A stretch of 64,000 nucleotides of DNA from a virus. The stretch covers positions 110,695 to 174,694 of the IMG/VR virus record IMGVR_UViG_3300017917_003388, one strand, 5' to 3'. Of the stretch, positions 1 through 64,000 are shown one piece after another. Made by a program: the position numbers and the translations under genes. Below the pieces are notes generated by a model. The model saw only the letters and a list, made by a program, of their open reading frames with translations. It was not told the DNA's origin and did no database searches. Each line of letters begins with the position of its first letter. Positions within the stretch are counted from its first letter, which is position 1.

Positions 1-294
1 TATAATATCTAAAGCTGAAGCAATTATTGCATCAGTATCCATCATATCATAATCTGAATATAAGAATGGTCTTAAATATTGGTAATTTATATTAAGTTGT
101 TGACCCCATAATGAAGTAGCATTAGAATAAACTCCATTATATTTATTCATTATTGAGTTAGTTTCTAATCCACTTTGTTGTATAGTATTTATATCTATAA
201 TTTTAATTTGGTTACCATTTTCATTTCTGATCATAATATCAGTAGAAAATAACCTTCTTAGTCTACCAAATAAATTATTATTTTCATTTGCCAT
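1..294 (-). CDS. Portal protein, T4 gp20-like (N-terminal part; runs off window)
   Basis: Own translation from ATG at 294: MANENNNLFGRLRRLFSTD...LYSDYDMMDTDAIIASALDII; the Y..M.....I..A..I motif and position directly downstream of terminase fit gp20-type portals. Confidence 0.75.
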   Translation of the reverse strand, partial: MANENNNLFGRLRRLFSTDIMIRNENGNQIKIIDINTIQQSGLETNSIMNKYNGVYSNATSLWGQQLNINYQYLRPFLYSDYDMMDTDAIIASALDII

Positions 295-315
295 ATTTTT
301 TATTTTTATATATTT

Positions 316-1899
316 TTAAAATAACCAACGAATATCTTCACTTTCTCCATTTTGGGTTTTTATACTATACGGATTTACATTATATCCAGAATAATAAGCC
401 CCCAAATGTTGAGTATTTTGAGAATACGGATTACGCATTATATTATTAAGTGCCATTCTTGACATTTCTAAATTTTGAGCTTTATTTTTCAATGATGTAT
501 CTCTTAAATACATTGCTATACTATAAGCCATCACTAAGTCATCATTATAACCAGATTGTGCTTCAGCTCTACCATTTTTCCATATAAACACTTTCATCTC
601 TTCTAATAATCGTTTAGAACGAATTATAACACTTCTTTCTCCTATATATTCTATTCCTTTATTTACAACCAAAGGTCTAGTTTTTAAAGATGTATTAAAC
701 CCAGGTATTGTATCTGAATATTCATTATATCTGTGAAGATATGAATCAAGGATTATGTTCTCACCTTTAGATGAAAAAAATAAATTTCTATATCCTCTTT
801 CTAATATAGCATCTAAAGTAGACCACCCAACATTTGAATTTTCAACTACTAATAAAGCTTCATTATATTCAGTTGCAATACCACATAAGAAATACCCGTA
901 ATCTTTTGGGGGAAGTTGACCTTTATATTCTGCTACTTGGGCATTAGTTTCAATATCAAAAATATGAAATGCAGAATAATCTTTTCCATCTCCTCTAGCT
1001 ACGTCTGCTACTAAAATATAACTACGAGTGTAATCTGGGGGTTCCCATATCCATAAATTACCATCTAATCCTCTTCGTTCTATAGGATCACTAACATATG
1101 TAGTTTTATAATAATTCAAATATTCTTCATAGTAAACTACATCCCCGGATGTATTAAAGTCACAATCACATTCTTGGGCTGCTAATCTAGGATCACCTAA
1201 TAATTCATCTTGTCGTTTTCTCCAATTTTCATCTCGTTCGGGATGAACATACCATGGTAGTTTAATTGGTAAAAAATCATTAGTATTTTCTTCAGCTTTA
1301 ACCCATGTTTGATGAAACCAATTTCCGGTACCATATGGAGTAGATAATACTATAGCTCCTCCTCCTGTAGCCAATGTTTGTTGAGCTGATGCCCATATTT
1401 TATCTATATCTTCAATAAATGCCGCTTCATCAATTAATAATAAAGATACAGCTTCAGATCGTCCAGCATCACTAGCTGCTGATACTGCTTTTATTTGAGA
1501 ACCATTTGTTAATCTAATTGTTAATTTATTATTTTCTTCAGCAGCTACTTTCAACCAGGAAGGTAAATTTTCATACATAAACTTTACCTTAGTAACCATA
1601 TTTTTAGCAGTATCCTGTTTAGTAGCAATACATAATATGTTTTTATCTTTATGAAATGTCATTAACCATAAAGAATATCCCGCAGCTAAAGTAGATATAC
1701 CTAACTGACGGGATTTTAGTACTATAGAATATGGATTATCTTTCCATAAATTAAGTACTTTAGATTGAAATGGGTATAAATTAAATATTACACGACCTCT
1801 TTGAGGATGTTGAATATTACAATATTTTCTCATAAAATGTGCAGGATCTTTAGCACATTTTATATACTCTTCTTTTATAATTTGTTTTATATCATACAT
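316..1899 (-). CDS. Terminase large subunit (T4 gp17-like)
   Basis: LYPFQ, KSRQLGIST Walker A, LLIDEAAF Walker B, STPYG, nuclease ADVARGDGKDYS and NDDLVMA. Confidence 0.95.
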   Translation of the reverse strand: MYDIKQIIKEEYIKCAKDPAHFMRKYCNIQHPQRGRVIFNLYPFQSKVLNLWKDNPYSIVLKSRQLGISTLAAGYSLWLMTFHKDKNILCIATKQDTAKNMVTKVKFMYENLPSWLKVAAEENNKLTIRLTNGSQIKAVSAASDAGRSEAVSLLLIDEAAFIEDIDKIWASAQQTLATGGGAIVLSTPYGTGNWFHQTWVKAEENTNDFLPIKLPWYVHPERDENWRKRQDELLGDPRLAAQECDCDFNTSGDVVYYEEYLNYYKTTYVSDPIERRGLDGNLWIWEPPDYTRSYILVADVARGDGKDYSAFHIFDIETNAQVAEYKGQLPPKDYGYFLCGIATEYNEALLVVENSNVGWSTLDAILERGYRNLFFSSKGENIILDSYLHRYNEYSDTIPGFNTSLKTRPLVVNKGIEYIGERSVIIRSKRLLEEMKVFIWKNGRAEAQSGYNDDLVMAYSIAMYLRDTSLKNKAQNLEMSRMALNNIMRNPYSQNTQHLGAYYSGYNVNPYSIKTQNGESEDIRWLF

Positions 1900-1917
1900 A
1901 AAATAACATTTTGTAAT

Positions 1918-2328
1918 TTATAATACGGTAATATATATACTATAAATTACAGATGTTACTCCCAAAATACTAACTAATGTTGTTTTAATCTTTTGTTTTT
2001 TGATTTCTTCTTTATAATTTTTTATTTCTTTATTTTTTACATCAACAATATCTGTTAATATTTTTTCACTTTGTTTTTGTAATGAAATTATATCATTTTG
2101 ATCATTAATTATAATATTATTTTCATCAATTATGTTATTTAATGTAGATACAGAATCACGAATGATTTGCATTTGATTTTGCAAATATTCGTGATCAGCT
2201 TTTAATAAAAGAGCATTACGTAGAGTATAACATGGTACACTACATAAACTATCTTGTGTTGAAAGTTTCTGTGAATTTAAGTGTAAGTTCCCTATTAGAA
2301 ATAGAGTTAATAGTATTAATTTTTTCAT
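1918..2328 (-). CDS. Membrane/coiled-coil protein, possible spanin component
   Basis: Signal-like N-terminus, coiled coil, C-terminal TM; overlaps upstream TM/coiled-coil gene. Confidence 0.35.
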   Translation of the reverse strand: MKKLILLTLFLIGNLHLNSQKLSTQDSLCSVPCYTLRNALLLKADHEYLQNQMQIIRDSVSTLNNIIDENNIIINDQNDIISLQKQSEKILTDIVDVKNKEIKNYKEEIKKQKIKTTLVSILGVTSVIYSIYITVL

Positions 2329-2611
2329 TGTATTTATTTTTATTATATTTAGATACTAAATATAAACTATCTAATTCATTTCTATATCTCATAACTGCAA
2401 TTTTAGATGAATCTATTCTTAATGTTAATCTATTTATAATTAATTCATTATTGATTAAATTTTTAACTAAACGGTCATTTTTATCATCTAATAATTCTAT
2501 TTCATTACTATATTTAGAATAATTGATTTGAGAGATAGTAATATTATATATCAATGCTCCTAATAAAATTAATATTAAGCTAATATATAATTTATTCTTA
2601 TTTAATTTCAT
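2249..2611 (-). CDS. N-terminal TM + coiled coil, possible i-spanin
   Basis: Hydrophobic residues ~9-27 then heptad-rich region; overlaps next gene by 80 nt. Confidence 0.35.
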   Translation of the reverse strand: MKLNKNKLYISLILILLGALIYNITISQINYSKYSNEIELLDDKNDRLVKNLINNELIINRLTLRIDSSKIAVMRYRNELDSLYLVSKYNKNKYNEKINTINSISNRELTLKFTETFNTR

Positions 2612-2615
2612 ATTT

Positions 2616-3464
2616 TTAATCTATTATATCTGAAACTAAAGCATTTAGGTTAACTCCTTTAGCTTTAAATAATTTTTTTACATCATCTCGTTTGATTAAT
2701 GTTTTTAACACTGACATGTCACTGGATGATGATCTTTTATTTTTAGGTAAAGCAGCAATTTTAGCTACTTTAGTTTCTATACCTGTTTTAATACGGTTAT
2801 ATCTATCTTCATCTTCAGGAGATAATTCTTTTGCATATCCTTTACCTCCTGTGATTTTAGATGCAGCTTTTTCTGATGATTTAATATCGCTAGTTGATGG
2901 ATCTTTTTCATCAGTTTCATCTTTATCATCAGCTGATGTATCCCATTCATCTTTTTCAGCAGCTATATCCCATTCATCTTTTTCAGTATCGTCAGATTTA
3001 GATTCAGGTTCAGATGTTGGAGTAGTATCTTTAATTTTAGTAAATGCAAATGCTCCCACTTTAATAAATTCATTAACAGCAGGATTAATAGCAGGTTGAC
3101 TAGATTTACCCACAGCTAAAGCTAAATCTAATTGTGATATTCCATCTTCTCCTGCTTTTTCAACTACATCTAACATGTTTCCTTTCCATGTTCCACCATA
3201 TAGTTTTTTTACTAATTCTACCTTAGAAGGATCACCAAGTTTTATTTTATTTGGAGTACGAGCCATTTCTTCTAATTCATTTTTTTCTTCTAAAGATTGA
3301 ATATTATTTTTAGACATTTCTGCTTTTTTTTTCTGCAATGATATTATTTTTTTATCAATAGCATTTTTTTGAGCATCAAATGCTGCTTTATCTGCATTCA
3401 AATCTTCAGATAATTCATTAATTATTTCTTCTTTAATATAATTATATAATTCTTTACGTTTCAT
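2616..3464 (-). CDS. Putative virion internal protein with wHTH-like domain (paralog of 5020..6036)
   Basis: Shared EMAR..IKLGDP..LY.GTW.G.M.D.VEKAG..GI.Q..LA...GKS...AINP.V domain; MKRKELYNYIKEE leader. Confidence 0.55.
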   Translation of the reverse strand: MKRKELYNYIKEEIINELSEDLNADKAAFDAQKNAIDKKIISLQKKKAEMSKNNIQSLEEKNELEEMARTPNKIKLGDPSKVELVKKLYGGTWKGNMLDVVEKAGEDGISQLDLALAVGKSSQPAINPAVNEFIKVGAFAFTKIKDTTPTSEPESKSDDTEKDEWDIAAEKDEWDTSADDKDETDEKDPSTSDIKSSEKAASKITGGKGYAKELSPEDEDRYNRIKTGIETKVAKIAALPKNKRSSSSDMSVLKTLIKRDDVKKLFKAKGVNLNALVSDIID

Positions 3465-3489
3465 TAGTAATATTATTTTTATATAAATA

Positions 3490-4023
3490 TTACAAATTTA
3501 AGTAAGATTTTATTTGTTGTATTCGATCATTATTAGAACCAGATATAATTGCAAAATTTTTTATTTTACATAAATATTTTGAACAAAAATGTTTAATAGA
3601 TAAATCTATTACTTCTCTATATTTTTCATCAGTAGTACGTACACTGTTATCTTCTATAGGTACACCTGATGGACTAACGTAAAATATCCAATCATATTCA
3701 TCAATAAATGTTGATGCATATTCTTCAAATTTAATTTTATCATGTAAACTAATTGAATTAGCACATGTTGTAAAAGATATAACATCTATTATTGTTCTAT
3801 CTGTTATAATATTATCATGTATTAATTCACTACATCTTTCTGCTAAAAATATAGTTTGTCCTTTTAATGTACTATCAGTATTTAAAGGGATACCTAAATC
3901 TCTTAAATATTTAGATCTTTCAACACTGAAGTTATAGTTGTTAAATTCTGGTAGTTCTTTTAATGAATTAACAAGTGTAGTTTTACCAACTGATACTGTT
4001 CCTGTGAAGCCAATACGAGCCAT
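3490..4023 (-). CDS. P-loop kinase (AAA_28/NadR-like, nucleotide kinase)
   Basis: GTVSVGKTT Walker A, ITDRT motif. Confidence 0.75.
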   Translation of the reverse strand: MARIGFTGTVSVGKTTLVNSLKELPEFNNYNFSVERSKYLRDLGIPLNTDSTLKGQTIFLAERCSELIHDNIITDRTIIDVISFTTCANSISLHDKIKFEEYASTFIDEYDWIFYVSPSGVPIEDNSVRTTDEKYREVIDLSIKHFCSKYLCKIKNFAIISGSNNDRIQQIKSYLNL

Positions 4024-4029
4024 ATTTAT

Positions 4030-4614
4030 TTATAATTTAGTAAAACATTCGTTTTTTCCTCCGAATTCGATTTGGGGGATATATTTGAATTGCGATAATT
4101 CTTCATGTATTTGTTTTTCTTGGTAATATCCATCATATAAATTAGTATTAATTAGTTCTATTATTTCTATATTGTAAGGAATCTGTCTAAATCTATTATT
4201 AATGGTAGTTGTAGTAATACCAATTTTATAAAAGCATTCATTATCATTGAATAATTTAATTTTATATAAAATACATTTTTTATTTATATTTTCCAACCTA
4301 TTTTTCTCAATATTTTTTATATTATATATCCCAGGAGAGGAATTAGGTGAAAAATATCCAAACATTAATGAGGTAGGTGTTGAAACGTGTTTTTCACCAT
4401 TTATAATAAATTCAATATAATTATTAGTCCCTTTAAATTCTGATGTAAATTGTATATTTTGGTTAGTATATTGGGGTTGATGATATGAGAGATAATTATA
4501 AAGATATTTGGTTTTATCAATAGCACTTCTTATGTCAAATCCTCCTCCCCTTAATATACTATCAGGAGTAATTTCTACATCTCCATATATAGTAGTTATT
4601 TGGATTTTATTCAT
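4030..4614 (-). CDS. GIY-YIG-superfamily (T5orf172-like) homing endonuclease
   Basis: LYKI..FYKIGITT...RF...E..IH...FGG.NECF C-terminal domain. Confidence 0.65.
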   Translation of the reverse strand: MNKIQITTIYGDVEITPDSILRGGGFDIRSAIDKTKYLYNYLSYHQPQYTNQNIQFTSEFKGTNNYIEFIINGEKHVSTPTSLMFGYFSPNSSPGIYNIKNIEKNRLENINKKCILYKIKLFNDNECFYKIGITTTTINNRFRQIPYNIEIIELINTNLYDGYYQEKQIHEELSQFKYIPQIEFGGKNECFTKL

Positions 4615-4706
4615 AACTCCATTATATTTTCCGGTAATTTTTAGGATTTTTTTGAATATGATAGGGTTATTAAGTTTTAAAAAATTATATAGATAATTTA
4701 AAGGAT

Positions 4707-4940
4707 TTAATGTCTCATTTTACCACTTGATGATTTGTAAAAAGGTAATCCTTCACCTTCTTTTTTACGTTTTTTATAATCATCTTTAGAATATTTAAAA
4801 CCGTTTATGTAATATTCTTCTTTACCATCGGGATATATAACTGCTGGTCCTTCTGTGTTGTGTAATTTATTATCTTTAATATAACGAATAATTCCATCTG
4901 TGGATTTAAAACATTTTACTTCAACTTTTTTATTACTCAT
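4707..4940 (-). CDS. Small protein with LH..EGPAV.YPDG..EYY.NG repeat unit
   Basis: LHNTEGPAVIYPDGKEEYYING motif common in phage proteins. Confidence 0.5.
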   Translation of the reverse strand: MSNKKVEVKCFKSTDGIIRYIKDNKLHNTEGPAVIYPDGKEEYYINGFKYSKDDYKKRKKEGEGLPFYKSSSGKMRH

Positions 4941-4963
4941 ATGGTTTTATTTTTAATAAATAT

Positions 4964-4992
4964 AAAAAAGAAGGCTTGGAAATCCAAGCCTT
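4964..4992 (-). terminator. Intrinsic terminator overlapping a promoter motif
   Basis: Minus strand AAGGCTTGGA-TT-TCCAAGCCTT followed by CTTTTTT. Confidence 0.7.
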
Positions 4993-5019
4993 TTTATTTT
5001 TTCAAAAAATTTATATTTT

Positions 5020-6036
5020 TCAATTTAATTGTCGAATTATATTTCTATAAGCAGATTCCATTTTGTTATATAATGGGGTAAAATCTTCATCATTAAGTCC
5101 TGTACTATCTTGAATATCAAAATCATAAAATCCAGATAATGATGATCCACTAGATGTTGGTGATACCATATTTGCATTTGCATCTATATCATTTACATAA
5201 TCATAAAATCCATCTTGAAAATTCACACATATTAATTTAATGATTTCTTTCAATTCATCTGAGGATATTTTTTTCTTATAAAAATCAACCCAAGCTTGTT
5301 GGATTTTAGGATTAGTCATTAAATCTACTTCTCTCGACCATCTAGATAAATTCTCATTTTCCGTTATTAGTTTTTTTTTTAAATCACTTTCGGTAATTAA
5401 ACCAGCTCGTTTTTGCATACGAAGAAATGATTCATTAACAACAACAGTTTCAGCAACATCTGAAATATCTTCATCATCATCCATTTCTATATCAGCATTT
5501 TTCATAGCTGACTTCACACCACCTGATAGTGATGATTGACCAGGTTTGCGTCCACGTTTTAATAATCCTTTAGCTCTTAATTTAAGTTTTTGTATAAATT
5601 CTGGACCTAATATTGAGATTTCTTCTTCACTAGGTTCATAATCTGGATTTTGTTCTAGTTTAGAATTTATATCTAAGGCCAGTTTTGTTTTATCAGATAC
5701 TGGTCTACCTTTAACTCCTGTGGATTGAGGTTTTTCTTGTTTAGGAGTAGATAAATCACCTTTAACAAATATACCAGCATCCATAAAATCGCGAACTTTA
5801 GGATTTATAGCTTGCATACCTGATTTTCCTAATATTCTAGCTAGTTCAGGTTGAGGAATACCAACATCCCCTGCTTTTTCAACAGCGTCTATCATATCTC
5901 CATACCATGTTCCCGCATATAATTCTTTAGCAGCTGATGCTTTTTCTGGGTCTCCAAGTTTTATGTTAGTAGAAATACGAGCCATTTCATCAAGTTCGGA
6001 TTCTACCATTTCTCTAATAAGTTGTCTTAATTTCAT
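5020..6036 (-). CDS. Putative internal DNA-binding protein (wHTH-like + AT-hook-like motifs)
   Basis: Paralog domain with 2616..3464; KGRP and KRGRKPG; NESFLRMQKRAGL motif. Confidence 0.55.
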   Translation of the reverse strand: MKLRQLIREMVESELDEMARISTNIKLGDPEKASAAKELYAGTWYGDMIDAVEKAGDVGIPQPELARILGKSGMQAINPKVRDFMDAGIFVKGDLSTPKQEKPQSTGVKGRPVSDKTKLALDINSKLEQNPDYEPSEEEISILGPEFIQKLKLRAKGLLKRGRKPGQSSLSGGVKSAMKNADIEMDDDEDISDVAETVVVNESFLRMQKRAGLITESDLKKKLITENENLSRWSREVDLMTNPKIQQAWVDFYKKKISSDELKEIIKLICVNFQDGFYDYVNDIDANANMVSPTSSGSSLSGFYDFDIQDSTGLNDEDFTPLYNKMESAYRNIIRQLN

Positions 6037-6083
6037 TGTTTAATAAATTATTTTATTATAAATATATTAAATTATTCGAGGAA

Positions 6084-7403
6084 TTACAGTGTTAGTGTTC
6101 TTAAAATACTTTCAGCTACATATAGACCTTGGCTTCCAGCTACAGTAATACCGCGAGCACTTAATGCATCACCTACAAAATGTATATTTGGATATTCAAT
6201 TAATGATAGATCATCATAATTTACTAGCGGTTCAGGACTTAAATATTTTACTTCAGGAATATATATACCCCAATCATCTCCGAATTCAAATACTTCATTC
6301 ATTTGGTCAATAAAATCTTCAATATAGTTAAAATATTTCCCCATAGCTGATCTTACAGGAAATAAATCTATAATTTGAGTAGCTGATACTTCATTACCTT
6401 CAGAAGTTGTTGATACTTTTCTAGATGGTGAGTAATATAATCCTTTACCGTTTATTTGACACTTTTGAACAACTTCTCTTGACCATTCAAACGGATTTTC
6501 AATACCTTTAATTTCCATTAAAATACCAAAGTTAGTCATATCATTGCGATATTCTTCACCTTTTTTAGCATGACCATTGTAACTAATATCACCATAAGTC
6601 TCTTCAACAGCCACATAAGCTGCATTATTGTTAGTACAGAATGAACGTAGAGATACGTTGTCAAATTTTTGATACAATTTAAAATCGTATGATACATCAA
6701 TTAATTTCTGAAAATATTTTTGTGGTGCTTCAAAACGAACACCTATTTGTACTGATTTAGGTTCGGTTGGTAGTTTATAATCATCTGCTAATTGTTTACC
6801 AAAGTCAATTCCACTTTTACCAACTGCAAATATAATAGTATCTCCAAAGATTGTATTATACCATTCTTTATTATCTTCATTATAAGAATAAGTTAAATAA
6901 TTAGTTTCAAAATTTATATTTTTTACTTCTGTTTCCCATAAAAAATTCACACCCTTACTTACAAGATAGTCATACCAACGTTTTCCTATTTCGTGTAAAT
7001 AATCGGTACCAATGTGGTATACTGGAAATAAACGAAGACCGAAGTGAGGTTTAATAAAGTCAGGTTCGGATTGGGGATCTGATTTCATAATTTGGGAGGG
7101 ATCTGGATGGAATCTAGTTACCATTTGAATAACTTGGTCCATTAACTCCATTGCTTTTTCTTCACCACAATATTTACTTAATACACCCCCAATTGCTGTG
7201 TGGTATGTAAGTTTACCATCGCTCCACAGACCACAACCCATAAATCCTGTCATTACTTCTTCAGGTTTACGAACGTATGGATCACTACCTTTATCAATAA
7301 CCGTAATTAATTCTCCAGGGTAACCATTATCTATTAATTTGGTAGCAGCATTGATACCTGCAACACCTGCTCCTACTATTACTATTTTTTTATTATCTTT
7401 CAT
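6084..7403 (-). CDS. FAD-dependent oxidoreductase/dehydrogenase
   Basis: IVIVGAGVAG Rossmann motif, G.G.WSDGKL, IGVRFE, VGD...RGI..A...G. Confidence 0.85.
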   Translation of the reverse strand: MKDNKKIVIVGAGVAGINAATKLIDNGYPGELITVIDKGSDPYVRKPEEVMTGFMGCGLWSDGKLTYHTAIGGVLSKYCGEEKAMELMDQVIQMVTRFHPDPSQIMKSDPQSEPDFIKPHFGLRLFPVYHIGTDYLHEIGKRWYDYLVSKGVNFLWETEVKNINFETNYLTYSYNEDNKEWYNTIFGDTIIFAVGKSGIDFGKQLADDYKLPTEPKSVQIGVRFEAPQKYFQKLIDVSYDFKLYQKFDNVSLRSFCTNNNAAYVAVEETYGDISYNGHAKKGEEYRNDMTNFGILMEIKGIENPFEWSREVVQKCQINGKGLYYSPSRKVSTTSEGNEVSATQIIDLFPVRSAMGKYFNYIEDFIDQMNEVFEFGDDWGIYIPEVKYLSPEPLVNYDDLSLIEYPNIHFVGDALSARGITVAGSQGLYVAESILRTLTL

Positions 7404-7423
7404 TTGATTATTTAAATTTATAT

Positions 7424-7642
7424 CTAAAAGTTATTTACTGAATCCTGAAGTATAGTGATAATTTCTTCACGATTAACTAATCCACCTTCACCATCTATTA
7501 TAATCATATCTTCCATACCTTCATCTTTGATATGACGCATTAAATCATAATCAGACATTAAATTAGAATTATTATTTTTGTTTTTTTCTAATTGAGATTC
7601 AGATTTAGGAAATATTTTATCGATTTTTTTATTATTTTTCAT
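7424..7642 (-). CDS. Hypothetical protein
   Basis: ORF in co-directional gene run. Confidence 0.5.
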   Translation of the reverse strand: MKNNKKIDKIFPKSESQLEKNKNNNSNLMSDYDLMRHIKDEGMEDMIIIDGEGGLVNREEIITILQDSVNNF

Positions 7643-7994
7643 TTATATAATTAATTATTTTATATGGTTTATTTAATTGTTCACATAAAGAAAGAGCATG
7701 TTGTGTTCCCTTAGAAATACCATCCCAAAATGCAATAGCACAATCACAATTATTTATTATATCTTTATTTCGAATAATTCCTGCTTTTTTCCCATATTGT
7801 TCCCAATCTGGAAGAAATATTAGTGTTTTAATGTTATTTTTAAGTGCCCATCTTTCTCCTAAAGAATCAGCACCTTTTGCAGCACCTGATATAACTAAAG
7901 ATATTTTAGATTTATATGGTTCTAAAGATTTCTCCAATAAATCATAATTTGTAAAACTTCTACTACCAATTATTGCTAATTTTAATTTACCCAT
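7632..7994 (-). CDS. SLOG-family protein (DUF2493/YspA-like)
   Basis: IIGSRSF, ISGAAKGADSLGE, AGIIRN, AFWDGISKGT. Confidence 0.85.
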   Translation of the reverse strand: MGKLKLAIIGSRSFTNYDLLEKSLEPYKSKISLVISGAAKGADSLGERWALKNNIKTLIFLPDWEQYGKKAGIIRNKDIINNCDCAIAFWDGISKGTQHALSLCEQLNKPYKIINYINEK

Positions 7995-8452
7995 TTTGGT
8001 TTGTTATTTAGCTTTTTCCAATTTAATCCTTTAATTTTTACTTTATCATTAATATAAAAGTTTTTATAAGCCTCTATAGTATTTTGTTTCTTAAACTCTT
8101 CAGGCATACATTGTGGAGGTTCTATAAACTCACTATTAGGCAAATTAGGTTCATTGTCTTTACACCACAATAATATTTGTTTAGTAGCATGTACTTTACC
8201 ATAACGTTTTTCAAATTCATTACATATTTCTAATCCATGTTTTACAAGCCATCTGTAATGGTGTATAGATTGTCTAGTCCAAATAGTAGATGGGTGATTT
8301 TTGTGAGCACGTTTATATGGTGCTTCATTTCCTGTTTCCCAATGTGCTGTACAACACATTTGTGCACTTTCAATTTGCATCTTTCTAATATGATTATCTG
8401 CTAACTCACGAGCTGCTATAATCGGATCTTCATTAATATAAAATATATTCAT
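7982..8452 (-). CDS. Pyrimidine-dimer DNA glycosylase (DenV-like) family protein
   Basis: MNIFY.NEDP..AA....D.H..KM..ESAQM, HKNHPSTIW, PPQCMP. Confidence 0.75.
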   Translation of the reverse strand: MNIFYINEDPIIAARELADNHIRKMQIESAQMCCTAHWETGNEAPYKRAHKNHPSTIWTRQSIHHYRWLVKHGLEICNEFEKRYGKVHATKQILLWCKDNEPNLPNSEFIEPPQCMPEEFKKQNTIEAYKNFYINDKVKIKGLNWKKLNNKPKWVN

Positions 8453-8523
8453 AGATTTTATTTAGCAATAAAAATAAAAAAGACCTCTATGGAGGCCTAA
8501 TTTTTTATTTAAAGATAAAAAGC

Positions 8524-8811
8524 TTATAATCCAGCTAATTTCTGCATACGTGTAAATTCTTCATTTATCTGTTTTTTATTCATAGTTAATAAATTAATAA
8601 CGTCATCATTACTAATTATTCTACCATTTATTTTTTCCAAATTTTTAGTATGTTTGTTAAATACAGATGAATGATGATTTATTTTACAAAATATAGAGTA
8701 TCCATTTGGATTAAATCTTTCAAAATAATAAGTATTAGGATCACCTTTGAATTTCAATGTAGCTCCTTTACCTATATTGTATTTGTAAATTGTTTTATTA
8801 AACGGATGCAT
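8524..8811 (-). CDS. Hypothetical, C-terminal INEEFTRMQKLAGL motif
   Basis: Motif shared with 5020 and 8821 ORFs. Confidence 0.5.
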   Translation of the reverse strand: MHPFNKTIYKYNIGKGATLKFKGDPNTYYFERFNPNGYSIFCKINHHSSVFNKHTKNLEKINGRIISNDDVINLLTMNKKQINEEFTRMQKLAGL

Positions 8812-8820
8812 TTATCTAAT

Positions 8821-9264
8821 TTATAATAAACCAGCTCGTTTTTGCATACGAACAAATGATTCATTAATTTGCTCTTTAGTCTTTTTAGTTTCGGTTTCAT
8901 TTATATCTATATCAGAAGCTTCTGGAAGGATTTCATCTATTGTTTCTTGGGTTTCTTCTTTTTTAGATTCTGGTTTTGATGATTTTTTTGATTGCATTTT
9001 TTTCAATTGCTTATCATATTTATCAGCGCTTTTTTTAAGCAATTTAATTTCAGATTCTAATTCTTTCATTTTTCCTTTATCAAGCATATCATGATATGCT
9101 TCATCAATCCCTTCCATATTCATTTTTCGTTCACGTAATTCAATAGCTTCTTGAGTTTTAGCTATTTTAGCTTCTAAAGCAGCAATACTTCCTGCTTCAT
9201 CAATTTCACGAATATATTCTTGAATTGATTCTTTAATAAGTTGTTTTAATTCAGTTGATTTCAT
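8821..9264 (-). CDS. Coiled-coil putative internal head protein
   Basis: MKSTELKQLIKES leader and INESFVRMQKRAGL tail. Confidence 0.5.
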   Translation of the reverse strand: MKSTELKQLIKESIQEYIREIDEAGSIAALEAKIAKTQEAIELRERKMNMEGIDEAYHDMLDKGKMKELESEIKLLKKSADKYDKQLKKMQSKKSSKPESKKEETQETIDEILPEASDIDINETETKKTKEQINESFVRMQKRAGLL

Positions 9265-9524
9265 TCTTCTATTTTTATTTTTAATGTATCTATTCCTTTT
9301 ATGACTCTATGCCATATTTTTTCGGATATAAATATGTTAGTTCCCTTTTTAAGTTCAATAGGTAATTCATTATCTTTTTGAAAATACCATCCATTACCTT
9401 CTAATACAGTTATTTTACGAGATTTAAGATCTCGATGCCACATTAATTCAATAGGATTTACATTTTCATCAAATTCACGAATAATATATCTATCTGTAAT
9501 TTCTATGTCTGTATATGGTTTCAT
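9261..9524 (-). CDS. Small cupin-like protein
   Basis: ELMWHRD...W.FQ.DNELP...WHRVIKG. Confidence 0.55.
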   Translation of the reverse strand: MKPYTDIEITDRYIIREFDENVNPIELMWHRDLKSRKITVLEGNGWYFQKDNELPIELKKGTNIFISEKIWHRVIKGIDTLKIKIEE

Positions 9525-10080
9525 TTAATGATGATTTTAAAGCATTGACTGTATCAGTATACAATCTTTTATTTTCAGAAGCCCAATTTGGAAAACGATC
9601 TTCATATTTTTCATAAAAATTTTTGAATTTTTGAAGTTTAATTGGTCCTTCATATTCAAATATTTCATTTTGATCTAGAGTAAAATTGATTTTATCTTTA
9701 TTTGATCTAATTAATTTAGAAAAAATATCCTTATATATAGGATCATCAGACATAGAATTAACAAATTTCAAATAATCTATTAATCCCATTCTTTCTTTTC
9801 GTAGATCATTCATTACTAAAGTATGCTCTTCTCTATTTAAAGAATTTAAATCTGGAGCAAATGAATAAGGAACATAGTTAAAAAATTTGATTCCTAGTTT
9901 TTCTAATTCATTATCTTCTTTCAAATTCTTCCAAATATCACCCTGACGACATCTAACAATTTGACCTGATCTATATGCTGATGACTTTTTGTTTTTGCGT
10001 CTAGCAATACGAAGACAACGATCTGCTTTTTTCTTTTCTTCTAAAAGAATATTTTTTAATAATCCAATTAAACTAATCAT
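9490..10080 (-). CDS. Hypothetical protein
   Basis: DRC...A.RK...SSAYRSG.IVRCR basic motif. Confidence 0.5.
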   Translation of the reverse strand: MISLIGLLKNILLEEKKKADRCLRIARRKNKKSSAYRSGQIVRCRQGDIWKNLKEDNELEKLGIKFFNYVPYSFAPDLNSLNREEHTLVMNDLRKERMGLIDYLKFVNSMSDDPIYKDIFSKLIRSNKDKINFTLDQNEIFEYEGPIKLQKFKNFYEKYEDRFPNWASENKRLYTDTVNALKSSLNETIYRHRNYR

Positions 10081-10454
10081 ATTCCAATATTAATTAATTG
10101 GGGGTTATCAACTTTGAATTTAATTATACCTTTGATTGAATTAATCGAGTTTACAATTTTATTTAAAGTTTCAATTGTAAATTGTTCTCCATCTTTAATA
10201 TAAGGATAAGGATCAATTTTTACAGTTAATATATCATATTCACGTCCTTTTTTAGGTAAACGAGGAGTATATTCTCTAGTATCTACGGTTGTTATACCTG
10301 GGATTGACCTTATATCAGATAGAATTTGAGATTGGGTTTTTTTATCAGTATCGGTAATTAAATGTCCTTCCAATTTATATAATTTAGAAGCAGAATCTTC
10401 ACGTATTAAACGTAATTCTTCTTGAATAAGTTGTTTAAGGTCTGAAATTTTCAT
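10077..10454 (-). CDS. Hypothetical, putative internal protein
   Basis: MKISDLKQLIQEE leader; ILSDIRSIPGITTV. Confidence 0.5.
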   Translation of the reverse strand: MKISDLKQLIQEELRLIREDSASKLYKLEGHLITDTDKKTQSQILSDIRSIPGITTVDTREYTPRLPKKGREYDILTVKIDPYPYIKDGEQFTIETLNKIVNSINSIKGIIKFKVDNPQLINIGI

Positions 10455-10469
10455 ATTACCACATTGCTA

Positions 10470-11099
10470 TTATACATATTGCGCTTTATATTGCTTATTC
10501 TTAATAGTTTGAGCTTTTCCAATAAGTTGACATCTTACTGTTTCTGGATTTATTTGGAGATCAATAGCTAGGTCATAGTAATTAGAATAAGTTTTAATAT
10601 ATTCTCCAGATATTGTATATAAAGCTACTTGTTTTCCATTTCCCTTATTGGGACTTATCCTACCCTTATGGGCTTCTGAGACTCCTGGTTTTAAGATTCC
10701 TTTCCCTCCTCCTTTAGGATTTGGGATTCCTTTTCTTTCTTTACTCCATTTATGTTTTTGTTCAAATGAATGTTTAGCAACACCTGTTAATTTTTCACTA
10801 ATTATTTTTTTGGTTTCTTCTTTATGAAGATTATTTCCTTTAGCATCATTAGTTAAATTATAAAATAATGGATTTGTTGAAGCATGAAAGTATTCTAACC
10901 ATTGAGATTCTATATCACGGGCATCTCCTTCACCTTGCCAAAGTATATCTCTTGTAAAATTGTTTTTACCGTATTTTTTTAGAGCATCTTTTATTACTTT
11001 ACCACTACCATAATAATTTTCGTCAATTTGAGATTTTCGAGAGGAACCAATATACTTTTTTCCATTAATTTTATTGGTTATAATATAAACATATGTCAT
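10470..11099 (-). CDS. GIY-YIG homing endonuclease (Seg-like, NUMOD repeats)
   Basis: YVYIITNKINGKKYIG, YYGSG, HKEETKKIIS; likely start MTYVY at 11099 behind an ATATTTATA motif. Confidence 0.85.
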   Translation of the reverse strand: MTYVYIITNKINGKKYIGSSRKSQIDENYYGSGKVIKDALKKYGKNNFTRDILWQGEGDARDIESQWLEYFHASTNPLFYNLTNDAKGNNLHKEETKKIISEKLTGVAKHSFEQKHKWSKERKGIPNPKGGGKGILKPGVSEAHKGRISPNKGNGKQVALYTISGEYIKTYSNYYDLAIDLQINPETVRCQLIGKAQTIKNKQYKAQYV

Positions 11100-11136
11100 A
11101 TTTTGTTTTATTATAAATATTGGTAGGGCCGTCCCT

Positions 11137-11817
11137 TTACCAAAAACCACTATAAGAACTTTTTAATCCTAAAAGTTTGGAAAAGCGAGGAAGTCTACAT
11201 GACCAATATCGCGCACTAGTTTTAGATTCTCCAGTACCACATCTATGTCGTTTAGCAAAAGCTCGCCTAGCTTTAGGATCATTAATTTTTACAGATAAAC
11301 CAGTTGTATCTCCAAAACTAACTTTTTTAATTTTTTTAGTTTTTGGATCACGAACATATACATAAAATTTTTTAGAACCACCACGTTTTGGTTTTCCAAT
11401 TGGTGGGTTTTTCTTTTTATCTTTAGATTCTTCTAATTCCTCTTCCTCCAACATAGGTAAGTCTAAAGGTACTTTTTTACCTTCATACATTCCATACTCA
11501 CCTAAATTAGTTTCGAATAATATTTCTTTATCTAGATCATTTACATAAATAGCATTACGAGAATATAAATAACGAGCTTCAGCCCATAAATCTAAAAATG
11601 CATCTGAGCCGTATCTAAATGTATTTTCTGTAAGAGCTACTTTGTTATCAATATGATATTTCATATTTTCAGACATTATAATTCTTGATGATATATTTTC
11701 ATTAAGAATTGGACCAGGATTTCCTACATTTTCACATGTATTACATCCACAACTACATTTATGTTGTGTAGTTTGTTTTATTAATATTTCTCTTATTATT
11801 TTTCTTATATTTTCCAT
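11137..11817 (-). CDS. Conserved phage protein with basic C-terminal domain
   Basis: KPKRGGSKKFYVYV...VSFGD...ARRAFAKRHRC...YWSC. Confidence 0.6.
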   Translation of the reverse strand: MENIRKIIREILIKQTTQHKCSCGCNTCENVGNPGPILNENISSRIIMSENMKYHIDNKVALTENTFRYGSDAFLDLWAEARYLYSRNAIYVNDLDKEILFETNLGEYGMYEGKKVPLDLPMLEEEELEESKDKKKNPPIGKPKRGGSKKFYVYVRDPKTKKIKKVSFGDTTGLSVKINDPKARRAFAKRHRCGTGESKTSARYWSCRLPRFSKLLGLKSSYSGFW

Positions 11818-11828
11818 GAATATAAATA

Positions 11829-12827
11829 TTATTTAATTTTGATGAATTTATCTTTTTTCAATTCATATACATTGGAAGATTTATGAGCAGTAGATTTAGT
11901 CATAACTATCGCTTCGTTATTTTTGATATTAAACATATTTCTGTCTGCTCTATAACCAGCAGTTAAATATGGGTAATACATATTTTTTGGGATAGATGGA
12001 GGAATATAACTATGTTCAGCAGTTAATTTATATATGTTTTTATATATGTTGTGTAAATTTATATTACCTTGTAATATTATGTTTATATTATCTGGCCCAT
12101 GATTTTCATTACCATATTCTGAACCATATATTAACTTATGAATTAAATTTATATTTTTTAATTTATAAATAAATCGAGTTTGGTTTGGAACCCCATCTAA
12201 ACTATTTAAATATATAAAATCATTTAATCTATCATTAAAGTATAATACTTCAAGATCATTGTTATATCTAGTGTATCCACTCCATCTAATAAAATCATCG
12301 GGGGAAGGACCATGGATTCCTGCTTTTTTATGGGAAATAAATATAACAGGTTCATTTGATGTGTTTATTATATTAAAATCAGATTTTGGAGTACCAGATT
12401 GGGATATAGCTTTATGTACATATTTGTATTTTTTATTTTTTATTAATACATCTATATACCCCCCATGTTTATTAATTAATTCATATAATTTTAAATTTAA
12501 TAAATTCAAATTATAATCTTCAACTACTGTTCCTGAACCTGTACCTTTTCCACCAAAAGATTGATCTTTAGTTAGATCTGAAATGGAATATTGAGTTTGA
12601 ATGTCTGTAAAAAATGGGAATTTATTAATAGGATGAAACATATGTTTACATGTTATTATTTTTTTATTTAGAAAAAGATCTAAATATTCATCTCTATCAA
12701 ATTTTAATATTTTATTCTCTCCATTAACTAAATTAAATGGAATCTCATTTATTATTTTATTCGATAAAATATCAAAACGATATCCTCCCCTTTTACTTAA
12801 ATCATAAATGGTTAAAGGTTTAAACAT
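11829..12827 (-). CDS. PD-(D/E)XK-like endonuclease
   Basis: GTPKSDF...FISHKK motif resembling a restriction-endonuclease-like core. Confidence 0.5.
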   Translation of the reverse strand: MFKPLTIYDLSKRGGYRFDILSNKIINEIPFNLVNGENKILKFDRDEYLDLFLNKKIITCKHMFHPINKFPFFTDIQTQYSISDLTKDQSFGGKGTGSGTVVEDYNLNLLNLKLYELINKHGGYIDVLIKNKKYKYVHKAISQSGTPKSDFNIINTSNEPVIFISHKKAGIHGPSPDDFIRWSGYTRYNNDLEVLYFNDRLNDFIYLNSLDGVPNQTRFIYKLKNINLIHKLIYGSEYGNENHGPDNINIILQGNINLHNIYKNIYKLTAEHSYIPPSIPKNMYYPYLTAGYRADRNMFNIKNNEAIVMTKSTAHKSSNVYELKKDKFIKIK

Positions 12828-12840
12828 TTTTATAACTAAT

Positions 12841-13371
12841 TTATTCGCTAATTTCTTCTTCTGATCCTAAATCATCTTTAGGTAATTCATTTTGATTAAT
12901 ATCTTCAGGAGAAGAAACAGGTTGTTCTTGTGATTGTGATGATGGTGTTATTTTTTCTTTATTGACTTCGGATTTGGCTCCATATGATAAAATTCGAGCA
13001 ATAGATTCAATACAATTTTGCTCTTCACTTAAATTTAATAAGTAATATTTTTTACCCTCAACTTTACCAATCCATGTTCTATCAGTGTATATTAAATAAA
13101 ATGGTTGTTCATTAGCTAATACTATTCTAAAAGTAGTAGGTCTAGGAGCTACCCATTCTATATCTTTTATAAATAATTCATATTGTTCTGTTAACAATAA
13201 TATAATAACATCTTTAAGAGTAGGAAATTTGACTAATACTGGAAAGCGAGTTGTGTCTAAAGATATAGAAGTAGATGTATCTAAGTCTATATTTTTAGTT
13301 TTATTATCAATAACATTGTTATATATTGATTTTATTTTTTCTTTTAATTCTCGTTTATTCATATTAATCAA
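12841..13371 (-). CDS. Hypothetical phage protein
   Basis: Intact ORF, WVAPRPTTFR motif. Confidence 0.55.
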   Translation of the reverse strand: MINMNKRELKEKIKSIYNNVIDNKTKNIDLDTSTSISLDTTRFPVLVKFPTLKDVIILLLTEQYELFIKDIEWVAPRPTTFRIVLANEQPFYLIYTDRTWIGKVEGKKYYLLNLSEEQNCIESIARILSYGAKSEVNKEKITPSSQSQEQPVSSPEDINQNELPKDDLGSEEEISE

Positions 13372-13873
13372 GTTTTATATATGGTGATACTATACTTTCA
13401 TAATCACTCATATTTAAAATATCTTTGGATTTAGATAATTGTATGATATTTTCTAACACAAAATGTAAATCAAGATCATTATGTGCATCTTCTCTAGAAT
13501 ATTCCATTATTCTTATTAATAAAGGAATAGATAAACTAATATATTCTTTGAATTGATTTTTTGATTCTTCATTTTCTTTTTTAAATATATCTAAAGAAGG
13601 TGATGATATAATCGATCTTGATTTAATATAATCAACTGAATTTATATCATCATCTACTTCTTCTGATTTTTTTATGGGAGATGATAAAACTGTTTTTATA
13701 GTTTCTTTAATTTTTAGTTTATCTTGCTTATCTACCATATTTTTAGCTAAAGTAATAGCTCTCCCCATCATTACCTTTTCAGCATCAGCACCATATTTTG
13801 AAACAAAATCTCTTTTATTTTGTTTATATTGATTATATAACTGATTCTTAATTGATAATTCTCTGGGGTTCAT
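13364..13873 (-). CDS. Hypothetical phage protein
   Basis: Intact ORF; IPLLIRIMEYSREDA..DLDLH motif. Confidence 0.55.
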   Translation of the reverse strand: MNPRELSIKNQLYNQYKQNKRDFVSKYGADAEKVMMGRAITLAKNMVDKQDKLKIKETIKTVLSSPIKKSEEVDDDINSVDYIKSRSIISSPSLDIFKKENEESKNQFKEYISLSIPLLIRIMEYSREDAHNDLDLHFVLENIIQLSKSKDILNMSDYESIVSPYIKLD

Positions 13874-13890
13874 TTGGGGAGTTTTAAAAA

Positions 13891-14064
13891 TTATTTACTT
13901 TTACTTTCAGCTACTGATGCTTTGTTATAAGCTGAAATTAGTTTTTTTAATTCACTTAAAGCTTTACGAGTTTTAGCTTTATTAGTTTTAAATTTACCTT
14001 CATGGTTTTCTTTTGCGGTTTCATATAACCCACTAATTTGTTCAAATAGTTCTTGTGTGTTCAT
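13891..14064 (-). CDS. Histone H1-like (Hc1-type) small protein, not in the ORF track
   Basis: Own translation MNTQELFEQISGLYETAKENHEGKFKTNKAKTRKALSELKKLISAYNKASVAESKSK (57 aa); RKA..ELKKL...Y.K.SV pattern of Bacteroidetes Hc1-like proteins. Confidence 0.65.
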   Translation of the reverse strand: MNTQELFEQISGLYETAKENHEGKFKTNKAKTRKALSELKKLISAYNKASVAESKSK

Positions 14065-14095
14065 AGATATTTAGTTTTTATTTGTTTATTATTTG

Positions 14096-14515
14096 TTATT
14101 CATTTATGTTTTGTTGTTGTCCTACAACTTGTGTTCTAACAAGCATTGTGATGGTATTACCAATTTGGTTTATTAATTTTTCATCTCCTAATTGTTGAGC
14201 ATTTGCCATAGCCTTATTTAGAGAATCTTGAATTGCTTTTATATTTGGGTTTATATCTACTTCAGATGGAGTATCATCTTGAGATACATCTTGGTTATCT
14301 ACACTGTCATCAGTATTAGTAATGTCTTCAATATCTATATCTTCTTGAGGAGCTACATCTTTTTTTTTCTTTTTAGATTCACCTAAAGACTTATGAATTA
14401 AACCTTTAATTGTATCTTTAAGATTATTAGATTCATTTAATGTATCATAATGTTTTATTGCAGGAATAGTTTCTCCAAAAGCTAATTTCTGCATATGTTC
14501 AAATTGTTTCATCAT
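14096..14515 (-). CDS. Acidic hypothetical, putative internal protein
   Basis: FEHMQKLAFG motif; acidic linker. Confidence 0.5.
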   Translation of the reverse strand: MMKQFEHMQKLAFGETIPAIKHYDTLNESNNLKDTIKGLIHKSLGESKKKKKDVAPQEDIDIEDITNTDDSVDNQDVSQDDTPSEVDINPNIKAIQDSLNKAMANAQQLGDEKLINQIGNTITMLVRTQVVGQQQNINE

Positions 14516-14540
14516 TTAATTTATAATAATAAATATTGTA

Positions 14541-15158
14541 TTATCTTTTTCCGTGTAAATATTTAGTTAAAATAGCACCTATTACTCCTAATTTTTGTCT
14601 TATTAACACCCATTCTTCGTAAGATAATTTATGTTCTTTATTATAATAAGATATAGTAAGAGTACCTATAAAATTATCATGGATGTCTTTTATAGCTAAT
14701 AAATAAAATGATTTAGTTTTATATTTTTTACCTTTTACCTGGAATAACCCACAATCTAGATCATTATTTGAACATTCTGGTATGCTTATTTCTCCATTTT
14801 TATATACTAATGAAAATGTCTTTGGATATAAAGATACAGGAATGTTTTGGAATATATTTTTTATAGATTGAACTTTAGATGAAATTCGTTCATAGAATAT
14901 ACTAAATTTTTTTATTGAAGTTCCTGTGGGGAAAAAATGACCACCATTGTGAAATTGAGATAAACATATTCTATCACAACTAAGTTCTTCTTGTAATATT
15001 TCTAGCTGTTTATCTATTTTTTCGTCAGTATTTATTGATTCACCTAATATATCTTTATTACTACTAAATTTATTTTTAGCCCATTCTACTAATATTGGTC
15101 CAAATACAGAAGTTATCAAAGCAATAGCTATAGTTAGGATAGCATTTATTTTGTCCAT
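14541..15158 (-). CDS. TM + GAF-like domain protein, possible T4 gpT-type holin
   Basis: Single N-terminal TM then FHNGGHF..KFS..YE GAF-like soluble domain. Confidence 0.5.
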   Translation of the reverse strand: MDKINAILTIAIALITSVFGPILVEWAKNKFSSNKDILGESINTDEKIDKQLEILQEELSCDRICLSQFHNGGHFFPTGTSIKKFSIFYERISSKVQSIKNIFQNIPVSLYPKTFSLVYKNGEISIPECSNNDLDCGLFQVKGKKYKTKSFYLLAIKDIHDNFIGTLTISYYNKEHKLSYEEWVLIRQKLGVIGAILTKYLHGKR

Positions 15159-15161
15159 AAT

Positions 15162-15731
15162 TTATTTTTTAAGAGATTGCAAATATTTTATTGTTTCATC
15201 TTTATTTTGTAACAATTTTTGTTTTGCAGAACCATTCCATATTTCTATATCACCATTTTCAGAAATAAATGAATCATTTGAAGTATTTATTAATTCATTT
15301 ATCCACACATTGTAATCTTCTATAACATGATCTATATCTGAGTTTAGTATGTTTTTTTCATATTCTTCCCATAATCCTAATTTACGTAAATTTGTTTCAA
15401 AATCTATTTGACAATTAAAACATCTTTTATATTGAATATAAAATAATTTATCATATTTGTGTTTCATTAAATTTTTACAACAAGAACAAAATATTGGAAC
15501 ATTTATCAATTTTTTAGCAGAATCTAACTTTGTTATATTTTGTTTTATACCATTTTTTATAGTCCATTGTCTTCCATCTTCTTCCCAAATATCTCCTTCA
15601 ATATAGAATTCTTTTTTCTTTTCATATCCTACACTTAAATTAGTTTTTTCAGTTTCGTTTCCTGTTATAAGATTACGAAGACGTCTAACATCTTGATGTT
15701 TAAAATTTTTAGATAATATACTATTTGACAT
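15162..15731 (-). CDS. Hypothetical with Cys zinc-finger
   Basis: EGDIWEEDGRQWTIKNG; CSCC...CFNC. Confidence 0.55.
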   Translation of the reverse strand: MSNSILSKNFKHQDVRRLRNLITGNETEKTNLSVGYEKKKEFYIEGDIWEEDGRQWTIKNGIKQNITKLDSAKKLINVPIFCSCCKNLMKHKYDKLFYIQYKRCFNCQIDFETNLRKLGLWEEYEKNILNSDIDHVIEDYNVWINELINTSNDSFISENGDIEIWNGSAKQKLLQNKDETIKYLQSLKK

Positions 15732-16330
15732 TATTTATCTGATATTTCTTGTTTTGTTAATTTATAATCAACTCCAGATTCTAAACCAGCATTATTTAAT
15801 ATTTTTTTAAGAATAGGACCATCAATTAATTGAAACTTTAATGTAAAATCATCTATCTTAACAGGTTTTAATGTTGATTTTTTAGCAGTTTCTCCGCTAA
15901 TCTTATTATAATATTTCTCTACTAATTCTTTATTATATAAAGTTTTTTTAGGAAATATAAATAACATTTTACCATCTTTATCTTTATGTGTTTCTACTCC
16001 CTTTTTATCAAATTTTTCCCCAGTTAATTCTTCTATTTTTGAATATAAAGTTTTTCCGTTTTCGTTATAAATATTAACATTAGTTTTAATAGTTGAAGCT
16101 ATTCCTGGTCTATCACCAAATACTTTATTTTCTAAATCTTTTAATCCTGATGCTTCTTTGCTGAATATTTGTTTTAGATTTTCAGGGTTATTTAATATTT
16201 TAATAAAATCATCAGCATTGTAATCTTTTAATAATTGTAATATTAATTCATTTTGGGTTTGAAATTTCTTCAATCCACTTTCTTCTTCAGAATTTTCTTT
16301 TATTGTTAATTTATATTTAAATTTATTCAT
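15731..16330 (-). CDS. Hypothetical protein
   Basis: Intact ORF in operon. Confidence 0.5.
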   Translation of the reverse strand: MNKFKYKLTIKENSEEESGLKKFQTQNELILQLLKDYNADDFIKILNNPENLKQIFSKEASGLKDLENKVFGDRPGIASTIKTNVNIYNENGKTLYSKIEELTGEKFDKKGVETHKDKDGKMLFIFPKKTLYNKELVEKYYNKISGETAKKSTLKPVKIDDFTLKFQLIDGPILKKILNNAGLESGVDYKLTKQEISDK

Positions 16331-16851
16331 AGTCCTAAATTTTTTAATTGTTTAATAGTATCACTAGCTGATGTATGGAGTATACCAATTCCTCCTCTAC
16401 TGTTCCACTCAATAATCGTATCATCTCTATCATCAATTAATATTCTATTTTTTTTAGAATAATTTTGTTTTTTATTTCTATCTGATAGTATCAATTGGTA
16501 ATTACCTAAATTTTCTTTAACCCATAATCTTTTACCGTATCTTGAAGATGAGTGTTTCGAAGGAGCTGACAGTAATTTGGGGTTATATGTTTTTATATAA
16601 TCCCACAATTGTTTTCCATCTTTCATCCAAGGCATTTTAGACCAAAATTCATATCCTATTTTATTAATTAAATTCCAAAAATTTTCAGCTCCATGTTTAA
16701 TTTCATAAGCTTTAGGAGATATATTTCCATATTGTTCAAATCTAAAATCAAAATCACATAATACTCCATCCATATCACAAAATATATTATATTTAGTAAT
16801 ATTTAAATTTTCATTTTTGATCTGATTATATAGATCTGTTAATTTATACAT
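16327..16851 (-). CDS. HAD-family 5'(3')-deoxyribonucleotidase-like
   Basis: DMDGVLCDF, LSAP, ILIDD motifs. Confidence 0.85.
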   Translation of the reverse strand: MYKLTDLYNQIKNENLNITKYNIFCDMDGVLCDFDFRFEQYGNISPKAYEIKHGAENFWNLINKIGYEFWSKMPWMKDGKQLWDYIKTYNPKLLSAPSKHSSSRYGKRLWVKENLGNYQLILSDRNKKQNYSKKNRILIDDRDDTIIEWNSRGGIGILHTSASDTIKQLKNLGL

Positions 16852-16857
16852 AGAATT

Positions 16858-17934
16858 TTATTTAATTGAATTTTCCCAACTTCTAAATAACATATTACCC
16901 TTTTCATATGCTTCTCGTTCAAGTTCTGCTAAATATTCATCTTCATTTATATTTTGAGTAGATATGTTGTTTAATCTATCTTCGGTATCTTGTTTAAAAT
17001 GAATCATTTCATGTGAAAATGACCTAGTTATATCTTTAGGATGTCTTCCTAAAGTGTATAAAACAATACATTTATTATTGGGATCATAATATGCTGTTTT
17101 ACCTAAAGGTTTAGATGCATTATCCTCATCATTATTTATAAATTTAATTTTAGGTAATGATTGTAATTCCAATTCCTTTTTTATAAATTTAGTTAAAGAA
17201 TATATATTATCTTTAATAGTAGATATATCAGGCTGGTATAATTTGTTTTCATTGATTTTTTCTTTAACTTCTAATATTTCTTCTTCATCGTATTTAGAGT
17301 ATTGTTTTATAAAATCACTGAAAAGTATAGGTTTTTCTTTAAATAGTGTTTTAGATTTTAATTCAGGATACTCTTCTATTAAATCTTTAATATATGAAAT
17401 ATGTGAATAACCTTTAGCTTTATCTAAAATAATATTTATATCTATTATATATTCGTTTAAATTTGGAATTGATGATTTAGTATATAACAAAATACGTTCT
17501 TCAGATTCATCTTGAATATCTTTAGGAGCTACGTCAGTTGATGACATTTCTTGAGAAAAATAATAAAATGGAACTATTTTGTATTTATTAGATAATTTAT
17601 TCCCATCTAATGCTATTCTAATTGTATCTCCATTAATTGTTGTATTTTTTTTATATAAAAGTCGATTTCGAGTTGTAGAAACATAATATAGATATTTTAT
17701 ATCTTTATTTTTTAATGAATTTAAATCTTTCCTAAATGATATTATTTCATCCGAATCTTGACTACCTGGTTTATCAGCATATTCTATTTCTACTTTAGAT
17801 CCTTTTAATTCATTTTGACTTAAAATATTCCATATATTTATAGGACTCGTAAAATGATATAAAACACCTATATTTTTACCTTCATCTATTATAGGTGATA
17901 TCATTTCTTGGGTTAATTTATTTATATCTATCAT
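16858..17934 (-). CDS. Two-domain protein: ART-like N-domain + HEXXH metallopeptidase-like C-domain
   Basis: LYHFTS...VSTTR...ESEERI; SHEMIH..Q...EREAY. Confidence 0.5.
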   Translation of the reverse strand: MIDINKLTQEMISPIIDEGKNIGVLYHFTSPINIWNILSQNELKGSKVEIEYADKPGSQDSDEIISFRKDLNSLKNKDIKYLYYVSTTRNRLLYKKNTTINGDTIRIALDGNKLSNKYKIVPFYYFSQEMSSTDVAPKDIQDESEERILLYTKSSIPNLNEYIIDINIILDKAKGYSHISYIKDLIEEYPELKSKTLFKEKPILFSDFIKQYSKYDEEEILEVKEKINENKLYQPDISTIKDNIYSLTKFIKKELELQSLPKIKFINNDEDNASKPLGKTAYYDPNNKCIVLYTLGRHPKDITRSFSHEMIHFKQDTEDRLNNISTQNINEDEYLAELEREAYEKGNMLFRSWENSIK

Positions 17935-17967
17935 TTATATTATAATTAAAATACATACATAAATATT

Positions 17968-18744
17968 TTATATATCTTTTCTTTTTATACTTGTTTTAAA
18001 TGTTTCAAATGATGGGGAATGTAATGGATTATCAATTTCGAATAATCTTTTTATCATTTTAAATATTTCTATATTATTTTCATGGGTTCTAGTTGGTAAA
18101 CACATTTCCCAACCTTTACCTTGAATTTTATCTTTTGATGGTTTTCTTTTAGATGATTTTAACCATAAAATGCCATATTTATCTATTTTTTTTCCATAAC
18201 ATTCATAATAACACTGCCCATAAACTGATGTTTGTAACTCATATTGGGGTTGAATGTTATTTGATGTTTTTATATCAATTAACCATAGTTCACCATCTAT
18301 TTCTACTATTAAGTCACAAGTTCCTGCTACTTCTAAAGTATCTGAAAATAAATGGATTTCTGTTTCAATTAATTTGGGATTATATGTTTCCCAAAATTCT
18401 ACAAATTTTAAAAACATCTGCCATACATCTGGATTATATAATGGAATCCCCTTATTTGAAAAAAAATTCAATTCCTCCCCTTTTAAATATTTTTCTACTA
18501 ACTCATGAACTTGGGTTCCTTCTTCTGATGCTTTTTTTACTATATAGTCAGAAGCAAAACCTACTTGTTTTAACCAAGTTTCATATTGTTTTCCTTTAGG
18601 ATAATATGTTAAAACATATGTAACAGAAGGATAATATTTACCATTTCTCCTATAATATCTAGAATCAGGTAAAGTTATTTGCTCATAATCCTCTGATATT
18701 TCTAATATTCTATCATATGGATTATTATATTGTTTATCACTCAT
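17968..18744 (-). CDS. PD-(D/E)XK (Cas4-like) exonuclease
   Basis: YPSVT, EGTQVH, AGTCDL, IDIKTS, Q.S.Y. Confidence 0.85.
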   Translation of the reverse strand: MSDKQYNNPYDRILEISEDYEQITLPDSRYYRRNGKYYPSVTYVLTYYPKGKQYETWLKQVGFASDYIVKKASEEGTQVHELVEKYLKGEELNFFSNKGIPLYNPDVWQMFLKFVEFWETYNPKLIETEIHLFSDTLEVAGTCDLIVEIDGELWLIDIKTSNNIQPQYELQTSVYGQCYYECYGKKIDKYGILWLKSSKRKPSKDKIQGKGWEMCLPTRTHENNIEIFKMIKRLFEIDNPLHSPSFETFKTSIKRKDI

Positions 18745-19682
18745 ATAATTTCAAATTTTTTCTCAAGTATATCTGAGAAAGTTAGGGGTAAAGTATTTTG
18801 GATATTTAATGTAAATTGTTTAAATCCTAATTCACTTGGATCTTTTTTATCAAAATCTACTAAATAAACTTCTTTACCTTCATTTATTAATATTTCACAA
18901 TATTCTATTGATTTTTTAATAGCTTTCTTATCTTTATCTAAAGCAATATATATTTTTTTAACTGATGAATTTATTATTTTTTTCATTAAGTTATGTTGAA
19001 TATTACTTCCTAATAATGGAATTGCGTTTCTTTTAATAGCTATAGCATCAAAAACTCCTTCACATAAAATTATAGGAACATCCCAATTTATAAATAATTC
19101 AAAAAATATAATATCTCTAGGAATATCAGGAATAGAATATTTTATATTTGAATTGGGGTCAAAATTTCTAGCTACAAAAAAATTTAGATTTCCTTCATTA
19201 TTGTATGAAGGTATTATTATCATATTAGAATAAGGCCCATATTCACAATAACCTATATTATATTTAATAATATCATATTCAGATACATTTCTTTTCTTTA
19301 AATAACTTAATGCTTTTCTAGCGATTAAAGTAGAGGGAGGATTTATTAAAGAAATAAATTCTTTAGGTAATAATACAAACTTATATTCTTCTTTGGATAT
19401 TCCTGTATTTTCATTTTTTACTCCTGTTATTTTTTTAAGTTGATTTATTTTATTCAAATCAACTTTTAATTTAGTAAACAGAGTTTTTAATTTTTTCCCC
19501 TTAAATCCACATACCCAACATTGATATGATTGAAAATTGGGGGAATTTGAATTCAAATTTATTTCCAATTTTAGTTTATGGTGCCCACATTTAGGACAAT
19601 GGTATGCTCTATTTCCTCTAGAAGTAGATTTTCCATTACCTAAAACTGAATCTAATAAATTTGTTAATTCAATATTATCCAT
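18741..19682 (-). CDS. DNA primase
   Basis: CPKC...CWVC zinc finger; ILCEGVFDA TOPRIM; LDKD; KDPSE. Confidence 0.9.
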   Translation of the reverse strand: MDNIELTNLLDSVLGNGKSTSRGNRAYHCPKCGHHKLKLEINLNSNSPNFQSYQCWVCGFKGKKLKTLFTKLKVDLNKINQLKKITGVKNENTGISKEEYKFVLLPKEFISLINPPSTLIARKALSYLKKRNVSEYDIIKYNIGYCEYGPYSNMIIIPSYNNEGNLNFFVARNFDPNSNIKYSIPDIPRDIIFFELFINWDVPIILCEGVFDAIAIKRNAIPLLGSNIQHNLMKKIINSSVKKIYIALDKDKKAIKKSIEYCEILINEGKEVYLVDFDKKDPSELGFKQFTLNIQNTLPLTFSDILEKKFEII

Positions 19683-19735
19683 TAATTTTTATCTAAATTA
19701 TTGTAAATATAATAATAAAAATTTGGATATTCAAA

Positions 19736-20182
19736 TTATATTATAAAATCTTGAGTAAAAAAACGACCTTGAATGTTATCATTTATCCATTCTTCTGGAT
19801 TTTCTATGGAGCCATAAGTAAATAAATATTTACATTCATAGTATGTTAATAATTTTTTATTATATACTATATGTAATATTTCCCTAATGAACTCAGATTG
19901 TTTACCTTGTTTGATTAAATCAGTAATGTATTTTGCTGATCCATAATATTTTTTCCAATCTGATTCTTTTTGAATAACTCTGGTTATAGTTTTTCGACCA
20001 GGACCTATTTGTTGTGATATTTCCTTTTTTGTAAGTTTTTTCTTTACATTATGGAATAATGATTTTTTCCCTATATATTTTTTTCCAGTAGGAATATGAG
20101 TTGTGATATATATAAAACCAAAAGGTATATTATCACCAAAATCTTCTATATTTTCTATTTTTTTATCTTTATAAAACCACAT
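19736..20182 (-). CDS. GIY-YIG nuclease (T4 endonuclease II-like)
   Basis: GFIYIT...KKYIGKK...ESDWKKYYGS...NDNI.GRF. Confidence 0.75.
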   Translation of the reverse strand: MWFYKDKKIENIEDFGDNIPFGFIYITTHIPTGKKYIGKKSLFHNVKKKLTKKEISQQIGPGRKTITRVIQKESDWKKYYGSAKYITDLIKQGKQSEFIREILHIVYNKKLLTYYECKYLFTYGSIENPEEWINDNIQGRFFTQDFII

Positions 20183-21094
20183 TTATCTATCTATATTTAT
20201 TATTATTGTAGTATCAGTTGTAGGAGAAGATGGTAAGGGTTGAGCTAATTTACCTACAGCTAATAAATTTTGATTTTCATCATATAACCCAACAGTAGTT
20301 ATATATGGAGAAAAATATGATTCAGTAACAAATCCATAAGGTATACCCTCTGTACTACCCGAAATAAGACTTGGATTTAATGAAAAATTAAATTCATTTT
20401 CACGAATAGTACATTTATATTGGCTTTCATGTATAGTATATGAACTATTAAATGAACATGTAATATTAGATGAAGTAATAAAATTCAATATAAAATCATC
20501 AGAACCAGATGTTATAGTTACTAATCCATGAGGGTAAAATATATTACCTATTATACTACTACCAGATAATAATATATTACCTTCTCCATCATCATATATA
20601 CTACCGCTATCACATGTATATCTAAAAGAATTAGGTTTAATATAATCTCCTATTAATTTAGTTGGAATAGATATTATTCCAATATACGCATCAGAAGATG
20701 TAGGAAAAAATTTAGGATAAGTTAAACTAGATTGAGAATAATTATAATATTGAGGATTCTGAGTTGAGCCTATATATCTATCCCCAGCATTGTCTCTACC
20801 AGGGATTAATATTGGTAAATTAACATTATCTCCATAACTAGAACTTAAATAATTAGAATAATATAAAACTTTTATAGAATTATATATTAATCTCTGATAT
20901 TGTTGATAATCATTTCCAGTTTTGGGATCAATGTCTGGATCAAATATATTATAATCTATATTTCTACCTAATAATCTATCTATACCAACATTAGATGAAG
21001 TTAAAGATGTTATTCCTTCAAAATAAAAATCTTTACTTACTTCTAATGGGGTTAAAATAACATCTGAGGTTAATAGTTGTTTATATGCACCCAT
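20183..21094 (-). CDS. Tail/baseplate structural protein
   Basis: C-terminal YITTVGLYD..NLLAVGKL.QPL shared with 21988..23010 (tail-collar-like). Confidence 0.6.
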   Translation of the reverse strand: MGAYKQLLTSDVILTPLEVSKDFYFEGITSLTSSNVGIDRLLGRNIDYNIFDPDIDPKTGNDYQQYQRLIYNSIKVLYYSNYLSSSYGDNVNLPILIPGRDNAGDRYIGSTQNPQYYNYSQSSLTYPKFFPTSSDAYIGIISIPTKLIGDYIKPNSFRYTCDSGSIYDDGEGNILLSGSSIIGNIFYPHGLVTITSGSDDFILNFITSSNITCSFNSSYTIHESQYKCTIRENEFNFSLNPSLISGSTEGIPYGFVTESYFSPYITTVGLYDENQNLLAVGKLAQPLPSSPTTDTTIIINIDR

Positions 21095-21944
21095 TTATTT
21101 TTTCTAATATTATATCTGGTTTATTGTAAATATTACTTTCCCATATTCTTATTAATTTAAATCCATTATCTTTGGCTAATTGGTTTTTAAATAAATCATT
21201 TTGTTTTACTTCATCCAGTTTATAAAAATGTTTTTCTAAACTAGACCCACCATGCCAATAGTCACCATCTATTTCTATTCAAATATTAGTATCTTTAATT
21301 CTAAAATCATATGATTTACATATACCTTCTTTATTTTTGATAAAAAATTGAAAATGATATTTTATATTATTTTTATCTAATATGGAAGATACAAATTTTT
21401 CCAATTTATTCATTGGTCTTTTAGCGAAAATTTTTTCTATAGTTTTAAAAGTATGTGGATTGTTTTTAGTCCAGGGTTCATTTCCTTTAGCATAATATTC
21501 TTTTCTACTTTCAGACATTATTCTTTTAGATTCTTCCGAATGAGAATGATTTAGAAAATATTGTTTTCCTTTTTGTTTTTCTCTTAATTTATTTTTTATA
21601 TAGTCTGAGTGTTTATGTCCTTTAAAAGGACCGGGTTTTCCTTTTTGAGTCTTACTTAGTTTATTTCTATGATCTTCAGACATAAATCCTTTTGGTTTTG
21701 GTTTACCTTTATGACCGTGTTCTAATTTAGATCTACATTCTTTTGAACATGTTTTATATTTATAAACTATATTATTTTTACATATTTCACATGGTTTATG
21801 TAAAGGTAAAGTAGACCAATATGTTTGTATATATTGATTTATTGTTGTATCTTTATGTTGAGAAATAAGATGTCTTTTAATTCTACCAAAAGACATCTCT
21901 TGTTGACATATTTGACAGATTACTAAATCACAATTTCCTTTCAT
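21081..21944 (-). pseudogene. NUMOD3 + Vsr/DUF559-like homing endonuclease interrupted by an in-frame TGA
   Basis: After TGA at 21279-21281 the frame continues IEIDGDYWHG...DLFKNQLAKDNGFKLIRIWES to TAA at 21081. Confidence 0.8.
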
Positions 21945-21987
21945 ATAATTATTTATTATAAATATATAAAATTTACTAACCCCAAAC

Positions 21988-23010
21988 TCAAAAGTCTATT
22001 TTCACACGCACTAATGCTTCTTTAGTAAAATCTTTTAATAAAGGTCTAGATAATTTAGCTACAGCTAATAATTCGTTGTTATCGTTATATAAACCAATAG
22101 TAGTAGGATAAGTTTGAGGATTATTTATAAAAGAACTATATACTAATTCTCCTGTACTTCCTGAAATAAAGCTTGGGTTTTCAGTATAATTAAATTCGGC
22201 ATTTTTTGCTCTAATAAAAATATAATCTGAGGATATAGTTTCTTGACTATTTAATCTAAAAGATTGAGCTCCTTTTATTGCGTTATATAATGTTTGATAA
22301 TTTAAACCATCAGAATTAGATGATCTATTAGGAACTAAACCTATAGATTGGGATAAAGCTAATGGGTTTAATAATATTGTTCCTATATCTGGGAGTAAAT
22401 ATCCATATGATCCTGAAGATGGACTGTATCCTGTTGATGAATCAACACCTGATCCAAAATATCCAGTTCCTGCAGATCCACTAATTAATTGATATACTCT
22501 ACCAGCATCATTAAATACTATTGATGACACATATTGGCTATTATCAGTTAATGATATTGTTCCTGATGAGCCTGATAATAATAATGTCATTGAACCTGGA
22601 AATAAAGATTGTTTATATCTTGTTCTGTCTAAGGATATAACCCAAAAATCTGATGATGTTACATTACCAAATATAAATTCACTATTTTCATCACCTAAAA
22701 TTAGAGTTCTATATTGACCATATGTACTTCGAGTTGGTGAAGCTCCAGCTACCGCATTGTTATACCAACTACTACCACTTCCTTGCTTATTACCGTATGC
22801 TATCGCAAATTGGATTTCAGCATCGTCAGCTGATGAAGGATCAGATTGGTATATATTGTAATAAAAATCTCCTGATGAACCTGCAACTTGCACAGATGAT
22901 GTGTAAAAAGTTGTTAGTTCTGGGGTATTTCCAGTCCATATTGTTGCTGTGATTGAATCTGAACTTACAACGAAATCTTCTGGGTTTAATCTTATGAATG
23001 TTCCTGCCAT
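21988..23010 (-). CDS. Tail/baseplate structural protein
   Basis: YPTTIGLYND.NELLAVAKLSRPL C-terminus; SGS-rich. Confidence 0.6.
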   Translation of the reverse strand: MAGTFIRLNPEDFVVSSDSITATIWTGNTPELTTFYTSSVQVAGSSGDFYYNIYQSDPSSADDAEIQFAIAYGNKQGSGSSWYNNAVAGASPTRSTYGQYRTLILGDENSEFIFGNVTSSDFWVISLDRTRYKQSLFPGSMTLLLSGSSGTISLTDNSQYVSSIVFNDAGRVYQLISGSAGTGYFGSGVDSSTGYSPSSGSYGYLLPDIGTILLNPLALSQSIGLVPNRSSNSDGLNYQTLYNAIKGAQSFRLNSQETISSDYIFIRAKNAEFNYTENPSFISGSTGELVYSSFINNPQTYPTTIGLYNDNNELLAVAKLSRPLLKDFTKEALVRVKIDF

Positions 23011-23019
23011 GTTTTATAT

Positions 23020-23673
23020 TTATGATATTTTTGTAACTGTTATTGGAATTGTTAATCTAGCACCACTATCTCTACCTTCTACAGTTAATGTTGCTTGAAG
23101 TTGGTTATTAGAACCGAATAATGTGTTTACTGTTGTTGCTCTTATATTCAATGTAGTTCCAACTACTGTTTTAGATACGTCTGTTCCTAAAGTAGTAGAT
23201 GAATTTAATGCTTGAACTGATGGAGTATTAATTCCTACTCCTTCAAAAGTCCCCATTAATCTAACATCAGATATTGTAAAAGTATAACCAGATGTTTCGA
23301 ATGTATTACCTCCAAAATAATTAAGGGTTTGAGGAGTAATAGCTAATGAAGCCCCTTGTTTTATTACTATTGATGTATATCCTAAATCTAAGATAGGCAT
23401 TTTAGCTGTTCCTCTTGGTAAAGTAACTAATTTATATTTCATTATTTGAGTTTCCAAAGGAAATGCTTCTAAAAGAGGCATATTTAATATGGCTTCACCA
23501 TAATATGATGAACCAGATGGATGATTTGGATTATACATAGTATAATCTATTTCATCATCAGATAAAGCAAATTGAGTAATTCTAAATGAACCATCATTTT
23601 TAGCTAACAATTGTCTTCCTTTATTTGTTAGTATTGCATCTACTGTAATTACTTGGTTTGAAAGATATCCCAT
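23020..23673 (-). CDS. Tail/baseplate structural protein
   Basis: DAILTNKGRQLLA...ITQFALSDDEIDY. Confidence 0.6.
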   Translation of the reverse strand: MGYLSNQVITVDAILTNKGRQLLAKNDGSFRITQFALSDDEIDYTMYNPNHPSGSSYYGEAILNMPLLEAFPLETQIMKYKLVTLPRGTAKMPILDLGYTSIVIKQGASLAITPQTLNYFGGNTFETSGYTFTISDVRLMGTFEGVGINTPSVQALNSSTTLGTDVSKTVVGTTLNIRATTVNTLFGSNNQLQATLTVEGRDSGARLTIPITVTKIS

Positions 23674-23738
23674 TTTTTTAATTTTAATTATAAATATTTT
23701 GTTTTTATAAAATTATAGTATAATATAATAAATTTATT

Positions 23739-26579
23739 TTAAATTATCCCTTTTTCTTTAAGATTAAATACTATTTTATTAAAATTGTTTTTAATATTAT
23801 TATTAACATATTCAGGAATTAGGAATCCATTACCTCCGTTATATCCATATAAATCCCAATCTAATGTTACAAAATTAGGATGGGGGTGATATCTACGAAT
23901 TAAAAATGAATTTATTTCTGTACCATCTATTATATTTTTATCTAAGGTTAAGTATAAAGTTTGATTAGATGTATCATTAAATACATTATGTATAACATAT
24001 GTTTGAAATTCATCACCTTCAAATCTAATTTGATCACCTATTTTCAATTCAAAAGGTAAAAAATCAAAATATCCCGAACCAGAGTAATTAATTTGAGTTA
24101 AAGGATTAGTAGAATTATATAATGAACCAAATTGTGAACCTGTTAATATATTTTTAGATGATGAACCTGTTATCCAATATTTATCAGAACCACCATATGA
24201 TGCTGATGAAACTATAGCAGGAGGATTTTGGATTACGGTACATTTACTTATTTGAGTACTACCATTATTTTTTATTCTTAAATTATAATACCCAGATGGA
24301 TTGTATACTTTAATATAATATTTATCTCCATTAATTGTTTGATTAAAAGGAGATGTTATATTAATATTGTTAGATAGACCATATGTTACTGGAAATTGGT
24401 TTGTGTATATTGTTTCTTCGATTCCTCCTGATTCTTTAATTATAGATATTGTAATATTATATGAGCTATATGGTGGATTAATTCCTGATATAATTAATGA
24501 TGTTAATAAATTTAATTGTATTGCTACTTGAGTTAAATTAGAAGTATTATTTATTGTAATTACATCATCTACTAATAAAGGTGAATTTAAATCTGATAAC
24601 GACGTATTATTTATTATAATTGGAGTGTTTTCAAATTGTATTACTTCTTCAGAAGCATTATTTATAACTAAATATCCTGAGCCTTCATCTTTGGTACTAA
24701 ATACTGAATAATAATTAGGGATAGAAGCATTTGAATTACCAAAATACATTTTGGATTGTATATTTTCTTCACTACCTGTTTGAGATGCTATTATCCCCCA
24801 TGGGATAACCCCAGATTGCAGTATATATTTACTTCCTAAATTAGAAGTAGTACCACTTTCTCCATTTAATATTATGTTGGTTTTTTCACCAGATGTAAAT
24901 GTATTTATTAAGTTATAATAATATGAACTAGATATATTAGGGACCAACACATCTCCATCTTCATTTATTAAATATAGAATATGAGCTGCAGATTTATCTT
25001 TAAACTCAGGTGTTGTTCCTCCTAACCAATCAAAATAAGCAAAATAAGTATTCATATTATTTACTACTGATTCATTTGATGGAATACCTAAATTTATATT
25101 CTCAGAATTTGATATACCTATAACATTATTACTTGATGATATGTTTATATTATCTGATGAATTTCTAACTCCAACATATCTAGGGAGAATTTGAGCTCTA
25201 GATGTATAATTTGAAGGATTTACAGGAGCTATTTCTGCTAAACCTGATATTATCTGTTGTTGGTTAGTAGGAATCAGTTGACCACTATCATAATTAACTT
25301 TAAAGAATTTAGAATCATATTCAAGATTGGTAGCATTGTTTAGTAATGAATTACAATCACTATATTCAAAATTACCTAAAACAAAAGGTTCAGGTAATAC
25401 TGGATTTACATATACTCCCTGAGGGTCAATAGATTGGGTAATGTCCCAATTAAACCTATCTATTGTCAGTTCATGATCTATAGCATAGAAATATGCTCTA
25501 TATTGATTATTTTCGAGCATAGGAACTGAAGATGTATATTCATAATATATTGGGGTATTACTAGTAACAAAAGATTCACTAATCAATGTACTACCATTCG
25601 ATATATCTTTAATATAAAAAATAGCGGTACCTGTAGAACCTGTTACTAAACCTATAAATGAAGCAGTATGTATTAAATTTATATTGGGTGTATTGGGGAC
25701 AACATATATACCACTAGATGAATTAAAAGCATCTAATGAATCAACAGCTACTGAATAGTTAGTTATTGGGGTAATAGTATTACTTAATATTTTTCTTAAC
25801 CCAACTGATACATCTAATCTATAATCCAATATATTATTATCAGATGTAGTTGAAGGAAATAAAGTATTAGGTATTATAAAATATAAATAATAATCTGGAT
25901 ATTCGGTTATTGACTGTATGTTAAATTCTTTAACTCCTATGTCTGAAAATATTATTCTTAATTTATCTATGTTTGATAAATATGATGAATTATCATTACT
26001 GTTTACATCTGATTTATTTATTTTTATATATTTAACACTTCTAGAATATTCAGGGGATGGAAATATAGATATTTGTTCATATACATTTAATATATAAATT
26101 TCTCCTTCATTTGGTGTGGTATTATTATTAAGAAAATTATTTACCCATTCTAATCCTATATCTCCAGCAAGTGTTGGTAATGGGATTAAAGGAGTAGAAT
26201 ATAGAAAAATGTTATATTCAAAAGATGAAGTAGGTGAATTTAATAAAGAAACACAATCATCACATGTTATATTTTGAGTAGAAATTTGAATTTGAGAACC
26301 GCTATATTCCCCATTTATGAATTCATCTTCATTATCATGAATAAAAACAACTTTCCCAGATATTGAATCTACAGAACCTGACCATGATTGGGTTATATTG
26401 GAAAATAAATTATCAGTATATATTTTTCCATCAAAATTAGGTAATGTACCTCCATTTCCAGCTTGTATATGTTCTATTGGAAAAGATTCATTATCATTCG
26501 ATGAAATATATATTTTCTGCCCATGTGATTGTGTAGGAAAACTATTTATTGAACCTGTTATTAATATGTTTTTAGTCAT
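23739..26579 (-). CDS. Large virion structural protein (baseplate/fibre)
   Basis: 946 aa, S/N/I-rich beta composition within tail module. Confidence 0.55.
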   Translation of the reverse strand: MTKNILITGSINSFPTQSHGQKIYISSNDNESFPIEHIQAGNGGTLPNFDGKIYTDNLFSNITQSWSGSVDSISGKVVFIHDNEDEFINGEYSGSQIQISTQNITCDDCVSLLNSPTSSFEYNIFLYSTPLIPLPTLAGDIGLEWVNNFLNNNTTPNEGEIYILNVYEQISIFPSPEYSRSVKYIKINKSDVNSNDNSSYLSNIDKLRIIFSDIGVKEFNIQSITEYPDYYLYFIIPNTLFPSTTSDNNILDYRLDVSVGLRKILSNTITPITNYSVAVDSLDAFNSSSGIYVVPNTPNINLIHTASFIGLVTGSTGTAIFYIKDISNGSTLISESFVTSNTPIYYEYTSSVPMLENNQYRAYFYAIDHELTIDRFNWDITQSIDPQGVYVNPVLPEPFVLGNFEYSDCNSLLNNATNLEYDSKFFKVNYDSGQLIPTNQQQIISGLAEIAPVNPSNYTSRAQILPRYVGVRNSSDNINISSSNNVIGISNSENINLGIPSNESVVNNMNTYFAYFDWLGGTTPEFKDKSAAHILYLINEDGDVLVPNISSSYYYNLINTFTSGEKTNIILNGESGTTSNLGSKYILQSGVIPWGIIASQTGSEENIQSKMYFGNSNASIPNYYSVFSTKDEGSGYLVINNASEEVIQFENTPIIINNTSLSDLNSPLLVDDVITINNTSNLTQVAIQLNLLTSLIISGINPPYSSYNITISIIKESGGIEETIYTNQFPVTYGLSNNINITSPFNQTINGDKYYIKVYNPSGYYNLRIKNNGSTQISKCTVIQNPPAIVSSASYGGSDKYWITGSSSKNILTGSQFGSLYNSTNPLTQINYSGSGYFDFLPFELKIGDQIRFEGDEFQTYVIHNVFNDTSNQTLYLTLDKNIIDGTEINSFLIRRYHPHPNFVTLDWDLYGYNGGNGFLIPEYVNNNIKNNFNKIVFNLKEKGII

Positions 26580-26603
26580 TTAATATTTTATTTAATAGAT
26601 TTA

Positions 26604-27608
26604 TTAACCTAATGTAGTTAATGATGAATCAGTATTAATTTGTGGTAATGGATATTTATTTCTTTCTAACATAGTTTGTTTTATAATAATCCCTGTTGAT
26701 AAACTAGATTTTGATGGGGTAAAATCTTGTATCATTTTAAATAATGAATTATCATAAAATTTTATAAGTCTAATATAATCCCATAAATTGTAATTACTAA
26801 TATATTTAGAAAAATATTCATCTCTTAATCTGTTTAAATCTGGATAAAAAGTTAAGGAAGATGAAATCTGTCTTGGATCTCCAATATAATTACCTATGTT
26901 AAAAAATCCAAGTTGTTCTATTATATCATCATTTACTTCATCTTGTGGAGAAAAACCAACTTCTATATAATTTATATTTTTATTAAAGTTATTCTCAGAA
27001 TTATGTTCTTGTTGAATTGAAATATATTGAGATAAAGTTTGATCTAATATATCATCTGAATTTGTTATTTTTATTTTTTCTGATATTGTATTTTTTATAC
27101 CAGAATTAAATGATTTTTGATATATTATTTCTGTTTGAGGAGAAAAAGAATATACTCCATTTAATGTATAAATACTACTAGTAAAATTAGAACTAGATAT
27201 AAAAAATGAAGATGTTGAAGGAATTTTAGAAATACTAGGATGAACAGATATTCTAGTAGATAATGAAATATCATTATCTAATACTGTCCCTAATGGAGCT
27301 CTAAATATTAATTTATTTAATGATGTATTAGTTCCTGTTTCTTCATTCCCCTCAATTGAATATGGATTCATAACATAATCATCAAACTTATCTTCATCTA
27401 GATTAAAATTATAAAATCTTAACTCTTGAAATGAACCAGAAAATGGAGTATATGTTTTCCCATTTATATTTAAATCAGAAGGAGAAGATAAATAAAAACT
27501 TCCACTTCTAATATTAGAAAAAGCTGATGATGAAATACTAGATGAACTTTGAAATCCTAAAATATGCCCATCATACCCAGTATATATTTTATTTTTAGAA
27601 TATAACAT
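26604..27608 (-). CDS. Virion structural protein
   Basis: FSGSFQELR (LamG-like end), FSPQDEVNDDI, LERNK. Confidence 0.55.
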   Translation of the reverse strand: MLYSKNKIYTGYDGHILGFQSSSSISSSAFSNIRSGSFYLSSPSDLNINGKTYTPFSGSFQELRFYNFNLDEDKFDDYVMNPYSIEGNEETGTNTSLNKLIFRAPLGTVLDNDISLSTRISVHPSISKIPSTSSFFISSSNFTSSIYTLNGVYSFSPQTEIIYQKSFNSGIKNTISEKIKITNSDDILDQTLSQYISIQQEHNSENNFNKNINYIEVGFSPQDEVNDDIIEQLGFFNIGNYIGDPRQISSSLTFYPDLNRLRDEYFSKYISNYNLWDYIRLIKFYDNSLFKMIQDFTPSKSSLSTGIIIKQTMLERNKYPLPQINTDSSLTTLG

Positions 27609-27628
27609 TCTTATTTAATTTTTTAAAG

Positions 27629-29830
27629 TTAATTAAAATTATACATTACGGACCACCATTCTTTATTAAAAAACGGTAAATAAATTGATGAAGAAGTATA
27701 GTTAGTCAAATCAATAAACTTCAATGTACCGTATTCGTTATATGGGTCAGGAATTGAACCTGAATATGAACCACTATTATATCCTGAACCTGTATATTCT
27801 AAGGTTAAAACAAAATTATTTTCAGGTGAATATGCTAATACTTGATCATATGAACTAGAATTAGGAATACCTTCTGTTTTAAATCTAAATTCAATAGTAA
27901 AAGATGATGAATTATTCCCCATATTTCCCCCACCATAAATATCAGTACCATAAATTCCTATCCCATATCCACCAGAATATGAACTTGTATCAACATATAT
28001 TGGAACTTGAATGTATCCAGAACTGGTAGTATAAAAAGCATAATTAAATTGATTTTGGAAATTATCCCATGTTTCATTAAATGAAGATTTACCCCCAAAT
28101 TCATTTATTCGTAGAATAGTATCATCTACTCCATATATATTAGTTAATAATTTTAATCCTTCAACTGTTCCTTTTTTCTTTAATAAAACAGGAATGTTAT
28201 GGTATATTCGTTTGTAAATTTCTTTATTTACGTCATCTAATGGTTTAATACTAGAACTATTAGAAGATGACACCACATTATTGATATATTCATAACCTGA
28301 GGGTGTTGGGAGTGAACCAGTTATATATGGTATATTTATTATACTTCCGGATACTGTTAAACCTAATAATGCAGAATATAGATCATTTGATGAATAATTA
28401 TTTTGATATATATTAATACCTAAATCTCTAATAGCCTGTGCTACTATATCTTTAGATATACCAAATTCTAATCTATTATCAGCATCAAATTTATTAGTTA
28501 CATCTTTAATATATAACCATATATTATCAAAATGTTGTCCTACCATATTTGTAAACAAAAAATATGGTTCATTATTTTCATCTTCTCTCAAATATGATGG
28601 TATTGCATTTAATAATATATCTTTATTTTCAGAATCATATAAAGATGCTGAATATATTTGGTCTGTTAACCAAGTTTGACCTTCGGAAGATGTAACTGAA
28701 AAATTTATATATGGTGGATTGTTATTAATTTTGGGCCATGATTTACTAGAGGATTCATAATATAAAAAGTATTCATATCCATCAAAATTTGTTATTATGT
28801 CATTTATTTTATTATCTATTACTACTTTACTAGAAGAAACATATATATTTGAACCACTAATATTTAATTGATTACTACTATTATTATATTCTTCTATTAA
28901 TGATAATTTATAATAAAAATTTTCAAGTCTAGTTTGAGCTGATGAGAAATGTATAAAATCAGAATATTTAGTATAATCTATATTTATCTCAATTCCTTTT
29001 TCAGCTAAAAGACTGTTTATTTGGTATTGCAAACTTCCAGAACCAGGAACTGATGTATTAGATTTTAATATGGTTAAATTTTGATATGGAGTTGAGTTAT
29101 TAATTTGATCTTGAATATCTATATTAAAATTAGGACCACTAATGAATTGTGCATCATCATCTATTGAAAATATACTTATTAATTCAATATTATATGCTTG
29201 AGATTCAGATATTTTTTCAACAACCCAACATTTATCATTAAATGAAAATAATTCAGGTAAAGGTTCATATAATTTAATTAATACTGTTGGATCTAATGGA
29301 TTACTTTGATCTAAAGCAATATTATTAGCTATAATCAAATTATTATTACCAAAATTCAAATAAAAATCTAAATATACTCCTTGATTATTTTGTATTTCAA
29401 CAGCAAATGCATTTACTAAATCTATTACATCAGAATTAGATATTTGAGTAGTATTTAATCTTAATTCTGTTCTATCAGCACTTATATCCTGTATATAGAA
29501 TGGTTTATCAACTGATGATGTTAATTTTCTTTTTAAAAAATTATATAATGTGTAATACTGCCCTTCATTAAACCCCTGTGATTCTAAATCATTTTGGGGA
29601 TTTAAAATTATATTATCATCTTGGATTGTATATCCTGTGTATCCAATGTTATTTTGGTATAAAATATTTTTATTTAAATCAAATATTATATATTCAATAT
29701 AATTTTCATTAGGATTAAAAGTTATATCTTCTTTAATGAAATTAGATATAAGTTCATTATCTTTTATGGAGTATTCTTGAAATTGGAATGACTCAGGATT
29801 TATAGCTTGTATTGATATCTTTTTATCCAT
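27629..29830 (-). CDS. Baseplate wedge-like structural protein
   Basis: IS.DRTELRL; LLKKKGTVEGL..L...YG baseplate-type motif. Confidence 0.6.
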   Translation of the reverse strand: MDKKISIQAINPESFQFQEYSIKDNELISNFIKEDITFNPNENYIEYIIFDLNKNILYQNNIGYTGYTIQDDNIILNPQNDLESQGFNEGQYYTLYNFLKRKLTSSVDKPFYIQDISADRTELRLNTTQISNSDVIDLVNAFAVEIQNNQGVYLDFYLNFGNNNLIIANNIALDQSNPLDPTVLIKLYEPLPELFSFNDKCWVVEKISESQAYNIELISIFSIDDDAQFISGPNFNIDIQDQINNSTPYQNLTILKSNTSVPGSGSLQYQINSLLAEKGIEINIDYTKYSDFIHFSSAQTRLENFYYKLSLIEEYNNSSNQLNISGSNIYVSSSKVVIDNKINDIITNFDGYEYFLYYESSSKSWPKINNNPPYINFSVTSSEGQTWLTDQIYSASLYDSENKDILLNAIPSYLREDENNEPYFLFTNMVGQHFDNIWLYIKDVTNKFDADNRLEFGISKDIVAQAIRDLGINIYQNNYSSNDLYSALLGLTVSGSIINIPYITGSLPTPSGYEYINNVVSSSNSSSIKPLDDVNKEIYKRIYHNIPVLLKKKGTVEGLKLLTNIYGVDDTILRINEFGGKSSFNETWDNFQNQFNYAFYTTSSGYIQVPIYVDTSSYSGGYGIGIYGTDIYGGGNMGNNSSSFTIEFRFKTEGIPNSSSYDQVLAYSPENNFVLTLEYTGSGYNSGSYSGSIPDPYNEYGTLKFIDLTNYTSSSIYLPFFNKEWWSVMYNFN

Positions 29831-30170
29831 TAGAACCTGAAACTTGTAGGTTGATTAATTGTTGATTTAATTCTAAATTTTGTTGTTGTAATAGATTAAT
29901 TTCATCTATTAATGCTTGAATATCTGAATTTATTGATGTTTCTCCAACATATTCTGTACTAGTTTTAATTAAATATTCATGAGAATTAATTTCTCCATTT
30001 TTAGGAATATCAAGAAATAATTCTTCATAGTATTTAAAAAATTCACTTATTGTAATTGTCGAAGTAGGAATATTATTTGAAGATAGAGATGTAGCCAATT
30101 GAGAAAAATTAGTATCTATTACTTTCTCATATTGGTTTTTAACATATAATTTTTTATTTAAATTACCCAT
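29823..30170 (-). CDS. Hypothetical structural-module protein
   Basis: ORF overlapping neighbours in operon. Confidence 0.5.
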   Translation of the reverse strand: MGNLNKKLYVKNQYEKVIDTNFSQLATSLSSNNIPTSTITISEFFKYYEELFLDIPKNGEINSHEYLIKTSTEYVGETSINSDIQALIDEINLLQQQNLELNQQLINLQVSGSNG

Positions 30171-31272
30171 TTATTATTTTAAAATTATAATTATCATTAA
30201 ATATTATTGTTTGTCCATCAATTTCTATTTTTATTAAAATAGTATAATATCTTTCAGGTTGTAAACCATTCATATATATATTAAAATAACTACTTGTTTC
30301 ATCTCGACTTAATTTAGTATAATTACTAAAATCTATAACATATTCATTAGTATATAAATCTTTTATTGCATAGTATGAATTATCAGGTAAATAATAATTT
30401 TGAACATAATATGATGAGGTTTGGAAAGTTCTAGCAGGATATTCAGGTCTAGAATATACTCTAAATTTTGATATACTATCATTATAAAATTGTCCTAAAT
30501 TTTCTCCAATAGTTATAACACATTGTGAATCGTTAAGAATTGGTAATGATGATGAACCTGTAGAGAATATATTATTTTCCCACATGAATTCCAAATATGG
30601 AGGATAAATAGTATTACTATCTACTGAAAAGTATTTTATTTTTGGTTGAACATTTATATTATCAATAAATTCTTCTTTTTGCTTAATAATAAATCCTTCA
30701 TTTTCTATTGATGCACTATACCATGCTTTAACAATATTAGTTACATCTATATTTATATCTTTATCCGAATAATATGATAATACTTGGGAACCACTTAAAG
30801 ATTGAGTTACATACCATGTTCCACCTCCCATTGATGAAGATGTACTATACGAACCGGTAGTTCCTGGAGAATATGAGCTAGTTTCCCACATACTTCCACT
30901 AGTATAATTTCTCCAAATCCAACTTACCCCATTTTGTATTTCAGGAATAAATGAGTATTTACCATTACCCATATCCCAAGATTGTGATATAGGATATACT
31001 TCTAATGTTGTATCTGAACTTATTGCTTCCCCTGTAGCTATAAAGCATCTCAAATTTGATTTCCATTCTGAACCTGATATTAGATTATTTATGACATTTG
31101 TTATATCATTAGTGTCATATTTAATTAAAAATCTACTAGTTTGGGGAAATGGATTTTCAGAATTTCCTATTTCTAATGAAGTTTCAATTATTTCATCTAG
31201 TCCTGTATTTTTATTAGGGTATAATGAGTATATTGTAGCATCTTTGGTTGGGAATATTTTATAAACAGCCAT
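30163..31272 (-). CDS. Structural protein (DNRLRE-like beta domain)
   Basis: KDATIYS...N.G.DE.IE...SRFLI...YPP.LE. Confidence 0.5.
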   Translation of the reverse strand: MAVYKIFPTKDATIYSLYPNKNTGLDEIIETSLEIGNSENPFPQTSRFLIKYDTNDITNVINNLISGSEWKSNLRCFIATGEAISSDTTLEVYPISQSWDMGNGKYSFIPEIQNGVSWIWRNYTSGSMWETSSYSPGTTGSYSTSSSMGGGTWYVTQSLSGSQVLSYYSDKDINIDVTNIVKAWYSASIENEGFIIKQKEEFIDNINVQPKIKYFSVDSNTIYPPYLEFMWENNIFSTGSSSLPILNDSQCVITIGENLGQFYNDSISKFRVYSRPEYPARTFQTSSYYVQNYYLPDNSYYAIKDLYTNEYVIDFSNYTKLSRDETSSYFNIYMNGLQPERYYTILIKIEIDGQTIIFNDNYNFKIING

Positions 31273-31294
31273 TATTTAATATTAAAAAAATTAA

Positions 31295-33136
31295 TTAAAA
31301 TGATGAACATCTTCCTGATATATCAGTTGATGGGTATTTTATTTCAAAAATCATAGGGTCTAAAGATGGATAAACAACATTATTCTTAGTAGCTCCAGAT
31401 ATATCATAAGCATATTTAGAATAACCTATATTTTCTCCAGTTTTATTAGTTATATTTACTGATTTAACAGTTTGTACTCCATCTATCTTATCTAACAATA
31501 TATATATTTCTTTAAGCATTATCGGTTGATTTATTTGCCATTTGGATATATCAAAATAATTTTGAAGAGCTGTTATACAGTTTGTTAATACCTCATTAGT
31601 ATTATAATTAGGTAATATTATTATATCAAAATCTACACCTATATTTATAATAAATGCATCTTTTATATTTATTGAATCATTTACCATTCTATATTGTGAT
31701 AAATAAGTAGATAAATTTTGTTTAAGTGCAATTGAAGCAGTATTTAGGTTTCCATCTTTATTAAGAGTTAACACATATAAATCCAAAATTCCTTCATTTT
31801 TATTAGATGATGAATTTCTAATTTTAGTAGGTTCAATATATGCTTTAAATATACTTCCATATTTTGAAGGCATACTCAATGATCTTACCAAATAATCATT
31901 TGGGATTACATTTCTTAATTGAGAAGCAAAATTCATTGATGAATTTTGTCTTATTTCCTGAATTGTATCACCATCACCTCCTCCAGAAGCTGCTTCTGGA
32001 TTAGTAACAGCTAATGAATTGAATATATCATTAGCAGTTATATTATTTAAATTATATTTTAAAAATGATATATCACCATTGATATTAGTTAATGTATTTG
32101 AAGAAACATTAGATGATACTCCACCTCCTGTTAAATATCTAAATGTTAATACTGTATTGGATGGAGAAATACCATATGTTTTAGTATATAAAAAATTAGA
32201 TGGAGAAAAGGCAGTAGTTAATTTAGTTTGTTCAAATGGTAATCCTAATCCTATGTTATCCATATTTGGAATTATAGTTTCATCAGTATCTAAACTATTC
32301 CCTGCACCAAATTGGATTTGTAATGTTGTTGAATTTTTAAATCTAGTTGTAAATCTATATTGGGTTTTTTTAAGTTTTAATAAATATGGTGTGTCATTAT
32401 ATATATATAAATTAGGATCATTAATATTTGTGTTTTTAATAGAATCAAAAACCATTTCTTGACCTAAATAATCTACTTCATTCCATGTATTTCCTTCACT
32501 ATCTATAACATCTAAAATACCTATTATGTTTGAAGCATTTATTTCTACTGTAGGAAATGGGGTAGGAGAACCAAAACTAAATGTTGTTGTATTAATAGTA
32601 GATGATATTGCTTTTCTAGTTTTTTTAAGTAAAAAATAAGTAGGATTACCAGCTGATATTTCATATACAGATATTTCTGTTGGGTCTAAAGAACTAGATG
32701 ATGAAAAATCAACAGGTTCTTCAATCAAAAATGATATACCATTTGAATCTGATACTGTAGAATTTGAATTTATAAATAAAGCATAATCAAAATCAGGAAC
32801 ATATTCAGAGCCAGATAATATTGATGGAATTTTTTGATATAAATCTATGTTTGTAGTAGCAACTCCTGTTACTTTTGGTTTATAACCAAACATATATGCT
32901 AATTCAAATAAATTATTAGATTGTCTAGCGAATTGTAAATAATTTTCTTGAATCTGGTTATCTAAATAAAATGATAATACATCACCAACATATGCTGACA
33001 TTTCTAAGAACATCATTCCTGGAGATGCAGGAGTAAAATCATTATATGTAGTTGGAAAATATGTTTTAGCATAATCTATCAGATTAGCTCTAAATTCCGA
33101 AAAATCTTTATTTATATATTTTATATTTTTATTCAT
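31295..33136 (-). CDS. Baseplate wedge protein (T4 gp6/J-like)
   Basis: KDF..FR.NLI, SAYVGDVLSFY.D, LAY.FGYKP, ASGGGDGDT..EIR. Confidence 0.85.
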   Translation of the reverse strand: MNKNIKYINKDFSEFRANLIDYAKTYFPTTYNDFTPASPGMMFLEMSAYVGDVLSFYLDNQIQENYLQFARQSNNLFELAYMFGYKPKVTGVATTNIDLYQKIPSILSGSEYVPDFDYALFINSNSTVSDSNGISFLIEEPVDFSSSSSLDPTEISVYEISAGNPTYFLLKKTRKAISSTINTTTFSFGSPTPFPTVEINASNIIGILDVIDSEGNTWNEVDYLGQEMVFDSIKNTNINDPNLYIYNDTPYLLKLKKTQYRFTTRFKNSTTLQIQFGAGNSLDTDETIIPNMDNIGLGLPFEQTKLTTAFSPSNFLYTKTYGISPSNTVLTFRYLTGGGVSSNVSSNTLTNINGDISFLKYNLNNITANDIFNSLAVTNPEAASGGGDGDTIQEIRQNSSMNFASQLRNVIPNDYLVRSLSMPSKYGSIFKAYIEPTKIRNSSSNKNEGILDLYVLTLNKDGNLNTASIALKQNLSTYLSQYRMVNDSINIKDAFIINIGVDFDIIILPNYNTNEVLTNCITALQNYFDISKWQINQPIMLKEIYILLDKIDGVQTVKSVNITNKTGENIGYSKYAYDISGATKNNVVYPSLDPMIFEIKYPSTDISGRCSSF

Positions 33137-33138
33137 TA

Positions 33139-33546
33139 TTATGAAAATATTATATTTATATCATCTTCAATTCCAGTATTTAATATAGAATAATATAATT
33201 GTATATTAATTTCATTATAATCTGGAAGTTTGTCTATTGTTATTTTGTTTATTTTTATATTATTAAAATATTGTTCTAACATATATTGAATGTTAGTTTC
33301 TAAATCATCTAAATTATCATTGGTTATTTGTTCAAATATAAAAGCTCTTAAATTAGCCCCAAATAAGTTATTTAAGTATCTTTCATTTTTATTGGTTAAA
33401 AATAAATTTAATAGATTATTTCTAATAGCATCTTTAGTAGTGTATGTAGAAAAAAATACACCAGGAGCATTAAAAGGGATAGATACACCAATGGCTGTAC
33501 CAGGTTTAAGATCTATAGGATATATTTTTTTATTACCAAAAGCCAT
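33139..33546 (-). CDS. Baseplate wedge subunit gp25-like
   Basis: IRNNLLNLFLTNKNER....FGANL..FIFE. Confidence 0.85.
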   Translation of the reverse strand: MAFGNKKIYPIDLKPGTAIGVSIPFNAPGVFFSTYTTKDAIRNNLLNLFLTNKNERYLNNLFGANLRAFIFEQITNDNLDDLETNIQYMLEQYFNNIKINKITIDKLPDYNEINIQLYYSILNTGIEDDINIIFS

Positions 33547-33549
33547 ATG

Positions 33550-33894
33550 TTATCTATTCAATAATGCATTTATACTATCTAAACTTAATTGACCACTAGG
33601 TAAAGGACCATTTATCGGATCTACATTTTCATTCAAATTAAATTCTCCTTCTAAACCAGTTTTGGGACCTTTCATCATATCTTCCAAAATATCAGTATAA
33701 GATTGACGCATTTGTGTTGGTGTTAATTGATTTTGATGAGGATTAAAATCTGATTTATGTTGATTATTATTGATATTTTCTTTCAAATATGTTTTATTAT
33801 TATTAATAGCTTCAATAAGTATATTTTTTATCTCATCACGAAATACTTCTCTTACTGATTCTGTTATTATTGTTTTTAATTGTTCTATTTTCAT
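33550..33894 (-). CDS. Hypothetical, MKIEQLKTIITES leader
   Basis: Leader motif shared with putative internal proteins. Confidence 0.5.
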   Translation of the reverse strand: MKIEQLKTIITESVREVFRDEIKNILIEAINNNKTYLKENINNNQHKSDFNPHQNQLTPTQMRQSYTDILEDMMKGPKTGLEGEFNLNENVDPINGPLPSGQLSLDSINALLNR

Positions 33895-33912
33895 AATTAT
33901 AAATATTTTATA

Positions 33913-34713
33913 CTATAAAGCTTCTAAATTATTGTTATCTATTATTAATTTAATTTGTTCAATTAATACATTTGGGGTTGAGGTGAAAGATAAAGGAGTT
34001 TGTAATAATATAATACCTTGTTTATTTCTAGCCACAGCTTTTCGACGACTAACTGTTGGAGAAAAATATTCTTCTAATATATCCAATGTAAATCCTTTAT
34101 ATATATTTTCAACCAATGTATCATTATATTGTTGGTTTATGTTATTTATGTAACTATTAGATGAAATTAAATCATCTGAATTAACCCCACACCTAGTTAA
34201 ATACAAATCTATATTTTTAATTAATGCATATAATTTATATATCACATCATTAGCATAACTTAAAGCCTCAGATATTGAATTAATTTTATTTTTAGCAAGC
34301 TGAATCTTAGGAGATATAATTTCGGTAATATCTTTTAAAGTATTAATAGCTGCTGGAGCAGCACCAGGAGTAACTGGAATAAGGTTTAGAGCTATATTAG
34401 CTGCAATTCGAGCTTTGTTAGTAGTGTCTAAAATAATAGAAGTAGTATCTACTACATTTGATAATGTATTGATTGGTTTACTTAAAATTTCTATAGTATT
34501 AGATGTAGTATTTAATATGTTTAATAATTTATTTCTGGTTTGAGTAATTTTATCTAATTCATCTTTATTAAGACAACTACTAGGCATTATCACATCTTTT
34601 TGTCCTATATTTATTATACCTACAGTATCTGCAATACTCACTATTTGGGGTATTAATTTTTTGATAAGCTTCTGAGTATTATTTAATATTAATATGGGTA
34701 TTTTGTTACTCAT
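33913..34713 (-). CDS. Hypothetical helical tail-module protein
   Basis: Intact ORF in baseplate cluster. Confidence 0.5.
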   Translation of the reverse strand: MSNKIPILILNNTQKLIKKLIPQIVSIADTVGIINIGQKDVIMPSSCLNKDELDKITQTRNKLLNILNTTSNTIEILSKPINTLSNVVDTTSIILDTTNKARIAANIALNLIPVTPGAAPAAINTLKDITEIISPKIQLAKNKINSISEALSYANDVIYKLYALIKNIDLYLTRCGVNSDDLISSNSYINNINQQYNDTLVENIYKGFTLDILEEYFSPTVSRRKAVARNKQGIILLQTPLSFTSTPNVLIEQIKLIIDNNNLEAL

Positions 34714-34716
34714 AAA

Positions 34717-35448
34717 TTATAATGAATTGATAATTTTAGATTGTGATTGTAAATAATTTCTTTGTTTTTCTAAAAGTAATGATTTAACATTTTCAGATGA
34801 TATATTATTAATAATTGGGGTATCTATTTTATCCCAAATTTTAGGTATAGCTTGTTTTATTAAATATTGATCATGTATTGATGGATTATATAATTCATAA
34901 TATATTAAAGCAGGAAATTGATTTTGTTTTGATAATTGAGTATTTTTTTTACTTATTACATATCTTTTATTTCCCCATATAGCTGGATATAATGATGATT
35001 CAGGATAATTATCTAATGATGGTTTATATATATTAGAACGAGGATAAAACATTTGAAGTGTTTGAGTACCAACCCATCCATCAATTTGAACATTAGGGTC
35101 TGTTTTTTGTGTAAATTTTTGGATGGCTATTATATCTTCATTAGTTATAGGATTATTAATTCCTCTATATTTGTTATTAAAAGTAGCCCATATAGATGTG
35201 CGTTTATTTGTATTAAATTCATTTATTAATTCTAAACTAATTTCTTTTTTACCTGAGAGTGAATTTATATCTGTTGAAATTTCTTTATCTTGTATAAATA
35301 AATAAAAAAATGCCCATTTATCTGCTACACTACCCGGAGGGAATTTATTTACATATTCTATATCTAATGGATTATTATTATTCAATACAGGTGCGGTTAA
35401 ATCTACACCTGATGTTACTCCAAATTTATTATCACCTATATTTCCCAT
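34717..35448 (-). CDS. Protein with peptidoglycan-binding-like motif
   Basis: AIQKF....VQIDGWVGTQTL (PG_binding_1-like). Confidence 0.5.
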   Translation of the reverse strand: MGNIGDNKFGVTSGVDLTAPVLNNNNPLDIEYVNKFPPGSVADKWAFFYLFIQDKEISTDINSLSGKKEISLELINEFNTNKRTSIWATFNNKYRGINNPITNEDIIAIQKFTQKTDPNVQIDGWVGTQTLQMFYPRSNIYKPSLDNYPESSLYPAIWGNKRYVISKKNTQLSKQNQFPALIYYELYNPSIHDQYLIKQAIPKIWDKIDTPIINNISSENVKSLLLEKQRNYLQSQSKIINSL

Positions 35449-36717
35449 TTATAAAGTAAAATTTCGTTTTGAAATAAGTGTACAATCTTCATTATTTGTC
35501 CCTATTTGTTTTTCTAAACTTTCCACCACAGATAATATCTTAGATGTAGGAATTAATAATTTAGAAAAACTAACTGGATTTCCTTCTACTGCAGGATCAG
35601 ACTCCATATTTTGTAATAAATTAGTTATTTCTTTTAAAGCACTAGTTAAATCACGTATTACTTGAGAAGTAACATTACCCAACATTAAAGGCTCAGTAGC
35701 TAATTTTTTAATTCCTAAATATGTTTTATCTGAATTAATTATTGTTTCTTTAGTATCTATATTTAATGATTGCTGTGAATTTAAACTTATAGATTTATTA
35801 GAACTAAATAATATACTATCATCATAAGAATTAAATAATAACCTACCAGAATCTAATATTATTTGATTTTTATTATATTTACTTGGTGATATAGGAATAT
35901 CTGTTTCATAACTAGTATAATTTTGGCTAGAAACTGATATTGGTATTACTTGATTATTACATAAATATATAGATGAATCATCATTATTTATATTTTCAAC
36001 TATAGGTTCCCATCCTTCTTCATTTTGTGATCCCTGACCATTACGTATTATTATTATGGGGTTACCATTTTCTTTATTACTAGACCAATTATTTTTACCA
36101 TTATTAACAGTACTTCCTAATCTAATTGAATTTCCAAATCTTCCTTCGTATATTATATCTCCTTCAAATGGTAATAAAGGATGAATATTTGGTTTTTCAT
36201 TAAATGTTTTACCCAAAAATACTCTTTCATTTTCACTATTAACTTGGATAGGTTCAATGGATGTTTGATTATAATTTTTAGATATTGGTTGTAAATATGA
36301 AGGATAAGCATTATGATGAGGATGATTCCATAATGCTATTAAATTTAAATAATATGAATTTAAAGAATTATTATTCTCACCTATATTAGTATTAGGTAAT
36401 GATATTATATATACTAATTCATTTATTAGTGGGTAATTTTTAATATTAGAATAAGACGGATAAGCAACTGGATTATTAGGATTAGAAGGATCAAATTTTT
36501 GTTTTAATGGCTGATTAACTAATTCATATTGTATAGCACCTAAAGATCTCCATCCTCCTAAAGATTTAAATCTAGGATGACTAGCATCTAAAATTATATC
36601 TAATACTCTAACTGGAACTAGATTATTTTCTAAAGAAAGTATTTTTTGAGTATGAAACCCATTTTCTTTATTTAGATTAAAATTTTTATTTAAAGCACTA
36701 AATCCAAAAGAGGTCAT
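35449..36717 (-). CDS. Baseplate hub/spike protein (gp5-like)
   Basis: YPLINELV OB region; EGDIIYEGRFGNSIRLGS; beta-helix repeats; EPLMLG. Confidence 0.65.
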   Translation of the reverse strand: MTSFGFSALNKNFNLNKENGFHTQKILSLENNLVPVRVLDIILDASHPRFKSLGGWRSLGAIQYELVNQPLKQKFDPSNPNNPVAYPSYSNIKNYPLINELVYIISLPNTNIGENNNSLNSYYLNLIALWNHPHHNAYPSYLQPISKNYNQTSIEPIQVNSENERVFLGKTFNEKPNIHPLLPFEGDIIYEGRFGNSIRLGSTVNNGKNNWSSNKENGNPIIIIRNGQGSQNEEGWEPIVENINNDDSSIYLCNNQVIPISVSSQNYTSYETDIPISPSKYNKNQIILDSGRLLFNSYDDSILFSSNKSISLNSQQSLNIDTKETIINSDKTYLGIKKLATEPLMLGNVTSQVIRDLTSALKEITNLLQNMESDPAVEGNPVSFSKLLIPTSKILSVVESLEKQIGTNNEDCTLISKRNFTL

Positions 36718-36719
36718 TT

Positions 36720-37064
36720 TTATTTTATATTTTGTATATCTTTAATTTCTTTTAATAGTTGTGTCTTCTCTTCTTCAGATAAACCTAAATCATTTGAGTT
36801 ATTTCCTCCTCCACTATTATTTAAACATCGTTGTATTATAGTAGCCATTTTAATTAATTGTTCATCATTTTTAACTCCTATTTCTAAATATTCTTTAAGT
36901 AATGGGACTATTAATGTTGCATCTCCTATATTTTCTACTAAAGGTTTTAACTCATCAATTAATGATGAAATCTGTTTTTCTTTCTTTTTTTGATTTGAGT
37001 ATATTTCTTGGAATAAATCTTTAAGTTTTTTATCCCCAAATATGTTAGATTCAAATATATCCAT
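36720..37064 (-). CDS. Conserved helical phage protein
   Basis: VPLLKEYLEIGVKNDEQLIKMA. Confidence 0.5.
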   Translation of the reverse strand: MDIFESNIFGDKKLKDLFQEIYSNQKKKEKQISSLIDELKPLVENIGDATLIVPLLKEYLEIGVKNDEQLIKMATIIQRCLNNSGGGNNSNDLGLSEEEKTQLLKEIKDIQNIK

Positions 37065-37096
37065 GATTTTAAATATTTTTATTATATTTATACATA

Positions 37097-38005
37097 CTAT
37101 ACATTTTGGAATTTTATATAACCGTGTTCTAAATAAAAAATATAATTGTATTTAAAAATATCATATAGTTTATCAGCTATTTTTGTTATTTTAGGAGTTT
37201 TAACATCTATCATTTCTTTAACATATATGTATAATGCTTTTTTATTAAAAATTTCTAATTTATCCCTCATTCTGAATAATTCTAAGATAGAATCAGCAAT
37301 TTTAGCATCTAATTCTTTAGGAAATAATGAGTATATATTTGATGTACAATATTCAACATATAAATCCATAAATAAAGATATTTTATCATTATTTGATAAT
37401 AAAACTTCTTTACTATCATCCAATGAATATGAATAATTTTTATCTTCTTCTAAAATAGTAACAGGTGAAGAAACTATCTTATTTTTATAATTTTTTTCAT
37501 TATATAAAATTAACCATCTTTTTACTATAGTACCAAAATATGAATAAGCTTTAGGTGGAGTTAAAACTTTTAATTTAGATAATATTTCGTCAGAAAGTGA
37601 AATTTGACTTTGTAAAAACTCAATAAAATTATCTATTTGTTGCTGATTTACTTTTAAAGCATAATCTACATATTTTACAAAATCATAATTATATTCTAAA
37701 TTATGTTCTCGTACTAATATTTTTCTAATTCTATCCTGTATATTTTGAGCATGATTATATAAATGTATTTTCTCTAAAAGAAAAATCATTATTTCATGTT
37801 GTAAATCTTCAATATTTTCTACTTCTGTATGATAGAATTTAAACGTATGGATTATATTTTGTGTAAGTTTAAAAAAAGGATAATTTATATATTGTTCATA
37901 TATTTTACTTTTCAATATTGTGTCATCTGTATTATTATACCTTATGATGGCATCTTCGGTTTCCTGAGTGAAATAGTTATTATTTTTCTTCTTCGCCATA
38001 AACAT
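37097..38005 (-). CDS. Phage sigma factor (gp55/sigma70 region-2-like)
   Basis: NYFT....AI..YN; EDLQHE...LLEK; KAYSYFGTI.KR.LI..N. Confidence 0.7.
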   Translation of the reverse strand: MFMAKKKNNNYFTQETEDAIIRYNNTDDTILKSKIYEQYINYPFFKLTQNIIHTFKFYHTEVENIEDLQHEIMIFLLEKIHLYNHAQNIQDRIRKILVREHNLEYNYDFVKYVDYALKVNQQQIDNFIEFLQSQISLSDEILSKLKVLTPPKAYSYFGTIVKRWLILYNEKNYKNKIVSSPVTILEEDKNYSYSLDDSKEVLLSNNDKISLFMDLYVEYCTSNIYSLFPKELDAKIADSILELFRMRDKLEIFNKKALYIYVKEMIDVKTPKITKIADKLYDIFKYNYIFYLEHGYIKFQNV

Positions 38006-38270
38006 TTATATAAAAATTATAGATTTGTTGTTGCATTTTGTTAATATATTTAAAAAAGAAACCTATTTCATCGTCACTATTAAATGTTCCTCTTTGGTCT
38101 ATTTCTTTAAGCTTAATATTTGTTTCTTTTACATTATTGTATAATATATACATTTGCTTATCATAAGATAATATAATTTCTTCACATTTTTTATTTTTTC
38201 TAAATAAATTAAAAGTTGTATATGATAATAATATAACTAATAATGTTAAAATAATAATTAATAAATTCAT
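37980..38270 (-). CDS. Membrane-anchored hypothetical
   Basis: N-terminal TM; F.SDDEIG.FF. Confidence 0.5.
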   Translation of the reverse strand: MNLLIIILTLLVILLSYTTFNLFRKNKKCEEIILSYDKQMYILYNNVKETNIKLKEIDQRGTFNSDDEIGFFFKYINKMQQQIYNFYINVYGEEEK

Positions 38271-38353
38271 AGTTTGATTTTTATAAATTAAAAAAGGTTA
38301 TGTTTTTTCAAACATAACCTGAATATAATGATGTTATTTTTGATAATCAAATC

Positions 38354-39148
38354 TTATTTATCTGATTTAAAAAAATTGTTTATCACACCTTCTAAACCTG
38401 GTGTTGGTGTTATATTAGATAAAGCTTTGACTTTAATTGATGGGGATTTTTCTTTTGATTTATCTACTGATTTAACACTAGGTTTATCTTCTTTAAATTT
38501 TGGCAACCATTCTTTTTCAAATTCAATACGTGATGCCATTAAATCTGCTTGGTGTAATATATATGGTAAACAAGTTCTAGGTTTTTGTTCAGGTAAATAT
38601 GGTGATAAGTATTTTTTATTTCCTTCATCATATAAACCATCATGTGTTTGTATAGCTACCATTTCATTGAAAGTATAAGGAACACCATTTGATTGAAGTA
38701 TAAATAGTGATCTATCTGGCACTGAAGCAAATGGTATTTTATTATTGAAGGTGTAATCTTCACCTAATTTTTCTTTTCTCCATTGATCAGTTTGGGGAAT
38801 ATATGATTCATTTTCTTCATCTCCTATTTTCCCTAAATCATGATTTAAAGCTGAAAATATTAGTTCTTCTCTAGTAAATGAAGTCATATTTGCTCCTTCT
38901 TCTTCCCAAATTGATGCTATTTTTAATGAACATCTTATTACTCTAAGTATATGATCTACATATCCTCCTGGGAATGCATTATGGTATTCTTTTTTATAAG
39001 ATGCTGGCATCATTATTATTCTATCTGAATAATTATTATATAATTCTAATAATTTTTCTTTCCTAGGAGAAGAAAATTCATTATGAATGATATCTATTAA
39101 ATCATTCCAATTTTTTTCAATTTGTTCAGCTGTTAATTTATTTGTCAT
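38354..39148 (-). CDS. HD-domain phosphohydrolase (YhaM-like)
   Basis: PAS...YHNAFPGGYVDH, NHDLGK, THDG, LHQAD. Confidence 0.85.
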   Translation of the reverse strand: MTNKLTAEQIEKNWNDLIDIIHNEFSSPRKEKLLELYNNYSDRIIMMPASYKKEYHNAFPGGYVDHILRVIRCSLKIASIWEEEGANMTSFTREELIFSALNHDLGKIGDEENESYIPQTDQWRKEKLGEDYTFNNKIPFASVPDRSLFILQSNGVPYTFNEMVAIQTHDGLYDEGNKKYLSPYLPEQKPRTCLPYILHQADLMASRIEFEKEWLPKFKEDKPSVKSVDKSKEKSPSIKVKALSNITPTPGLEGVINNFFKSDK

Positions 39149-39153
39149 ATTAA

Positions 39154-39342
39154 TTAATAATTTTCTGGTCCAACAAAAGGTTCAGATTCAATATATAATA
39201 CACATTGATCTAGTTGTTGTTTAAGTTTGTCTAAAGTTTCATAATACTTTTCTTTATTATTTTGGTTAACAAACATATTTAAATGAGTAATAGTAGACTC
39301 CATTTGATTTAATTTATGCAAAACTGCGTTTCTATTTTTCAT
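39154..39342 (-). CDS. Hypothetical protein
   Basis: Short ORF. Confidence 0.45.
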   Translation of the reverse strand: MKNRNAVLHKLNQMESTITHLNMFVNQNNKEKYYETLDKLKQQLDQCVLYIESEPFVGPENY

Positions 39343-39410
39343 AATTTTTGTTTTTAATTATATAAAAATTAATTGTGGAAATCAAATTTAATTATATTTA
39401 TAAATAAAAA

Positions 39411-39947
39411 ATGAAAATATCTACTTTTATCCTAATATTGATAATAAGTTGTGGATTGATGATAGATTTTACTAATAAAAAAATATATGGAGATACTGTA
39501 TCTATGCAATACTATTTTGATATAGATCAACCACCTCCTTTAATTTTAGACTCTGATTCTAATTTTAGATTACAACCATTAGTCGAAAATATAGATTTAA
39601 AAGGATATGAAATTGTTTTATCACTGAAACTATATTATAAAGATAAAATGGTAAAACCACTAGATGTTAAAAAAGGACCACCAATAGATGGATACTGCTC
39701 AGATTCTACAATAATAATGTTTAAATTTGATGATTTGGACTCTATTAAATTAGGGAGTGTAAAAAGAATGAGTTGTAAAATATTAGCTATATTTAATTTA
39801 CAAAAATCTGATAATATTAAGTTAAAAACTAAAACATTAGATAAAATATCTATAACTAATTATGTTACTGAAAATAGATATGATTTTGTAATAAAAGACA
39901 AAACATATTTTAATAGATGGATAACTAAATACAATAGTTGGAGATAA
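39411..39947 (+). CDS. Secreted/lipoprotein-like hypothetical; only convincing plus-strand gene
   Basis: Hydrophobic N-terminus ending ISCG; fills a gap between minus-strand genes. Confidence 0.6.
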   Translation: MKISTFILILIISCGLMIDFTNKKIYGDTVSMQYYFDIDQPPPLILDSDSNFRLQPLVENIDLKGYEIVLSLKLYYKDKMVKPLDVKKGPPIDGYCSDSTIIMFKFDDLDSIKLGSVKRMSCKILAIFNLQKSDNIKLKTKTLDKISITNYVTENRYDFVIKDKTYFNRWITKYNSWR

Positions 39948-39948
39948 C

Positions 39949-40134
39949 GTTGTCCATGTTGTCCACGTTGTCCACGTTGTCCATGTTGTCCACGTTGTCC
40001 ACGTTGTCCATGTTGTCCACGTTGTCCACGTTGTCCACGTTGTCCACGTTGTCCACGTTGTCCACGTTGTCCATGTTGTCCATGTTGTCCATGTTGTCCA
40101 TGTTGTCCATGTTGTCCATGTTGTCCATGTTGTC
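39949..40134. repeat. Tandem 9-bp repeat GTTGTCCA(C/T), ~20.7 copies
   Basis: Directly visible: 10 GTTGTCCAC and 10 GTTGTCCAT units plus a partial unit. Confidence 0.97.
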
Positions 40135-40203
40135 TTTATATCTTATCATCCAATGTTGTCATACTAACCCGTAGTATGAAATATACATTAAAGAGTAAGG
40201 AAA

Positions 40204-40653
40204 TCAAGTTTTATTTTTACCTAAAAATTCTTCAACTTTAATTTTAATATTTTGTAATAATGAACATTTTTCATAATGTTCTAATTTTTCAAAATAATCA
40301 ATTGATATGTTTATATTATGTAATAGATAAAATGTGGATTTTTTTGAAATACAATCTATATGGAATACATTATTGGTATCTATATTTTTAATATAATTCC
40401 ATGCTTTATCAAACATATATTTATTTTTTAACAATAAAATATTGTCTTTATCATTATTTAATTTTGTATTTTTTATAGCATTTTTAATTAATTCTTCAAA
40501 ATATTTCTCATTAGATATTATTTTATTAAATCCATTTATCCAATATAATGGATGATTTGAAAAATCAATGGGTAATGTTTCATCATTATCATCATTATTT
40601 GATATGATGTTATCATCTATGTGAGTAAAAATTTTAAATATATCTAAATTCAT
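40204..40653 (-). CDS. Hypothetical with UVR-like C-terminal helix
   Basis: YFEKLEHYEKCSLL. Confidence 0.5.
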   Translation of the reverse strand: MNLDIFKIFTHIDDNIISNNDDNDETLPIDFSNHPLYWINGFNKIISNEKYFEELIKNAIKNTKLNNDKDNILLLKNKYMFDKAWNYIKNIDTNNVFHIDCISKKSTFYLLHNINISIDYFEKLEHYEKCSLLQNIKIKVEEFLGKNKT

Positions 40654-40834
40654 ATTTTAAAAATATTAAAAAAATATTAAATAAATTTTTTAAAAACTTA
40701 AATTATATATTTTAATAAAGTCTATGTTAAAAGATTTAAAGTTAATATAAATTTTTATTTTAATTAAAATATTAAAAATAAAAAAAGCCTCATATTTTAT
40801 TATAAATATAAGGCTTCTAATTGTATTATACTAA

Positions 40835-41353
40835 TTAAAATATTAAATATTGTTTCCAATCTTCTTTATTTTTATATACTCTACTTATGAAATAGAAAGG
40901 ATTAGGTCTAAATGGTTTAATATTTAATTTCATACCTGCTTGTTCTGGTGTTTTGTCACCTTTCTTTAAATTACATGGAAAACAACATGTTACTAGATTT
41001 TCCCATGTATTTAATCCTCCTTTAGATCTAGGATCTATGTGGTCTAAAGTTAGATTTTTAGTTGATCCACAATAAGCACATTTATTATCGTCTCGTTTAA
41101 ATATATTTTCTCTTGAAAGTACAATTTTTCTATGAGGAACATAAACATATTTAGTTAAACGAATAACTGAAGGTTTATGGTATTTGTTGATACTAGTATC
41201 TAAAGTTATTCCTGTATCTTCTATTATTTCTGCTTTACCTTTCCAAACTAATTTAAAAGCTTGTTTGAAAGTAGTAACATTTATTGGTAGAAAATCAGCA
41301 TTTAAAACTAATATCATTGAGTTTTTTTTATTATAACTCTTTAAATTTTTCAT
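40835..41353 (-). CDS. HNH endonuclease (McrA-like family)
   Basis: LVLNADF.P, PSVIRL, RDDNKCAYCG, TLDHI.PRSKGG..TWENLVTCC..CN..KG. Confidence 0.9.
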   Translation of the reverse strand: MKNLKSYNKKNSMILVLNADFLPINVTTFKQAFKLVWKGKAEIIEDTGITLDTSINKYHKPSVIRLTKYVYVPHRKIVLSRENIFKRDDNKCAYCGSTKNLTLDHIDPRSKGGLNTWENLVTCCFPCNLKKGDKTPEQAGMKLNIKPFRPNPFYFISRVYKNKEDWKQYLIF

Positions 41354-41396
41354 AATTTCATATTTATATTAAAATATATTTATTATAATTATTTAG

Positions 41397-41469
41397 TACC
41401 CAATGTAGGATTCGAACCTACAAAAACTTGTTCCTAAGACAAGTGTGTCTTCCTTTCCACCAATTGGGT
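41397..41469 (-). tRNA. tRNA-Leu(UAG), short variable loop
   Basis: ACCCAAT/ATTGGGT acceptor, CTTGT-CTTAGGA-ACAAG, GGTTCGAATCC. Confidence 0.85.
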
Positions 41470-41474
41470 ATTAG

Positions 41475-41546
41475 TACACCGTATAGGACTCGAACCTATA
41501 TTAAAAGTTCCGTAGACTTCCGTTCTTCCAATTGAACTAACAGTGC
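41475..41546 (-). tRNA. tRNA-Arg(ACG)
   Basis: Cloverleaf, loop CTACGGA. Confidence 0.85.
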
Positions 41547-41551
41547 ATGTG

Positions 41552-41627
41552 GGTATTATGTGGGATTCGAACCCACGACCTCTAGTGCCACAAACTAGCG
41601 CTCTTATCCATCTGAGCTAATAACACC
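41552..41627 (-). tRNA. tRNA-His(GUG)
   Basis: G-1/C73, loop TTGTGGC. Confidence 0.92.
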
Positions 41628-41632
41628 ATGTG

Positions 41633-41705
41633 TTCTCTTTTGAGGATTCGAACCTACAATTACCTGAGCCAAAATCAAGTGTCCTGCCAATTAGACGAAA
41701 AGAGA
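41633..41705 (-). tRNA. tRNA-Gln(UUG)
   Basis: Loop TTTTGGC; imperfect T stem. Confidence 0.8.
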
Positions 41706-41711
41706 GTATAG

Positions 41712-41785
41712 AGGTAAAGGTAAGATTCGAACTTACGTAATTTTGTTTTGCAAACAAATGCCTAAACCACTCAAGCCACTTTACC
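41712..41785 (-). tRNA. tRNA-Cys(GCA)
   Basis: Loop TTGCAAA, U73. Confidence 0.88.
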
Positions 41786-41789
41786 ATTG

Positions 41790-41863
41790 AGCTTCATATC
41801 GGGATCGAACCAATTCTATTTCTCATTACAAGTGAGATGCACCACCATTTATGCGTATGAAGC
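41790..41863 (-). tRNA. tRNA-Thr(UGU)
   Basis: Loop CTTGTAA. Confidence 0.85.
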
Positions 41864-41868
41864 TTATG

Positions 41869-41944
41869 CGGCTTATACGGGATTTGAACCCGTGATCTTC
41901 TGCGTGACAGGCAGACGGGGACGACCTGACTCCCCTAATAAGCC
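41869..41944 (-). tRNA. tRNA-Asp(GUC)
   Basis: Loop CTGTCAC, G73. Confidence 0.9.
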
Positions 41945-41949
41945 AATTG

Positions 41950-42023
41950 AGCAAGTAGACGGGATCGAACCGACTCTATTCCTGATTGGAAGTCAGGTGC
42001 ACCACCATTTATGCGTTACTTGC
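41950..42023 (-). tRNA. tRNA-Gly(UCC)
   Basis: Loop CTTCCAA, U73. Confidence 0.88.
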
Positions 42024-42031
42024 TTTTTTAG

Positions 42032-42104
42032 TACCCCCTGTAGGAATCGAACCTACGACATCTTGTATGTAAAACAAGCACTCTTCCAGCTGAGCTAAAG
42101 GGGC
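42032..42104 (-). tRNA. tRNA-Val(UAC)
   Basis: Loop TTTACAT. Confidence 0.9.
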
Positions 42105-42109
42105 ATAAG

Positions 42110-42185
42110 TAAGGTAAGTGGGATTTGAACCCACATGCTCTTCATCCCAAATGAAGCGAGATAAGCCTGATTCCTCTATTACCTT
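42110..42185 (-). tRNA. tRNA-Pro(UGG)
   Basis: Loop TTTGGGA. Confidence 0.85.
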
Positions 42186-42191
42186 ATAATG

Positions 42192-42264
42192 TGGATCTCC
42201 TCGGAATCGAACCGAGATTTCTTGTTCTTCAGACAAGCACATTGACCAACTCTGTCAAAGATCC
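42192..42264 (-). tRNA. tRNA-Phe(GAA)
   Basis: Loop CTGAAGA. Confidence 0.85.
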
Positions 42265-42270
42265 ATATAG

Positions 42271-42357
42271 TGGAAGTGGAGGGATTCGAACCCACAAGTT
42301 AACCCCAAAGGGACTAGTTTTACAGACTAGCGAACACACCAATTGTTCAACACTTCC
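42271..42357 (-). tRNA. tRNA-Tyr(GUA)
   Basis: Loop CTGTAAA, long variable arm. Confidence 0.88.
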
Positions 42358-42364
42358 ATTTTTG

Positions 42365-42435
42365 CGGTTCCCAAAGGAATCGAACCTTTGTATAAAGATT
42401 AACAGTCTTTTGTTCTACCATTGAACTAGGGAACC
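42365..42435 (-). tRNA. tRNA-Asn(GUU)
   Basis: Loop CTGTTAA, G73. Confidence 0.9.
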
Positions 42436-42879
42436 ATTATTTCTTATCTTTTCATGTTCTTCTCTATGACAATTAGAACATAATAAATCGCATTTATCTA
42501 CTTCTATTTTCATTTTCTCTAAAGAATATGAATTCGAAGATATTGAAAAATCTTTTTGTTTTGGATCTTGATGATGAAATTCTAAAGCAGATAAACACTT
42601 ATTATACCCACATTTAACACATTGGTTTCCTTTATATTCAAGTAATTTAATTTTAGTTCTTCTTTTCCAATTAATTACATTATTCACATTTTGTTTTTTT
42701 CTTTCTTGTTTAGATAATGGTATTCGTTTTTCTTTTTTTTCTTTTTTTACTAACTTTAAATTATGTTTATTTATATAATACCCAACTGTTCCTTTTTGAA
42801 TAGATAATAAATTACATATATCTTTAATTTTAATATTTTGTTTACGTAAATTTATTATTTGTTCTTCTATATTTTTCAT
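42415..42879 (-). CDS. HNH homing endonuclease inserted in the tRNA array
   Basis: N-terminal HTH; KGNQCVKCGY..C.SALEFHH.DP...KCDLLCSNCHREEH; 3' end overlaps tRNA-Asn. Confidence 0.88.
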   Translation of the reverse strand: MKNIEEQIINLRKQNIKIKDICNLLSIQKGTVGYYINKHNLKLVKKEKKEKRIPLSKQERKKQNVNNVINWKRRTKIKLLEYKGNQCVKCGYNKCLSALEFHHQDPKQKDFSISSNSYSLEKMKIEVDKCDLLCSNCHREEHEKIRNNGSLVQW

Positions 42880-42948
42880 TTTATTATAAATATATTAGAA
42901 CAATTTTAAATTCGATTACTCCTTTTATTTCATCATTTCAAAGATCTG

Positions 42949-43023
42949 TGATCCTGGAGGGACTCGAACCCACGTTTCCTACATTAAAAGTGTAGTGCCT
43001 ACAACCAACTCGGCCACAGAATC
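42949..43023 (-). tRNA. tRNA-Lys(UUU)
   Basis: Loop CTTTTAA. Confidence 0.88.
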
Positions 43024-43029
43024 ATTATG

Positions 43030-43103
43030 TAGTCAAAGTAGGACTTGAACCTACGACCTCTTGCTTATCAGACAAGCGCTCTAACCAACTGAGCTATATG
43101 ACT
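43030..43103 (-). tRNA. tRNA-Ile(GAU)
   Basis: Loop CTGATAA, canonical D/T arms. Confidence 0.92.
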
Positions 43104-43151
43104 ATGTATGGGTTTTATTTTATGTAGAAACCCAAACTCGTAAACTACATT

Positions 43152-43223
43152 TGGTGGAGCATGTGGGAATCGAACCCAAATAAATTGTTTGCAAAACAAT
43201 CCGCCTGCCTTCGGCATCACCCC
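43152..43223 (-). tRNA. tRNA-Ala(UGC), atypical D arm, encoded CCA
   Basis: G3.U70, loop TTTGCAA, ends CTCCACCA; D arm GCC-GAA-GGC. Confidence 0.7.
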
Positions 43224-43230
43224 CATATTG

Positions 43231-43315
43231 CGGAGAGTAAAGGATTCGAACCTTTGGACCAAATTAACGATCACAGTTTAGCAAACTGCTGCAATAACCA
43301 CTCTGCCAACTCTCC
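43231..43315 (-). tRNA. tRNA-Ser(GCU)
   Basis: Loop TTGCTAA, long variable arm, G73. Confidence 0.9.
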
Positions 43316-43321
43316 ATTTTG

Positions 43322-43408
43322 CGGAAGCGAAGGGAATCGAACCCCCAAGTCAGGTTTCCCCGACCAACTGTTTTCAAGACAGCCCCCTCGTCCATTCGGA
43401 CCACTTCC
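43322..43408 (-). tRNA. tRNA-Ser(UGA)
   Basis: Loop CTTGAAA, long variable arm, G73. Confidence 0.9.
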
Positions 43409-43415
43409 ATTTTAG

Positions 43416-43485
43416 CACGCCGTGTAGGAATTGAACCCACCCGCAAGAGTTTTGGAGGCTCTGCCGACCCATGTCTGAACGACGC
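43416..43485 (-). tRNA. tRNA-Trp(CCA), short D arm
   Basis: Loop CTCCAAA, G73. Confidence 0.75.
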
Positions 43486-43516
43486 GTATTAAAAAATTTA
43501 ACAATAAATTAAGAAC

Positions 43517-43548
43517 AAAAAAACCCGAACTTTTTTAGATTCGGGTTT
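43517..43548 (-). terminator. Intrinsic terminator (candidate attenuator) immediately upstream of the tRNA array
   Basis: AAACCCGAAT-CTAAAAAA-GTTCGGGTTT then TTTT. Confidence 0.8.
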
Positions 43549-43578
43549 AGTATAAAAATATAAATAAATTATATAATT

Positions 43579-43692
43579 TTAATAAACCGAATCAGGTGGA
43601 TGAATAAACCACGTCCCATTATCGACTTTAATCGACGGTTGATAAGTCGCAAGACTATCAAAATTAAAGGTATATAGTTTATAGTTTTTCAT
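43579..43692 (-). CDS. 37-aa candidate leader peptide MKNYKLYTFNFDSLATYQPSIKVDNGTWFIHPPDSVY
   Basis: Own translation; ATG ~18 nt after promoter motif; last codons complementary to the terminator 5' arm. Confidence 0.6.
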   Translation of the reverse strand: MKNYKLYTFNFDSLATYQPSIKVDNGTWFIHPPDSVY

Positions 43693-43709
43693 CTGTTTTT
43701 CTTTTATTA

Positions 43710-43740
43710 TAAATATATGAAAAGGATTTTGAAATCCAAA
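43710..43740 (-). promoter_or_regulatory. Bacteroidetes-type promoter driving leader + tRNA array
   Basis: TTTG-N19-TATATTTA, close to the Bacteroidetes TTTG-N19-21-TAnnTTTG consensus. Confidence 0.7.
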
Positions 43741-43759
43741 TTCTTTTTCTTTTTTTTAG

Positions 43760-43833
43760 TTGCGGGGGAAGGATTCGAACCTTCGACCTTTAGGTTATGA
43801 GCCTAACGAGCTGACCAACTGCTCTACCCCACA
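43760..43833 (-). tRNA. tRNA-Met(CAU), initiator-like
   Basis: TGTGGGG/CCCCGCA-A, loop CTCATAA. Confidence 0.88.
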
Positions 43834-43923
43834 TTGTTATTACTTATATTATTATATATTGATACATATTGTAAAAATTTTAAAAATAACCGACCTTGCT
43901 CGGTTAACACAATTGGTTTCTTG

Positions 43924-45531
43924 TTAAATCTCTATACTTTCAATTTCTTGAATAAGAGCTTTATAACCTTTACAATTAGCTTCAATTAGGTTAAAGATTT
44001 TATCTGACCAACCCGCAATCTGTAATACATTAAGTGATTTATCAAAAACTGATTTTCCACTAGTTTGTTTTATATCAACACAAATTGTATTACAATGTGG
44101 GTTTACTTTTTTAAATTCTTTAAACAATGTTTGGAACGAACCTAATCCAGCATCAGATGAATGATCCCATCCTCCACTACCTCCAGAACCTATAACCATG
44201 TCTGAAAATATTACTAGATTATCAACTCTGGTTTTTTCTTTAATACATCTATCTAAAAATATATAAAGTCCATTTTCAGTTCCTCCACCACATTTCACTC
44301 CTTCATTAAATGAATTTTTGTTAAATTCAAGTAAACCTTTTTTTCTATCAATTGGTATTTGGATTAATTTATCACCAAATAAACCCATATATACATTTCT
44401 TTGAGACCATGTTAACATGGAACCAAATAAATTACCAATCATAGCTGTTGTGGTTTTAGAAAAAGCAGATACTTTAGAACTTCCACCACCATCTCCTCTA
44501 ACAGAACCAGAATGGTCAATTAGTACAGCTGTTGTACCTTCAAGAGCTGGGATATTTTCAACAGAAAATTCTAATGCTTGTTCAAGAGCTGCTAATACTT
44601 TATCAACTAATGTATTTGTAGATGTAGATTCAAAAGTAATAGTTTTAGATCTAGATGAACCAGTATGTTTTAGTTTTTCGATTTCTTCATATGCTGTAGC
44701 AAATCTAAATGGTAATAATCTAGAATTGAGAACTTTATCTTTATTAGTCAAATGTGAAATAGCTTTATCAACTTGATCAGGAGCGGTTTCAATTATATTT
44801 CTAAGATTTCTCAATAGATTCATAATTGGTGCATCACCATCCAAAACTTCAGTAATAGCTGCTGCTTTTACTTCGGTTACATCTAAATTTTGTGATTTAG
44901 CAACTTGACCTGCTTTGGATAATTGCTTTTCCATAATTTTGGTAGAATATAATCCTTCCAATGATTCACCAGCAATTAATCTTTTAAAAGCTTCAAAGTT
45001 TTGTTTGGTAGGTTTAGGATGTACTAAGTTTACCAAATCAACAAGTGAAATCTCTTTTTTAGACATTTTATATTTGTCAATAAGATAAGGATCCATAGAT
45101 TCTAGTTTTTTCTTAAATCCACGTCTCATAGCATTAGCTATTTTTTTATTACCTTTTGAAAAATAATAAGCTAAAATCTCTGACATATCATCAGGACGAA
45201 CTGATACTTTCTTGTAAAAACGAGAAGCATATTCTTTTCCTGACAAACGTGGTGCTAATTCACCGGCTAAAAGATGAGTTACAGATCTCATATTAGCATC
45301 ATTTCTCAAATATATAGCTAACTTAGCTACAAAGTCTTCACTTACCTTATTTGCAGCATTTTTAATACGATTAACCACTTCGTTTTCTGATTCATAATAT
45401 GAACCTTGTAAGAATGTAGTTAAACATGTTGCTACAAGTTCTTCTTTTTCACTTAATTGATAAGCTTTTTCCCCCATTTCATTTACTGTTGTTGGAACAG
45501 TAGGAGTTTTAGATTTATTGTACTTTGACAT
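43924..45531 (-). CDS. rsr: Ro60/TROVE-domain RNA-binding protein (TROVE + vWA)
   Basis: N.MG.KAY, AIYLR...MRS, DKYK...SLVDLVNLVHPKP, LLRNLRNI, SRLLPFRF.TAY, vWA MIDAS IDHSGS, FSD, IAGWSDKIF. Confidence 0.92.
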   Translation of the reverse strand: MSKYNKSKTPTVPTTVNEMGEKAYQLSEKEELVATCLTTFLQGSYYESENEVVNRIKNAANKVSEDFVAKLAIYLRNDANMRSVTHLLAGELAPRLSGKEYASRFYKKVSVRPDDMSEILAYYFSKGNKKIANAMRRGFKKKLESMDPYLIDKYKMSKKEISLVDLVNLVHPKPTKQNFEAFKRLIAGESLEGLYSTKIMEKQLSKAGQVAKSQNLDVTEVKAAAITEVLDGDAPIMNLLRNLRNIIETAPDQVDKAISHLTNKDKVLNSRLLPFRFATAYEEIEKLKHTGSSRSKTITFESTSTNTLVDKVLAALEQALEFSVENIPALEGTTAVLIDHSGSVRGDGGGSSKVSAFSKTTTAMIGNLFGSMLTWSQRNVYMGLFGDKLIQIPIDRKKGLLEFNKNSFNEGVKCGGGTENGLYIFLDRCIKEKTRVDNLVIFSDMVIGSGGSGGWDHSSDAGLGSFQTLFKEFKKVNPHCNTICVDIKQTSGKSVFDKSLNVLQIAGWSDKIFNLIEANCKGYKALIQEIESIEI

Positions 45532-45570
45532 ATAACTTGGTTTTTAAAATTAATTAAACAAATTTAGAAT

Positions 45571-45616
45571 AAAAAAGGGAGAAACATTAATTATTTATTT
45601 AACTAATATTTCTCCC
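45571..45616 (-). terminator. Intrinsic terminator between Y-like RNA array and ro60
   Basis: GGGAGAAATATTAGTT-loop-AATTAATGTTTCTCCC + TTTTTT, ~40 nt before ro60 ATG. Confidence 0.8.
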
Positions 45617-45629
45617 AATTTAAAATTAA

Positions 45630-45772
45630 TTGATAGAGAATATTATAAAAGAGGTTTGTGTTTGACTATTTGGAAGATAGTTGCTTTTACCATTTAGCTA
45701 ATTTTTCCAATGCGGAAAAATATTGGATTCGAACCAATAATACGAAGTAACTCTTTTAATTACTACTATCAA
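45630..45772 (-). ncRNA. Y-like RNA 1: scaffold + circularly permuted tRNA-Gly(UCC) mimic
   Basis: TTGATAG/CTATCAA and AAAAGAG/CTCTTTT stems, GTAGTAAT and GTTACTTCG motifs; T arm, closed acceptor, D arm, CTTCCAA loop. Confidence 0.8.
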
Positions 45773-45781
45773 ATATTTTTA

Positions 45782-45868
45782 AACAAGAGAAAAAATAGAA
45801 TTGAGTGTTTGTTTGATTAATTGTCCAAAAATTAGTATACGAAGTAACTCAACTCATTACTACTTGTT
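45782..45868 (-). ncRNA. Y-like RNA 2: scaffold + single 7-nt-loop hairpin
   Basis: AACAAG/CTTGTT, GAGTTGAG/CTCAATTC compensatory stem, same motifs. Confidence 0.75.
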
Positions 45869-45879
45869 AAAATCTTAAA

Positions 45880-46010
45880 AAAAATAAGAGAAAAGATAAA
45901 AGAGTATATTTGAATTATCGACAGGGATCGAACCTGCAACTCATTTCTGAAAAGGAAATTGTGCTACCAATTGCACTACGAAGTAACTCTTTTGATTACT
46001 ACTTATTTTT
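45880..46010 (-). ncRNA. Y-like RNA 3: scaffold + linear D-anticodon(UUU)-T tRNA mimic
   Basis: Same scaffold; TAGTGCAATTGGTAGCAC, ATTTC-CTTTTCA-GAAAT, GCAGG-TTCGATC-CCTGT. Confidence 0.8.
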
Positions 46011-46035
46011 ATTTTTATTAATTGAATATATAAAT

Positions 46036-46100
46036 AAAGAACGTTTTTTTCTTAATTTCTTGATATTGTAAATATAAGATTAAAGATTTTGAAATCCTAA
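46036..46100 (-). promoter_or_regulatory. Promoter + boxA-like cassette (identical copy at 60316..60380)
   Basis: TTAG-N20-TATATTTA then CGTTCTTT; 65-bp exact repeat. Confidence 0.75.
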
Positions 46101-46138
46101 TTTTAATATCTTTTTTTAAAAAAAAATTTATTAACTAG

Positions 46139-46213
46139 TACTCCCGACGGGGCTCGAACCCGCAATTTCTACCTTGAAAGGGTAGCGGCTTAAACCAATT
46201 TGCCCACAGGAGC
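46139..46213 (-). tRNA. tRNA-Glu(UUC)
   Basis: CTACC-CTTTCAA-GGTAG. Confidence 0.9.
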
Positions 46214-46216
46214 GTA

Positions 46217-46384
46217 AAATTTAAAGAGAAACAAATAAAAGAGTATTTTTCTAAAAACGCGTGTCTACCAATTCCACCACCCCATAATTTGTTATCAATT
46301 AAGTTATGGGGGAAGGATTCGAACCTCCAATGTACGTGCTCCTAATGCAAGCGAAGTAACTCTTTTGATTACTACTTTAAATTT
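46217..46384 (-). ncRNA. Y-like RNA 4: scaffold + permuted tRNA-Leu-derived mimic
   Basis: 10-bp closing stem; T arm GGAGG-TTCGAAT-CCTTC, closed CCCATAA/TTATGGG acceptor, D arm identical to tRNA-Leu at 52184. Confidence 0.8.
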
Positions 46385-46388
46385 AAAG

Positions 46389-46464
46389 TTGCGGGGGTGA
46401 GACTCGAACTCACGTTATTTGGCTTATGAGACCAAGCTGGCAACCACCTCCAGACTACCCCACA
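46389..46464 (-). tRNA. tRNA-Met(CAU)
   Basis: TGTGGGG/CCCCGCA-A, loop CTCATAA. Confidence 0.82.
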
Positions 46465-46496
46465 ATTTTTATTTTAATAAATATTGTAATATTTTT

Positions 46497-46558
46497 AAAG
46501 AACGTATTTTCTTTTTTTCTTTATTGTAAATATAGGATTAAAGATCTTGTAATCCTAA
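46497..46558 (-). promoter_or_regulatory. Promoter + boxA-like element
   Basis: TTAGGATTACAAGATCTTTAATCCTATATTTA ... CGTTCTTT. Confidence 0.7.
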
Positions 46559-46893
46559 TTTAAATTTAACTTTCTTTTATAATATACATATATATTTTGT
46601 CGATATGAAGAATTTTATTTTTTAGTATTGGAGCGAGATACATATGTTATATCAAAGTTGGTATTTTGAAAAAACATATTAATAATTTGAGATATATAAT
46701 TATATATTGGTCGGGTTGAGAGGGGTGTATAAGATCTGAAAATATATCCAAGTCCCTGTCCCTGCCCCCAGCCCGCCGTATGGACCCCAGCATGCGTGGT
46801 AGCATATACCCATACCCATACGCACGTATGCATATATGCACCAGAAGAGATATGTCTTGTTTTTTACTTCATTCCTTAAAATTTACATTCGAC

Positions 46894-46922
46894 AAAAATG
46901 GGGCGCCATTACTGGCGCCCCA
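46894..46922 (-). terminator. Strong intrinsic terminator closing the early-gene block
   Basis: TGGGGCGCCA-GTAA-TGGCGCCCCA + TTTTT. Confidence 0.85.
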
Positions 46923-46947
46923 CCGAATTACCCCCAATTGATATTAC

Positions 46948-47121
46948 TCACCACAACCCCATGTTCCGCATTTTCCCAGGCATGATCATAATAATAATGG
47001 CTAAACATTCGCCACAACCAGCTACCCAGATAAAAAGATCAATATTAACAGTAACACAGGCATAAATGATGGCACTAACAAATGCAATCAAAATGATGAG
47101 GAGTAAATCAAATGTTTTCAT
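46948..47121 (-). CDS. Small membrane protein (57 aa, not in track)
   Basis: Own translation MKTFDLLLIILIAFVSAIIYAC...; own promoter copy upstream. Confidence 0.5.
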   Translation of the reverse strand: MKTFDLLLIILIAFVSAIIYACVTVNIDLFIWVAGCGECLAIIIMIMPGKMRNMGLW

Positions 47122-47174
47122 GGGTTGTTTTTTTATTTCGTTGATGTGAATATAAAACGTACCAACTTGTAATC

Positions 47175-47411
47175 CTAGCGTCTACGTTTTTTATTACATG
47201 TACGCCCGATGTTTACTACCTTCCATCCATGATGGCTCGAATAGTGTTTCTTTTGACGGCGTTTGCTTTTACGCTTGGTTTTATAATGTGGTGGGCCTGG
47301 ACACGGACGAACAGTATATTCAGTATTAACTGAATTAAAATCCATAGTGGTGTTTGCTTCAACATTACCACCCATGATTGCGATCATAATGATCAAAATG
47401 TATTTTTTCAT
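47175..47411 (-). CDS. Signal peptide + basic tail hypothetical
   Basis: ORF behind promoter copy. Confidence 0.55.
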   Translation of the reverse strand: MKKYILIIMIAIMGGNVEANTTMDFNSVNTEYTVRPCPGPPHYKTKRKSKRRQKKHYSSHHGWKVVNIGRTCNKKRRR

Positions 47412-47467
47412 AACCGTTTTATTTGTTGATGTGAATATAAAACATACAAACGTGTAGTCCTAATGTG

Positions 47468-47719
47468 TTAATCTTCTACATCTGATAGATAAGTCTGAAT
47501 AAATTCACTACAATCCATCCCAAATTCATTATCCATTATTTGAATGAGTTCATCCCAATTTTTACAATCACGAATGCGTTTAACCACATCCATATGATTG
47601 TTATATTGTTCATTAACTGTCATGTGTTCAGCAAAATATAGATAATTCGCTATCTCGGTTTCACTATTGGCAATTCTGGTTTTAACCAATTCCAATATCA
47701 ATCGATTTGTCTTGCTCAT
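47468..47719 (-). CDS. Hypothetical early protein
   Basis: Start MSKTN downstream of promoter copy. Confidence 0.55.
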   Translation of the reverse strand: MSKTNRLILELVKTRIANSETEIANYLYFAEHMTVNEQYNNHMDVVKRIRDCKNWDELIQIMDNEFGMDCSEFIQTYLSDVED

Positions 47720-47948
47720 CGTTTTAAATTTGTTGAGATGAATATATGTGTTATTACTTGGTATGCCCAGTAAATCCACTAAACATCAATTTAACAATTA
47801 TTGAACAAACTAGTAGTTTGATTCCGAGTGATACTGCAAAAACCATTTGTCTTGTTTTTATTCGTTTTTATATAACTAAATATATAGACAAAAATAGGGT
47901 AGGCCTAATGACCTACCCTAATTTAATCTCAACCGGGATTTAATTTTA

Positions 47949-48488
47949 TTATTCAGCTGAAGGCGCTTGTTCTTGTGTTTGAGTTGCAGCTGCTACCGGT
48001 TGTTCTGCTGGTGTTGGTGCTGGTGTTTCCACTTTTACTGCTTTGGGGCGACCACGTTTCACCAATCCTTCTGCACGTTTTGCTTCAAGCTCGGCAAGGC
48101 GTTTTTGACGTGCTGATTCGGTGTTTACAGGGCGACCACGTTTCAATTCACCGTTTGCACGCTTCGCTTCCATTTCAGCCAAACGCTTCTGACGTTCTGA
48201 TTCGGTGTTTACAGGGCGACCACGTTTCAATTCACCGTTTGCACGTTTTGCTTCAAGCTCGGCAAGGTGTTTCTGACGTTCTGATTCAGGGTTCACAGGG
48301 CGTCCCAGTTGTTTTACTTCTTTCACTTCAGCTTGCGGAGCTGATTGTTGAGTTGCTGTTGCTACTTCTTCAGTAGTGGCAGCGGGGGTTGTTTCTGTAG
48401 TTGTTTCTGCAGTTGCAGTTTCAACAATTGGGTTTGCTGATTCAACAGTGGTTTCAGCGATGCGGGCAACTTTACCTGACTTTTTCAT
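47949..48488 (-). CDS. AT-hook repeat DNA-binding protein
   Basis: Three 27-aa repeats GRPVN.ES.RQK.LAE.EAKRA.G..KR containing KRGRP AT-hook cores. Confidence 0.7.
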   Translation of the reverse strand: MKKSGKVARIAETTVESANPIVETATAETTTETTPAATTEEVATATQQSAPQAEVKEVKQLGRPVNPESERQKHLAELEAKRANGELKRGRPVNTESERQKRLAEMEAKRANGELKRGRPVNTESARQKRLAELEAKRAEGLVKRGRPKAVKVETPAPTPAEQPVAAATQTQEQAPSAE

Positions 48489-48587
48489 GGTTTTGTTTTT
48501 GTTAAAGGGTTTGTATTGATTGTTGTTTTTCGTTTTTCTTGTTGATGTAAATATAAAACATGCAACCTTGTAATCCTAATTCTTGGG

Positions 48588-48725
48588 TTATTTAATTTCT
48601 TTAAACCCATCCAACAATGCTACATTATGGTAACCATAACCAGCATTGTACATTGCTTCTAAGATATTTGGACCCTCAACAATTTCAGATGCTTTGTCGA
48701 TCCAATACAAGATGAATTTTTTCAT
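48588..48725 (-). CDS. Small hypothetical (45 aa, not in track)
   Basis: Own translation MKKFILYWIDKASEIVEGPNILEAMYNAGYG...; promoter upstream. Confidence 0.55.
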   Translation of the reverse strand: MKKFILYWIDKASEIVEGPNILEAMYNAGYGYHNVALLDGFKEIK

Positions 48726-48772
48726 GTTTTATTTGTTTTTGTTTTTATTTGTTGATGTGAATATAAAATGGT

Positions 48773-49069
48773 TTAATGTGTAGTCCTAGCCAATGAATTT
48801 AATAAATCTTCCCAACACATTTTATTAACAGCAGTGTTGAAGTCTTTATCATAATTTTTCCAATATTTTTTAATATCATCACGATGAGTACTAACCCAAT
48901 TGTTGATAAACATAATCAACCTAACATTAGACCAAGTTTCAATAGGTGATACATATTATTCTTGAGTAGGGTTTTCACTCATTAGATTTACCTCCATTAA
49001 ATCTATCCATTTACTATCTCGTTCGTATTTGAGATATTCCAACACAGCCATTTTATCAACTTTCAACAT
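48773..49069 (-). pseudogene. Early gene with in-frame TAA at codon 38
   Basis: MLKVDKMAVLEYLKY...PTQE*YVSPIETWS...; frame open on both sides, promoter upstream. Confidence 0.5.
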
Positions 49070-49136
49070 GATGTTATGTTTTTTGTTGATGTAAATATAA
49101 GATTATTTGGTATGTAATCCCAATGGATTATGTTAT

Positions 49137-49367
49137 TTAATCATTATCAAACTCACTCCAATCACCTCCGCTTTCAACAAATCTCCATCCCATATGAATA
49201 AAATCCATTTCACTCATATCATCAATTATACTCTCAAAGAAACTATAAAAATCATTACGTCTAATATTCTTGTTTTTTTCAAATCGAGCATTGAATTTAT
49301 CCAGAATATCAGCTTCACCTTCATAGGTCATTACTAATTCCAAAACAAGATTATAATTAGTTTTCAT
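49137..49367 (-). CDS. Hypothetical early protein
   Basis: ORF behind promoter copy. Confidence 0.55.
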   Translation of the reverse strand: MKTNYNLVLELVMTYEGEADILDKFNARFEKNKNIRRNDFYSFFESIIDDMSEMDFIHMGWRFVESGGDWSEFDND

Positions 49368-49482
49368 GATTGTTTTTTGTTGATGTAAATATAAAATTTA
49401 ACATCTTGAAATCCCACAGAATAAAAAAGGACATCAATTGATGTCCTCTTCCTTATGTATAACCACTATTTAAAACACTATC

Positions 49483-49644
49483 TTAACTAACAGTGATGTT
49501 TTCTAAACATTTTCGTGCTTCGTTTTTTGATACTTTAAACACATCACACAATATTGTTTCATCAATGTCACCGAATGTAGCAACATATTCTACCACAGCA
49601 TTATTCAGGCCTATTTTTTCAGCCAAATTGATCCAATATTTCAT
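49483..49644 (-). CDS. Small hypothetical (53 aa, not in track)
   Basis: Own translation MKYWINLAEKIGLNNAVVEYV...; promoter upstream, terminator at ~49422-49447. Confidence 0.55.
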   Translation of the reverse strand: MKYWINLAEKIGLNNAVVEYVATFGDIDETILCDVFKVSKNEARKCLENITVS

Positions 49645-49697
49645 ATTTGTTTTTTTGGTTGAAGTAAATATAAAATGGTAAAATTTGTAATCCTAAT

Positions 49698-49931
49698 TTA
49701 CCATTTATTTGTTCCTTTGGCTCTGTTCTTTCTGTTTTCTTCCCATTCCTTTATCCAAAATGGGTAATAAACCACAGGAGGAAGTAACCAAATACAAAAC
49801 ATCACTCCATATGTTGTTCTATTAAAATCATTCTCTACCCAATTATCTGGGTTAGGGTCTTGATTAATAATAGCTAAAACAACACATATCACTAAATTAA
49901 TCAAACAAGTCCACTTGAATATCTTTCTCAT
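49698..49931 (-). CDS. Two-TM membrane protein
   Basis: Hydrophobic segments. Confidence 0.5.
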   Translation of the reverse strand: MRKIFKWTCLINLVICVVLAIINQDPNPDNWVENDFNRTTYGVMFCIWLLPPVVYYPFWIKEWEENRKNRAKGTNKW

Positions 49932-50172
49932 TCTTTCTACTCCCCACAGACATACCCTCATATTTCAAAAGTGAATTACAAATGTAGTTCTGAATTTTGA
50001 TTATTGTTTTACAGTTGTTTACGTTTGTGATTATGAGTTGTTTATCAGTTTCCTTAATATCCTTACTATTGACAAAATCAATAATGAATTGTTTTGCTTC
50101 GTCAATATTTTTTATCACAAACACTTTCTCAGCGATTTGTTCAAAAATGGATTTGATCGGATACTTACTCAT
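49897..50172 (-). CDS. Hypothetical phage protein
   Basis: YICNSLLKYEGM C-terminal motif. Confidence 0.55.
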   Translation of the reverse strand: MSKYPIKSIFEQIAEKVFVIKNIDEAKQFIIDFVNSKDIKETDKQLIITNVNNCKTIIKIQNYICNSLLKYEGMSVGSRKNEKDIQVDLFD

Positions 50173-50363
50173 AACTTTTTATTTAAATTAAATATAAGAT
50201 AATAGGTTTTGAAATCCTATTTCTTAAAATACCTACGACACCTAAAGCCCAGTCTCTTAACGAGCTGAGCTTTAAGTTTTTATATTTCGTTTTATCAACG
50301 ACTTCCCCTTACCCTTAATAAATCAACAACAATCTAATAACAAAAACACAGGGGGAATAATAG

Positions 50364-50948
50364 TTAATTATGTTTAATATGATCCATGATTTCATGAATC
50401 GCTCCGTATTCAGGATTTACAAATCCTGTAATAGTTTCTGTGTAAGAATTACAGATAAATATTACAGATGAAACTAAAAATACAATTCCTAAAATAAATA
50501 AAACCACTGAAGCCACACCTAAAGATGTATCTTCCATATCAATATTACGTCTTGATTGTCCGGATCCATCTGGTTTATAACCACATTGGGCTAAGTGAAC
50601 GAAGTATAATTTATTTGCTTTAGTAAACAAAACAATAACGATAATGAGTAAAAACGCCCATAAACCTACGTTTACAATGGATTTCACCACTTGTTGTTTA
50701 ACCAAAATCATATATACATGTTCCACTCCAACCTTCAGTGCTGAACCAATTGCTCCTAAAGCTGACTTAAAATCAGAATAGATCTGTTTGGTTACAGATG
50801 AAGTATCAACTGAATTCAAAGCAGCAGATGTACTGTCTACTACGTTTGAAACTGTTGTTTTGGCTTTATCGATGATAGATTCATCATCAGATGCATTCAC
50901 AAATGTTGAGCTTACAAATAAGCACATCAACAGAAATAACTTTTTCAT
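50364..50948 (-). CDS. Membrane protein
   Basis: Signal peptide, EHVY.ILVKQ, two TMs, NPEYGAI. Confidence 0.6.
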   Translation of the reverse strand: MKKLFLLMCLFVSSTFVNASDDESIIDKAKTTVSNVVDSTSAALNSVDTSSVTKQIYSDFKSALGAIGSALKVGVEHVYMILVKQQVVKSIVNVGLWAFLLIIVIVLFTKANKLYFVHLAQCGYKPDGSGQSRRNIDMEDTSLGVASVVLFILGIVFLVSSVIFICNSYTETITGFVNPEYGAIHEIMDHIKHN

Positions 50949-50979
50949 TTGGATTTGGATTTGGATTTATGTTTGTTTA

Positions 50980-51264
50980 TTAATCAAGAAGATCACCATC
51001 AGTTAAATCACCCAAGATACCTCCAATCATACTTCCTCCAACCAACCCTCCTAGGATTGCTGAGTCAGTAACAGCACCAACAACAGCTGAAACACCAAGA
51101 CCTACAATGTCAATTCCATCTTCCTCAATATCATCGCGAAAGCGACTTGATGAATGATGTGACCCACGTGCCACTTCGTAATTACGACGAGCACTGTAAC
51201 TCAAATCAGAATAAGTAGAAGATGAAATCAATTCACCAGTGTGGATGTTGCGATATACTATCAT
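50980..51264 (-). CDS. Glycine-zipper protein
   Basis: GxxxG repeats at C-terminus; start MIVYRN after tRNA. Confidence 0.55.
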   Translation of the reverse strand: MIVYRNIHTGELISSSTYSDLSYSARRNYEVARGSHHSSSRFRDDIEEDGIDIVGLGVSAVVGAVTDSAILGGLVGGSMIGGILGDLTDGDLLD

Positions 51265-51281
51265 TTTGTTTTTTATTTTTG

Positions 51282-51356
51282 TAGTCAGGGTGAGGATCGA
51301 ACTCACACATCTCCACCTTATAAGAGTGGCGCCGTCACCAATTTAGCTACCTGACC
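51282..51356 (-). tRNA. tRNA-Ile(UAU)
   Basis: CCACT-CTTATAA-GGTGG, A73. Confidence 0.85.
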
Positions 51357-51365
51357 ATATTTTTG

Positions 51366-51439
51366 TGATCCCGACAGGATTCGAACCTGTGACCCACAGC
51401 TTAGAAGGCTGTTGCTCTATCCAGCTGAGCTACGGGACC
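51366..51439 (-). tRNA. tRNA-Arg(UCU)
   Basis: Canonical cloverleaf, loop CTTCTAA. Confidence 0.93.
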
Positions 51440-51600
51440 TTATTTTTTTTCTTTATTGTAAATATAAGATTAAAGATTTTGAAATCCCAATTCTTTATTC
51501 AAATCTAATGTTACAGTAAGATAACCAGTCAAGATAATATTTGTTTCTACTATTTAATACATGTGTAGTAAAATAGCATGTCAAATAATTATTTAACTAG

Positions 51601-51869
51601 TTTTTTCATATCGTTAACTCACATCGTCTTGCTATACCATCGGTCTCACATCTATTTGCTCATCCAGTTGTGTCGGCTGGCGGCGTGATGATTTTGCCAA
51701 TCAAAAAACCCAGTTGTGTCGGCTGGGGGCATTAATGCTTTTGTTACCAGTAATGTGTAAAGAACTTCACTACTCATGATGATTTCTATACTTGGTGTTA
51801 CATCTATCCAGAATCCCAAAGAAACCCCATTTTGGTGTTCAGTTATACATATGTGGAAGATATGAAAAA
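51601..51869 (-). ncRNA. Candidate ~270-nt structured RNA with duplicated hairpin
   Basis: 11-bp terminal inverted repeat; 17-nt direct repeat; boxA-like element just upstream. Confidence 0.5.
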
Positions 51870-52100
51870 TTCAAAGAACGAGAAACTACTTTTTTCAGCT
51901 AATTCAATTAAAACAAACGTTTTAACTGCTCTAACTTAAAGTAAATATAAGAACATGATTTTTGTATGCTAAGTTATTTAACATACATTTTATGTTTTTT
52001 TCTCGATTTATTTTTAAACCACTCAAGCCAACTTACCAATGTGTTGTAATTTGATAATACTGAATTTTTACTCATGACGTGAATTTTATTGTTTTGTTAG

Positions 52101-52174
52101 TGCTTCGTCTTGGACTCGAACCAAGGACCCTCTGATTATGAGTCAGGCGCTCTAACCAACTGAGCTAAAGAAGC
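52101..52174 (-). tRNA. tRNA-CAU (Ile2-like or elongator Met)
   Basis: TAGCTCAGTTGGTTAGAGC, CTGA-CTCATAA-TCAG. Confidence 0.85.
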
Positions 52175-52183
52175 ATCATTTTG

Positions 52184-52267
52184 TACCCGGGGCGGGACTC
52201 GAACCCGCACGCCCAAATGGGCAAGGGATTTTAAGTCCCTCGTGTCTACCAATTCCACCACCCAGGC
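52184..52267 (-). tRNA. tRNA-Leu(UAA)
   Basis: Canonical class II cloverleaf, loop CTTAAAA. Confidence 0.93.
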
Positions 52268-52272
52268 TTGGG

Positions 52273-52776
52273 TTATTTTCTTTTTTGCTGGAATAATTTG
52301 TTGATTATTTGTCTTTGACTTGAATTGGCATCATTAAGCATTGCATCAACAAATTCCATTTCAAATCTCACCATCCCATATTTTAAAACATGTGTACCAT
52401 ATTCTTTAATAATATTGTTTTGCCATCTTTCACAAGCTACACTAATGTATCTTGAAAAAGTAACCACATCAACTAAATTATATAATTCGGGATGATTTAA
52501 CATCTCGTTGATTTTATTGATTACTTTCTCCAAATCCTCCAATGATTTTGTTTCAGGAAAATCACCATCAGTTGGATAACCTACGATAGATTCAACAAAT
52601 TGGTGTTTCTTATCTGTACCAAATCCTAAAGCTGATAAAATATTCGAGTTATGACCACCTCCTTTATTTTGTAGGTAATATTTTCCACACGAATCATCTA
52701 CAACATATTGTGGGAAGGTAAATTTATTATTAGAAAAATCAATGATTTGACCTAAAGTGATTGTTGGATTAAACAT
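52273..52776 (-). CDS. Member of modular paralog family (AC..W domain)
   Basis: VACERW...EFVDAML..ANSSQ..II.K.F. Confidence 0.55.
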   Translation of the reverse strand: MFNPTITLGQIIDFSNNKFTFPQYVVDDSCGKYYLQNKGGGHNSNILSALGFGTDKKHQFVESIVGYPTDGDFPETKSLEDLEKVINKINEMLNHPELYNLVDVVTFSRYISVACERWQNNIIKEYGTHVLKYGMVRFEMEFVDAMLNDANSSQRQIINKLFQQKRK

Positions 52777-52838
52777 GGGGTTTTGTTTTTCTTGTTGATG
52801 TAAATATAAGATTAAAGATCTTGAAATCCTAACAATCT

Positions 52839-53453
52839 CTAACAATCTAATAATTTCTTTATTTCTTTATTATCTTCGATCCAATTTAATATTTGGCTAA
52901 GTATACTATATGGAGCAAAAGTAAGAAGATCAGACTTTCTCCCCACACCCAAGTATAGATCCTTATCATTCATAATTTTAAAAGTTTCAACGATATGTTT
53001 AAACTCATCTAATGAAAACTCACGACACCCCCAATTGATGGTTTCTGATTCACTATCAAAATTCACATCGTATCCTTCAATTGTGAGTTTGGGGAATGGA
53101 TATTGAGGTCTAAAGAATTCGGGACCAAACATGTTTTCATCTTGAAATGGTGCTTTGAAGATTTGACCTTTCTCAACACCAGGATATGATTTGATGCAAA
53201 TGTATGATGTGGCGAGATATGGGGTAACATCTGAAATATGGAAAAAATCACCACCACCATCCTCATTAACATTATCTAGTGTTAATGATTCAGGTCCTTC
53301 TTCACCCCAACCCACTACATATAGAAAATTTTGATTATCTCGTTGTGCTCTTTTCCATACAGATGACTCACCCAATGAACTATAAATTGATTTAGAATGT
53401 GGGATAACTTTCATTCCTAAATAGAAACCAGAGGGGGGTGTTGTTTTTTTCAT
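52839..53453 (-). CDS. Hypothetical protein
   Basis: ORF behind promoter copy at 53474. Confidence 0.55.
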   Translation of the reverse strand: MKKTTPPSGFYLGMKVIPHSKSIYSSLGESSVWKRAQRDNQNFLYVVGWGEEGPESLTLDNVNEDGGGDFFHISDVTPYLATSYICIKSYPGVEKGQIFKAPFQDENMFGPEFFRPQYPFPKLTIEGYDVNFDSESETINWGCREFSLDEFKHIVETFKIMNDKDLYLGVGRKSDLLTFAPYSILSQILNWIEDNKEIKKLLDC

Positions 53454-53599
53454 TTTTCTTTTTTTCTTTATTGTAAATATAAAATTTAAGATTTTGAAAT
53501 CCTAATTTCTTAAAAAGAATGTGAGTTAATTGGGTTTTTTGTGGGTGGCTTTGTCACAGTATATATTTTATATACGCAAAAAGAACGTGGAAGGACGGA

Positions 53600-53960
53600 A
53601 CATGGTTGCGATCCCACCACCTCTCACCACCCTATTACCCTACCAACTTGTCACATACAATCACACATGTTGTATTATTATTATATTATTATTTTTTACC
53701 CTACCAATACCCTACCAACAACACCTCCGATAACACATCCGACAACATATTTAACAATACATCCAACAACACATCTAATAACACACTCATGTTTACGTAT
53801 GTTTACATGTATTTACATGTATTCAGATATACCCACATGTGTTTATATGTATTTACATGTGTTTACATGTGTTTTTATTTTATGTTTATTCTGAAATTGT
53901 ATTTATATCTTGGGTCTTTTTTTATGTGTTTATCATCTATTTATCACACATTGTAATATT
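53600..53960. repeat. Low-complexity region: imperfect 12-nt AACACATC(C/T)(A/G)AC-type repeats and ACATGT(G/A)TTT repeats
   Basis: Visible repeats with an abrupt C/A-rich to T/G-rich switch near 53790. Confidence 0.65.
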
Positions 53961-54007
53961 GGTGTTTGTCACCCGTTGATACATTGTGAGGTTGGTGGGT
54001 TTGTATA

Positions 54008-54478
54008 TTAATCATCCCATCCTGCTCCCATACAATAACCTGATTTGCCAGTCCATTTTGTACCATCTGGTTCAATTAATTCAAGGTTTACTGCTTCTGG
54101 GTCGTATGATGGATATGCTTTGAATTTGTATCCATTTAATTCGCCTTCGATTCCTTCTTCCGAATCATACCAAAACCATTCATCAGTTCCAGCGTTGTCT
54201 CCTTTTTGGTAGGGTTTATTATCAATAACTTCTCCTTCCCAATATATTATAGGGTATGATTTATAACCGCATAATCGAAAAGGACCATTACCAAGAGAAG
54301 CATGAGTGCAGTGTAATTTGGCTTTTGTACCGACTCTTGTACCATCTTCATTATTGCCTCCAAATGCTTGCCAATAACCAGCTTGTAGTTCATCTTCTTG
54401 ATATGGGGTATTATCTTCTCTGTTTGTTTGGCGCTCTCCATTTTTATAAACGTATGCACCCCAATTTCCGTAAGCCAT
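54008..54478 (-). CDS. Hypothetical phage protein
   Basis: MAYGNWGA.VYKNGER; GYCMGAG. Confidence 0.6.
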   Translation of the reverse strand: MAYGNWGAYVYKNGERQTNREDNTPYQEDELQAGYWQAFGGNNEDGTRVGTKAKLHCTHASLGNGPFRLCGYKSYPIIYWEGEVIDNKPYQKGDNAGTDEWFWYDSEEGIEGELNGYKFKAYPSYDPEAVNLELIEPDGTKWTGKSGYCMGAGWDD

Positions 54479-54489
54479 TTATGTTTTTT

Positions 54490-54819
54490 TTATTGATTAT
54501 ATAATTCGTTTCTAACTTGAATGAATGATGATTCAGGAATTAAATACCTGATGATGAATAATTGGTTACGTCCGTATGTTTGGATACTTACTACTTCATG
54601 TTCAACACATCCATATTTGTGGAGAATTGCTTCTGTTTTTTTATGGGTTTTGGTAACAAATGTCACTTCGGATAACACATAATTTTTACCATCAATATTG
54701 TGTTTTATTTGTTCAAGTGGTAAATTATTTTGATATAAAGTGTTAGGTGTAGAATTACTAGAATATATTAAGATATAACCCAATAATATAAGTAGTAAGA
54801 AAATAACTAGAATTTCCAT
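54490..54819 (-). CDS. Membrane-anchored hypothetical
   Basis: N-terminal TM. Confidence 0.5.
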   Translation of the reverse strand: MEILVIFLLLILLGYILIYSSNSTPNTLYQNNLPLEQIKHNIDGKNYVLSEVTFVTKTHKKTEAILHKYGCVEHEVVSIQTYGRNQLFIIRYLIPESSFIQVRNELYNQ

Positions 54820-54821
54820 TA

Positions 54822-55547
54822 TTATTTGGTTTTAATTTCTATATTAATTAGTTCAACCTCAATATCAAGTTGAGAGGTAAATGTTACTGTAGGATCAGTG
54901 ATTGAAATAAATCCATCTCCTGTTCTTAAAATGGTATGTCCATTTTCAGGATGTCTTGCTTGAGTAATAATAGCGTATTGTCCCACACTCATGCTTGAAG
55001 ATCTTTGAATTTGGTTAATACAGTTATGGTTGGTGAAAATTTTCGATATTACAGATTCTTGTCTCGAAGTAGAACTTTTCATCATGAGATCAACAAAATG
55101 TTGGGTAACATATGCTGTATCAGATAATATCAATTGTATTCCAATAATATCATGAATGTATTTTTCCCATTCTGAACAGGTATATTTTATAGATGCAACA
55201 TATGTTTGACGATCAATTACATATATTGGATGTGGTTTTGATAAGTTTGATTCTATAAAATCAAACAAATATTTAAGGTTGTGTTTCCCTTCAATTTCAG
55301 GGAAATCCCCGGCATATACATTAGTACCAAATGGTAATATTTGTTTAATTAATGAAATTCTAGCTAGGTTAGTTAATGGTGTTTTATTTATTATTCCTCT
55401 CAACCCAAATATATCTATCATTATTTCAAAATTACACCCAGATCCTTTATTATATAAATAAAAAGCATTATCAATATTATCACTAGTTATATAGGTGTAT
55501 TTTGGATATTTGGATGAAATTTTGGAGTTAAGAATAGTACTTTCCAT
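54822..55547 (-). CDS. Member of modular paralog family
   Basis: GDFPE N-module, TCSEW middle module, VGQY..ILRT.DGF.SIT.P C-module. Confidence 0.55.
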   Translation of the reverse strand: MESTILNSKISSKYPKYTYITSDNIDNAFYLYNKGSGCNFEIMIDIFGLRGIINKTPLTNLARISLIKQILPFGTNVYAGDFPEIEGKHNLKYLFDFIESNLSKPHPIYVIDRQTYVASIKYTCSEWEKYIHDIIGIQLILSDTAYVTQHFVDLMMKSSTSRQESVISKIFTNHNCINQIQRSSSMSVGQYAIITQARHPENGHTILRTGDGFISITDPTVTFTSQLDIEVELINIEIKTK

Positions 55548-55689
55548 ATTGGGGTTTATTTGTATTTTTGTAAAAAAGATTTTTATTATTCTATAATTGT
55601 TATTTCATAATTTATTGGTTCAATTTCAAAATCAGCATCACTATCCCAAGCCATTTCCATATCCTTTAAATTAACAAATATGTGTCATT

Positions 55690-55971
55690 TTAAGGCGACA
55701 CATAGTAAGGATTACTAAATAATTTAATTGAACTTTCTGCATATAGGTTAAACTTACTACCATTTACCCAATAAATAGCGTGTTTTACACTAACCATATC
55801 TGCAGAATCACACTCTATTCTTGCGGAACTTGTCCAGTTATTATCATCTGTTTTTGTTATTATATAAGCACGAGTTGGCTTCGGTTCTGAATTGCACGAA
55901 GAAAAAACGGCATATAACAACAAACTTGCAAAAGCAATGGTGTATCGGTTAAATTGAAATTTGTTTTTCAT
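55690..55971 (-). CDS. Putative lipoprotein
   Basis: Lipobox-like VFSSC. Confidence 0.5.
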   Translation of the reverse strand: MKNKFQFNRYTIAFASLLLYAVFSSCNSEPKPTRAYIITKTDDNNWTSSARIECDSADMVSVKHAIYWVNGSKFNLYAESSIKLFSNPYYVSP

Positions 55972-56042
55972 TTTGAAATTTGTTTTAAATTGAAATTTTC
56001 GTATTCCAAAGTCGGCAACGAACGCCAACCGTTCATAGAAAA

Positions 56043-56294
56043 TTAATTACAAATAGTTGCTTTACAAAATAACAATGAATCATATTCACTATACATGTCA
56101 TTCAACATTCCAGTTAATACTGAAATTGAATTTAATGTTTCATGATTTGGTTCAATGATACCTATATATTCATCTAAATATTTTTCATATTGTTGGATTT
56201 TGTGTTCTAATTTGAGTAAATTTACATCCAAATCTCTCCATGGTTGGAAATTAAATGGGTGAATTAAAGTTTGGGGATTAGAATTAACATCCAT
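56043..56294 (-). CDS. Hypothetical protein
   Basis: ORF behind promoter copy at 56317. Confidence 0.5.
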   Translation of the reverse strand: MDVNSNPQTLIHPFNFQPWRDLDVNLLKLEHKIQQYEKYLDEYIGIIEPNHETLNSISVLTGMLNDMYSEYDSLLFCKATICN

Positions 56295-56358
56295 TTTGTT
56301 ATTTTTTTAGGTTATTCAAATATAAGATTAAAGATTTTGAAATCCTAAAAAATAATTT

Positions 56359-56808
56359 TTAAATATTCAATGGTGCTAAATCGCATTTTGGTTGATAATA
56401 TTGCATTCCTCCCATACTATCCCATCTAACTAATATAACATATTGGGAATTAGGTGAAATTGTATCATTTATTATAACTCCTATACTACCTTTTCTAACA
56501 AACATGTCATGATTTCCTACCTTAATGACTTTAGTTCCAATTTCTACTATACATTTTTCAGTAAATGGTTGATAATCAGAATAATCTGGTTTTCCTTCAC
56601 GACTTTTAATAATCCACCCATCACTGCCTCTTAAATGACTACATTTTTCTTCTAAACAAAAATTTTCTATATTAAAATCATTAATTATGTTAAATGTTGA
56701 TTTATACCCTTGTGAAAATTCTGTATTAAACGTCTTATATTCTTGAAATTGAGTAAATATATCTGATTTAGAATCAGGATATATAACTACTGTAGGTAAA
56801 TGATTCAT
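56359..56808 (-). CDS. Hypothetical protein
   Basis: C-terminal SH3-like pattern. Confidence 0.5.
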   Translation of the reverse strand: MNHLPTVVIYPDSKSDIFTQFQEYKTFNTEFSQGYKSTFNIINDFNIENFCLEEKCSHLRGSDGWIIKSREGKPDYSDYQPFTEKCIVEIGTKVIKVGNHDMFVRKGSIGVIINDTISPNSQYVILVRWDSMGGMQYYQPKCDLAPLNI

Positions 56809-56816
56809 ATTTTATT

Positions 56817-57458
56817 TTATTTAGTTGTTTCTTTTTTTATTCCATTGATGTTTTTTACTCCATCATTTACAATACAATTCGTAGTTAAATTAATGTACCC
56901 ATTTTGTAAACGCATGTATTCTTGTTTTGAAGTATTACAAATTAATTTTTCTCCAACTTCTAGTTGAGTTAAATTTATGGTATTATGTTCATCTAATATT
57001 TTACTAATGAATTCTTTTTGTAAAGAACTGGACGCATGTCTCATTAATTCATTGAGAAAATATATTTCAACATTTATTTTATCATATATAGCTAGTTGTT
57101 TAGCATATTTGTCTAATAGTTTTTCTTTCCATGTTGAACATGCTAATTCATATCCTTCAATAAATTTTTTTCGACTAATAATAACATAATTAAGTTTTAT
57201 GTTAAATGCTTCCTGAAATGTATCAAAATCAATTTCAGTATAATTTTTAAATTTATCATCTTCTAGTGGAGAATTACGACTACCATAGTAATATGAACCA
57301 TCAGGATGGTATGAAAGTAAATATTCTCCTACTCCCATACATGTAGGATCAACATAATTAACAGCATATTTTAACCTCCATTCACTTAAGTATGGACGAT
57401 TTTCTTCTGTAACTTTAATGAACCAATATTCGGGTAAAATTGACGATTGTTTTGACAT
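56817..57458 (-). CDS. Member of modular paralog family
   Basis: LPEYWFIKVTEENRPYLSEWRL; LACSTW. Confidence 0.6.
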   Translation of the reverse strand: MSKQSSILPEYWFIKVTEENRPYLSEWRLKYAVNYVDPTCMGVGEYLLSYHPDGSYYYGSRNSPLEDDKFKNYTEIDFDTFQEAFNIKLNYVIISRKKFIEGYELACSTWKEKLLDKYAKQLAIYDKINVEIYFLNELMRHASSSLQKEFISKILDEHNTINLTQLEVGEKLICNTSKQEYMRLQNGYINLTTNCIVNDGVKNINGIKKETTK

Positions 57459-57477
57459 AATATTATTTTTATGAATG

Positions 57478-58164
57478 TTAATTTTCTTGAACAGTATTAA
57501 TAACAGTAACACGATCAATAATAAACTTAGCACCTTCATTCCAAGTTAAATTAGGTGATGTAATTGATACAAATCCATCATATGTTCGTAAAATAATGTG
57601 ATTTTGGTATGACGAATTTTCTTCAATAATCTTACCATATTCCCCAACTCCTAAATCAGTAGAATAGATAACCTCTTTACTTATTTTCTTCATTAATAAT
57701 TCATTAATAAATTCCTTTTGATTATATCTAGATGCAGCTGGTTTTAATTCATTTTCAATAAAATCAATTTCAACATATATTTCATCACTAAAAATAAATA
57801 ACTTGGAATATTTGTCTACTAATTTTTCTCTCCATTCTGAACATGCTAGTTTATATCCTTTAATAAATTCTTGTTTATTTATTTTAATATGTGTTTTATC
57901 AAAACCACTTATTTTCATAAATGTTTGAAAATCAATACTTGTAAAATCAGAAAATTCTGAAGAATTTAAAGTAGTATCTAAATTATTAGAATAATAATTT
58001 GAACCATCAGGATGATATGAAACCAAAGTGTGTCCTACTTCCATGCAATTAGGATCTTTATATGCAGTAGAATGTTTTAATCTCCATTCATTTAAATATG
58101 GATAATTTTCTTCTGTAACTTCAATACACCATTTTGTTGGTAAAGCTTTTGCATTCATAACCAT
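57478..58164 (-). CDS. Member of modular paralog family
   Basis: LPTKWCIEVTEENYPYLNEWRL; LACSEW. Confidence 0.6.
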   Translation of the reverse strand: MVMNAKALPTKWCIEVTEENYPYLNEWRLKHSTAYKDPNCMEVGHTLVSYHPDGSNYYSNNLDTTLNSSEFSDFTSIDFQTFMKISGFDKTHIKINKQEFIKGYKLACSEWREKLVDKYSKLFIFSDEIYVEIDFIENELKPAASRYNQKEFINELLMKKISKEVIYSTDLGVGEYGKIIEENSSYQNHIILRTYDGFVSITSPNLTWNEGAKFIIDRVTVINTVQEN

Positions 58165-58212
58165 TTGTTTTTTTAAAAAAATTAAATTGAAAAAATTATT
58201 GTTTTGAAAAAT

Positions 58213-58428
58213 TTATGAAATGACAACAACACATTTTGTATCATCATCTTCATCTTCAGATATTTTATCCATTGAATGATATGAGCTATATTCTACATAT
58301 GCTGTATCAACATCTGTAATATCTGAAGCTACATTTGTTTTCCAATAATCTCCATAATTATATGAAAATTTTACTTCCATATCTGGGTCAAAATCTGATA
58401 AAAGTTGTTGTAATTCTAATACTTTCAT
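58213..58428 (-). CDS. Small acidic phage protein
   Basis: MKV.EL..LL..FDPD.EV..SYNYGDYW. Confidence 0.6.
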   Translation of the reverse strand: MKVLELQQLLSDFDPDMEVKFSYNYGDYWKTNVASDITDVDTAYVEYSSYHSMDKISEDEDDDTKCVVVIS

Positions 58429-58462
58429 GTAATTGTGATTTTAAGTTTTGTTTTAAGTTTTA

Positions 58463-58580
58463 TAGTCAGGACAGGATTCGAACCTGTACATGGGCAGGCA
58501 GTTTCTCCTACAAGGATTTGGGCTTATACCTTAGCCCTCATTTACATCCACCACTGCGTTACCAATTTCGCCACCTGACT
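58463..58580 (-). ncRNA. tRNA-like RNA with anticodon arm replaced by a structured insert
   Basis: AGTCAGG/CCTGACT-A acceptor, D and T arms intact, ~67-nt middle. Confidence 0.75.
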
Positions 58581-58586
58581 ATAAAT

Positions 58587-58746
58587 AAACACTCTACAGT
58601 TGTTGTAATTACTCAATAAGAATCGTTACACAAATCACTATCTTATTCCGCCATACAGAGTTTTATCTTTGTGTAGTTTACTTCTGCTGATTAATATCCA
58701 CCAACCTCATTACAACAACTTACCATTTAAGGTATGTAGAGTGTTT
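58587..58746 (-). ncRNA. Candidate 160-nt structured RNA
   Basis: 12-bp and 11-bp perfect nested stems plus internal hairpins; strand inferred from context. Confidence 0.6.
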
Positions 58747-58752
58747 AATGTT

Positions 58753-59415
58753 TTAATGATATTTAGTAATTATTCTTTCAGAATTAAATTCCCAATAAGA
58801 TTTTTCATCATCTTGGATATAATTAACATAAACAGCGATCTTTAAATCTCTAATAATTTCACGAATGGCTTTTACTTTATCTTCATCAGAAAACTTATCA
58901 ATGTAAGCTTTAAACAATTCAGGATTAAATTCTTTGAATTGTTTTTGATTTATAGGATGATTTTTAGAATCAGCACCATAAGTAGAATTTTCGACAATTT
59001 GCTTAGCTATATTGAATTGTTTTTGATTTGGTTTATCATCAAAGGATGTATTGTTAAATATAGCATCTTTTAATTGATTTTCTTTTCTCCAAATCTCTTC
59101 AATTTCTCTACCTGTTAAAGAAGTATAATGTCTAGGAACACTAACATATTTTCTTATTAAACTGTCTAATATATAATGTGTATCATCTAATTCACAAGAT
59201 AAACATAATTGTTTCCACCATTCAAGTGCTAATTCACGAGTTGATTTTAAAGGAATCCAACTATGACCACAAGATGAACATTTAATACAATCAAGTAGTT
59301 TGGTTTCAAATTCTTTAGACAAATCAGTTGTTTGGACATTATGAAAATTCATATATCCTTTTGATGGTTTTCCTTCACCACCACATTTACGACATTGGTT
59401 TCTTTCGTTTTCCAT
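58753..59415 (-). CDS. Hypothetical with zinc ribbon
   Basis: CRKC...CSSCGHSW; LTGREIEEIW. Confidence 0.55.
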   Translation of the reverse strand: MENERNQCRKCGGEGKPSKGYMNFHNVQTTDLSKEFETKLLDCIKCSSCGHSWIPLKSTRELALEWWKQLCLSCELDDTHYILDSLIRKYVSVPRHYTSLTGREIEEIWRKENQLKDAIFNNTSFDDKPNQKQFNIAKQIVENSTYGADSKNHPINQKQFKEFNPELFKAYIDKFSDEDKVKAIREIIRDLKIAVYVNYIQDDEKSYWEFNSERIITKYH

Positions 59416-59419
59416 TGTT

Positions 59420-60311
59420 TTTGTTGTTTGTTAATATTTTCCTACCTCCATAGTAGGCTCGCACAATGTTGTTATTAAGCAGCTTATATTTAATGTGGAG
59501 AGCTTAACCACGGCAATCTTAATTAACAACTACTACAACAATATTACTATTGCTGAGGCATAAATGTTGACCTAAGAATTTTGTCCTCGGTTCTTTTCAG
59601 AATCGTTAGGTACGTTTACTTTTACCATTTATGCTGCCACTACTGTACTGTTACATACAGCCACCATTACGTGTGTCATTGTTACTTAGGTTATATACAG
59701 AAGCTTTGGGTTAAACACGCTCCAATATTACATGGAAGACCCCTTAGAATGCTTGTATTTTCACAATGACTTTATATCTTCTACCAAGACAATTCTACTT
59801 AACTGACAATATTAGTATTGGTATAGAATATTATCTAATGTTTTGTAAGCTACAATTCAAAGGTTGTTTAAACAACTACTCCGAGAAGATATGAGCTTCT
59901 TAATGTAGATTTATTACTTTATAACAGACTTACAAAACAATTAGATTGAGAATAATATTTGTGTTGTGAAGCTACTATTGTTATCTTCCTCTCAACATTT
60001 CCAATTTAACTTTCTCAAGGTTAAATCAACACAATTTGTAGTAATGTTGACGCTAATTAAAAAACAAAGATTACAATTACTCATTGTTAGTGGGACTGAC
60101 ACCACACTGTACTCACAACATATAACAATGTTAAAGCTTATCCTCTTTGTTTCTATTTTATTACTACAACTTTTTATGTGAATTATACTACCTTCAAGTC
60201 CAAAGCCTTCTTCATCCCTATACTAAAGTATAGTTCAATTCTTCTTTTTTCCAACAGGGCTAGTTTTATTAATTCACAAAGGTAAATATCAAACCTAATT
60301 GGTGTTTAATA
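59420..60311 (-). ncRNA. Candidate ~890-nt large structured ncRNA (or RNA cluster)
   Basis: No minus-strand ORF in the track; promoter+boxA cassette upstream; multiple long-range stems. Confidence 0.5.
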
Positions 60312-60315
60312 TTTC

Positions 60316-60380
60316 AAAGAACGTTTTTTTCTTAATTTCTTGATATTGTAAATATAAGATTAAAGATTTTGAAATCCTAA
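60316..60380 (-). promoter_or_regulatory. Promoter + boxA-like cassette (copy of 46036..46100)
   Basis: Exact 65-bp repeat; CGTTCTTTGAAA. Confidence 0.75.
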
Positions 60381-60580
60381 TCTTTAAATTTATTGTAATA
60401 TCTTAAATTAAATGGTATATCTAATTCATTTTCAAGTTCAAATAATTCTTTTTTTAAATCTTGTTTTTTCCATTCAAACCATCTTTTGTGTATAAAATAC
60501 ACAATATTTGGTGAAAATAAACAGAATAATAAAACACAATTTATGATTAAAGAATATAACAAATATATATAATAATCCAT
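60377..60580 (-). CDS. Small membrane protein
   Basis: N-terminal TM. Confidence 0.45.
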   Translation of the reverse strand: MDYYIYLLYSLIINCVLLFCLFSPNIVYFIHKRWFEWKKQDLKKELFELENELDIPFNLRYYNKFKD

Positions 60581-60609
60581 ATAAATTTCATATTTTTAAA
60601 TTATAATAT

Positions 60610-60697
60610 TGGTGGGGAAGGTAGGATTCGAACCTACAAAACCATTTTTAAAGAATCAAGTCATTAAGGTAGGCACCACCATTTCTTTAACTTCCCC
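60610..60697 (-). ncRNA. tRNA top-half mimic with encoded CCA
   Basis: GGGGAAG/CTTCCCC-ACCA and GTAGG-TTCGAAT-CCTAC; no D or anticodon arm. Confidence 0.7.
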
Positions 60698-60705
60698 CAA
60701 TCAAA

Positions 60706-60860
60706 AATCTACTACATTTGTTATAACAGAGGCTTTGAGTGGTTCACCTGTATAGCCAGAACTCAACTAACTATCCTCGAATATATTTCTATATTATACT
60801 GTTTTGACAGGGCAGCATTACCTGAACCTTTTACGCTTGTATAACAATATGTAGTAGATT
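60706..60860 (-). ncRNA. Candidate 155-nt structured RNA
   Basis: 12-bp + 8-bp nested terminal stems; strand inferred from context. Confidence 0.55.
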
Positions 60861-60865
60861 ATTTT

Positions 60866-61318
60866 TTATTTAGTTTTATCAATCACAACATAGATTGTAT
60901 CTCTAGTTCCCCCTACAGCTTTAGGTTGTTGATTTCCATTAAAAATATCCCCAAAATTCCTCTCCAATACTTCCACTTTATTAATAAAATGGTTTGTTTC
61001 ACCCCTATTTTTAAACCAATTCCATCCTGCAACTTGATGGTAAATTAATTTAACTTTCCAACCATATTGTGCTGCTGAATCTAGTGTTTTAATAACACTC
61101 TCATCAGGAGCATCATTATCAATACTAAAATCAAAAGGAACACTACTATTCATACCAGTTTGTGTAACATTAAGGTGTCCTTCCCATGATTTCCAAATTA
61201 ATCCTGTTTCAGAAAATTGTGTTATAACACCAATTCGTTCACCGTTTGAATAATTTTCAGAACAGCTTGTTAATACAATAGAAATAAACGCAGTTGTTAT
61301 TAAAAATAGTTTTTTCAT
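60866..61318 (-). CDS. Conserved phage lipoprotein
   Basis: LTSC lipobox; YSNGERIG.I..FS..G.IWKSWEG.L. Confidence 0.7.
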   Translation of the reverse strand: MKKLFLITTAFISIVLTSCSENYSNGERIGVITQFSETGLIWKSWEGHLNVTQTGMNSSVPFDFSIDNDAPDESVIKTLDSAAQYGWKVKLIYHQVAGWNWFKNRGETNHFINKVEVLERNFGDIFNGNQQPKAVGGTRDTIYVVIDKTK

Positions 61319-61339
61319 GTTTGTTTTGTTTTTAATTTA

Positions 61340-61828
61340 TTATTTAGTTTTCCAGGTTATTTGAGGACAATATTTATTATATTTGGCTTTTACAAATTCA
61401 ATGATAATATTTGATTGTTTTCTTTCAGATTTATTTGTTCTTTTATTTAAATATCTTATTAGTTCTATAATACCCAAAATTGATAATAATATTATCGCAA
61501 AAAATCCACCAACTGCACAACTTCCTAAATATGAATCCTTTTCATATTCAAAAAATAAATAACCAAAAGCAATAAATATACATTGTAGTATAAATAAAAA
61601 TAACCATATTATTAATCCCACTGCTGGATTATGTTCGGTTTTTTCATCTTTATCTATTGTTGTAAATACAGTATATGGTAAAGATAATAATATACTGGGT
61701 ATGAAAGTAATCCACATTAATACCAATTTCCAAAAATAAGGACATAAATTTGTAGGCATTTCATGTAATTTTTTATTATAAAACCACCTGTAAGTTTTAG
61801 CTGTTAATGAATTTTTATTTAATTCCAT
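61340..61828 (-). CDS. Multi-TM membrane protein
   Basis: NLCPYFWK; KA.Y.KYCP.I.W. Confidence 0.6.
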   Translation of the reverse strand: MELNKNSLTAKTYRWFYNKKLHEMPTNLCPYFWKLVLMWITFIPSILLSLPYTVFTTIDKDEKTEHNPAVGLIIWLFLFILQCIFIAFGYLFFEYEKDSYLGSCAVGGFFAIILLSILGIIELIRYLNKRTNKSERKQSNIIIEFVKAKYNKYCPQITWKTK

Positions 61829-61859
61829 TTTATTTGTTTTTATTGTTTATTATTTAGAA

Positions 61860-62138
61860 AAAACAATCATCTGTCTAGTTCCAATGCCTAGAATATTAAT
61901 ATGGAATATATCGTAAGCAATTTAGCCTACCAATAGATATTACTATCTACCTACAACTCTTACCTAAGTTTGAGTTCACGTTATCCATCATACTTACTTA
62001 CCTTCAGTATGGTTCGTTAAATACATTTACATTAAACTAAACACTTTGGATTGTGTTGATAACATTTTACTTTCAAGTTGTTTTCAACTATATATTCTAT
62101 TTTTGTTATTGTTTAATTGTAAATCAGATGATTGTTTT
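61860..62138 (-). ncRNA. Candidate 279-nt structured RNA
   Basis: 14-bp perfect terminal inverted repeat AAAACAATCATCTG/CAGATGATTGTTTT filling an intergenic gap. Confidence 0.5.
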
Positions 62139-62139
62139 A

Positions 62140-62355
62140 TTATTGTTTTAAATTATAATTAAAACCATCAAACGTAAATCTATTGTTGTTATCAATAGCT
62201 TCATTAAGTTCTTTTTTGGTTCTTATTTTTTGATACTCTCCTGAATCATTTAGAAAATATTCATCATGAGTATCATCTAACCATTTTCTACCAAACATTG
62301 GTCTGTCATCATCTACTGGTTCATCTTCTAACCAATTACTTCCAAATAATGCCAT
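62140..62355 (-). CDS. Small acidic hypothetical
   Basis: FG..WL.D repeated twice. Confidence 0.5.
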   Translation of the reverse strand: MALFGSNWLEDEPVDDDRPMFGRKWLDDTHDEYFLNDSGEYQKIRTKKELNEAIDNNNRFTFDGFNYNLKQ

Positions 62356-62361
62356 TTTTTA

Positions 62362-63138
62362 TTATTTTAAGTTTTGTTGAATCCAATCTTCTTCAGTTTC
62401 AAATAAGTGAATTGTTTTTTCTCTTAGTTTGAATAATTCAACAACTTCTTCTCTACTGTACATTTGTTGAGCTTGCCATTTAGCACCTTCCATAAAATCA
62501 AACCATGGGTCTGGTTCTTCTTCCCATTTGTAACTTTCTACATATCTTTCAGCAGCTTCTTCAAGTGTTTCTTGTTTGTTAGTTAAAATAGAGATTTCAT
62601 TGTTTTGATTGAGTTTAATTTCGTGTTTAAATGGAACTGTGTATGAAATACTATAATCAAATTTTTTTTCGACTTCAACCAACACTTTACTAATCAAATT
62701 ACCTTTATTAAACTCACTTATAAAGTATTCAATGAATGATTTAGGTATTTGTGGTAAACAAGGCATGTTTTCAGATATTTGCTCTAAAGTAAAATCAGAA
62801 CTTACAGGAATTTTTACTGAATTTAACTTCAAAGAACTATCAGTAGTAGCACATACTTTCTTGTATTTATATACTTTATGGTCTGAGTTACTACTTGATT
62901 TAAGTATTAAATTATTATGTGAATCATAATAATAATCAACACCTTCTTTTATTTCATCATTTGATAGAATGTAAAGATGTTGAGTTTCATCAAATCTTGC
63001 ACCTTGTTCAAAGAAATATAAATGCTTACCAGTAACAGCATTTAGATTTAATCCTATTTTACTATTGTTTTTACCTGACTTTAACATAACAACATCACAC
63101 TCTTGGTAATGTTTGTTATTTATTTGAAGTGTTTTCAT
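62362..63138 (-). CDS. Hypothetical phage protein
   Basis: QHLYILS.DEIKEG, ATTD.SL, ETLEEAAE...F.EGAKWQ..QMYS.EEV. Confidence 0.6.
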   Translation of the reverse strand: MKTLQINNKHYQECDVVMLKSGKNNSKIGLNLNAVTGKHLYFFEQGARFDETQHLYILSNDEIKEGVDYYYDSHNNLILKSSSNSDHKVYKYKKVCATTDSSLKLNSVKIPVSSDFTLEQISENMPCLPQIPKSFIEYFISEFNKGNLISKVLVEVEKKFDYSISYTVPFKHEIKLNQNNEISILTNKQETLEEAAERYVESYKWEEEPDPWFDFMEGAKWQAQQMYSREEVVELFKLREKTIHLFETEEDWIQQNLK

Positions 63139-63409
63139 CTCTTTGAAGTTTTTCATTAATAGCATCAGCAATGAATTTACCTAATTCATCTTGAAATTGT
63201 TCAGCATCAGTTATATTTGGAAAGATATTTTGAATAGCTCCCCAACCTCTGATTGATAATACCTCATTAACTTCAGTTTTAGTAGGAATATTAACTTGAC
63301 CAATTATTTGTGCAGACATATCATCATCAAATCCCCAAATATAACCACCACCCCATTCATCATACTTAGCATGACCAATGAATTTTTTTATTTCATTTAA
63401 GTATTTCAT
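63116..63409 (-). CDS. Hypothetical phage protein
   Basis: IRGWG.IQ...AE..QD..G..IA.AINEK. Confidence 0.55.
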   Translation of the reverse strand: MKYLNEIKKFIGHAKYDEWGGGYIWGFDDDMSAQIIGQVNIPTKTEVNEVLSIRGWGAIQNIFPNITDAEQFQDELGKFIADAINEKLQRDENTSNK

Positions 63410-63666
63410 TTCTTAATATTAAAGAATTTAGAGTAATCTTTTGGAGTAGTTGGTTTTTTCTTAAAACCTGTAACACTAATAAGAGTTACTACAAAACTAG
63501 CTAATGTATTTATAAAAGGAATTATAGTAAGATATAGATCAGTTTTAATTGGTTTTCCTCCTTCTTCATAAATTCCACCTTTACTAAATGCATTTTTAAC
63601 CCAAAAATACATTCTGAAAAAGGATAGAATATAAATAACATAAGCAATTACTAAGATTGTTTTCAT
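63406..63666 (-). CDS. Small membrane protein
   Basis: Two hydrophobic segments, P.INT. Confidence 0.5.
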   Translation of the reverse strand: MKTILVIAYVIYILSFFRMYFWVKNAFSKGGIYEEGGKPIKTDLYLTIIPFINTLASFVVTLISVTGFKKKPTTPKDYSKFFNIKK

Positions 63667-63786
63667 GTTTTCAAAGTTTAAAATAAAGGCTTTGCACCTT
63701 ATTGTGGGTCATTTACTACAAATTAGCCTATTTACCTTGTAGAAATAAATAGATTTTGTTATCAGCCTTCACCCATAGCTAAACAG

Positions 63787-63900
63787 TAGTCAGGACAGGA
63801 TTCGAACCTATACAGTCTCAAGAGTTGACATTGCTTGGTGCACCAAGGAGACCTCCGGCATTTTACTCTAGTAGCGTCTTACCAATTCCGCCACCTGACT
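63787..63900 (-). ncRNA. Second tRNA-like RNA with expanded middle (paralog of 58463..58580)
   Basis: Same AGTCAGG/CCTGACT-A acceptor, D and T arms, different ~62-nt insert. Confidence 0.75.
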
Positions 63901-64000
63901 GTTTTATTTAAAAAGAACACAAATTATGAAGTTCACTTGAATATCTACCCCAGCCTTTTCCTTTTTTAGGTAATTTTCTTTTATCAACTTTACTACCATC

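What the first reader, a model, noticed from the sequence alone, without database searches (positions are those of the whole stretch)
43517..43740. Leader-peptide attenuator that could switch on the 19-tRNA array when translation stalls
Seen: promoter (43710-43740), then a 37-codon ORF absent from the track (43579-43692, MKNYKLYTFNFDSLATYQPSIKVDNGTWFIHPPDSVY), then an intrinsic terminator (43517-43548), then the tRNA array. The ORF's last codons GAUUCGGUUUA (43593-43583) are complementary, with one bulge, to the terminator 5' arm UAAACCCGAAUC, giving mutually exclusive 2:3 and 3:4 pairings. The peptide uses 17 amino acids, including 16 of the 18 specified by the array (no Cys or Arg), and lacks Glu, whose tRNA lies outside the array. 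It is rich in G/C-ending codons unexpected in this AT-rich DNA (GCG, CCG, UCG x2, ACG, ACC, GUC, GGG) and has a PP motif. Established: trp-type attenuation works this way for one amino acid. Inference: a ribosome reaching the stop masks the antiterminator, while a stall at almost any codon (tRNA cleavage or starvation) frees it, making this a pan-tRNA deficiency sensor.
Basis: partly seen in the sequence, partly recalled or inferred. Interest (0 to 1): 0.88.

Follow-up and report, generated by a model that had tools for sequence, protein, structure and literature searches.

The report
Leader-peptide attenuator gating phage tRNA array
A 37-codon mini-gene and a switchable transcription stop signal sit directly in front of this phage's 19 tRNA genes, so the phage probably makes these tRNAs only when ribosomes decode slowly, a trp-operon-type control that I could not find described for tRNA genes.

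Summary
On the minus strand lie a promoter, a 37-codon ORF (43692-43579), an intrinsic terminator (43549-43517) and then, 31 nt later with no room for a promoter, the tRNA array. The last ORF codons pair with the terminator's 5' arm.

The promoter belongs to a family of about 20 copies in this 174.7-kb phage. Two related phages (L017, L019) carry the same leader. In them the ORF is kept at 39 codons, but the 9-nt antiterminator block is read in a different frame. It is therefore conserved as RNA, with the stop codon 2-3 nt after it in all three.

Their peptide uses exactly the 18 amino acids of the array plus Met, and no Glu. Other phages show the same layout with different sequences:
- The complement to the terminator's 5' arm is enriched upstream of terminators that precede tRNAs.
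- An ORF covers it in 10 of 10 leaders.
- Each peptide contains every amino acid of its own downstream tRNA cluster (permutation p=5.5e-4).

I rate a ribosome-mediated attenuator at about 0.75. There are no expression data. This scan has noted the same design before in other phages; I found no published account.

The parts
43759..43833 (-). tRNA-Met(CAT) immediately upstream of the leader promoter; outside the gated unit
   Evidence: ARAGORN; Rfam tRNA 70 bits; same position in L017
43706..43745 (-). Promoter of the leader: one copy of a family of about 20 in the genome (palindromic core 43737-43724, -35-like 43733-43728, TATAAT 43711-43706)
   Evidence: 11 BLAST copies, about 20 by motif search, all on the minus strand. 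Most are followed 15-30 nt later by an ATG; one runs directly into tRNA-Arg
43579..43692 (-). Leader ORF, 37 codons plus stop. A-rich, Shine-Dalgarno-free 5' leader like the real genes behind the same promoter family
   Evidence: Kept as a 39-codon ORF in L017 and L019. An ORF covering segment 2 has p=0.022 against shuffles
43639..43661 (-). Hairpin A inside the ORF (9 bp with one bulge, tetraloop)
   Evidence: Same position in L017/L019 with two compensatory pair changes (alignment; pairs read by eye)
43622..43635 (-). Hairpin B inside the ORF (4-5 bp). Stems invariant; the loop differs in all three phages
43583..43593 (-). Segment 2: 5' strand of the antiterminator, formed by the last codons of the ORF; the stop codon begins 3 nt after the conserved 9-nt block
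   Evidence: The 9-nt block is invariant in L017/L019 within otherwise unalignable flanks and is read there in another frame
43550..43582 (-). AT-rich spacer (the antiterminator loop); contains the stop codon at 43581-43579
   Evidence: 37 nt from the 9-nt block to the arm here, 28 nt in L017/L019
43517..43549 (-). Intrinsic terminator: 5' arm (segment 3) 43549-43538, loop 43537-43531, 3' arm (segment 4) 43530-21, U-run 43523-43517
   Evidence: Arms conserved and loop changed in L017/L019
43486..43516 (-). 31-nt linker between the U-run and the first tRNA; no promoter-like site; begins with a conserved boxA-like octamer
   Evidence: One search lists no promoter-like site here; conserved in L017/L019
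43416..43485 (-). tRNA-Trp(CCA), first gene of the array (missed by ARAGORN)
   Evidence: Weak Rfam hit. Acceptor-stem covariation with L019; near-identical in L017
42948..43409 (-). Proximal tRNAs Ser(TGA), Ser(GCT), Ala, Ile(GAT), Lys: certainly behind the attenuator
   Evidence: All of their amino acids, plus Trp, occur in the leader peptide
42415..42879 (-). HNH-like ORF inserted in the array (absent in L019), with a promoter-like site at 42910-42883
41396..42435 (-). Distal 13 tRNAs (Asn to Leu-TAG). Gated by the leader unless the insertion's promoter drives them
   Evidence: Same order, contiguous with the proximal tRNAs, in L019

Best explanation
This is a ribosome-mediated (leader-peptide) transcription attenuator that gates the phage's tRNA array.

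Proposed mechanism:
1. RNA polymerase starts at an early-type phage promoter and transcribes a 37-codon ORF.
2. The last codons of the ORF (segment 2) can pair with the 5' arm of the terminator (segment 3).
3. If the leading ribosome has reached the last eight or so codons, or the stop codon, when segment 3 emerges, segment 2 is buried in the ribosome. The terminator (3:4) then forms and transcription ends 31 nt before tRNA-Trp.
4. If the ribosome lags or stalls anywhere in codons 1-28, because some tRNA is scarce, uncharged or cleaved, 2:3 forms first. The terminator cannot form and the tRNA genes are transcribed.
5. The leader is written in the amino acids, and for Leu, Ile and Arg in the codon boxes, that the array's own tRNAs read. 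The circuit is therefore a negative feedback on decoding capacity.

Shown: the anatomy, the alternative pairings, their conservation and covariation, the ORF over segment 2, and the match between peptide and tRNA cluster.

Inferred: translation of the ORF, the kinetics, and the direction of control.
For: (1) Anatomy and energetics.
- Before segment 4 is made, 2:3 has pair probabilities of about 0.96-1.0 for five of its seven core pairs (0.67 and 0.34 for the last two).
- The full transcript prefers the terminator: -40.3 against -38.9 kcal/mol with 2:3 enforced.
- Masking a ribosome footprint abolishes 2:3 only for P-site codons 30-39.

(2) No promoter-like site in the 31 nt between the U-run and tRNA-Trp.

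(3) Relatives L017 and L019.
- The leader is about 70% identical, while the flanking tRNAs are nearly identical.
- The start codon is kept and the ORF has 39 codons.
- The 9-nt segment-2 block is invariant but read in another frame.
- The stop lies 2-3 nt after it in all three; the terminator arms are kept and the loop is changed.

(4) Their peptide holds 18 of 18 array amino acids and no Glu: p=3e-4 under a proteome null, 0.005 under composition-matched shuffles.

(5) Codon boxes. Leu, Ile and Arg codons are those of the in-array isoacceptors (Leu-TAG, Ile-GAT, Arg-ACG), not of the phage's out-of-array ones. The count is 4/4 here and 7/7 in L019 (L017 has one TTA). Background usage is 22%, 48% and 31%.

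(6) Family.
- Terminators within 130 nt upstream of a tRNA have a median z of -2.5 for an upstream complement to the 5' arm, against -0.13 for 145 other terminators (Mann-Whitney p=0.001).
- The signal is specific to the 5' arm (Wilcoxon p=0.001).
- An ATG ORF covers the complement in 10 of 10 leaders (Fisher p=2e-7).
- Every leader peptide contains every amino acid of its own downstream cluster (Fisher p=1.3e-4).
- Peptide-cluster pairing against permuted pairing: p=5.5e-4.
Against:
- In this window alone the peptide's amino-acid diversity is ordinary, and Cys and Arg of the array are missing from it.
- The ORF's synonymous codon usage is very atypical (lowest 0.85%). The central 13 codons are nucleotide-identical between lineages, which shows RNA-level constraint and would also fit a non-coding RNA.
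- In the minimum-energy fold the start codon sits in a long helix.
- The 1:2 pairing seen in L017/L019 is absent here, so without any translation this leader would read through.
- Only two lineages share this exact leader, and several of the other leaders may be distant homologues, so the combined p-values overstate independence.
- Two of the 11 leaders were picked because of a low z-score (see full report).
Confidence: 0.75

Rival explanations
1. An ordinary small early gene with its own terminator. The tRNA array is expressed by constitutive leakage through the terminator or from unrecognised promoters, and the complementarity with the terminator arm has no function.
For: - Promoter, small ORF and terminator cassettes are common in this early region.
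- Small ORFs lie between tRNAs in relatives without any terminator (L016 6179-6349, L023).
- The 2:3 complementarity in this window alone is only p about 0.01-0.02.
Against: - The peptide has no homologue among 1.84 billion representative proteins, only noise from repeat proteins, and matches no Pfam or PHROG family.
- Its C-terminus changes frame while the nucleotides stay fixed.
- The complement is enriched specifically at terminators that precede tRNAs, and specifically for the 5' arm.
- The peptides match their own downstream tRNA clusters.
Confidence: 0.1
2. An RNA-only element. Either it is a roughly 190-nt structured small RNA with its own promoter and terminator, next to the Ro60/Y-RNA region, or it is a riboswitch- or T-box-like leader whose conserved core binds a factor or a tRNA. 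In either case the ORF is incidental.
For: - Nucleotide-level conservation of the core, with rare codons unchanged.
- Conserved hairpins with compensatory changes and variable loops.
- The leader folds better than shuffles, z=-3.3.
- The start codon is paired in the minimum-energy fold.
- A TROVE/Ro60 gene lies 230 nt upstream.
Against: - No Rfam family (T-box, riboswitches, YrlA) matches 43500-43750, even at E<=1.
- An ATG ORF covers segment 2 in 10 of 10 leaders from different phages (p=2e-7).
- The amino-acid content of these ORFs tracks the downstream tRNA set, which an untranslated RNA would not explain.
Confidence: 0.1
3. Chance: an AT-rich intergenic stretch that happens to hold an open frame and a partial repeat of the terminator arm.
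For: 7-9% of composition-matched shuffles of the ORF body stay open, and stop codons are frequent in the AT-rich spacer in every frame.
Against: Conservation in L017/L019, and recurrence with different sequences in other phages.
Confidence: 0.03

Closest known systems
Leader-peptide transcription attenuators of amino-acid operons (E. coli/Salmonella trpL, hisL, leuL, thrL, pheL; multivalent ilvGMEDA and thr leaders) and of pheST (textbook knowledge)
   Same: - A promoter-proximal short ORF.
- An intrinsic terminator before the regulated genes.
- A mutually exclusive antiterminator whose 5' strand lies at the ORF end, so that ribosome position decides.
- Leader codons chosen to report on the regulated product.
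- A trp-like 1:2 pairing in L017/L019.
   Different: - The regulated genes are tRNAs, not enzymes, and the element is in a phage.
- The leader does not carry a run of one or a few codons. It samples 16-18 different amino acids, matched to the array's content.
- No 1:2 hairpin in this window.
- No Shine-Dalgarno sequence (Bacteroidota-style initiation, inferred).
Ribosome-stalling attenuators of antibiotic-resistance genes (ermK, cat, and the vmlR/msrD/lmo0919 type; my own knowledge of Term-seq studies, not checked here)
   Same: A general slowdown of a ribosome on a short upstream ORF frees an antiterminator and switches on downstream genes.
   Different: There the stall is induced by a drug on a specific peptide. 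Here the presumed signal is tRNA supply, and the output restores that supply.
T-box riboswitches
   Same: A terminator/antiterminator leader that reports on tRNA status.
   Different: A T-box binds uncharged tRNA directly and has no ORF. No T-box match here, and the ORF is a consistent feature.
Earlier notes of this scan on other phages (e1-3450868, e1-4040834, e1-5326844, e1-3412744 and others; AI notes)
   Same: Promoter, mini-ORF and terminator cassettes whose peptides mirror the downstream tRNA set.
   Different: - Other genomes: Caulobacter phiCbK-like phages, marine Bacteroidota phages and giant phages.
- Here a single cassette gates an almost complete 19-tRNA set.
- Here the antiterminator block is shown to be conserved across a change of reading frame.

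Membership tests
Leader-peptide (ribosome-mediated) transcription attenuator, trpL/hisL type | Short ORF with a start codon close behind a promoter | tested here: met
   ATG lies 14 nt after the TATAAT of a multi-copy phage promoter, with the same spacing as real genes behind that promoter. The ORF is kept in L017/L019.
Leader-peptide (ribosome-mediated) transcription attenuator, trpL/hisL type | Intrinsic terminator between the leader ORF and the regulated genes, with no promoter in between | tested here: met
   Terminator at 43549-43517; 31 nt to tRNA-Trp with no promoter-like site. In the other leaders the hairpin ends 9-37 nt before the tRNA.
Leader-peptide (ribosome-mediated) transcription attenuator, trpL/hisL type | Antiterminator mutually exclusive with the terminator, with its 5' strand inside or at the end of the ORF | tested here: met
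   for this window. The block is invariant across a frame change in the relatives. Different sequences keep the same pairing in L040, L043, L029, L051 and L032.
Leader-peptide (ribosome-mediated) transcription attenuator, trpL/hisL type | Leader codons matched to the regulated product | tested here: met
   Here: 16/18 array amino acids, 6/6 for the proximal block, no Glu, and in-array codon boxes for Leu and Ile. L019: 18/18. Family: full coverage in 9/9 leaders (p=1.3e-4) and pairing permutation p=5.5e-4. Taken alone, this window's peptide is not significant (p=0.08).
Leader-peptide (ribosome-mediated) transcription attenuator, trpL/hisL type | 1:2 (pause / anti-antiterminator) hairpin | tested here: inconclusive
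   In L017/L019 segment 2 pairs with codons 1-5. In this window segment 2 is mostly unpaired before segment 3 appears: six of nine bases have P(unpaired) 0.96-1.0.
Leader-peptide (ribosome-mediated) transcription attenuator, trpL/hisL type | The ORF is translated and read-through rises when the ribosome stalls | not testable with these tools
T-box riboswitch / other Rfam cis-regulatory leaders | Match to the family's covariance model | tested here: not met
   cmscan at E<=1 over 40500-53000 gives no hit in 43500-43750.
Y RNA / YrlA-type Ro60-bound RNA | Match to the YrlA model or a Ro-binding stem | tested here: not met
   The only weak YrlA hit is at 52123-52230; there is none in the leader. 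A Ro-binding stem was not examined by hand.

The most novel reading that the evidence does not exclude
Phage tRNA arrays are demand-regulated. Each array is gated by a multi-codon 'test' ORF written in the amino acids and codon boxes of the tRNAs behind it. The phage therefore measures decoding capacity in the infected cell (host codon mismatch, host tRNA decay, or cleavage by anticodon-nuclease defences) and switches on exactly the tRNA set that is short. Here one cassette reports on 18 amino acids at once.
Probability: 0.65. Interest if true: 0.88.

Novelty: new variant of a known kind. Interest (0 to 1): 0.8.

Why it matters
Why phages carry tRNA arrays, and when they express them, is an open question. 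Current ideas are codon-usage compensation, replacement of degraded host tRNAs, and escape from tRNA-cleaving defence systems.

A leader-peptide attenuator in front of the array would mean that the phage senses decoding speed directly and supplies tRNAs on demand.

That makes the question testable: deplete or cleave one tRNA and watch read-through at a defined terminator.

It would also extend the classical attenuation logic, known for amino-acid and synthetase genes, to tRNA genes and to hosts without Shine-Dalgarno-led initiation. And it would offer a compact natural sensor of translation capacity for synthetic biology.

Tried and rejected
- **Leader DNA against GenBank phages**: only tRNA hits.
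- **Promoter motif in IMG/VR**: none outside this genome.
- **Peptide searches.** The query was too short for two tools. The full HMMER search of 1.84 billion representatives gave only cumulative noise on Sushi-type and other repeat proteins. No Pfam or PHROG match.
- **Synteny through the TROVE/Ro60 gene.** L001-L003, L012-L016, L018 and L022-L026 lack this leader and arrange their tRNAs differently. L016 does carry a different leader of the same kind, before its tRNA-Glu. For one further Ro60 relative (P0010) no DNA could be fetched. Only L017 is syntenic.
- **Metagenome scans.** The tRNA-Trp anchor gave 0 hits. The ORF-core anchor gave 2 unrelated chance hits, L020 and L021.
- **Synteny through the HNH gene downstream of the array.** The closest copies (L027, L028) have no tRNAs, so the gene is mobile.
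- **nhmmer profile of the three leaders** against 34 new loci: one marginal hit, on the L040 terminator.
- **Whole-record searches of the relatives:** not held.
- **MAFFT** misaligned segment 2; I used an anchor-based alignment instead.
- **RNAalifold on three sequences** paired the start region with the U-run, which I disregard.
- **Rejected arguments.** Amino-acid diversity of this window's peptide as evidence on its own. The PP motif (not conserved). A separate promoter for the array in the 31-nt linker.
- **Other tRNA groups in the window** (Met/Glu near 46.1-46.5 kb, Ile/Arg at 51.3 kb, Met/Leu at 52.1 kb) have no such leader.

Full report
**Setting.** The window is the right-hand 64 kb of a 174,694-bp virus record with direct terminal repeats. 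The genome has 27% G+C, and nearly all long ORFs lie on the minus strand.

On that strand the order of features is as follows:
- a TROVE/Ro60-like gene (45531-43924)
- its terminator (43906-43887)
- tRNA-Met (43833-43759)
- a promoter
- a 37-codon ORF (43692-43579)
- an intrinsic terminator (43549-43517)
- a 31-nt linker
- tRNA genes running to 41396

ARAGORN finds 18 tRNAs. A nineteenth, tRNA-Trp(CCA) at 43485-43416, is missed by ARAGORN and only weakly seen by Rfam. It is real, because three acceptor-stem pairs change compensatorily between this phage and L019.

- *Promoter.* It is not just a consensus match. BLAST of the leader against its own genome finds 10 further copies of the 50-70 nt promoter block, and a motif search finds about 20. 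All are on the minus strand, clustered at genome positions 0.6-19 kb and 154-171 kb.
- *What the promoter copies drive.* Most are followed after an A-rich, Shine-Dalgarno-free stretch of 15-30 nt by the ATG of a gene, exactly as here. One copy runs straight into tRNA-Arg.
- *Terminator.* It is canonical: a 10-bp stem followed by seven U.
- *Antiterminator.* The last ORF codons (43593-43583) pair with the terminator's 5' arm as 7 bp, a bulged C, then 4 bp. The isolated 2:3 fold is -14.0 kcal/mol, against -12.4 for the terminator hairpin.
- *Order of folding.* In the nascent transcript that ends with segment 3, five of the seven 2:3 core pairs have probability 0.96-1.0 (the last two 0.67 and 0.34). 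In the complete leader the terminator wins: -40.3 against -38.9 kcal/mol with 2:3 enforced. This is the relation seen in kinetically controlled attenuators.
- *Against chance.* The complementarity beats 98-99% of shuffles, and no such signal exists for the 3' arm.

**Nothing can start the array after the terminator.** No promoter-like site lies in the 31-nt linker. The first tRNAs therefore depend on polymerases that pass this terminator.

**Relatives with the same leader.** Synteny through the Ro60 gene and a pattern search found two: L017 (a Logan contig, Ro60 83% identical) and L019 (an IMG/VR contig). Both show tRNA-Met, promoter, ORF, terminator, then tRNA-Trp. L019, the longer contig, continues with the same 18 tRNAs in the same order; L017 ends just after tRNA-Trp.
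- The tRNAs are nearly identical, whereas the leader is only about 70% identical. The leader comparison is therefore informative.
- The start codon is kept and the ORF has 39 codons.
- A central block of 13 codons is nucleotide-identical, including the rare G/C-ending codons. It forms two hairpins: one has two compensatory pair changes, and the other has invariant stems and a loop that differs in all three phages.
- Beyond this block the sequences cannot be aligned, except for a 9-nt stretch that is the core of segment 2.
- A 4-nt length difference upstream puts that stretch in a different reading frame in the relatives, so the C-terminal amino acids differ completely. Even so, the stop codon begins 2-3 nt after the stretch in all three.
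- Segment 2 is therefore conserved as RNA, at the very end of a conserved ORF. The attenuator model predicts this; a functional small protein would not.
- The terminator arms are kept and the loop is changed.

**Peptide content.**
- *In this window alone.* 17 amino-acid kinds in 37 residues is ordinary (18% of real windows; p=0.44). 16 of 18 array amino acids without Glu gives p=0.08 against composition-matched shuffles.
- *In the relatives.* This is the independent test, and it is much stronger. Their 39-residue peptide uses exactly the 18 amino acids of the array plus the initiator Met, and lacks only Glu, whose tRNA lies outside the array. This gives p=3e-4 with proteome frequencies and 0.005 with composition-matched shuffles.
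- *Codon boxes.* The phage carries one isoacceptor inside the array and another elsewhere for three families: Leu TAG against TAA, Ile GAT against TAT, and Arg ACG against TCT. The leaders use the in-array codon box in 4 of 4 codons here and 7 of 7 in L019; L017 has one TTA. Those boxes make up only 22%, 48% and 31% of usage in the phage's genes.

**The same architecture elsewhere.** I scanned 407 tRNAs in all fetched loci for an intrinsic terminator just upstream. In unrelated positions of other phages (L040 twice, L043, L016, L029, L051) a terminator ends 9-37 nt before a tRNA in five of these six cases; in L051 it lies 120 nt upstream. Each is preceded by a promoter-like site and a short ORF.
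- *Unbiased comparison.* I compared the 13 terminators within 130 nt upstream of a tRNA with 145 other terminators. The best upstream duplex with the 5' arm has median z -2.5 against -0.13. It reaches p<=0.02 in 46% against 5.5% of cases (Mann-Whitney p=0.001).
- *Some "others" belong to the same class.* Examples are L017, whose tRNA-Trp ARAGORN misses, and L032-L035.
- *Sequences differ but pairing is kept.* L043 and L029 have perfect or near-perfect 12-bp complements of quite different arms.
- *Arm specificity.* The signal is specific to the 5' arm: mean z -3.3 against -0.7 (Wilcoxon p=0.001).
- *ORF over the complement.* An ATG ORF of 22-47 codons covers the complement and ends before the terminator in all ten non-redundant leaders (Fisher p=2e-7 against shuffles).
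- *Selection caveat.* Two of the eleven leaders (L029 at 1601 and L032) were added because of their low z-score. They should be discounted. Searches do not depend on that choice.

**Peptides match their own tRNA clusters.** Before looking at the results I defined a cluster as the same-strand tRNAs that follow the terminator with gaps of at most 300 nt.
- Every leader peptide contains every amino acid of its cluster, in 9 of 9 leaders (Fisher p=1.3e-4; the same without this window).
- L043 has 18 of 31 residues from the five amino acids of its eight tRNAs (binomial p=2e-4).
- One L029 leader has a nine-residue run, eight of whose residues are amino acids of its six-tRNA cluster. The other L029 leader has an eight-residue run made only of its cluster's amino acids.
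- Permuting which cluster goes with which peptide gives a mean of 12.9 missing amino acids, against 2 observed (p=5.5e-4). Without this window and L019 the figures are 7.7 against 0 (p=0.0017).
- Amino-acid diversity as such is raised in some leaders but not in all (Fisher p=0.001 under the proteome null, 0.014 under the composition null).

**Mechanism.** The most likely reading is a ribosome-mediated attenuator.
- *This window.* A footprint-masking calculation places the sensing region at codons 1-28: 2:3 forms with probability of about 0.99 when the ribosome is there or absent. The shut-off region is P-site positions 30-39, where 2:3 is impossible.
- *L017/L019.* Segment 2 is first held by a pairing with codons 1-5. 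This trp-like 1:2 is released when a ribosome sits on the start region.
- *Difference between the two designs.* This phage's leader lacks that pairing. With no translation at all, it should read through, whereas the relatives' leader should terminate.
- *Logic.* The circuit is a negative feedback. Slow decoding of codons read by the array's tRNAs gives read-through and more of those tRNAs; fast decoding gives termination.
- *Shown:* the anatomy, the alternative pairings, conservation and covariation, ORF coverage, and the match between peptide and cluster.
- *Inferred:* translation of the ORF, the timing of ribosome against polymerase, and the physiological trigger.

**Weak points and complications.**
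- No expression data could be obtained.
- The ORF's codon usage is very atypical. Its conserved centre is constrained at the nucleotide level, so a purely RNA-based switch or a small RNA cannot be excluded. It would not, however, explain the ORF statistics or the peptide-cluster match.
- An HNH-like ORF (42879-42415) with a promoter-like site (42910-42883) splits the array here but not in L019. The distal 13 tRNAs may therefore have a second input. The two array amino acids missing from this peptide, Cys and Arg, belong to that distal part. The six proximal tRNAs are fully represented.
- Only two lineages share this exact leader. Some of the other leaders look distantly homologous: they share the first four codons and have similar terminators. 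The combined p-values therefore overstate independence.

**Comparison with what is known.**
- The closest known systems are the leader-peptide attenuators of amino-acid operons and of pheST, especially the multivalent ilv and thr leaders (textbook knowledge).
- All structural membership features are met. The 1:2 hairpin is met only in the relatives, and the functional feature is untestable here.
- It is not a T-box or any other Rfam leader.
- Four full-text searches found no account of leader-peptide attenuation of tRNA genes or phage tRNA arrays. This is absence of a hit in an open-access library, not proof of novelty.
- After finishing my own tests I looked up this scan's notes. The same design has been noted and followed up several times in other phages (Caulobacter phiCbK-like, marine Bacteroidota and giant phages). 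Those are AI notes and not independent evidence, but they agree with what I found.

**Verdict.** This is a new variant of a known kind of regulation. Confidence in the ribosome-mediated attenuator is about 0.75; interest is 0.8.

Noticed in passing
window 43706-43745 and about 10 further sites in the window (e.g. 46098, 46556, 49415, 50218, 51488, 52830, 53503, 56346, 60378); also genome positions 627-19086: One promoter of about 40 nt, with a palindromic core, recurs about 20 times, always on the minus strand and clustered at both genome ends. It looks like the early-gene promoter family. The relatives L013/L014 carry a variant of it.
   Followed up: partly
window 43416-43485: tRNA-Trp(CCA) missed by ARAGORN. 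It has a C31:A39 mismatch in the anticodon stem, and three acceptor pairs covary with L019.
   Followed up: partly
window 42415-42910: A 154-aa HNH-like ORF with its own promoter-like site is inserted between tRNA-Lys and tRNA-Asn. It is absent from the otherwise collinear array of L019. The HNH gene after the array (40835-41353) has close copies in phages without tRNAs (L027, L028), so it appears to be mobile.
   Followed up: partly
window 43509-43516; L016 about 1062-1073; L032 about 1245-1256: A short boxA-like motif (GTTCTT followed by A or T) lies directly after the attenuator terminator and before the first tRNA. It is conserved in L017/L019, and a similar motif follows the L016 terminator. 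It may load Nus factors on polymerases that have passed the attenuator.
   Followed up: no
window 45637-45707 and 45918-45981: Rfam tRNA hits (32.6 and 41.2 bits) that ARAGORN does not call, in the non-coding stretch just upstream of the TROVE/Ro60 gene. They are probably tRNA-like modules of Y-like RNAs.
   Followed up: no
L015 2786-2860; L002 579-652: Relatives carry a tRNA with a CTA anticodon (amber-suppressor-like) and a tRNA with a four-base anticodon, TTAA.
   Followed up: no
L040 4463-4645: A 40-codon leader ORF uses all 20 amino acids. It shares its first four codons with this window's leader and sits before a terminator 9 nt upstream of tRNA-Val, in a phage with 35 tRNAs in the locus.
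   Followed up: partly
window 45577-45616: A long AT-rich terminator-like hairpin lies between the Y-like RNA region and the start of the Ro60 gene, so that gene also sits behind a terminator.
   Followed up: no

Follow-up and report, generated by a model that had tools for sequence, protein, structure and literature searches.

Four candidate Y RNAs with one common handle and different tRNA-like cargoes upstream of a phage Ro60 gene

Ro60 is a ring-shaped RNA-binding protein. Which RNAs might a Ro60 encoded by a phage carry? The question is raised by a stretch of viral DNA of 64,000 nucleotides, referred to below as the window (IMG/VR record IMGVR_UViG_3300017917_003388, positions 110,695 to 174,694). 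Here a gene with TROVE and vWA domains lies on the minus strand, downstream of four elements that share the motif GUAGUAAU-N8-UUACUUCG. An initial annotation, made from the letters alone, had described these elements as one shared scaffold bearing interchangeable tRNA-like cargoes, on the same strand as the adjoining Ro60 gene and inside a tRNA island, a description that our analysis supports.

A phage Ro60 gene and four upstream elements

The gene identified from its reading frame as TROVE/vWA is a true Ro60, as its Pfam TROVE match (1e-14), MIDAS residues and fold attest (Table 1). Residues 1-530 match PHROG 850, 'RNA-binding protein', and the MIDAS residues D339, S341, G342, S343, T418, S443 and D444 (DxSGS..T..SD) are invariant among 15 relatives. 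The AlphaFold model (pLDDT 77) is matched by Foldseek over its full length to phiLo Ro60 (9KOP), Xenopus Ro (1YVP) and Deinococcus Rsr (2NVO), with E values of 3e-15 to 3e-10; vWA domains are matched besides.

The pattern GTAGTAAT-N6-10-TTACTTCG occurs four times in the window (45743-45766, 45840-45863, 45979-46002 and 46352-46375), always on the minus strand, against a chance expectation of 0 and no match in 100 shuffles. The entire 174,694-bp genome holds no further copy of the motif outside the four elements. A covariance model built from eight short relatives (R1) retrieves exactly these elements, with E values from 2e-14 to 4e-7 (45630-45772, 45781-45869, 45882-46008 and 46220-46381), and a broader covariance model (R2), run on the genome, retrieves the same four and no others. 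Motif, shuffles, whole-genome scan and covariance models thus agree with the initial count of four. All lie 99-853 nt upstream of the start of the Ro60 frame.

Table 1. Features of the Ro60 locus, in window coordinates
Feature	Position	Strand	Evidence and remarks
Ro60/Rsr orthologue, 535 aa	43924-45531	-	TROVE HEAT-repeat ring and vWA domain with MIDAS
Intrinsic terminator, 17-pair hairpin and UUUUUUAUU	45577-45616	-	Terminator scan; between last RNA and Ro60 start codon
Handle RNA 1	45630-45772	-	R1 48.9 bits; R2 70.4 bits; partial match to Rfam tRNA at 45637-45707
Handle RNA 2	45781-45869	-	R1 75.9 bits; fold; alignment
Handle RNA 3	45880-46010	-	R1 52.7 bits; Rfam tRNA 41.2 bits, model positions 5-66 only
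Promoter-like 23-nt phage motif (TTAGGATTTCAAAATCTTTAATC)	46078-46100	-	Ahead of RNAs 3-2-1
tRNA-Glu(UUC)	46138-46213	-	ARAGORN and Rfam; begins a few bases past the end of RNA 4
Handle RNA 4	46217-46384	-	R1 43.7 bits; R2 64.3 bits; P1 of 10 bp
tRNA-Met(CAU)	46388-46464	-	ARAGORN and Rfam; ends a few bases ahead of RNA 4
Promoter-like 23-nt motif, second copy	46536-46558	-	Ahead of tRNA-Met, RNA 4 and tRNA-Glu

Structure of the handle and nature of the cargoes

The shared scaffold, which we call the handle, is closed by two helices, P1 and P2. It had been claimed that P1 differs in every copy and P2 in copy 2 while pairing is retained, and this is true of all four elements. The claim that the conserved motifs are invariant loops has to be revised: in an alignment of 100 relatives, GUAGUAA and UUUCUC are not loops but pair with each other around a bulged U. 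Column pair 9/202 is A-U in 82 sequences and G-C in 18, with no exception; 10/201 is G-C in 99 and U-A in one; 7/203 is G-C in 86 and A-U in 14; U8, within the same helix, is invariant and unpaired. Both base-pair variants of the helix are found inside single loci. The alignment was not fitted to this pairing, since the columns concerned were unpaired in the model.

P1 and P2 covary as well. Over the 100 relatives, 90.3% of P1/P2 cells are paired, versus 59% after shuffling and 37-54% when partners are slid, and double-sided changes number 415, versus 126 in shuffles. The paired 5' and 3' ends thus form a stem containing a conserved bulged helix, as expected of a Y RNA, and the helix GUAGUAA/UUUCUC resembles the Ro60-binding helix of Y RNAs. 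Judged from the aligned sequences, the handle is under selection at the RNA level. A competing hairpin, GUAGUAA:UUACUUC, whose loop would be P2, could form in most copies. We rejected it as the main fold because it leaves 14 A.C, 8 C.A and 6 A.A combinations uncompensated, whereas the pairing with UUUCUC is always compensated; it could represent a minor alternative conformer, with UUACUUCG pairing to GUAGUAA.

That the cargoes are tRNA parts in different topologies is borne out by the order of these parts, which differs among copies. RNA 1 carries, in this order, a T arm, a closed acceptor hairpin, a D arm and an anticodon arm (UCC): a circularly permuted tRNA to which the handle is joined at the variable-loop position. 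The T and D arms are retained in its orthologues at six other phage loci, and the anticodon is variable (UCC, GCA, UAA, GAA, UAU). RNA 2, whose P2 is unlike that of the other copies yet paired, carries only a 6-bp hairpin with a 7-nt loop, similar to an anticodon stem-loop. RNA 3 has the normal order of D arm, anticodon arm (UUU, C37) and T arm, and its acceptor of only 3 bp (UCG/CGA) runs into UUACUUCG. RNA 4 shows the YrlA layout, with a variable-arm-like hairpin, T arm, acceptor hairpin and Leu-type D arm, and has no anticodon arm.

The tRNA elbow (T loop and the GG of the D loop) is kept in three of the four RNAs. A functional tRNA has a 7-bp acceptor with free 5' and 3' ends, which none of the four possesses: RNA 3 keeps only 3 bp of the acceptor, a loop closes it in RNAs 1 and 4, and RNA 2 lacks it. 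ARAGORN calls none of the four elements a tRNA. We also considered that the cargoes might derive from recent copying of the tRNAs of the phage itself and rejected this origin, as only the D-arm region of RNA 4 shows a match, a 22-base stretch common to the phage's tRNA-Leu(UAA).

Partnership with Ro60 and rival readings

We surveyed 80 phage TROVE loci, fetched by protein similarity alone. At least one handle copy is present in 75 of them, and all 205 handle copies share the strand of TROVE, most of them no more than 520 nt upstream of it, although relatedness among the loci, many of which come from near-identical gut phages, inflates these counts. In some loci of the survey, handle arrays are located kilobases downstream of TROVE. 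The enrichment beside TROVE genes anticipated by the initial annotation is therefore found. Some larger handle-bearing contigs have no TROVE gene in the fetched locus of a few kilobases; three out of five encode TROVE elsewhere on the contig, and none of these larger contigs is a fairly complete record devoid of TROVE. The pairing of Ro60 with a handle RNA recurs in hundreds of phages, including the abundant crAss-like phages of the human gut. Among the first 120 exact matches of the motif in cellular genomes, none has a TROVE gene and essentially none a full handle; only two passed our handle filter, both doubtful, and we consider these matches to be due to chance, a result of an exact-motif scan that is compatible with diverged bacterial copies. 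Because of the comparative data, that is, the covariation, the bulged helix and the linkage to TROVE, a partnership of the four RNAs with Ro60 is very likely.

Might the elements instead be a leader of the Ro60 mRNA? This is ruled out by the terminator between array and reading frame, together with the arrays found kilobases downstream of TROVE elsewhere, from which it follows that the RNAs are free-standing. The order of array, hairpin with T-run and TROVE gene is repeated in two other loci, L007 and L108. The promoter-like 23-nt motif occurs eight times in the window, always on the minus strand, versus 0.03 expected. An HNH endonuclease gene is located near the array.

We propose that the four elements are probably Y RNAs, small non-coding RNAs that act as partners of the Ro60 encoded by the phage, and form a diverged, phage-borne branch of the YrlA/Yrn1 kind. 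They would be transcribed together with the tRNA island, in two units that each follow a copy of the 23-nt motif: one comprising tRNA-Met, RNA 4 and tRNA-Glu, the other RNAs 3-2-1 followed by the terminator. Ordinary tRNA processing and cuts in the AU-rich spacers of 8-11 nt would free the individual RNAs. In each, the 5' and 3' ends would make P1 and, past one bulged U, continue through the helix GUAGUAA/UUUCUC into P2. The bulged helix and the invariant single-stranded UUACUUCG just past P2 are expected on the outer face of the Ro60 ring, a placement similar to that of the bulged helix of animal Y RNAs. The predicted roles are thus shared out between a handle that binds Ro60 and a cargo that engages tRNA-recognising proteins, of the host or of the phage. 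One Ro60 could in this manner be linked to several partners, or display a set of different tRNA shapes.

Other readings have to be weighed against this one. The RNAs may serve counter-defence as decoys or sensors, their tRNA shapes and anticodon loops soaking up or reporting host tRNA-cutting nucleases (PrrC, RloC, VapC-type) while Ro60 stabilises or recycles them. This reading is compatible with Ro60 binding, since it concerns function, and the location in a phage tRNA island speaks for it, as do the Lys-type UUU anticodon loop of RNA 3 and the 7-nt anticodon-like loops of RNAs 1 and 2. A diversifying display could also look like the RNA 1 orthologues, with constant T and D arms and changing anticodons, and in bacteria rsr-yrlBA belongs to an operon for RNA repair that damaged tRNAs induce (PMC7790460). 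We nevertheless hold it to be unlikely: no RNA ligase, kinase-phosphatase or RtcB is encoded among the neighbouring ORFs scanned, an anticodon arm is missing altogether from RNA 4 and the YrlA-type members, and in 37 of 100 family members the whole cargo is a short hairpin. Moreover, at least 12 identities are represented among the anticodons of the family's cargoes, and known nuclease targets are not in excess among them; as these anticodons are so diverse and vary between orthologues, no particular nuclease target is indicated.

The handle may alternatively act as a clamp in processing or stability: a duplex of leader and trailer would cage tRNAs or their fragments, either for regulated maturation or to shield them from exonucleases, and Ro60 would be a mere neighbour that does not bind directly. 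ARAGORN indeed sees whole tRNAs in 17 of 100 cargoes, such cargoes in crAss-like phages are annotated in GenBank as plain tRNA-Gln, tRNA-Tyr and tRNA-Lys, and M. smegmatis YrlA is cleaved by RNase P and receives CCA (PMC4201824). Because of these 17 complete cargoes, at least one of which, the tRNA-His in L024, is the sole gene found for its anticodon in the available stretch of its phage, the handle may in some family members surround working tRNAs instead of mimics. As a general account the clamp seems quite improbable: no cargo of the window could mature into a tRNA, given its acceptor, and a clamp has no need of a bulged helix and a UUACUUCG that stay invariant in AT-rich and GC-rich phages alike, nor would it be tied to TROVE genes, and to one strand, as in our survey. 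Very unlikely, finally, is a DNA repeat (a site of recombination, a mobile repeat or a signal for transcription) that shows RNA-like pairing only by coincidence. Tandem copies in intergenic positions among tRNA genes, with the HNH endonuclease gene nearby, would fit such an element, but compensatory changes preserve the two helices and the bulged helix in spite of sequence drift, the strand bias is absolute and the cargoes are oriented tRNA parts.

If the four elements are Ro60 partners, what do they mean? We may speculate, at a low level of probability, that in phages the Ro60/Y-RNA particle has become a plug-in platform, whose array lets one Ro60 keep watch over the tRNA pool, protect it or supply decoys for it where host defences target tRNAs. 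One protein-binding handle, consisting of the bulged helix and UUACUUCG, could be joined to whatever part of a tRNA, be it a body in permuted or in normal order, the hairpin of the anticodon, a minihelix of the acceptor or even a tRNA that works. If true, this would be a new counter-defence principle and would also give a purpose to the tRNA-like domain of Y RNAs, known in bacteria for more than a decade. The phage arrays are a natural experiment in which the same handle is combined with many different tRNA parts in hundreds of phages, and the handle is defined well enough (bulged U, two compensating base pairs, invariant UUACUUCG) for the design of binding mutants. There is also a consequence for annotation: several 'tRNA genes' of published phage genomes sit inside handles and may not be ordinary tRNAs.

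Relation to known Y RNAs

The initial annotation had suggested a new class of Y RNA. In favour of this, the four copies match neither of the relevant Rfam families at E<=10, that is, YrlA (RF02553), whether searched on 1.1 kb or on 181 nt, or Y_RNA (RF00019). Over the whole genome the YrlA model finds only tandem tRNAs, with at most 24 bits against a gathering threshold of 69 bits; as a positive control, it recognises elements of CcrColossus and of Xanthomonas, Rhizobium and Streptomyces phages at 30-50 bits. Weak Rfam matches of the copies to Vault, adapt33 and HPnc0260 were dismissed as noise, leaving partial tRNA matches. The canonical GNCGAA(N)G near the 5' end, reported as not evident, is indeed missing from all four copies, which read (A/U)(A/U)(A/U)GUAGUAAU instead. 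A literature search for the motif strings returned, among the 15 best-ranked of 1,395 matches, only unrelated items (such as vault RNA and primer sequences).

Against a separate class, the handle is continuous with YrlA-like phage elements. Those of Rhizobium phages read P1-GUUGCGAA-P2-UUACUUCG...AUCUC-P1', with GCGAA (in GUUGCGAA) at the handle position that GUAAU occupies in the window copies; those of Caulobacter and Xanthomonas phages read GGCGUAG or GGUGUAG...UUACUUCG...GUUCCCC, and that of Bacillus phage G reads GAAGCGGA...UUACUUCA...UAUCUC. A UUACUUCG...YCUC handle upstream of TROVE is common to the phages of all four hosts, with a CGAA- or GUAG-type motif in place of GUAGUAAU. Two such elements are matched below threshold by Rfam YrlA and by the handle covariance model alike. 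Both layouts, permuted (YrlA) and normal-order (Yrn1), were moreover described by Chen et al. 2014 (PMC4201824), and Y RNA-like RNAs of CcrColossus and of Bacillus phage G are credited to the same authors in a study of a Thermus phage (PMC12135203). Going by these sequences, the window handle is one end of a continuum with YrlA-like RNAs, and the four RNAs are a diverged, apparently undescribed branch of the YrlA type.

With animal Y RNAs (RF00019), the four RNAs share paired ends, the occurrence of several paralogues per genome with differing bodies, and a conserved helix with a single-nucleotide bulge, which in animals is the Ro60 site (PMC4201824). The animal helix is unrelated in sequence (GGUCCGA/UUGACC, with a bulged C), and animal Y RNAs are without tRNA parts. 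The closest solved protein is the Ro60 of Thermus phage phiLo (PMC12135203; 9KOP, 9L5Y; phmmer against 9KOP 3e-17; TM 0.65/0.73), which likewise forms a phage Ro60 RNP and binds two RNAs encoded upstream of its gene, Yrl1 and Yrl2. These differ in being chosen by a CGAA motif in an internal bulge, and PMC12135203 describes neither a tRNA-like cargo nor an array.

YrlA, a Y RNA that mimics tRNA and is encoded at bacterial Rsr loci and in 22 phages (Chen et al. 2014, PMC4201824), is bound by Rsr along with YrlB in Salmonella and M. smegmatis (PMC4201824). The four RNAs resemble it in having their genes at most a few hundred bases from Ro60 and in the same orientation (the limit applied to YrlA being 4 kb), in closing their ends by a two-helix stem with a conserved imperfect region, and in having a YUAY after P2, here UUAC; phage elements with the UUACUUCG handle are matched by its model, below threshold. 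The YrlA order of T arm, closed acceptor stem-loop and D arm is seen in RNAs 1 and 4, the latter with a V hairpin in addition, and not in RNA 2 (hairpin only) or RNA 3 (normal tRNA order). Differences are the presence of NNNGUAGUAAU instead of GNCGAA(N)G, the fact that the YrlA model matches the relatives through their T and D arms while its stem pairs misfit, and the use here of the same handle, in an array of four, for a normal-order tRNA body and a plain hairpin as well. RNA 3 shares with Yrn1 of Deinococcus radiodurans, which acts with Rsr and PNPase in RYPER, the order of D-loop features, anticodon-like arm and T arm (PMC4201824), and both are modular, combining a Ro60-binding stem with an effector-binding body, each of them predicted in our case. 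Chen et al. thought Yrn1 and YrlA to be of independent origin (PMC4201824); in the present locus, by contrast, the two layouts are carried by one identical handle.

The Ro60 gene and four upstream RNAs

The virus record is complete (174,694 bp, with terminal repeats), and the window is its final 64 kb. The AT-rich genome encodes a large terminase and baseplate wedge proteins, and 25 tRNA genes lie in the window. One of its ORFs is a Ro60/Rsr orthologue: it matches Pfam TROVE (1e-14), is covered end to end by PHROG 850 and has a sequence match in the Thermus phage phiLo Ro60 (9KOP, 3e-17). Its metal site (DxSGS...T...SD) is unchanged across 15 relatives. From end to end, the predicted structure (pLDDT 77) aligns with those of phiLo Ro60, Xenopus Ro and Deinococcus Rsr, and its C-terminal third has vWA-domain matches. 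By this ORF, the closest isolates are the crAss-like gut phages cr111_1 (56% identity) and csAssE-Sib (50%).

The initial annotation placed four RNA elements upstream of this gene. The pattern GTAGTAAT-N8-TTACTTCG occurs in four copies on the minus strand (45743-46375), with zero matches in shuffled sequences and in the remaining genome. A covariance model (R1) built from eight short relatives (alignment A2) recovers exactly the four elements proposed (E 2e-14 to 4e-7); a broader model (R2), searched against the 175 kb genome, finds only these again. Each element reads P1, GUAGUAAU, P2, UUACUUCG, cargo, P2', 3-6 nt, UUUCUC and P1', a shared handle around a variable tRNA-like cargo. As first described, P1 is distinct in every copy and P2 in copy 2 (GAGUUGAG/CUCAAUUC versus AAAAGAG/CUCUUUU in the others), with pairing preserved in both helices.

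RNA 4 is flanked by tRNA-Met and tRNA-Glu, a few bases to each side; RNAs 3, 2 and 1 then follow in tandem, with spacers of 8-11 nt. Ahead of each of these two units lies a copy of a 23-nt motif, TTAGGATTTCAAAATCTTTAATC, present eight times in the window (0.03 expected), always on the minus strand. It contains a short inverted repeat, is followed by a TATATTTACAAT-like sequence, and probably acts as a promoter or regulator site of the phage, upstream of units of tRNAs and small genes. Between RNA 1 and the Ro60 start stand a hairpin and T-run, so the elements are free-standing RNA genes and not the leader of the Ro60 mRNA.

Coordinates of features in the window and in fetched phage loci (L numbers)
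Feature	Position	Strand	Remarks
Ro60/Rsr orthologue, 535 aa	43924-45531	minus	TROVE, PHROG 850, 9KOP match, fold
HNH endonuclease ORF	40835-41353	minus	Pfam HNH_5, 5e-15; borders tRNA array
RNA 1	45630-45772	minus	
RNA 2	45781-45869	minus	
RNA 3	45880-46010	minus	
RNA 4	46217-46384	minus	
Hairpin, 17 pairs, with T-run	45616-45577	minus	between RNA 1 and Ro60 start
23-nt motif copies	46078-46100, 46536-46558, 51468-51490, 52810-52832, 53483-53505, 56326-56348, 58397-58419, 60358-60380	minus	
Paralogous tRNA-like genes, 114-118 nt	58463-58580, 63787-63900	minus	
Circularly permuted handle	L024:2180-2297; L108 ~6860-6960	minus	
GenBank tRNA-Gln, tRNA-Tyr, tRNA-Lys inside handle RNAs	L246 (cr111_1) 2889-3020; L247 (csAssE-Sib) 3638-3768, 3784-3915		
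Cargoes read as UCA tRNAs	L068:1486-1618; L023:1602-1733		ARAGORN, 'SeC' (opal-suppressor-like)

A handle family linked to TROVE

An exact-motif scan of IMG/VR returned more than 117 stretches; in 56 instances, including the window's four, the handle is complete and both P1 and P2 are complementary, and a TROVE gene is present as well in about 20 of the few-kb stretches fetched. Handle contigs without TROVE in the few-kb locus are small fragments or carry it elsewhere on the contig. In cellular genomes, the first 120 exact-motif matches include none with TROVE and essentially none with a full handle, and are chance background. Among 80 loci fetched through TROVE protein similarity alone, independently of the RNA, R2 gave 205 hits in 75, all 205 on the TROVE strand, numbers that overstate the independent evidence because many loci are near-identical gut phages; despite this inflation, the direction of the linkage is unambiguous. 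A typical TROVE locus has three tandem handle copies, at most ~520 nt upstream.

Alignment A4 brings together 100 model hits, drawn from 41 phage loci and the window (42 sources). In it, 90.3% of P1 and P2 cells are paired; shuffles give 59% and slid partners 37-54%. Double-sided changes number 415, versus 126 in shuffles. The conserved motifs, initially taken for loops, form instead a bulged helix, as compensated changes show. The A of GUAG covaries with the U of UCUC (A-U 82, G-C 18, no other combination), the adjacent G-C pair shows a single U-A exchange, and the P1 closing pair is G-C in 86 and A-U in 14; between closing and covarying pairs stands an invariant, partnerless U. The columns were unpaired in the model, so this pairing did not shape the alignment, and GUAG...UCUC and GUGG...UCCC copies are found together in single phages. 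P1 thus continues as G-C, bulged U, A-U, G-C, U.U, A-U, A-U. Ro60 recognizes animal Y RNAs via a conserved helix in which a single nucleotide is bulged (PMC4201824, PMC12135203). An alternative hairpin, GUAGUAA:UUACUUC, is unsupported because its changes are uncompensated.

Near-invariant and lacking a conserved partner, UUACUUCG is likely single-stranded and engaged in a protein or tertiary contact. The same octamer is found in publications about human vault RNA 1-2, and Rfam Vault matches RNA 4 at 12 bits; this resemblance is probably a coincidence.

Cargoes and their possible roles

The RNA 1 cargo (T arm, acceptor stem with a 4-nt closing loop, D arm, UCC anticodon arm) is a circularly permuted tRNA joined via the variable-loop position. 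That of RNA 2 is a hairpin (6 bp stem, 7-nt loop). RNA 3 has the normal order of D arm, anticodon arm (UUU, unusual C37) and T arm, with an acceptor of only 3 bp. RNA 4 combines a small hairpin, T arm, closed acceptor and Leu-type D arm, without an anticodon arm; a 22-base stretch over its D arm is common to the phage's own tRNA-Leu(UAA). RNAs 1, 3 and 4 retain the tRNA elbow, since the D-loop GG and UUCGAnn T loop are kept. Maturation into a tRNA is impossible for all four.

These RNAs are quite probably Ro60 partners: the handle would contact and bind Ro60, and the tRNA-like cargo would engage tRNA-recognising proteins. They are possible decoys or sensors. RNA 1 orthologues conserve the T and D arms with variable anticodons (UCC, GCA, UAA, GAA, UAU). 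The 100 members include 37 hairpin-only, roughly 28 normal-order and roughly 20 permuted cargoes; ARAGORN reads 17 as complete tRNAs; these represent at least 12 identities, and known nuclease targets are not in excess among them. At least one of the 17, a tRNA-His cargo in L024, is the sole gene for its anticodon in the stretch of that phage covered here, so that some members of the family may have working tRNAs within the handle. The GenBank-annotated tRNAs that lie inside handle RNAs of cr111_1 and csAssE-Sib, immediately upstream of Ro60, have mismatched acceptor stems and may therefore be mimics instead of functional tRNAs.

The handle itself can be permuted (3' half with P2' and AUUCUC, GAAA-capped P1, GUAGUAAU, P2, UUACUUCG); the RNA ends then pair as a 7-8-bp acceptor-like stem with terminal ACCA, and the cargo looks like an acceptor minihelix. 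The handle is absent from the window's two paralogous tRNA-like genes. Both have AGUCAGG/CCUGACU as acceptor, a D arm of the Leu type and an ordinary T arm, with ~60 nt in place of the anticodon and variable region (Rfam tRNA 44 and 33 bits; neither called by ARAGORN).

Relation to YrlA and other Y RNAs

The initial annotation suggested a new Y-RNA class. By the formal tests of motif and Rfam score, the window handle does fall outside YrlA: with a cutoff as loose as E<=10 on 181 nt, RF02553 still gives no match to these copies, while as a control it detects elements upstream of TROVE at 30-50 bits in Caulobacter phage CcrColossus, Xanthomonas phage Olaya, Rhizobium phage RHph_TM61 and Streptomyces phage Quantum. 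The claim of a separate class is weakened by the handles of other phages, which have the same architecture and differing sequence; this places the window handle at the AT-rich end of a phage YrlA-like continuum.

Handle sequences at other phage loci
Phage	5'	After P2	3'
Rhizobium phage	GUUGCGAA	UUACUUCG	AYUAUCUC
Caulobacter phage	GGCGUAG	UACUUCG	GUUCCCC
Xanthomonas phage	GGUGUAG	UUACUUCG	GUUCCCC
Bacillus phage G	GAAGCGGA	UUACUUCA	UAUCUC
csAssE-Sib	GUGGUGAU	UUACUUCG	UUAUCCC

GCGAA and GUAAU take equivalent positions across phage handles, and one Xanthomonas and one Rhizobium element give sub-threshold matches to both YrlA and R2. On CcrColossus, the T and D arms carry the YrlA alignment, and the stem pairs misfit. 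Chen et al. described YUAY after the YrlA stem, of which the handle's UUAC after P2 is the counterpart. The window handle is very probably related to YrlA and would work like it.

In the literature searched, we found neither the handle consensus, nor a single handle with permuted, normal-order and hairpin cargoes together, nor a family of such size. In the view of Chen et al. (PMC4201824), the YrlA and Yrn1 layouts arose independently; here, in contrast, both are found on one handle at one locus.
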